From an uncultured virus (IMG/VR IMGVR_UViG_3300025732_000038) (lineage: Duplodnaviria; Heunggongvirae; Uroviricota; Caudoviricetes), in IMG/VR virus record IMGVR_UViG_3300025732_000038: a DNA stretch of 20,000 bases. One strand, given 5' to 3'. The notes under the pieces were generated by a model. That model was given only the letters and a program-made list of their open reading frames with translations, ran no database searches and was not told where the DNA came from. A program made the position numbers and the translations under genes. Within the stretch, counting starts at the first letter, position 1. Every line of letters begins with the position of its first letter. Shown here piece by piece: positions 1 to 20,000 of this stretch.

Positions 1-207
1 AAGGTTCAGACGGTTGTGGAGGGCGGTTTCACCATCGGTCACATCACTTCCATTTCCAAGTTGGAGGAGTTGTGCGATAAGGTGAACGGCAAGTCCGCAC
101 CGAAGCCCAAGAAGTCGGTGGTGGATGCTGAGGCAGACCGCCTCGCCAAGAAGTTGACCAAGGCGCAGGTGCGTAGCCTCATCAAGAAGTTGGAGGCTTC
201 GCTCTGA
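1..207 (+). CDS. Hypothetical Lys-rich phage early protein (5'-truncated)
   Basis: Frame 1 is open from base 1 to TGA at 205-207, with codon usage like the other phage genes. The basic C-terminus has no recognisable family motif. Confidence 0.7.
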   Translation, partial: KVQTVVEGGFTIGHITSISKLEELCDKVNGKSAPKPKKSVVDAEADRLAKKLTKAQVRSLIKKLEASL

Positions 208-208
208 G

Positions 209-226
209 TGGTAGGAAAACCTACCA
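209..226. repeat. 18-bp palindrome, copy 1 (TGGTAGG-AAAA-CCTACCA)
   Basis: Perfect 7-bp inverted arms around 4 A/T bases, just after the stop codon at 207. Recurs at 557-574 and 1525-1542. Confidence 0.9.
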
Positions 227-288
227 GCCGAAACGCCGTGAGGCGTCGTTCGCAGGTTGCCCTCTGCGAGCCTGAATGATGGCAGGGC
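227..288 (+). ncRNA. Type II hammerhead ribozyme (variant core, pseudoknotted)
   Basis: Stem II GCC 227-229 / GGC 281-283. GAAA 230-233. Stem III CGCC-GUGA-GGCG 234-245. GUC cleavage triplet 245-247. Stem I GUUCGCAG 248-255 / CUGCGAGC 264-271. Core CUGAAUGA 272-279 plus extra U280. Loop I GCCCU 259-263 is complementary to tail AGGGC 284-288. Confidence 0.85.
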
Positions 289-297
289 TGAAAGGAA

Positions 298-498
298 ATG
301 GAAATGAAAATCAACTACATCGTTCACCGCTTGGAGGGTGGGCGTTACCAAATCGTTGCGTGGTGGCGCGACGGTGCGGGTGAGGTTCATCAGCAGTTTG
401 ACCGTCCTCGTGAGGGCGGTGTGTCGTATGAGGAAATCGTGGCGATTCATCGTCATGAGATGGGTGACCAGCCGTTGGGTAAGATTCAGTTCGCCTGA
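298..498 (+). CDS. Hypothetical protein (66 aa; start may be 304)
   Basis: Preceded by AAAGGA (291-296), immediately downstream of the hammerhead, and co-oriented with its neighbours. Confidence 0.7.
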   Translation: MEMKINYIVHRLEGGRYQIVAWWRDGAGEVHQQFDRPREGGVSYEEIVAIHRHEMGDQPLGKIQFA

Positions 499-538
499 CG
501 GGAAGTGATAGTGGCGTCGCACAAGATGAGTCTTGTGC

Positions 539-592
539 CACGCTGAGAGCACATGGTGGTAGGATTTCCTACCAGTGTGTGTTGTCAGCGTG
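539..592 (+). promoter_or_regulatory. Long intergenic hairpin (about 25 bp) capped by palindrome copy 2
   Basis: CACGCUGA 539-546 pairs with UCAGCGUG 585-592, and 548-555 pairs with 576-583 using G-U wobbles. The apex is UGGUAGG-AUUU-CCUACCA 557-574. An adjacent hairpin GCACAAGA-UGAG-UCUUGUGC lies at 519-538. Confidence 0.7.
557..574. repeat. 18-bp palindrome, copy 2 (TGGTAGG-ATTT-CCTACCA)
   Basis: Arms identical to copy 1; intergenic. Confidence 0.9.
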
Positions 593-626
593 AAACACAC
601 GCACACAAACAACAAGGAGAAACAAC

Positions 627-854
627 ATGAGCAAGTCACAGGAAATGCGAATCATCGATTCGTACGAGTACGAGGGCATCTTTATCCCTCGTCGTGATGA
701 GGAACCGGACACCGATTTCGGTGTTGTCGGTCAGTTTGATGACATGGATGACGACGACATGGTGTCGTTGGAGTGGCGCATCTCCGCTCGTCTGCGTGGT
801 GAGCGTGAGGCGTTGGGCATGTTCCACCATTACAACAAGGAGGTGATGGCGTGA
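627..854 (+). CDS. Hypothetical acidic protein (75 aa)
   Basis: Strong AAGGAG RBS after an AC-rich leader; GTGA overlap with the next ORF. Confidence 0.8.
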   Translation: MSKSQEMRIIDSYEYEGIFIPRRDEEPDTDFGVVGQFDDMDDDDMVSLEWRISARLRGEREALGMFHHYNKEVMA

Positions 855-1102
855 GCCAGTACGCATCGGATGCCCGAGTTGTCGGGGCGTGGCGAGACTC
901 GTTGGAGTATCCCATCGTTGAGGATAACTTCATCGTGGAAAAGAAAGCGAAAGAACTTTCGTACATGAAAGCGTACGAAATTCAGGATGTGTGGTACGAG
1001 TCTCCTGACTTGTCTCGCGCATTCATTGAGTGGGTAAAAGCCCAAGACACCGAACAACTTGTTGCTGAGTTGTTCCGAACAGAGAAGGGAGAGAGCAAGT
1101 GA
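851..1102 (+). CDS. Hypothetical protein (83 aa)
   Basis: GGAGGT RBS, GTG start overlapping the upstream stop, and GTGA coupling to the next gene. Confidence 0.8.
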   Translation: MSQYASDARVVGAWRDSLEYPIVEDNFIVEKKAKELSYMKAYEIQDVWYESPDLSRAFIEWVKAQDTEQLVAELFRTEKGESK

Positions 1103-1530
1103 ACACACAAACAAATGAAAGGTGGGCGGTCATGCGTCCGCAGAACAAGGGCGAGTTCTACATGAAGTGGCAGGGCCACTATTGGTCCGGTCTTGTCTCA
1201 GTACAATCTCGTGGTCGTTGGTGGTACAAGGATGACGGATTCGTTCATCTTTCTACCGATGACATGGACGAATGGTGGGGCATGATGGAAATAGTGCGCG
1301 CATTTCATGTGCGTCCATCCAGCGATGCGAGAATGAATGAGTATCTCGTCATCGCAGAGATGCCGTTTCCGCACGAGCATCTCGTGCTTGCCCACAATTT
1401 CAGCACCCAAGACGAAGCGATTCGTTTCTTGGATGACATGTATGCGTCCACCACTTGCGTGTGGGACGCAGAGGTCTATGTCGGTGGCTCCACTCTGATG
1501 GAGTATCGCATGGAGAGAGGGCTGTTGTAG
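1099..1530 (+). CDS. Hypothetical protein (143 aa, Trp-rich)
   Basis: GTG start overlapping the upstream TGA, with a purine-rich RBS. No recognisable motif. Confidence 0.75.
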   Translation: MNTQTNERWAVMRPQNKGEFYMKWQGHYWSGLVSVQSRGRWWYKDDGFVHLSTDDMDEWWGMMEIVRAFHVRPSSDARMNEYLVIAEMPFPHEHLVLAHNFSTQDEAIRFLDDMYASTTCVWDAEVYVGGSTLMEYRMERGLL

Positions 1531-1542
1531 GATTTCCTACCA
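1525..1542. repeat. 18-bp palindrome, copy 3 (TTGTAGG-ATTT-CCTACCA)
   Basis: One mismatch to copy 2. It overlaps the TAG stop at 1528-1530, is extended by GGCTG 1520-1524 / CAGCC 1541-1545, and lies upstream of the amidoligase gene. Confidence 0.85.
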
Positions 1543-1578
1543 GCCAAACAACAACCAACAACAACAGAAAGGAAAGTC

Positions 1579-2799
1579 ATGACAGCATCAGAGGATTTCG
1601 TTCCCGAGGAACCACCGATTGGTGAGTGCCACAACTGTGGCGAGGAGCGTGTGCTCACGTCCGTCGCGGACGGATACTCGTATGACGAACAGCACCGCTG
1701 GCGTCAGCGTCATCACATGTACTGCGAGGAATGTTTCTTCCACTGTAACGAATGTGATGAGCCGACACCAGAGACCAACCGCTATCCGTCCCCGCTGAAT
1801 GGCAGGGCGTATTGCGAGGATTGTTATTGCGAAACTCACAACACATGCGAGCGTTGCGATGACACCATCTGGGCGCACCAGTCCAACTATCCCGACTTCC
1901 GCGATGGTCCCTACTGTGACGATTGCCTAATGGTGATTGAGGATGAGTACTACGGAGGTGACTGCGACTATGAACATCCGTCTAATGTCATCAGGTCGTA
2001 CTCAACCAAGTTGGGTAGCGTGTTCCGTCACTGGGACACTGTCATCAACGACTGCGTTCTCACTGGTCGTGGTCGTCACGAGATTCCGTATCTCGGCTTT
2101 GAGTTGGAGACCAACATGCGCGAGGGGTCGGGTTACGAGTTGCGTGAGCGTGGTGCTATCGCTCTGCGTGACGCATCGCCCGATGACTACCTCATCATGA
2201 AAGAGGATGGCTCCATCAGTGGATTCGAGATTGTCACCGAACCGTGTGACTATCGCACCCACTTGGAGTTGTTCCCGTGGCACATGCTCAACAAACTTGC
2301 TACCGATTTCGGTATGACATCGTGGCGTGGCGCTGGCGCTGGGCTTCATGTCCACATCAGCAAGTCATCGTTCAGCAAACTCCACCTCGGTGCGTTCCTC
2401 CAATTCCATGACAAGAACATCAAGGAACTCGTCAAGTTGGCGGGTCGCGAGTCCACCTACTCCAAGTTCGGACGCACGATTCGTGACTGGAACCACGATG
2501 TCAAGATGGACAGAGTGAAGCAGGCGATGGGATTGGAAGTGAACGGCGACCGCTATGTCGCAGTCAATCTCCAAAACCGCAACACTGTGGAACTGCGCTA
2601 CTTCCGTGGCAGTCTCAAAGAGCAGACTGTCAAGGGTGTGTTGGAGTTCACGCACTCGTTGTGGCAGTACACCAAGCAGACCAAGTTCACTTCACTTGAC
2701 TCGCACAAGAACATTCTGTGGCCGGCGTATCGTGAGTGGCTGTTCGCTCAGCCAGAGTTCACGCACGCTCAGTCACTCGTCACTACCCGTGGTCTCTGA
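1579..2799 (+). CDS. Putative amidoligase (COOH-NH2 ligase, Amidoligase_2-like) with N-terminal Cys-rich Zn-finger repeats
   Basis: Motifs GFELET, KEDGSI..GFEIVTEP, GLHVHIS and RYVAVN....TVELRYFRGSL are typical of glutamine synthetase/GCS-fold phage amidoligases. Six CxxC motifs occur in the first ~116 aa. AAAGGA RBS; adjacent to a class II GATase. Confidence 0.85.
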   Translation: MTASEDFVPEEPPIGECHNCGEERVLTSVADGYSYDEQHRWRQRHHMYCEECFFHCNECDEPTPETNRYPSPLNGRAYCEDCYCETHNTCERCDDTIWAHQSNYPDFRDGPYCDDCLMVIEDEYYGGDCDYEHPSNVIRSYSTKLGSVFRHWDTVINDCVLTGRGRHEIPYLGFELETNMREGSGYELRERGAIALRDASPDDYLIMKEDGSISGFEIVTEPCDYRTHLELFPWHMLNKLATDFGMTSWRGAGAGLHVHISKSSFSKLHLGAFLQFHDKNIKELVKLAGRESTYSKFGRTIRDWNHDVKMDRVKQAMGLEVNGDRYVAVNLQNRNTVELRYFRGSLKEQTVKGVLEFTHSLWQYTKQTKFTSLDSHKNILWPAYREWLFAQPEFTHAQSLVTTRGL

Positions 2800-2822
2800 C
2801 CACAGAATAGGAGATACATCAA

Positions 2823-3674
2823 ATGTGTTTGCTCATCTACGCCAGCCCTAATCACAACCCGTCCAAGAAAGCCTTGCGTCGTGCTGCGAACAACAACCCT
2901 GATGGGTTCGGGTTCGCTGTGCGCACCAACAAGGAAGTCTTGTACTACAAGTCCATGTCTATTGAGGACACCATCAAGGAGTTCTTTGACCTCCGCAAGC
3001 GGTTCCCCGATAGCCATTCCATCTTCCATCTTCGCATCACCACGCATGGTGCTACGAATCTGGACAACTGCCATCCGTTCGTAGTGGATGACGCCATCGT
3101 GCTTGCGCACAACGGCATGCTCCCCATCAAGGAACAAGATGGCAAGTCTGACACTCGCCAGTTCGCGGAGGAATGGTTGCCGACGATGGGCGTCAAGGAA
3201 ATGCTTGACGACCCTCGTGGCTTCGCAGAGTTGGAAGCATTTGCGACGGGTTCCAAGTTGGCTATCGTTTCCGCCAACCCGCAACTTGACCATCCGTTCT
3301 ACATCGTGAACGAACGGCTCGGTCATTGGGACAAGGGCGTGTGGTATTCCAACTCGTCGTACACCAAGAACTACAACTCGTGGATGTCGTATTCGTCTGC
3401 GTCGTGGCGTTCATACAACGGTCACGGCTACACCCCACAAGATGATGCGCTTGTCATCAACAACTCGTGGCAGTGGGACGAGGAGCAAGACGAGTGGTAC
3501 TACGAGGACGAGATTGTTGACTGGCGCTGTAATGTGTGCGACCTGACAACCACGATTGACCTCGCTGACGACGAGCCTCGTGCCTGTCCGGAGTGTGGCA
3601 CGTGCTGGTTCTGCGAGAAGGACTACTCGTCCTGCTACTGTTGGCATCCGAAACTACAATTGGAAAGGAAGTAA
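2823..3674 (+). CDS. Class II (Ntn) glutamine amidotransferase with C-terminal Cys-rich Zn ribbon
   Basis: N-terminal nucleophile MC, with NPDGFG, HLRITTHG, NCHPF, AHNG and SDT motifs. C-terminal CNVC..CPECGTCWFC..CYC. AGGAG RBS. Confidence 0.9.
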   Translation: MCLLIYASPNHNPSKKALRRAANNNPDGFGFAVRTNKEVLYYKSMSIEDTIKEFFDLRKRFPDSHSIFHLRITTHGATNLDNCHPFVVDDAIVLAHNGMLPIKEQDGKSDTRQFAEEWLPTMGVKEMLDDPRGFAELEAFATGSKLAIVSANPQLDHPFYIVNERLGHWDKGVWYSNSSYTKNYNSWMSYSSASWRSYNGHGYTPQDDALVINNSWQWDEEQDEWYYEDEIVDWRCNVCDLTTTIDLADDEPRACPECGTCWFCEKDYSSCYCWHPKLQLERK

Positions 3675-3794
3675 ATGAACTGGGTATTGCTCATCTCATT
3701 CTTGTGGGCGGGTATCGTCGTCGGTCTGATGGCGTTCTCGTTTCATGTCGGATACAATCATGCTCTCTACGAACTACGGAAGGATAACGAATAA
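3675..3794 (+). CDS. Small membrane protein (39 aa, MNWVLLISFLWAGIVVGLMAFSFHVGYNHALYELRKDNE); not in the ORF track
   Basis: ATG directly follows the GATase TAA, with an AAAGGAAG RBS, a single hydrophobic helix and a TAATG overlap with the next gene. Confidence 0.7.
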   Translation: MNWVLLISFLWAGIVVGLMAFSFHVGYNHALYELRKDNE

Positions 3795-3991
3795 TGGAAC
3801 CGACACTCAGTCTTGATGTAACCTTTGAGGAATTGTCTGCGCTTCACAAGACAATCGGTATCGCGATTGACAACCTCAACAGCAAGGTCGCCCGTCTGGG
3901 TACTGACTCTCATCGGGGTAGCGATGCGCTCTCCGACCTCAACCTGCTAGCCAACATTCAACGTCAGATTCTTGACCAACTCACCAACTGA
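3794..3991 (+). CDS. Hypothetical helical protein (65 aa)
   Basis: AAGGA RBS and TAATG coupling to the upstream ORF. Confidence 0.75.
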   Translation: MEPTLSLDVTFEELSALHKTIGIAIDNLNSKVARLGTDSHRGSDALSDLNLLANIQRQILDQLTN

Positions 3992-4000
3992 AAGGCAACC

Positions 4001-4435
4001 ATGAACAACAAACTCAGCACCAACGATGAACTCTTCAACTCGTTCCTTGTGTGGGCAACGAACGCCGACTCGTGGAACGACCAGTATGCCAGCGTATGGG
4101 CAAGGGGCAGTAGCCTCGACGAGTGGGACATTCAGGTCTTGCCGACGCAAGACCCGTACCATCTGCTCCCCTTGTGCGTTCAGTCAACACCCAAGGACAG
4201 CGCACAGGAGTACATGATGATGATGTACGGCTGGGCCACCCCTGTCACGGAGGACAACGAGGAGGTGGAGGGCGAGGAACGTCGCCGCATCCGTGTCATC
4301 GTCTACTTCCACAAAGGGGAGGAACGTATCGCTCTCCAATTCAAGGGCGAAACGATTGAGGAAGTGCCGAACGGTGAGGGTATGTTCGGTGACGCAATCC
4401 GAGAACTTCGGGCAATCCAATCAGCAAACAACTAG
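4001..4435 (+). CDS. Hypothetical protein (144 aa)
   Basis: AAAGG RBS, tight gene packing and phage-like codon usage. Confidence 0.8.
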   Translation: MNNKLSTNDELFNSFLVWATNADSWNDQYASVWARGSSLDEWDIQVLPTQDPYHLLPLCVQSTPKDSAQEYMMMMYGWATPVTEDNEEVEGEERRRIRVIVYFHKGEERIALQFKGETIEEVPNGEGMFGDAIRELRAIQSANN

Positions 4436-4443
4436 GAGGAAGC

Positions 4444-4704
4444 ATGAGAGAAGCATCAACCCCGTACACGATGGTGTACTCCCCTCTTGTCTTCGTGGAT
4501 TTCGATGAGCACGGTAACGTCCGTTCTCACGAACTCCAATGGAGCACGGAGGGCGGGCTGTATGTCAACGACAACAAGAACAAGAAGCGTTTCATCTTGA
4601 ATCAGTTGCCTCAGGAAATCGTTGAGCAAGTGGATGACTACCTGAGCGCGCTTGATCTCGTGCGCTGGTTCCAGCCAGAACCCATGCCCGATGAACCGTT
4701 CTGA
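4444..4704 (+). CDS. Hypothetical protein (86 aa)
   Basis: AGGAGG RBS just upstream of the ATG. Confidence 0.8.
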   Translation: MREASTPYTMVYSPLVFVDFDEHGNVRSHELQWSTEGGLYVNDNKNKKRFILNQLPQEIVEQVDDYLSALDLVRWFQPEPMPDEPF

Positions 4705-4831
4705 CAACACGGAACGCTGGGTATGCCCCAAGTGTGGCACTAAGTTGACAACCCATGTGGTATTATCGGAACCACCGTCTTGTATCAAGCACCGTGGTGG
4801 CTGGGTCAAGATGGTTCCGCAAGGCAAGTAA
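4691..4831 (+). CDS. Small Zn-ribbon protein (46 aa, MNRSDNTERWVCPKCGTKLTTHVVLSEPPSCIKHRGGWVKMVPQGK); not in the ORF track
   Basis: WxCPKCG...CxxH metal-binding pattern. It fills the gap between the previous ORF and the terminator hairpin exactly. Confidence 0.65.
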   Translation: MNRSDNTERWVCPKCGTKLTTHVVLSEPPSCIKHRGGWVKMVPQGK

Positions 4832-4874
4832 CGAAACGCCCTCGGCACAGCGCCCCTGTGTCGGGGGCTTTCGT
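4831..4874 (+). terminator. Probable intrinsic terminator ending the early operon
   Basis: GCCCUCGGCACAG 4838-4850 / CUGUGUCGGGGGC 4856-4868 stem with a 5-nt loop, followed by UUUCGU that can also pair with ACGAAA 4831-4836. Located right after the stop at 4831. Confidence 0.7.
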
Positions 4875-4890
4875 CGTCTCTACCCACCAG

Positions 4891-4913
4891 TTGACAAACC
4901 CCGTTGCTACAAT
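4891..4913 (+). promoter_or_regulatory. Putative promoter for the replication operon (extended -10 TGcTACAAT; TTGACA only 11 bp upstream)
   Basis: TTGACA 4891-4896 and TACAAT 4908-4913 preceded by TG, located between the terminator and the gene at 5005. The spacing is non-canonical. Confidence 0.5.
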
Positions 4914-5004
4914 CAACTTCGTCAGAAGTTGCTAGGGGGATACAGTATCCACGGCGCTCGAAGCGCCGTGGATTAGGTAACTACGACAAAGACAAGGAGG
5001 ACGA

Positions 5005-5454
5005 ATGTCCGACCCTACCCGTTGCCCTGTCAAAGGTCACGACCCCGACTGTCTCTGTGATGTCATCGTCACCGAGCCATCGCCAATCCTTTCGGATTGG
5101 GCGAACGATGGCTGGTTCACGAAGGTCATAGCGGAGCGTCTTGGTCTGTCTACGCCTTGGACTGACGCAACCATTCTGGAACTTCTCGTGGCGCAGACCA
5201 TGCTTCACGATGAGTATGTGGTACAATACAAACTTGAGGTTCTTTCTGAGGAAGAACGCAAGCGTAACAAGAGTGAGCGCAAGACCCTGATGTCGCCCGA
5301 ACAGATGAACGATGTTCAGCGTATGTTCATCAACGGGGCCACGACTACGGCTGTTCGTATCCATCTCCAATCCAAGTACGGATTGGAACTAACCAAGACG
5401 TACGCGGCGCATCTGCGCCGGCGTACGTTGGACAAGGTGAACAATGAGAGTTGA
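5005..5454 (+). CDS. Hypothetical protein, possible DNA-binding regulator (N-terminal C/H metal site, C-terminal HTH-like helices)
   Basis: AAGGAGG RBS. CPVKGHDPDCLC at the N-terminus. The C-terminal SPEQMNDVQRMFINGATTTAVRIHL..YGLELTKTYAAHLRRR resembles a helix-turn-helix. Confidence 0.6.
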   Translation: MSDPTRCPVKGHDPDCLCDVIVTEPSPILSDWANDGWFTKVIAERLGLSTPWTDATILELLVAQTMLHDEYVVQYKLEVLSEEERKRNKSERKTLMSPEQMNDVQRMFINGATTTAVRIHLQSKYGLELTKTYAAHLRRRTLDKVNNES

Positions 5455-6268
5455 ACAAAGGTCAGATGGCGCTGATGTGTATGTCAGGCAGTCGTGGATA
5501 AACGACGCGATGATGTGCGCCGAGCGAGGCAGGCAAGCAATCATCCGTCCCGAGTGGTCTATGCCTAATGATGCCACCATTCTTGGTACGGCTGTTCATG
5601 CTGGCATTGCCACCATTCTGGAGGGCAAGGGTAGTGGCACTAAGGTGGCGCACGAAACGCTGAATGAGTTGATCGCCCAGCCTTTCATGCGTACGAAGTA
5701 CACGAATGAGGAACTTCACGATCATGCTCGCGAACTCGTGTCTGAGTGGGAACGCAACGTCGCCCCTCATGTCGGTGAGGTCGTTGCCGTTGAGAAAGAT
5801 TTCGAGTTCCTGCTCGATGAGTTCACAGACCCAACGCTTGGTGTCGTGCGTGTTCATGGCAAGGGAACGATTGACCTCGTTACCACCACGGATGTGTGGG
5901 ACTGGAAGACAGCGGGGCGCAAGTACAACGCCAGAGAGAAACAGTCACAAGCGGTACAGCCAACGATGTATTCGGCTGCCGCTGTTGCCATGGGCTGGCT
6001 GGAGTATCCTGTAACATTCAAGTATGGCGTTATGGTTCGTGGCGGTAAGGCACAGATCGTGCCCGTTCATCGCAACGAAAGCCACACCGAGTGGCTACGA
6101 GACATCGTTCGCCCGTTTGTACGGACAACGATGTTGCTCGGTACTGACACATCATGGACAAAGAATGACACGCACTACCTGTGTAGTGAAACGTGGTGTT
6201 CATGGTGGTCAATCTGTAAGGGAAGCAAACTGTCACCTAGTGACCTGACCCCCGAAGGGGATAAGTAA
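5444..6268 (+). CDS. Cas4/RecB-like PD-(D/E)XK exonuclease
   Basis: GTAVH, VEKDF, GTIDLV, DWKT and QxxMY motifs. One N-terminal Cys plus C-terminal CSETWCSWWSIC fits an Fe-S cluster staple. Confidence 0.85.
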   Translation: MRVEQRSDGADVYVRQSWINDAMMCAERGRQAIIRPEWSMPNDATILGTAVHAGIATILEGKGSGTKVAHETLNELIAQPFMRTKYTNEELHDHARELVSEWERNVAPHVGEVVAVEKDFEFLLDEFTDPTLGVVRVHGKGTIDLVTTTDVWDWKTAGRKYNAREKQSQAVQPTMYSAAAVAMGWLEYPVTFKYGVMVRGGKAQIVPVHRNESHTEWLRDIVRPFVRTTMLLGTDTSWTKNDTHYLCSETWCSWWSICKGSKLSPSDLTPEGDK

Positions 6269-6717
6269 TGATTAGCAAGGACCAGTCAATCATCATGCAG
6301 GTTGCCGCAAAGATCGCGGCTGAACTGTGTGTCAAGTCAGACAACTTGGAAGCAACGCTCTCCGATTGGGACGTGGCTTTCAACTTTGTGAACGACAAAC
6401 TTCAGACCACCAATGGCGTGGAGATGGTGAAGGCGGCGTTCCCCACGGCAACGATGGTGACCGAAGCGGACATCCCGTCCAGCGCGATTCAGGTGACGCT
6501 CGCTCCTGCGCGTGACACCTCCTCTGTCACCGTTGCTGGCACTCAGCATGGCGACCTTCCGAACTGGCTCGTGTCTGCGTGCCAGAAGGCTGGCGTTGGG
6601 CGAGTGTGGGACAACCGCGACTCTGCTGTCGGAACGAAGCGCCCTTGGTTCAAGCAGGCGGACGCGCCTGAGGGTGTTGAGCCTGCGGCGTTTTGGCCGC
6701 CGAAGAACGTCAAGTGA
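6268..6717 (+). CDS. Hypothetical protein, possibly single-stranded DNA binding/annealing
   Basis: TAATG coupling; lies between the exonuclease and helicase; aromatic/basic C-terminal motif VWDNR..KRPWFK..FW. The function is inferred from position only. Confidence 0.55.
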   Translation: MISKDQSIIMQVAAKIAAELCVKSDNLEATLSDWDVAFNFVNDKLQTTNGVEMVKAAFPTATMVTEADIPSSAIQVTLAPARDTSSVTVAGTQHGDLPNWLVSACQKAGVGRVWDNRDSAVGTKRPWFKQADAPEGVEPAAFWPPKNVK

Positions 6718-7763
6718 CGTTGGTTGACACAGACGAGATCGCTTCTCGTTGGGCTTCCTTGGCGGGGGACGATGAGTCCCCTGCCTCGGAACCCGTTGAG
6801 CAGAGCAAGCCGCACGTGTACTACCGTCCGCTTGACGAAGCGGCTCACGAGTTTGTGCGTTGGGCACAGTCCCCACACGAACGCGTGTACACGGGCTTCG
6901 CTGATCTTGATGATCAGATGCGTGGCATTGCTCCTGGCGAAATGACTCTCGTCGTTGGCTACTCCCACTCGGGCAAGACGCTCACCATGTTGGAGATGTT
7001 GCGCACCAACCGCAACAAGAACGTGGTGTACTTCGTCCCCGACGAACCGCGCACCTTGGTACTCATCAAGTTGGCTTGCGTTATCCATGGCGTGAACGCG
7101 TTTGATCTTGAGCGTGCTATCGCCGCTGACGATGAGCGTGCCATTGATCTGTTGCGTGAGACAGCGAACGAGTACTTCCCCAACCTTGCCGTGTTTGACC
7201 AGCCGATGGCTTTGTCCGACATGGAGAAAGCGATGGGCGAGGTATGCGATGTGTGGGGGCAGAAGCCCGACCTCGTAGTGTTCGACTATCTTGAGTTGCT
7301 TCAGGGTGGTGGCGAGGACGTACCGTCCAAGGCGAACACGTTGAAAGCGTGGGGTCGTCGGCATGATGTGCCGTTGCTGGTGCTTCATCAGACTTCCCGT
7401 TCGTCTGGTGCTGACGGTAGGCGCATGACTATCTCGTCGGGTTCATTCGGTGGCGAACAGCAGGCGACACACATCATCGGTGTGCGACGCAAGCGGTTTG
7501 AGATTGAGTCACAGATTCGTGAACTTGAAGCGAAACTGGACAGGTCAACCGTCAGCGAACGTGCGATGGAGCAACTCGATTTGTTGCGCTACAACGCTCG
7601 CATCCATGCCCACACTCTCACGCTCAACCTCGTGAAGAACAAGCGTCCAGCGGGCAACCTGCTTGACGACATTGACTTTGAGATTGAGCAGGGAACGGGT
7701 AGGCTTTCCCGTCTGCGTGACGGTGAGTTGCCACGCCAGTTCCTCAACGAGATTGGTAGATAG
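6714..7763 (+). CDS. dnaB: DnaB-like superfamily 4 replicative helicase
   Basis: YTGFADLD, Walker A GYSHSGKT, Walker B VVFDYLELL, LHQTSR and VKNKR motifs. The likely GTG start at 6714 overlaps the upstream TGA (the ORF track starts at 6693). Confidence 0.85.
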   Translation: MTLVDTDEIASRWASLAGDDESPASEPVEQSKPHVYYRPLDEAAHEFVRWAQSPHERVYTGFADLDDQMRGIAPGEMTLVVGYSHSGKTLTMLEMLRTNRNKNVVYFVPDEPRTLVLIKLACVIHGVNAFDLERAIAADDERAIDLLRETANEYFPNLAVFDQPMALSDMEKAMGEVCDVWGQKPDLVVFDYLELLQGGGEDVPSKANTLKAWGRRHDVPLLVLHQTSRSSGADGRRMTISSGSFGGEQQATHIIGVRRKRFEIESQIRELEAKLDRSTVSERAMEQLDLLRYNARIHAHTLTLNLVKNKRPAGNLLDDIDFEIEQGTGRLSRLRDGELPRQFLNEIGR

Positions 7764-7765
7764 TC

Positions 7766-8665
7766 ATGATTGCGGAGGACAAGGTTGGCGACTTCGTAAC
7801 CCTGTTCCGTGGTCGTGGTGACTGCTACGGCTCTTGGGAAGGTGGCTGTGTCCGTGAGCCACTCACCTTTGAATCGTTCGCCAATCATCTGGAACGAGGC
7901 CCGCACATCGGTGTCTACCCCTGTGTCACTGCGTCTGGCAAGACGCTGTGCGTATGGGGTTGTAGCGACATTGACTATGACGAGCCAGCGCACGCATGGA
8001 TTCTTGCTGACGCTCTCTCTCATGTCGGTGTGACCGCATGGGTTGAGAAGACTGCGAGAGGCTACCACGTGTGGGTGTTCGCTACCGAACTGACGCCAGC
8101 GTCGGACATGCGGCGCATGTTCCTCGCCGCTCACAAGGTTGTTGATCTCCCACCGAAGGAAGTCAATCCGAAGCAGGAAACCTTGGAGCGTGGGCAAGTG
8201 GGCAACTACGTTCGTCTCCCGTATCCGAACATCGGCTCTGGTAAGAGAGTCATGGTCAATCGCGATGGTTCACCCATCTCGTTTGATGACTTCATTGCCA
8301 GCGCCATTGGCAGTCGCATCAACCCCGAAAGGGTTGGGGAGATTGCTAAACTGTACAAAGCACCGACAGTTGAGGCGCGCGATTATGGTCAGCCCTCGGC
8401 TGACCTTGCTTCAACGGTTCGTTCTCTTTCGGTCGCAGGCCGAGCCATCTACCGTGATGGCCCGCTTGAGGGCAGGGATAGATCAACCACACTTGTTCGT
8501 CTTGCCTACGAGTGCAAGCAAGCGAACATACATCCAGCCGACGCACTTAGAATTTTGGAGGATGCTGATTTGCGATGGGGCAAGTACATGGCGAGGGGCG
8601 AAAGAGGACACGTGGAGTTGGAAAAATTACTGGTGCGAGCGTACGGTCGCACTCCATCTTCATAG
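7766..8665 (+). CDS. AEP-superfamily primase-polymerase (TOTE-primase-like) with C-terminal helical PriCT-like domain
   Basis: LFRGRGDCYG, GVYP, catalytic SDID, KTARGYHVWVF and NYVRLPY motifs, then RDRSTTLVRLA. Directly follows the helicase. Confidence 0.85.
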   Translation: MIAEDKVGDFVTLFRGRGDCYGSWEGGCVREPLTFESFANHLERGPHIGVYPCVTASGKTLCVWGCSDIDYDEPAHAWILADALSHVGVTAWVEKTARGYHVWVFATELTPASDMRRMFLAAHKVVDLPPKEVNPKQETLERGQVGNYVRLPYPNIGSGKRVMVNRDGSPISFDDFIASAIGSRINPERVGEIAKLYKAPTVEARDYGQPSADLASTVRSLSVAGRAIYRDGPLEGRDRSTTLVRLAYECKQANIHPADALRILEDADLRWGKYMARGERGHVELEKLLVRAYGRTPSS

Positions 8666-8988
8666 AAGGCAAGCCACACCCAAAGGAACGACCACGTGTT
8701 GTTCAGCGCAACGGCAAGGCTTTGGCATACACGCCGAAGAAAACTGTTGACGCTGAGAAAGCAATAGCCCAAGCGTGGGACGGGCCAGTCTTTGAGGGCG
8801 AGGTTGCTGTCCACATCGTGGTGGACACGGAAGGAACAGCGATCATCGTTGAGCGCGTCGACATTGACAACAAGACGAAGTTGCGTGGCGATCTAGACAA
8901 CTACATCAAGACAATCCTTGATGCGTTGAACGGTATCGCTTGGCGTGATGACTCTCAGGTTGTCAAGATCACGGGAATCAAAGCATGA
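8575..8988 (+). CDS. rusA: RusA-family Holliday junction resolvase
   Basis: GKPHPKERPR, YTPKKT and GDLDNYIKTILDALNGIAWRDDSQV match the RusA signature. The start position is uncertain (91-nt overlap with the primase). Confidence 0.9.
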   Translation: MGQVHGEGRKRTRGVGKITGASVRSHSIFIEGKPHPKERPRVVQRNGKALAYTPKKTVDAEKAIAQAWDGPVFEGEVAVHIVVDTEGTAIIVERVDIDNKTKLRGDLDNYIKTILDALNGIAWRDDSQVVKITGIKA

Positions 8989-9449
8989 ACGCCGCCGCCT
9001 TCAAGGACAAGAGTTGGAACGGCAGGTACGGTTCAATGGGTGACACGGCGGAGACAGCGTTCTTGGGTATCCACCCTTACGCTCACCGCATGGGTCTCAA
9101 CCGCCCTGTCTTTGATGTGCGTGGCATGGCCGACGCCATGCGATACGCACCAGACTTCATGGTTCCCGACTGCCTGTATGAGGTGATGGGCGTGGCGTCA
9201 CGTGGTGATGGTACGCTCAAACTGAAACTGAACAAGGCTTCAGCACTTCAGACATGGCAGTGTATTGGGCCGATCAGGATGTGGATTTACGATTCGTCTC
9301 GCAAGAGGTATTGGGATTCTCCTCTTGTAGATTGGTTGAAGGCATGCCACAAGCATGCCAGCGTGGACAGGTTCCACGACAACAACCAGCCGTACTTCGC
9401 ATTGCCGATTGAGAACTTTCCATCGGAGCCTATCCGCCATGCCGTTTGA
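8985..9449 (+). CDS. Putative PD-(D/E)XK-like nuclease fold protein
   Basis: GxxAExxF helix, then APDF and LYEV, but M replaces the canonical K (EVM). ATGA coupling to rusA. Confidence 0.55.
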   Translation: MNAAAFKDKSWNGRYGSMGDTAETAFLGIHPYAHRMGLNRPVFDVRGMADAMRYAPDFMVPDCLYEVMGVASRGDGTLKLKLNKASALQTWQCIGPIRMWIYDSSRKRYWDSPLVDWLKACHKHASVDRFHDNNQPYFALPIENFPSEPIRHAV

Positions 9450-10209
9450 CCCTGACGTATTGGCAGCAGTGCCCACGACCGAAGCAGAAAGACTGCTACA
9501 GTATGGGGACGATACAACCAACTACGACATTGCGCACATTGAGGCTGTGCGTGATGCGATTGAAACACTCGGGCCAGAAGCAAGGTTCTGTGTTGAAGCC
9601 ATCTTCTATGAGGGCATCTCATACAGCACACTTGGTAAGCGGCTCGGGGTATCCAAGCCTCACGCTTGGCGGTTGGCTCGCAAAGCCATCGCTGAACTTG
9701 AGCGCAAACTATTCACCAACCACGCTATCAACATGAGGTACAAGGTGTTCGACAACTGGGAAGATGCGGCTGAAGCAATCGTTATCGAATGGGACGGTAC
9801 GTCTGGTTCGCAAGCGGCTCACCATCCGCACATTGAGTTCTATCGCACGCGCCTAGCCAAGGCAGTACGGGAACAGGAGGAGACGCCTCGGCTTCTCATC
9901 ATTGATCTCGCCTACCTTGCTGTCAACGAGTTGCGTTATCGCAAGCAATGGGACGCCGAAGAGATGGTTGCCCTTCTCGTGCGCAAGCAACGAGACTACG
10001 GGCATAACAACATCCTGGAGTTCGGACATGTCGGACTCATGATTCGGTTGTGTGATAAACTGGCAAGACTCAATACCCTGCTGGATAGCGGAGCGGAACC
10101 GTCCAACGAATCGTTGATCGATACGTGGATGGACATCGTTGGCTATTCGGTAATTTCCGAAATGCTCTTTATGAATACGTTCAGTCTCGACCTCAAGGAG
10201 GAATCATGA
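9439..10209 (+). CDS. Sigma-70 region 4-like HTH fused to a DUF1599 (nucleotide-modification-associated, all-alpha NTP pyrophosphatase-like) domain
   Basis: N-part VRDAIETL..EARFCVEAIFYEGISYSTLGKRLGVSKPHAWRLARKAIAEL. C-part KQRDYG..N...GLMIRLCDKLARL...NESLIDTWMDIVGYSVI. Likely start is ATG 9439 with a GGAG RBS (the ORF track starts at 9355). Confidence 0.75.
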   Translation: MPFDPDVLAAVPTTEAERLLQYGDDTTNYDIAHIEAVRDAIETLGPEARFCVEAIFYEGISYSTLGKRLGVSKPHAWRLARKAIAELERKLFTNHAINMRYKVFDNWEDAAEAIVIEWDGTSGSQAAHHPHIEFYRTRLAKAVREQEETPRLLIIDLAYLAVNELRYRKQWDAEEMVALLVRKQRDYGHNNILEFGHVGLMIRLCDKLARLNTLLDSGAEPSNESLIDTWMDIVGYSVISEMLFMNTFSLDLKEES

Positions 10210-10382
10210 AAATGTTTGAACACGAGCGATTGTCGCCCATTGAAATGGAAGCACTGCTCATTGCCCTCACCCTATTTGTTGTGGGTGACGACGACAAGGC
10301 GATAGATCAGATTGCTCAGATGTCGGAAGTGATTGCTACGCGGATGGAGGAAGACATCAATGGCGAAACTCCAGAAGAATGA
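10206..10382 (+). CDS. Hypothetical protein (58 aa)
   Basis: AAGGAGG RBS and an ATGA overlap with the upstream stop. Confidence 0.7.
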   Translation: MKMFEHERLSPIEMEALLIALTLFVVGDDDKAIDQIAQMSEVIATRMEEDINGETPEE

Positions 10383-10521
10383 CTACAAGGAACTGCTTGC
10401 CGCTTTGAACAAACTCAAAGCGACAGTCCTTTCCAAAGGAATGCCATACAATAATGTGCGCACCATTGATGACACCATCAATGTTGTTACCAGAGTGATG
10501 GAGAAGCATGTTCATGAGTGA
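10360..10521 (+). CDS. Hypothetical protein (53 aa)
   Basis: GGAGG RBS upstream of ATG 10360; tight packing. Confidence 0.65.
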   Translation: MAKLQKNDYKELLAALNKLKATVLSKGMPYNNVRTIDDTINVVTRVMEKHVHE

Positions 10522-10765
10522 CCTTGAAGGCTTTGACCCAGAAGACATTGCCGATCTGGAGGCGCGAGCCAGACGAATTGAGCATGACCACGACACATAC
10601 TTTGAGTTGACGTTAGTTGTCAACGCACATGGGGCGAAAGAGTTTCTTCGCAAGTATTACGAAGCGAAGGACGGTGAAGTCATGTCATTCTTAGACATGA
10701 TGATGATCGTCCACGCGATAGCCAAATCGCTAGAGGAGGCTCTCGCTCAGGACGATGGTTCGTGA
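10508..10765 (+). CDS. Hypothetical acidic protein (start 10508 or 10514)
   Basis: GGAG RBS; last gene of the + strand block. Confidence 0.7.
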   Translation: MFMSDLEGFDPEDIADLEARARRIEHDHDTYFELTLVVNAHGAKEFLRKYYEAKDGEVMSFLDMMMIVHAIAKSLEEALAQDDGS

Positions 10766-11244
10766 CCTCTAGTATCAGCAAGTAGCAATGCGAACACGAA
10801 GTCGATGTAAGCGGCGTTGTCGGCAACCTCGTTGCTGATTTCCACATGGAGCCACCGCCCATACGGGGCGCCGCTTACAGTCGGCTTCTTGTAGTCCTGC
10901 CAAGCAAGACGAGTGACATTCCAACCGCGCCCATAAGGCGCGGGGAAGTAATCAACAATCAGTTCAATACCCAAGGCCTCCCAGTTGCGGACAAAGAAGT
11001 CCGCCAAGGCGAGGCCATCTTCACGGTTGGTGTAACCGAAATCGACAGCCCGCCCCGTACTGTGGACGCTGGGCTTGCCAGGTTTGCCGCGCATGTCGCG
11101 CACCATGAACGAACCAAGATTACGAATCTTGCCACCGTTCAGGAACAGAACGTAGTCAATCAACTTCTGTGTTCCAGCGCGTCGACCCGAAGCCTGTTTA
11201 TCAAAGCCCGTGTACGTGCGCTTTCCCTTCCAGATTTTCATCAC
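10747..11244 (-). CDS. Peptidase M15-family (Zn-dependent, D-Ala-D-Ala/L-Ala-D-Glu type) putative endolysin
   Basis: R..RG...SVHSTGRAVD (SxHxxGxAxD) and WLHVEI Zn-ligand motifs. GTGA coupling to the giant gene; last gene of the late operon. Confidence 0.8.
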   Translation of the reverse strand: MMKIWKGKRTYTGFDKQASGRRAGTQKLIDYVLFLNGGKIRNLGSFMVRDMRGKPGKPSVHSTGRAVDFGYTNREDGLALADFFVRNWEALGIELIVDYFPAPYGRGWNVTRLAWQDYKKPTVSGAPYGRWLHVEISNEVADNAAYIDFVFALLLADTRGHEPSS

Positions 11245-14200
11245 CAGTTCTCCTGTCGTCGCTGTTCAGCCTCACGCTGCGATGCCGTAACACCACGCAA
11301 TGGGATGCCCAAGTATCCGAAGATGTTGCTCAACTGGCGTTCCTCGTTGTAGTCTGTTGAGGGCATGATGCGCTCGACCTGGCCGAGCAACGGCACGAGG
11401 TTCTGAACCGCATAGTTGAAGCGTTCGCTTGAACCGCGTTCTCCCGATGGGAGATCGCGTCCTTGGAATAGAAGTTCAGCAAGCAACTGAACCGCAGGCT
11501 TCAGTGGACCACCAGCAGTCTGCTGATCTTCATCCCTGAATGGCACGTTCCTATAGAACTTGCGGTCACCGAAGATCGTTTCAAACGGTAGGCGCAAGAT
11601 CGGGTTGACGTACGACAGCAGGCGAGCGGGGTCAGAGAACTCCTCAAACTGCTGGCCCACCCTATTGAATCCCATGTCCATCATGACGTATAGGTTGTCG
11701 CCAACCTTCACGGCGCCCTGTTCCTTCATCCACGATGGCAAGAACTTGTCCTCGTCGTCATTCACTCCGAGGTTGTTCATGGCGTCCTGATAGATGTTGT
11801 AGGCGCGAGGGTTCTGCCATTGGTTCATGATCTGGAGTGGTAGGTTGCGCGACATCCAGAACCAGAACGGAACAATGGGGCGCATGATGGCATCGCCCAC
11901 GCCAACATCCGTGTAATCAAATAGATACCGCTTGACTCGTGCGGTGGCTTGATTGAAATCAAGGCCACGCACAACCGAATCGTAGGCGAGCATAAATCGG
12001 GCGCTACCTTCAACTGCTTCGTTGCGGGTGCGGAATAGGCGGGTGTACTTGTTGTCAGTCAAACCAGCACGCTTAGGTTTCCACATCAAAAACGCGTCGC
12101 TAGTCTTGCCGTACCCAGACGCGTCGGCAGCCTTGATGGCCAAGCCGACAGTGAACCTGTCCGTCTCGTTGAGACTAGCAAGCCATGCTTCGTGCGTTCC
12201 GTTATCAACGGCTTGAGTAAACTTGCGATACCAGCCTAAACCTTCGCTCATATTCTTGGGTGACGCGCCAGCAGCCACAAGCATGAAGGTGTTCTGCATC
12301 GCGTTACGAACAACGAACCCTGGTGTTGATGTGGCGTACGACTTGAAGAAACCAGTGTACTTGCCGATTACTCTATTGAGTGCACGAATGTAGGATGGCT
12401 CCAACATCTGCGACATGTTGCGAGAAATCTCCTCAAGTTCGGGCGCAGCCTGATACGAAGGCAAGCCCAGCCGCTCCAAGGAAACCATGCCCTCGTTGAG
12501 TTGCTGCACCACGCGCTTGCCCCAGTAACCATCGCGCAAGTTGAGAAGCATGTTCTCTGCGGCGGCAGCCTGACGTTCGCGCATGACGAACGCAGATGAC
12601 GCCTCAAGATAATCCGCCTTGAGACGCAACAACTTCTCGTAATCCTTCTTGGCAACAGGACGATTGACATAAGCCGAATATGCGTCAGTCAACCAATGAC
12701 CAGCCTCGCCGCTAATAGCGGTCTGACTTTCTGGTGCGGCAGTATGGCCGACCTCGGCAAGCAACTCCTCGGATTCCTTGAGCCATTCCTCCATATCAAG
12801 TTTGACGGCAAGGAGATCATCGCTGGCCCTGTCCTTGACAGCGTTCAGTTTGTCGAGAATTGTTCGCAGTCCTTCGGCCTTGCGCGCAAGAGATGGAACG
12901 ACAGTAGCGGCGTGCTTCTGCGCATCCATGTAGTTGACATGAGAGGAATCAAACTTCTTGCTTGCTTCAAGCAATGCTTCTTCGGCTCGGATAACGTCCT
13001 TTGTTTCCTGCTCAACCAACTTGGCGCGACCGCGCTCCATCTTGGCGGTTGCCACATCCTCGGCTTTCCAGGCCTTCTTGAGTTCCTTCTCCATCTCCTT
13101 GGCATTCTTGATCAACTTGGCACGAGTGCCCTCAAGTGTCTGCGTGCGAGTCATACCAATGCCAAAGATTTCGTACGTATCGCCAGGATAGATGCTCTTG
13201 AGGAAGCCGATCTCGGCTTCAATCTGCGCCTTCCTGAAAGCAAACTCATTGAGTTTTGCTGATGTCACGAGGATATCCGCTTGAGGATGAAGGTCTACGA
13301 CCTCACGAGCGATGGTATCCACCGCTTCTCCAATGCTTGCGCCATCACTGCGTAGCGCAGCATAACGCTCAAGTGCATTGTACTGTTCCTTGGTTGTACG
13401 CGTGATTGACTCAAGATAGCCAGTCAGTTCATCGCTGATTCTATCAAGTTCATACTTGGCTCCAGCAACACCAACAACTGGCTTCTCGTATGGAACCTTG
13501 TATGCTTGAGTGCGCGCAAATTCTTGCGCCTGCTTTTCTGCTTCCTTCGGAGCAACTCCAGCATCAATCAACTCTTGATACTTTGTTGTCCGTATATTTG
13601 AATAGTCGCCAATATTCCATGGCTTGTATCCATACGGAGCGCCAGGTTGTGGTGCGTGCACATCACCCCATGCCTTGCGCGCAGCATTGCGCATTTCGGT
13701 GACAGTCTTGACAACCTTACCAGTTTCGCGAACAGTTTTATTATAAGCAACTTCTTCTGCTGAATTGCGCAACTCATCAACAGTGCCGAGCAATTCCGCT
13801 TCCTTGCTATCTGCCCACACCCTATCAATATAGCCCTTGCGCCAGCGAACAAAGTTGCTGTCAACGGTATAGACCGTTTCCTTATTTGTCCGCGCGGTGT
13901 AAGAGAATGCGTTTGCGACATCCTCAATGGTAATGTCACCATTACCGATTGCTTGGGCAATCCAATGAATCTTCTGAAGCACCGATTTCTGTTTTGCAGA
14001 ATTAGCAGTCGCTCCTTCAAACATAACTTCCGCACGCGCCGCCGCAATGTCTGCGTCCTCAATATCTTTTCTCATTGAGGCAATGGATGGCAAGCGCGCT
14101 TCTCGCTGCTTGGCAGCAGAACGCGAAACAGTCATGGCATAACGCCTTGCTTCTTCTTCGCTCATTCCTTCTGAACGCGCCATGCGATAAGCGGCACGTT

Positions 14201-17200
14201 GTGCTTCATCGCCAATCTTTCCAGCCTGTTCCGCCGCAGTGATTTCGCCAGCATACTGACGCATAGGCGGAACAATTCCAGCCTGCGTCTCCTTCAATTG
14301 GGATGCAAGAAGTTTGCTATCACCATGGAAATTGAACAACATTTCAATTTCCCATGGCTCAAACCCAAGATGGACTGGAGCACCACTTGAATCGCGGACG
14401 ACAAATGGAATAATAGGAGATTCAAGCAAAGGCCTAAGGCTACTATCCAATTGTTTCTGCAGGGCGTCCGCCTCTTCCGTTTTTCCCGCCTTAGCCAACT
14501 GCTTGATGCGCCGTTGTACACGAGCGACATCGCCCAATGTTGAATCAGTTTTGGGAATGAAATAAGTGTTGCCTTCAGTAATTTCTGCAGGATTCTGAAT
14601 GAGTTTATAATCCTGCGCTTCCCATTTCGCATCTATTTCAATGGTGCTTTCAATACGCGCCATTTGTGCTCTGAGAAGTTGTTCCGTTGCTTCCAACTGT
14701 TTTATTTCTTCTTCGATTGCAGCACGTTTTGCCATTGCGCCTTTGACTGTTGGGTCGATGGCCTGCCATTTTGTATTTAGTTCAATATTTTTCTTGACAG
14801 TAGCATTGATTTGATTTCTAACAGAAGCGGCCTCATTTATTGCCGTGTAATCCTTGATGCCCAACTTCACGTAGACAGTCTGGCCAGAATCAAAAGCATT
14901 CTTTGCAACTTTATGTCTAGGCAATTGATAGTACAAATCAAATGGACTGCTAGCGGCATAGGGAACCATCTGCTCAATAATGCTTTGCTCGTCCTGCCGC
15001 ACAAGAGCGCGCATATATTCAGGAGAACTCTCAACTTCAGCGATCTTATTATGCATTGCTCGCATAGCGCGAAGGTCCTGCATTTCAAGAACGCCAAGAA
15101 CATCTTGAGCATCCGTAAGTTTGGCACCCTTGGGAAGATTCAATGCTTCATTGACAACAATATCCCTATAGTTCCAGATGTCGGGATTCTCGGCGTCAAT
15201 CCTATAAATAAATTCCTCAATAGTCAACTCAGCCTTGATGGCTTCATTCAACATGAAATTGAATTTCTCGTTCGCCGCCTCAAGGCGACGAGCACCATAG
15301 GAAAGACTATTGGCATACCAGCCAGGCAGATCCTGAATGCTATTGCCAGTGAACTTCAACTGCCGAACGTCGACAAACGGGTCGCTGGCATCCATCAACC
15401 AGCCAGTGCGTTGACGCATGGTTCTTCCAGATTCCTGCGCCTTCTGCAATGTTGACTGCGCCCAACGCTTCATCTCCAAAGGAGATGCATCCTCGGTCAA
15501 ACGTCCAGAACTGGATTTGATAGCCTTGTATTCTTTGAGCGTAGCAACAATCTCGGCGTCCTTCAAAGACGTAGCAGAAGGGTCAACATGTGCACGCCAC
15601 CAATCAAGCAACTTCCCCTTCTTGAGAGCAGCCTTCTTGGCGCTCAACTGCTTGGGAGTAGGAAGTGATTCCAATTCTTTCTGCAACGCCAGACGCTGTT
15701 CTGGCGTAAGCATATCGTTCTTGAGGGCAAGGGCAAGTTTCTTGCGTTCCCACGCAAAACCACTATCGCCAGCCTTGCCACCATACCGCTGGAACTCGGC
15801 ATACAATTCAGCAGCCGAACCAGTACCATTCAACTTGGTGATAAGCGCGACCGACCTGTCGTTGTCAAACGTATCATCAGCAACAATCTTCTGAAGTCGA
15901 TTGTACAATTCCTGCGAGCGACCAGTCCAATCTGAACTTTCAATGACATCAAGAACTTCTCGCATCTTGGCTTCAACGCGAGTCAACCCAGATAGATGAG
16001 AGCGCACCTCAGTGGAAGAATCACGGGCAACGGCATTGATGACCGCCCTGAACATTGATTCGTTTGCGACGAATCCTTCTTTGGCCATGAGGTCAACGAC
16101 GCGATCAAAGCGGAGTTGAACCTCGCTCCTGAAATGCGTCTCCATCAATAGGTTGCCGAACTCGCGCCGAATATCATCGACGCTTGTACCACCGTATTCA
16201 AACTCTTGAATGGTCTTACCAAACGCGGCGGTTGCCTCGGCCTTGGCTTGCTTTAGCGCCTCGCCAGTTGCCTTCCCTTCTTGAACTGCACGACGAACAG
16301 CGGCAACATCTTTTTGTCCCTGTACATCATAGTATGCAATCTTGTTCTGTTCGTTCAACTTTCTGCGTGCATCGTTGATCAATGCCCGCAAACTTTCCTT
16401 CTCGCTGGAAGGATCGTACATTACTCGTCCAGTAATAACTCCAGTTCGTACGCTATCCTTCTCCACTTTTCCAGTAATGATCTTGTCAATGAAGTTTTCA
16501 ACTTCATCCATTGATGGAGCATTGCCCAATTCGTATGTCATCGAATTGATCATATTTCCAATATTGATGTATCTACTTCCACGTGAAGTATTCTTTAGTT
16601 CTCCACGCACAACATCCTGGATGGCAAACGAAATATCAAACTCGTGGCGATTGACCTCAGTCATGTGTCCCTTCAGGACATCAATGAGTTCATTCCATGT
16701 AATAGAGCGAGTTTCCTCAATTGAGTTCACCATCGCCATATCGCCCAAATCGCGGATAGTAGATTTGGCATTTACGCCTGGACCACGAAGCGCAAGACCA
16801 GCAAGATCGCTAGCCTCGAATCCTTCCTGCATATTTGCAAGCGCCCTGATGTTGATGTAGTTATCATCTGAACCAAGGAACGGCGACAGAAGATTGCGCA
16901 AAGATGAATACTGGTTGTCGTCCACAATGCTGGCAAGAATGTCATACGCAATCGGTTGATTCATATCAACCTTTCCGACAACATCACCCAACCGAATAAG
17001 AAGATTGGAAGCAGCAGCATGCGACGTCAGGTCGTCAATGATTGCACGTTCAATCGTCGCATAATTGTCCAGGATGCGCTGAACAGTAATGACACCACGA
17101 CCGCTACGGTTGGCTTTATTGAAAGCCAACAAATAGGAGTTGGCCTTTGCTGCCTCGGCAAGATACTGTTCCATACGAGTTCTCAACTCTGGAGCAATAT

Positions 17201-19730
17201 CATTACGGGCGACCAGCATGGCCATGCCAAGAGCGCGCATCTCTTCAAGGGATGCTTCGCCAGCAATTGCTCGTTTCAATGTTGTCTTGACACGCTCGGG
17301 TTCAATCGCCTTTACAATCTTTTCAAGATTGATTGGCGCATCACCCTGGGCATCCATGAACCATTTTTGGTTCTTGATGCCGACCTCGCCCTCAATAAAC
17401 TTGCCGCCAGCCCGTTCATAGCGATCACGCACGATCTGGTTTTGGGCAACAGTCAACTTCTTATTCTTGGGAATCTTCATTTCCTTGCGGAAATCAGCGG
17501 CCAAAGAATCAAACTGTTCCTTATCGGCAATGCTTGGCCGCGAACCAGAAACACGGGCGGACATTCCACCCTCAACGCGGACTTCGCCAAACAATGCTTT
17601 ACGCACGTTCTCTGCCAGCGTCTTCTGCTGCGCTGGATTCCCACCAGAAACAATCGAATACCATTCACTTTGGATAATATTCGACTTCTGAATTACAGCA
17701 AGTTCTTTCTTGTCCAACTCCTGCCATTCCTTGGACAAGACGGACATGCGATCAATAACCTCACGACTGACTGTCTCCGTACGAGTGAGTTCAGCGGAGA
17801 TTTCATCAATCTGCTTGAGGGTCGAATTGTAGGACTCTTCCAACAAATCAAGTACGGGCGGTCGTTCACCCATAACAGCAGCAAGTGAATGCTGCTTGAT
17901 GAGCAAGGCATTCTTTGCTGCGTCAAGAGCCTGCTGCGCCATGTGCTTATGCATGCCAGAACCAGCGTTCTCGGCAAATGCATCAAGCACATTCTTCATT
18001 GCGCCAGATGCCTCTTGGTCTGCAGCCTTCATCTCTGAAGTAATAAACGACTCGGAGAATGAAGTGAAATCGTTGAATGCTTTGATGGCTTTGTTGCGCG
18101 CAGTAGCGCGCGACTTCACGGCAGCGGTCAACTCATTTTGAAATGCGCGCTCAATCTCGGGATTGACCTCAATGAGCGAATCCAACTTTTTGTAAACGCC
18201 ACTATCAATCATGCTCTTGCGACGAGCAATAATTCCCATCTGCTTAGTGTACGCATCCACATACTTATCAAGAACCGTGGGCAAATCTGTTTCAAAGAAA
18301 TCAAAGTCAAGTTTGCCGAAATCACGGGCAATCTTATTGAGCGAATCAATACCACCAGCAAGGTCTTCCTCTGTCAGAATCTTACCAAAGAAGTCGTCGC
18401 CAACTTCCATACGCGTCTTCCATGCGGACACATTATCAAGTGGGTTGAACACCTGATCGCGAACCGTGAGAGCAAGCGAACTCCCATCGTCGCTCATCCA
18501 TTGAAGCGCCTTGTCTGTCGTGATATGAGGAAAGTAGTTTTCTCTGAATTGAACTGGCGCTTCAGGATCAATGGCCTTAGCCGTGTTGTACACATCGCGA
18601 CCAAGATTATCCAAAAACTGACGAACACCGTTTGCTACACGTTCAGCAGCAGAACCAGACGGAGCCTGCTTGCCAGCAACATCAAGATACTTGTATGCAG
18701 TCGCGCGAGCAGACTGCAAATCTTCCTTCGATACAGCCTTGGTCAATTGATTGCGATATACGCCAGCCTTGCGTCCAGCGGCTCCCCACTCTGCGCGCTC
18801 GGCATTGCGGCTAACAACCAACTTGAGAAGATCAACGCTCTCCTCTGTGGAGGGACGTTCACCACGCGCCAATGCGACGCGGATAGCGTGCATGTCGCGA
18901 GGAGTAAACAACGAAGACAGACGCTTGAACACGTGGTCGCCAGACCATACTCGCAGCGAAGTGAGAGAACCTTCAGCAACAGTTCCCAACTTCGTTGTCA
19001 TTGGTATGCGCTTCCCAAACCAATAGACACCAGCGCGACTGTATCCAGCCTTGGCAAGAAGATCGGCGTCCTTTACTGCTGCGCGTCCACGACGAACGGC
19101 GTCAAGAACCAGTGATGGTTCTGCGCCAAGTTCAGCCAAACGATTAGCAAGCGCCAAACGCCCCTCTTGCGATGTCAATGATGAGATACGACGCGCTGCA
19201 CGCCCTGCCTTGCCAGTAAGTTTTGCTGTTTCGGAAAATGCCTTAGCCCCACCAAACGTCACGTATGTAAGTGGGTCTAGAAGAACATCGCCAGCAAAAC
19301 CAAGAGCCCTATTGACAAAACTGCTTCCCGTAAGATTGCCAATAACTTTTCCAAAACCGAACTCGGGGTCGGCAGCCTGCTTGAACAAGTCATCCCAAGA
19401 AGCATTTGTATTCGGGTCGGAGTCGCGCCAATCTGCCAATTCCTGAACGCCAGACGTTACAAGTCTGCCAGGATACGAAAGGATATTACCCGCTTCGGTA
19501 ACAACTTTACCGAGCGGCGAAGACATCACATCGTAAACAAACCCCTTCCATCCACCAGGTTCGGGCGGCTTCGTGCCAGGAGCAACAAAGCCCTCGGTCG
19601 CAGGCGTCGAAGGACCGAGCATATCCTTCTGACTGATGACAGCAGGACGCTTTGGCTTTGGCCGAGTCGCCGTAATCCTTGTCTGGTCTGCGCCCTGTGC
19701 CGATGCTAGCAGGTCTTCCCAGTTTGCCAC
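11241..19730 (-). CDS. Giant (2829 aa) helical protein, probable internal virion/ejection or large polyvalent protein
   Basis: Uninterrupted 8.5-kb ORF with a GGAGGA RBS and TAGTG coupling. Motifs DVLLDPLTY, ENYFPH, FFETD, PGFVVRN and LFDY...IVPFWFWMSRNLP resemble those in large phage injected proteins. Long A/E/K-rich coiled-coil stretches. Confidence 0.7.
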   Translation of the reverse strand: MANWEDLLASAQGADQTRITATRPKPKRPAVISQKDMLGPSTPATEGFVAPGTKPPEPGGWKGFVYDVMSSPLGKVVTEAGNILSYPGRLVTSGVQELADWRDSDPNTNASWDDLFKQAADPEFGFGKVIGNLTGSSFVNRALGFAGDVLLDPLTYVTFGGAKAFSETAKLTGKAGRAARRISSLTSQEGRLALANRLAELGAEPSLVLDAVRRGRAAVKDADLLAKAGYSRAGVYWFGKRIPMTTKLGTVAEGSLTSLRVWSGDHVFKRLSSLFTPRDMHAIRVALARGERPSTEESVDLLKLVVSRNAERAEWGAAGRKAGVYRNQLTKAVSKEDLQSARATAYKYLDVAGKQAPSGSAAERVANGVRQFLDNLGRDVYNTAKAIDPEAPVQFRENYFPHITTDKALQWMSDDGSSLALTVRDQVFNPLDNVSAWKTRMEVGDDFFGKILTEEDLAGGIDSLNKIARDFGKLDFDFFETDLPTVLDKYVDAYTKQMGIIARRKSMIDSGVYKKLDSLIEVNPEIERAFQNELTAAVKSRATARNKAIKAFNDFTSFSESFITSEMKAADQEASGAMKNVLDAFAENAGSGMHKHMAQQALDAAKNALLIKQHSLAAVMGERPPVLDLLEESYNSTLKQIDEISAELTRTETVSREVIDRMSVLSKEWQELDKKELAVIQKSNIIQSEWYSIVSGGNPAQQKTLAENVRKALFGEVRVEGGMSARVSGSRPSIADKEQFDSLAADFRKEMKIPKNKKLTVAQNQIVRDRYERAGGKFIEGEVGIKNQKWFMDAQGDAPINLEKIVKAIEPERVKTTLKRAIAGEASLEEMRALGMAMLVARNDIAPELRTRMEQYLAEAAKANSYLLAFNKANRSGRGVITVQRILDNYATIERAIIDDLTSHAAASNLLIRLGDVVGKVDMNQPIAYDILASIVDDNQYSSLRNLLSPFLGSDDNYINIRALANMQEGFEASDLAGLALRGPGVNAKSTIRDLGDMAMVNSIEETRSITWNELIDVLKGHMTEVNRHEFDISFAIQDVVRGELKNTSRGSRYINIGNMINSMTYELGNAPSMDEVENFIDKIITGKVEKDSVRTGVITGRVMYDPSSEKESLRALINDARRKLNEQNKIAYYDVQGQKDVAAVRRAVQEGKATGEALKQAKAEATAAFGKTIQEFEYGGTSVDDIRREFGNLLMETHFRSEVQLRFDRVVDLMAKEGFVANESMFRAVINAVARDSSTEVRSHLSGLTRVEAKMREVLDVIESSDWTGRSQELYNRLQKIVADDTFDNDRSVALITKLNGTGSAAELYAEFQRYGGKAGDSGFAWERKKLALALKNDMLTPEQRLALQKELESLPTPKQLSAKKAALKKGKLLDWWRAHVDPSATSLKDAEIVATLKEYKAIKSSSGRLTEDASPLEMKRWAQSTLQKAQESGRTMRQRTGWLMDASDPFVDVRQLKFTGNSIQDLPGWYANSLSYGARRLEAANEKFNFMLNEAIKAELTIEEFIYRIDAENPDIWNYRDIVVNEALNLPKGAKLTDAQDVLGVLEMQDLRAMRAMHNKIAEVESSPEYMRALVRQDEQSIIEQMVPYAASSPFDLYYQLPRHKVAKNAFDSGQTVYVKLGIKDYTAINEAASVRNQINATVKKNIELNTKWQAIDPTVKGAMAKRAAIEEEIKQLEATEQLLRAQMARIESTIEIDAKWEAQDYKLIQNPAEITEGNTYFIPKTDSTLGDVARVQRRIKQLAKAGKTEEADALQKQLDSSLRPLLESPIIPFVVRDSSGAPVHLGFEPWEIEMLFNFHGDSKLLASQLKETQAGIVPPMRQYAGEITAAEQAGKIGDEAQRAAYRMARSEGMSEEEARRYAMTVSRSAAKQREARLPSIASMRKDIEDADIAAARAEVMFEGATANSAKQKSVLQKIHWIAQAIGNGDITIEDVANAFSYTARTNKETVYTVDSNFVRWRKGYIDRVWADSKEAELLGTVDELRNSAEEVAYNKTVRETGKVVKTVTEMRNAARKAWGDVHAPQPGAPYGYKPWNIGDYSNIRTTKYQELIDAGVAPKEAEKQAQEFARTQAYKVPYEKPVVGVAGAKYELDRISDELTGYLESITRTTKEQYNALERYAALRSDGASIGEAVDTIAREVVDLHPQADILVTSAKLNEFAFRKAQIEAEIGFLKSIYPGDTYEIFGIGMTRTQTLEGTRAKLIKNAKEMEKELKKAWKAEDVATAKMERGRAKLVEQETKDVIRAEEALLEASKKFDSSHVNYMDAQKHAATVVPSLARKAEGLRTILDKLNAVKDRASDDLLAVKLDMEEWLKESEELLAEVGHTAAPESQTAISGEAGHWLTDAYSAYVNRPVAKKDYEKLLRLKADYLEASSAFVMRERQAAAAENMLLNLRDGYWGKRVVQQLNEGMVSLERLGLPSYQAAPELEEISRNMSQMLEPSYIRALNRVIGKYTGFFKSYATSTPGFVVRNAMQNTFMLVAAGASPKNMSEGLGWYRKFTQAVDNGTHEAWLASLNETDRFTVGLAIKAADASGYGKTSDAFLMWKPKRAGLTDNKYTRLFRTRNEAVEGSARFMLAYDSVVRGLDFNQATARVKRYLFDYTDVGVGDAIMRPIVPFWFWMSRNLPLQIMNQWQNPRAYNIYQDAMNNLGVNDDEDKFLPSWMKEQGAVKVGDNLYVMMDMGFNRVGQQFEEFSDPARLLSYVNPILRLPFETIFGDRKFYRNVPFRDEDQQTAGGPLKPAVQLLAELLFQGRDLPSGERGSSERFNYAVQNLVPLLGQVERIMPSTDYNEERQLSNIFGYLGIPLRGVTASQREAEQRRQENW

Positions 19731-20000
19731 TATGCCATTCCTCCAGCAATCATGTTGGCCATCTGTTCGATCTCTTGATCGGACAGAACACGAGGTGCAG
19801 CGCGACCGCTTCCACCACTACTAGAAACAAGGGGCTGCGCTACGGGAACGCCAGCCTGAAGAAGTTGCAACGCGCCGCTAGTACCAAGATTGTATGCTTC
19901 AAGCGCTTTCGCCTTTGCCTGCTCGTCAACAACGGAAGCAGCAGCACGCTTCTCTGACACGCCAGGTTGAGCCTGAGACCAAGCACCCTTAGCGCCATAG
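19730..20000 (-). CDS. Hypothetical virion-associated protein (C-terminal part; 5' end outside window)
   Basis: The frame stays open to the window edge (YGAKGAWSQAQPG upstream of 19960), and its TAG overlaps the GTG start of the giant gene. Confidence 0.7.
   Translation of the reverse strand, partial: YGAKGAWSQAQPGVSEKRAAASVVDEQAKAKALEAYNLGTSGALQLLQAGVPVAQPLVSSSGGSGRAAPRVLSDQEIEQMANMIAGGMA

Follow-up and report, generated by a model that had tools for sequence, protein, structure and literature searches.

Predicted Pseudoknotted Type II Hammerhead Ribozyme with Two Core Insertions between Early Genes of an Uncultured Phage

Positions 227-288 of the window, by which we mean the whole 20,000-nt stretch of phage DNA analyzed here, probably give rise, in an early transcript of the phage, to a functional hammerhead ribozyme of type II with a pseudoknot. 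We put the probability of this reading at about 0.78. The element would belong to a recurring subgroup with an extra A after core position A6 (A6a), combined in this case with a common extra U between A9 and G10.1 (U9a). By analogy with known hammerheads the RNA would most likely be cut after C247, probably more slowly than by a canonical ribozyme, which would split the first early gene from the rest. That the double-insertion form is active at all appears rather likely. On sequence comparison, the element is homologous to canonical type II hammerheads, since an orthologue (G001) is identical except for the two insertions and matches the Rfam model Hammerhead_II (RF02276); we place it in the hammerhead class in the broader sense of Perreault 2011 and not under the canonical consensus.

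Results and Discussion

Fold and Core of the Element

A base-by-base pairing check bore out all coordinates of the first-pass annotation, which had read three stems, GAAA, a GUGA loop, and a GUC triplet in type II order from this stretch (Table 1). The three stems surround the core, with stems I and III closed and stem II open, as expected for type II. All conserved hammerhead positions (C3, U4, G5, A6, G8, A9, G12, A13, A14, A15.1-U16.1, and H17) are present, and the G10.1-C11.1 and 1.1-2.1 pairs are both formed. The core departs from the canonical form in the way described in the same annotation: two bases (276-277) lie between A6 and G8, and U280 precedes G10.1. The element is the only hammerhead copy in the window and not part of an array.

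Table 1. Features at and around the Predicted Ribozyme (Window Coordinates)
Feature	Position	Strand	Remarks
ORF0, 3' end of first early gene	1..207	+	about 161 aa; 5' part upstream of window, read in L125; putative DNA-binding regulator
20-bp genome-specific palindrome, operator-like	208..227	.	RNA hairpin 210-225; directly 5' of ribozyme
Stem II	227-229/281-283	+	3 bp; C229 = C11.1, G281 = G10.1; G281-C229 paired
G12-A13-A14-A15.1 (GAAA)	230-233	+	pairing check; G230 presumed general base, role per PMC11300833
Stem III with GUGA loop	233-246	+	5 bp 233-237/242-246; A233-U246 = A15.1-U16.1
GUC triplet	245-247	+	pairing check
Predicted cleavage site C17/G1.1	247..248	+	by homology
Stem I with loop I	248-271	+	248-255/264-271, 8 bp including one U-G; G256-U263 possible; G248-C271 pair
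Core C3 U4 G5 A6 (A6a) U7 G8 A9 (U9a)	272-280	+	CUGA-A-U-GA-U; insertions 275/276 and 280
Presumed general acid G278 (G8)	278	+	role from hammerhead chemistry
Pseudoknot, loop I strand	259-263	+	pairing check and permutation test
Pseudoknot, 3' tail strand	284-288	+	5 Watson-Crick bp with 259-263
Shine-Dalgarno-like AAAGGA	291-296	+	also in three orthologous loci
Second early gene	304..498	+	64 aa; probable start 304; no Pfam or PHROG match

A search with Rfam models, which the first-pass annotation had put forward as a check, did not support the assignment: no hammerhead match was returned for window 1-1500 or for the whole window. A relaxed hammerhead descriptor, run on both strands of 300 dinucleotide-shuffled versions of the window, matched 4 of them, a rate that would suit a chance pattern or an assembly artefact. 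With stems III and I of the observed length the descriptor matched none of 300 such shuffles, and all of 200 shuffles fold less well than the region itself (z -3.1).

When pseudoknots are disallowed, the computed fold is dominated by a rival helix, 226-229/286-289, with pair probabilities of 0.64-0.88 compared to 0.01 for stem II; the energies of the two folds are -34.1 and -33.1 kcal/mol, respectively. Rival helices of at least 3 bp occur in 25 of 46 U9a copies, and the fourth pair of the present one (A226) is missing in two orthologous loci, L133 and G001. Because such helices are common in the family and this pair is absent from both relatives, we do not treat the rival helix as a conserved switch.

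Orthologous Loci

The nearest record that we compared, G001, is 93.8% identical to window 1084-14201 (13 kb). Upstream of 1084 lies a variable region that matches G001 in two islands only, and the ribozyme is one of them. At the same place G001 carries a copy in which 60 of 60 aligned bases are identical, with two 1-nt gaps as the only differences. These gaps remove exactly the two inserted bases and leave a canonical core. The 150-nt flanks on either side of the ribozyme are 41-52% alike between the two phages. The G001 copy matches RF02276 at 30.8 bits (E 7e-4), under the cut-off of this model (37 bits).

A third locus, L133, comes from a phage about 69% identical to the window phage in core genes. 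Its element contains both insertions and shares 60 of 62 bases with the window copy, and the two differences form a single compensatory stem I pair (G252A/C267U), which points to selection on RNA structure rather than on DNA identity. The fourth locus, L240, also contains both insertions within different stems I and II and with a different pseudoknot. Thus, among the four orthologous loci, both insertions are found in three and neither in one. Most simply, G001 would have lost both bases, or recombination would have exchanged the core. The sequence of the window element recurs in L125/L008. Given this recurrence, the shared insertions of L133 and L240, and the canonical G001 orthologue, orthology refutes a chance or assembly origin, to which we give practically no weight. 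These homologous loci, named in the first-pass annotation as a place where the proposal might fail, keep the core and the stems and show covariation. ORF-based searches for further loci returned only an overlapping contig or L133 (two additional matches of 11-13 aa were ignored), and a pattern with the exact stems gave no match among genome contigs.

A conserved island between nonhomologous genes resembles a boundary sequence, and one may ask whether the double-insertion core has lost all or almost all catalysis and the element persists in another role, either structured leader or recombination boundary between early-gene modules. The preference of nested folds for the rival helix is in line with this idea, as is the observation that the inactive look-alikes described in PMC3088659 include several with more than one core deviation. 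The compensatory pair in L133 speaks for selection on RNA structure instead, and each insertion on its own has been reported in an active ribozyme (PMC3088659, PMC3705267). Moreover, all catalytic positions and GUC recur in 12 different sequences that have both insertions and unrelated stems, a count to be read with the fact that the search patterns fixed those bases. We consider a dead core unlikely, and favor a functional ribozyme.

Recurrence of the A6a Core

A scan of viral contigs revealed at least 124 hammerhead loci. Of the matches listed, 115 have 4 bp or more in stem I; they comprise 76 canonical cores, 34 with one base after A9, 1 with the double insertion, and 4 others; the sole double-insertion case among them is the window's own contig. 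Targeted scans followed by one structure filter raised these numbers to at least 12 distinct double-insertion sequences and at least 14 with two bases at N7 only. Scans of metagenomes and genomes gave at least 120 matches each, of which at least 5 and at least 2 passed the filter. Counts of core classes that come from different searches are lower bounds and not strictly comparable. A further genome scan produced 20 matches, with only the L358 contig scoring above 40 bits.

One of the 14 (L454), which satisfied the stem filter, was considered doubtful and left out; it has a GU insertion, no pseudoknot, and an AU-rich sequence. It was the only non-A case. L160, L213, L296, and L437 passed a looser filter and failed the final structure filter. 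The resulting A6a set contains 25 sequences (12 + 13, a lower bound), among which three near-identical pairs reduce independence. The search patterns fixed the catalytic bases and the GUC site and left the surrounding structure and the pseudoknot free. Because the structure filter included pairing in stems I-III, stem covariation in this set is partly circular; stem II of the 25 members shows three covarying pair types. A MAFFT alignment gave 75.8% paired positions and a covariation of 0.404 compared to 0.174, and this alignment, being nonstructural, serves as secondary evidence only.

The pseudoknot was not used in the filter. The first-pass annotation had proposed this contact between loop I and the 3' tail, and the family upholds it: at least 4 Watson-Crick pairs can form in 23 of the 25 A6a sequences, while 2000 permutations of loops and tails gave a mean of 9.6 such sequences and never reached 23.

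All 25 sequences of the A6a set have A as the first inserted base. In searches that left the inserted bases free, A came first in 13 of 14 passing matches (search without U9a) and in 3 of 3 in another. Conversely, none of 34 viral-contig pattern matches with a non-A insertion plus U9a passed the structure filter. A6a sequences show no significant excess of U at N7 (21/25 compared to 56/84, p 0.13).

In L358 and L305, canonical single-N7 paralogues with similar stems lie beside A6a copies. The nearest neighbor of an A6a sequence is a single-N7 sequence in 7 of 25 cases and another A6a sequence in 16 of 25. The close paralogues and the seven single-N7 neighbors suggest that the A6a core has had more than one origin.

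Could A6a strictly require U9a, each insertion compensating for the other? Three of the four orthologous loci contain both and the fourth neither, as mutual compensation would predict. However, 13 A6a sequences do without U9a. Among the listed matches, U9a accompanies 4 of 17 viral-contig A6a copies with searched tail and 34 of 110 single-N7 copies; this lack of enrichment argues against obligatory compensation, which we regard as quite improbable.

Rfam captures this group incompletely. RF02276 matches 15 of 20 A6a copies tested, 4 above and 11 below the cut-off, and gives no match for the remaining 5 (L008, L133, L154, L190, and L240); the descriptors therefore need widening. An A6a copy stands alone as model match in 6 of 10 viral records, a complete 109-kb genome among them, and arrays are found in the other 4. 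No A6a core was found in a cultured phage among 6 loci checked from BLAST matches. The U9a form is present in the cultured phages R4, Paedore, and FP_Mushu.

Relation to Known Hammerheads

The class, its topology, the pseudoknot, the proposed role, and each single insertion have been described before. PMC3088659 reports type II hammerheads, their pseudoknot and its importance for the rate, and phage arrays, and it proposes processing of phage transcripts into gene-length mRNAs. It also describes a natural ribozyme with an A inserted after A6 that has low activity, and expects this base to disturb a core hydrogen bond. Oligonucleotide JP156 (marine scaffold) in Table S1 has a type II A6a core in our by-eye reading, on which the link to that statement rests. 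JP090 in the same table has U9a and derives from an active prophage array of A. tumefaciens. Consequently, the novelty implied by the first-pass annotation was too high: A6a already stands in PMC3088659, and the extra U before G10.1 is both common among the listed matches and known. What is new here, within the literature searched, is the double-insertion form and the recurrence of A6a. Neither was found beyond Perreault 2011 in a search that covered few subscription papers, and the type II alignment in Dataset S1 of that study may contain a double-insertion sequence.

The type II phage and prophage hammerheads of Perreault 2011 and RF02276 share with the window element the topology, the conserved core bases, GUC, the loop I/3'-tail pseudoknot, and the intergenic position just past a stop codon and before a Shine-Dalgarno (SD) sequence. 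The window copy differs by its two extra core bases, the missing Rfam match, its single copy, and the repeated palindrome upstream. The A6a variant of Perreault 2011 (Fig. 5/S6) has the same extra A after A6, U7, and type II pseudoknot frame; it is without U9a and was presented as rare, in contrast to at least 25 distinct A6a sequences here.

A viroid ribozyme is known to have an additional A between A9 and G10.1 (PMC1636495, PMC3705267), and the review PMC3705267 states that U at this place gives 3-4-fold faster trans-cleavage than A. The CChMVd plus hammerhead and A. tumefaciens HH3 have their insertion at the position of U9a, where U is reported to be tolerated or faster; in the literature consulted it is known only with a single N7, whereas the window combines it with A6a. 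The PK hammerhead (Zhan et al. 2024, PMC11300833) shares the core chemistry and has a pseudoknot. In that ribozyme the pseudoknot with helix IV replaces helix II in a pistol-like architecture, whereas in the window a 3-bp stem II is present and covarying and the pseudoknot is a loop I/tail contact. Short insertions adjoining the core are known from PMC10085705 and PMC6765202, which describe hammerhead function in bacteria and phages as still open.

Genes and Palindromes around the Ribozyme

The ribozyme begins 19 nt past the stop codon of ORF0. All four orthologous phages have the same layout: palindrome, ORF0, the same palindrome, ribozyme, SD, and next gene. The sequence of the palindrome differs by genome. 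In addition to the copy in front of the ribozyme, the window contains it at 556-575 and 1524-1543 (expectation for three sites, 0.01). Elsewhere such genome-specific palindromes were seen at L125:1386-1405, at 4 sites in L538, 5 sites in L539, and 2 sites in L240. All four sites changed between the window phage and G001, even within near-identical flanks, and the closest pair of ORF0 proteins (G001 and L240, 52%) also has similar palindromes. Because the palindromes change in concert with the ORF0 allele, this pattern is suggestive of a DNA-binding regulator role for ORF0, with the palindromes as its putative operators. The fold evidence for this assignment is weak: the model of one family member is all-helical (pLDDT 90), with a best fold match of Z 6.0 and weak HTH-type matches of Z 4-5, and Foldseek returned no match for either ORF0 model, the first of which was poor (pLDDT 60). 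The family comprises 32 clusters; the window protein has no Pfam match, and no Pfam family matches more than 1 of 32 family members. Together, palindromes and ORF0 resemble a regulator/operator system undergoing diversification, whose protein family is unannotated. The repeated upstream palindrome was found with 3 of 25 A6a copies, all in this phage group, and with none of 135 others, many of which have short flanks; given this distribution, it does not belong to the ribozyme family as such.

The start codon of ORF0 seems to be ATA in the window phage (L125:1411-1427) and in G001 (L537), aligned with an ATG in L240, and TTG in L133 (L133:1027). A two-codon ATG-x-stop overlaps the ORF0 start in the window phage and in G001.

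Only 2 nt separate the end of the pseudoknot from the SD. For the downstream gene the first-pass annotation had chosen the ATG at 298, which stands only 1 base past AAAGGA. The ATG at 304 stands 7 bases past it, and in each of the three orthologous loci an ATG follows the SD-like motif at 6 bases; both observations make 304 the more probable start. Phage-like genes downstream encode an amidoligase, a glutamine amidotransferase, an exonuclease, a DnaB-like helicase, a primase, and RusA. A sigma-70 scan gave 1 site compared to 1.3 expected.

Proposed Mechanism

If the element acts as a hammerhead, the 2'-OH of C247 would attack the 247/248 phosphate, with G230 as the base and the 2'-OH of G278 as the acid. 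These roles would correspond to the G12 base and the G8 2'-OH acid of the hammerhead core chemistry set out in PMC11300833. C272 and G278 would pair in the core, as in established hammerhead chemistry, and the pseudoknot would keep stems I and II parallel. The extra A would probably lower the rate, and the extra U would be neutral or partly offsetting. The upstream product would be an ORF0 fragment with a 2',3'-cyclic phosphate end behind two hairpins. The downstream message would begin with a 5'-OH at G248, 56 nt ahead of AUG 304; it would start with a hairpin, keep both strands of the pseudoknot, and reach the SD after 43 nt. In general, though with exceptions, a 5'-OH end protects an RNA from the usual decay that depends on a 5'-monophosphate. 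Such cleavage would uncouple the stability and translation of the ORF0 message from those of the downstream early genes without any protein. The role in mRNA processing that had been suggested from the sequence fits the homologues and the literature.

A different emphasis is that A6a is a selected state that slows or conditions cleavage, with lineages flipping between fast and slow cores. Cutting might then compete with translation, in that a ribosome on SD 291-296 would melt the pseudoknot, or it might depend on a ligand or a protein. The invariant inserted A and the failure of non-A controls would agree with selection of this kind, and so would the canonical paralogues and neighbors that suggest repeated origin and the fact that both bases differ between 94%-identical phages. 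Yet the preference for A may only mirror what the fold tolerates, possibly through stacking on A6. The closeness of the SD to the pseudoknot, which invites the idea of competition, is general in the family (median 11-17 nt across all four core classes), and A6a is rare (1/115 among matches listed). We see such tuning as a minority possibility. With similar reserve, one may imagine that A6a has repeatedly evolved and been overlooked as a rare defect, that it sets how long ORF0 and the early operon stay joined, and that the speed of an ORF0/operator/ribozyme module flips between relatives. In any event, the ribozymes of the window and G001, which occupy the same position in 94%-identical phages, agree in every stem and differ only by two core bases. 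This natural pair offers a clean test both of the extension that the core tolerates and of selection on cutting speed.

Further Observations

Cultured phages such as R4 offer a tractable system for hammerhead function. Type II hammerheads in Streptomyces phage R4 (L499), Paedore (L497), FP_Mushu (L498), and CRP-212 (L536) are absent from the annotated features. R4 contains four within 4 kb, two of which overlap the annotated small ORFs gp81 and gp75.1.

Several type II folds have other cores. L421:903-970(-) and L028 have A in place of G8 and are probably inactive or another variant. Two paralogous hammerheads at L161:789-864(-) and 331-407(-) have two extra bases between A9 and G10.1. L029, L093, and L057 have altered cores, which read CUGAAGU followed by stem II in two and CUGAAUAUU in one.

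Window 503-625 is the second conserved intergenic island (84% with G001) and contains a perfect hairpin (520-537) and a long stem enclosing the palindrome. Its Rfam match to freshwater-2 (17.9 bits compared to a cut-off of 49.9) was discarded together with a weak L31-leader match, both being far below the cut-off. The ORF at window 9355-10209 combines, within a single frame, a segment resembling sigma-70 region 4 with a DUF1599 segment, and the 2829-aa ORF at 11241-19730 (-) is, guessing from its size, probably a virion or ejected protein.
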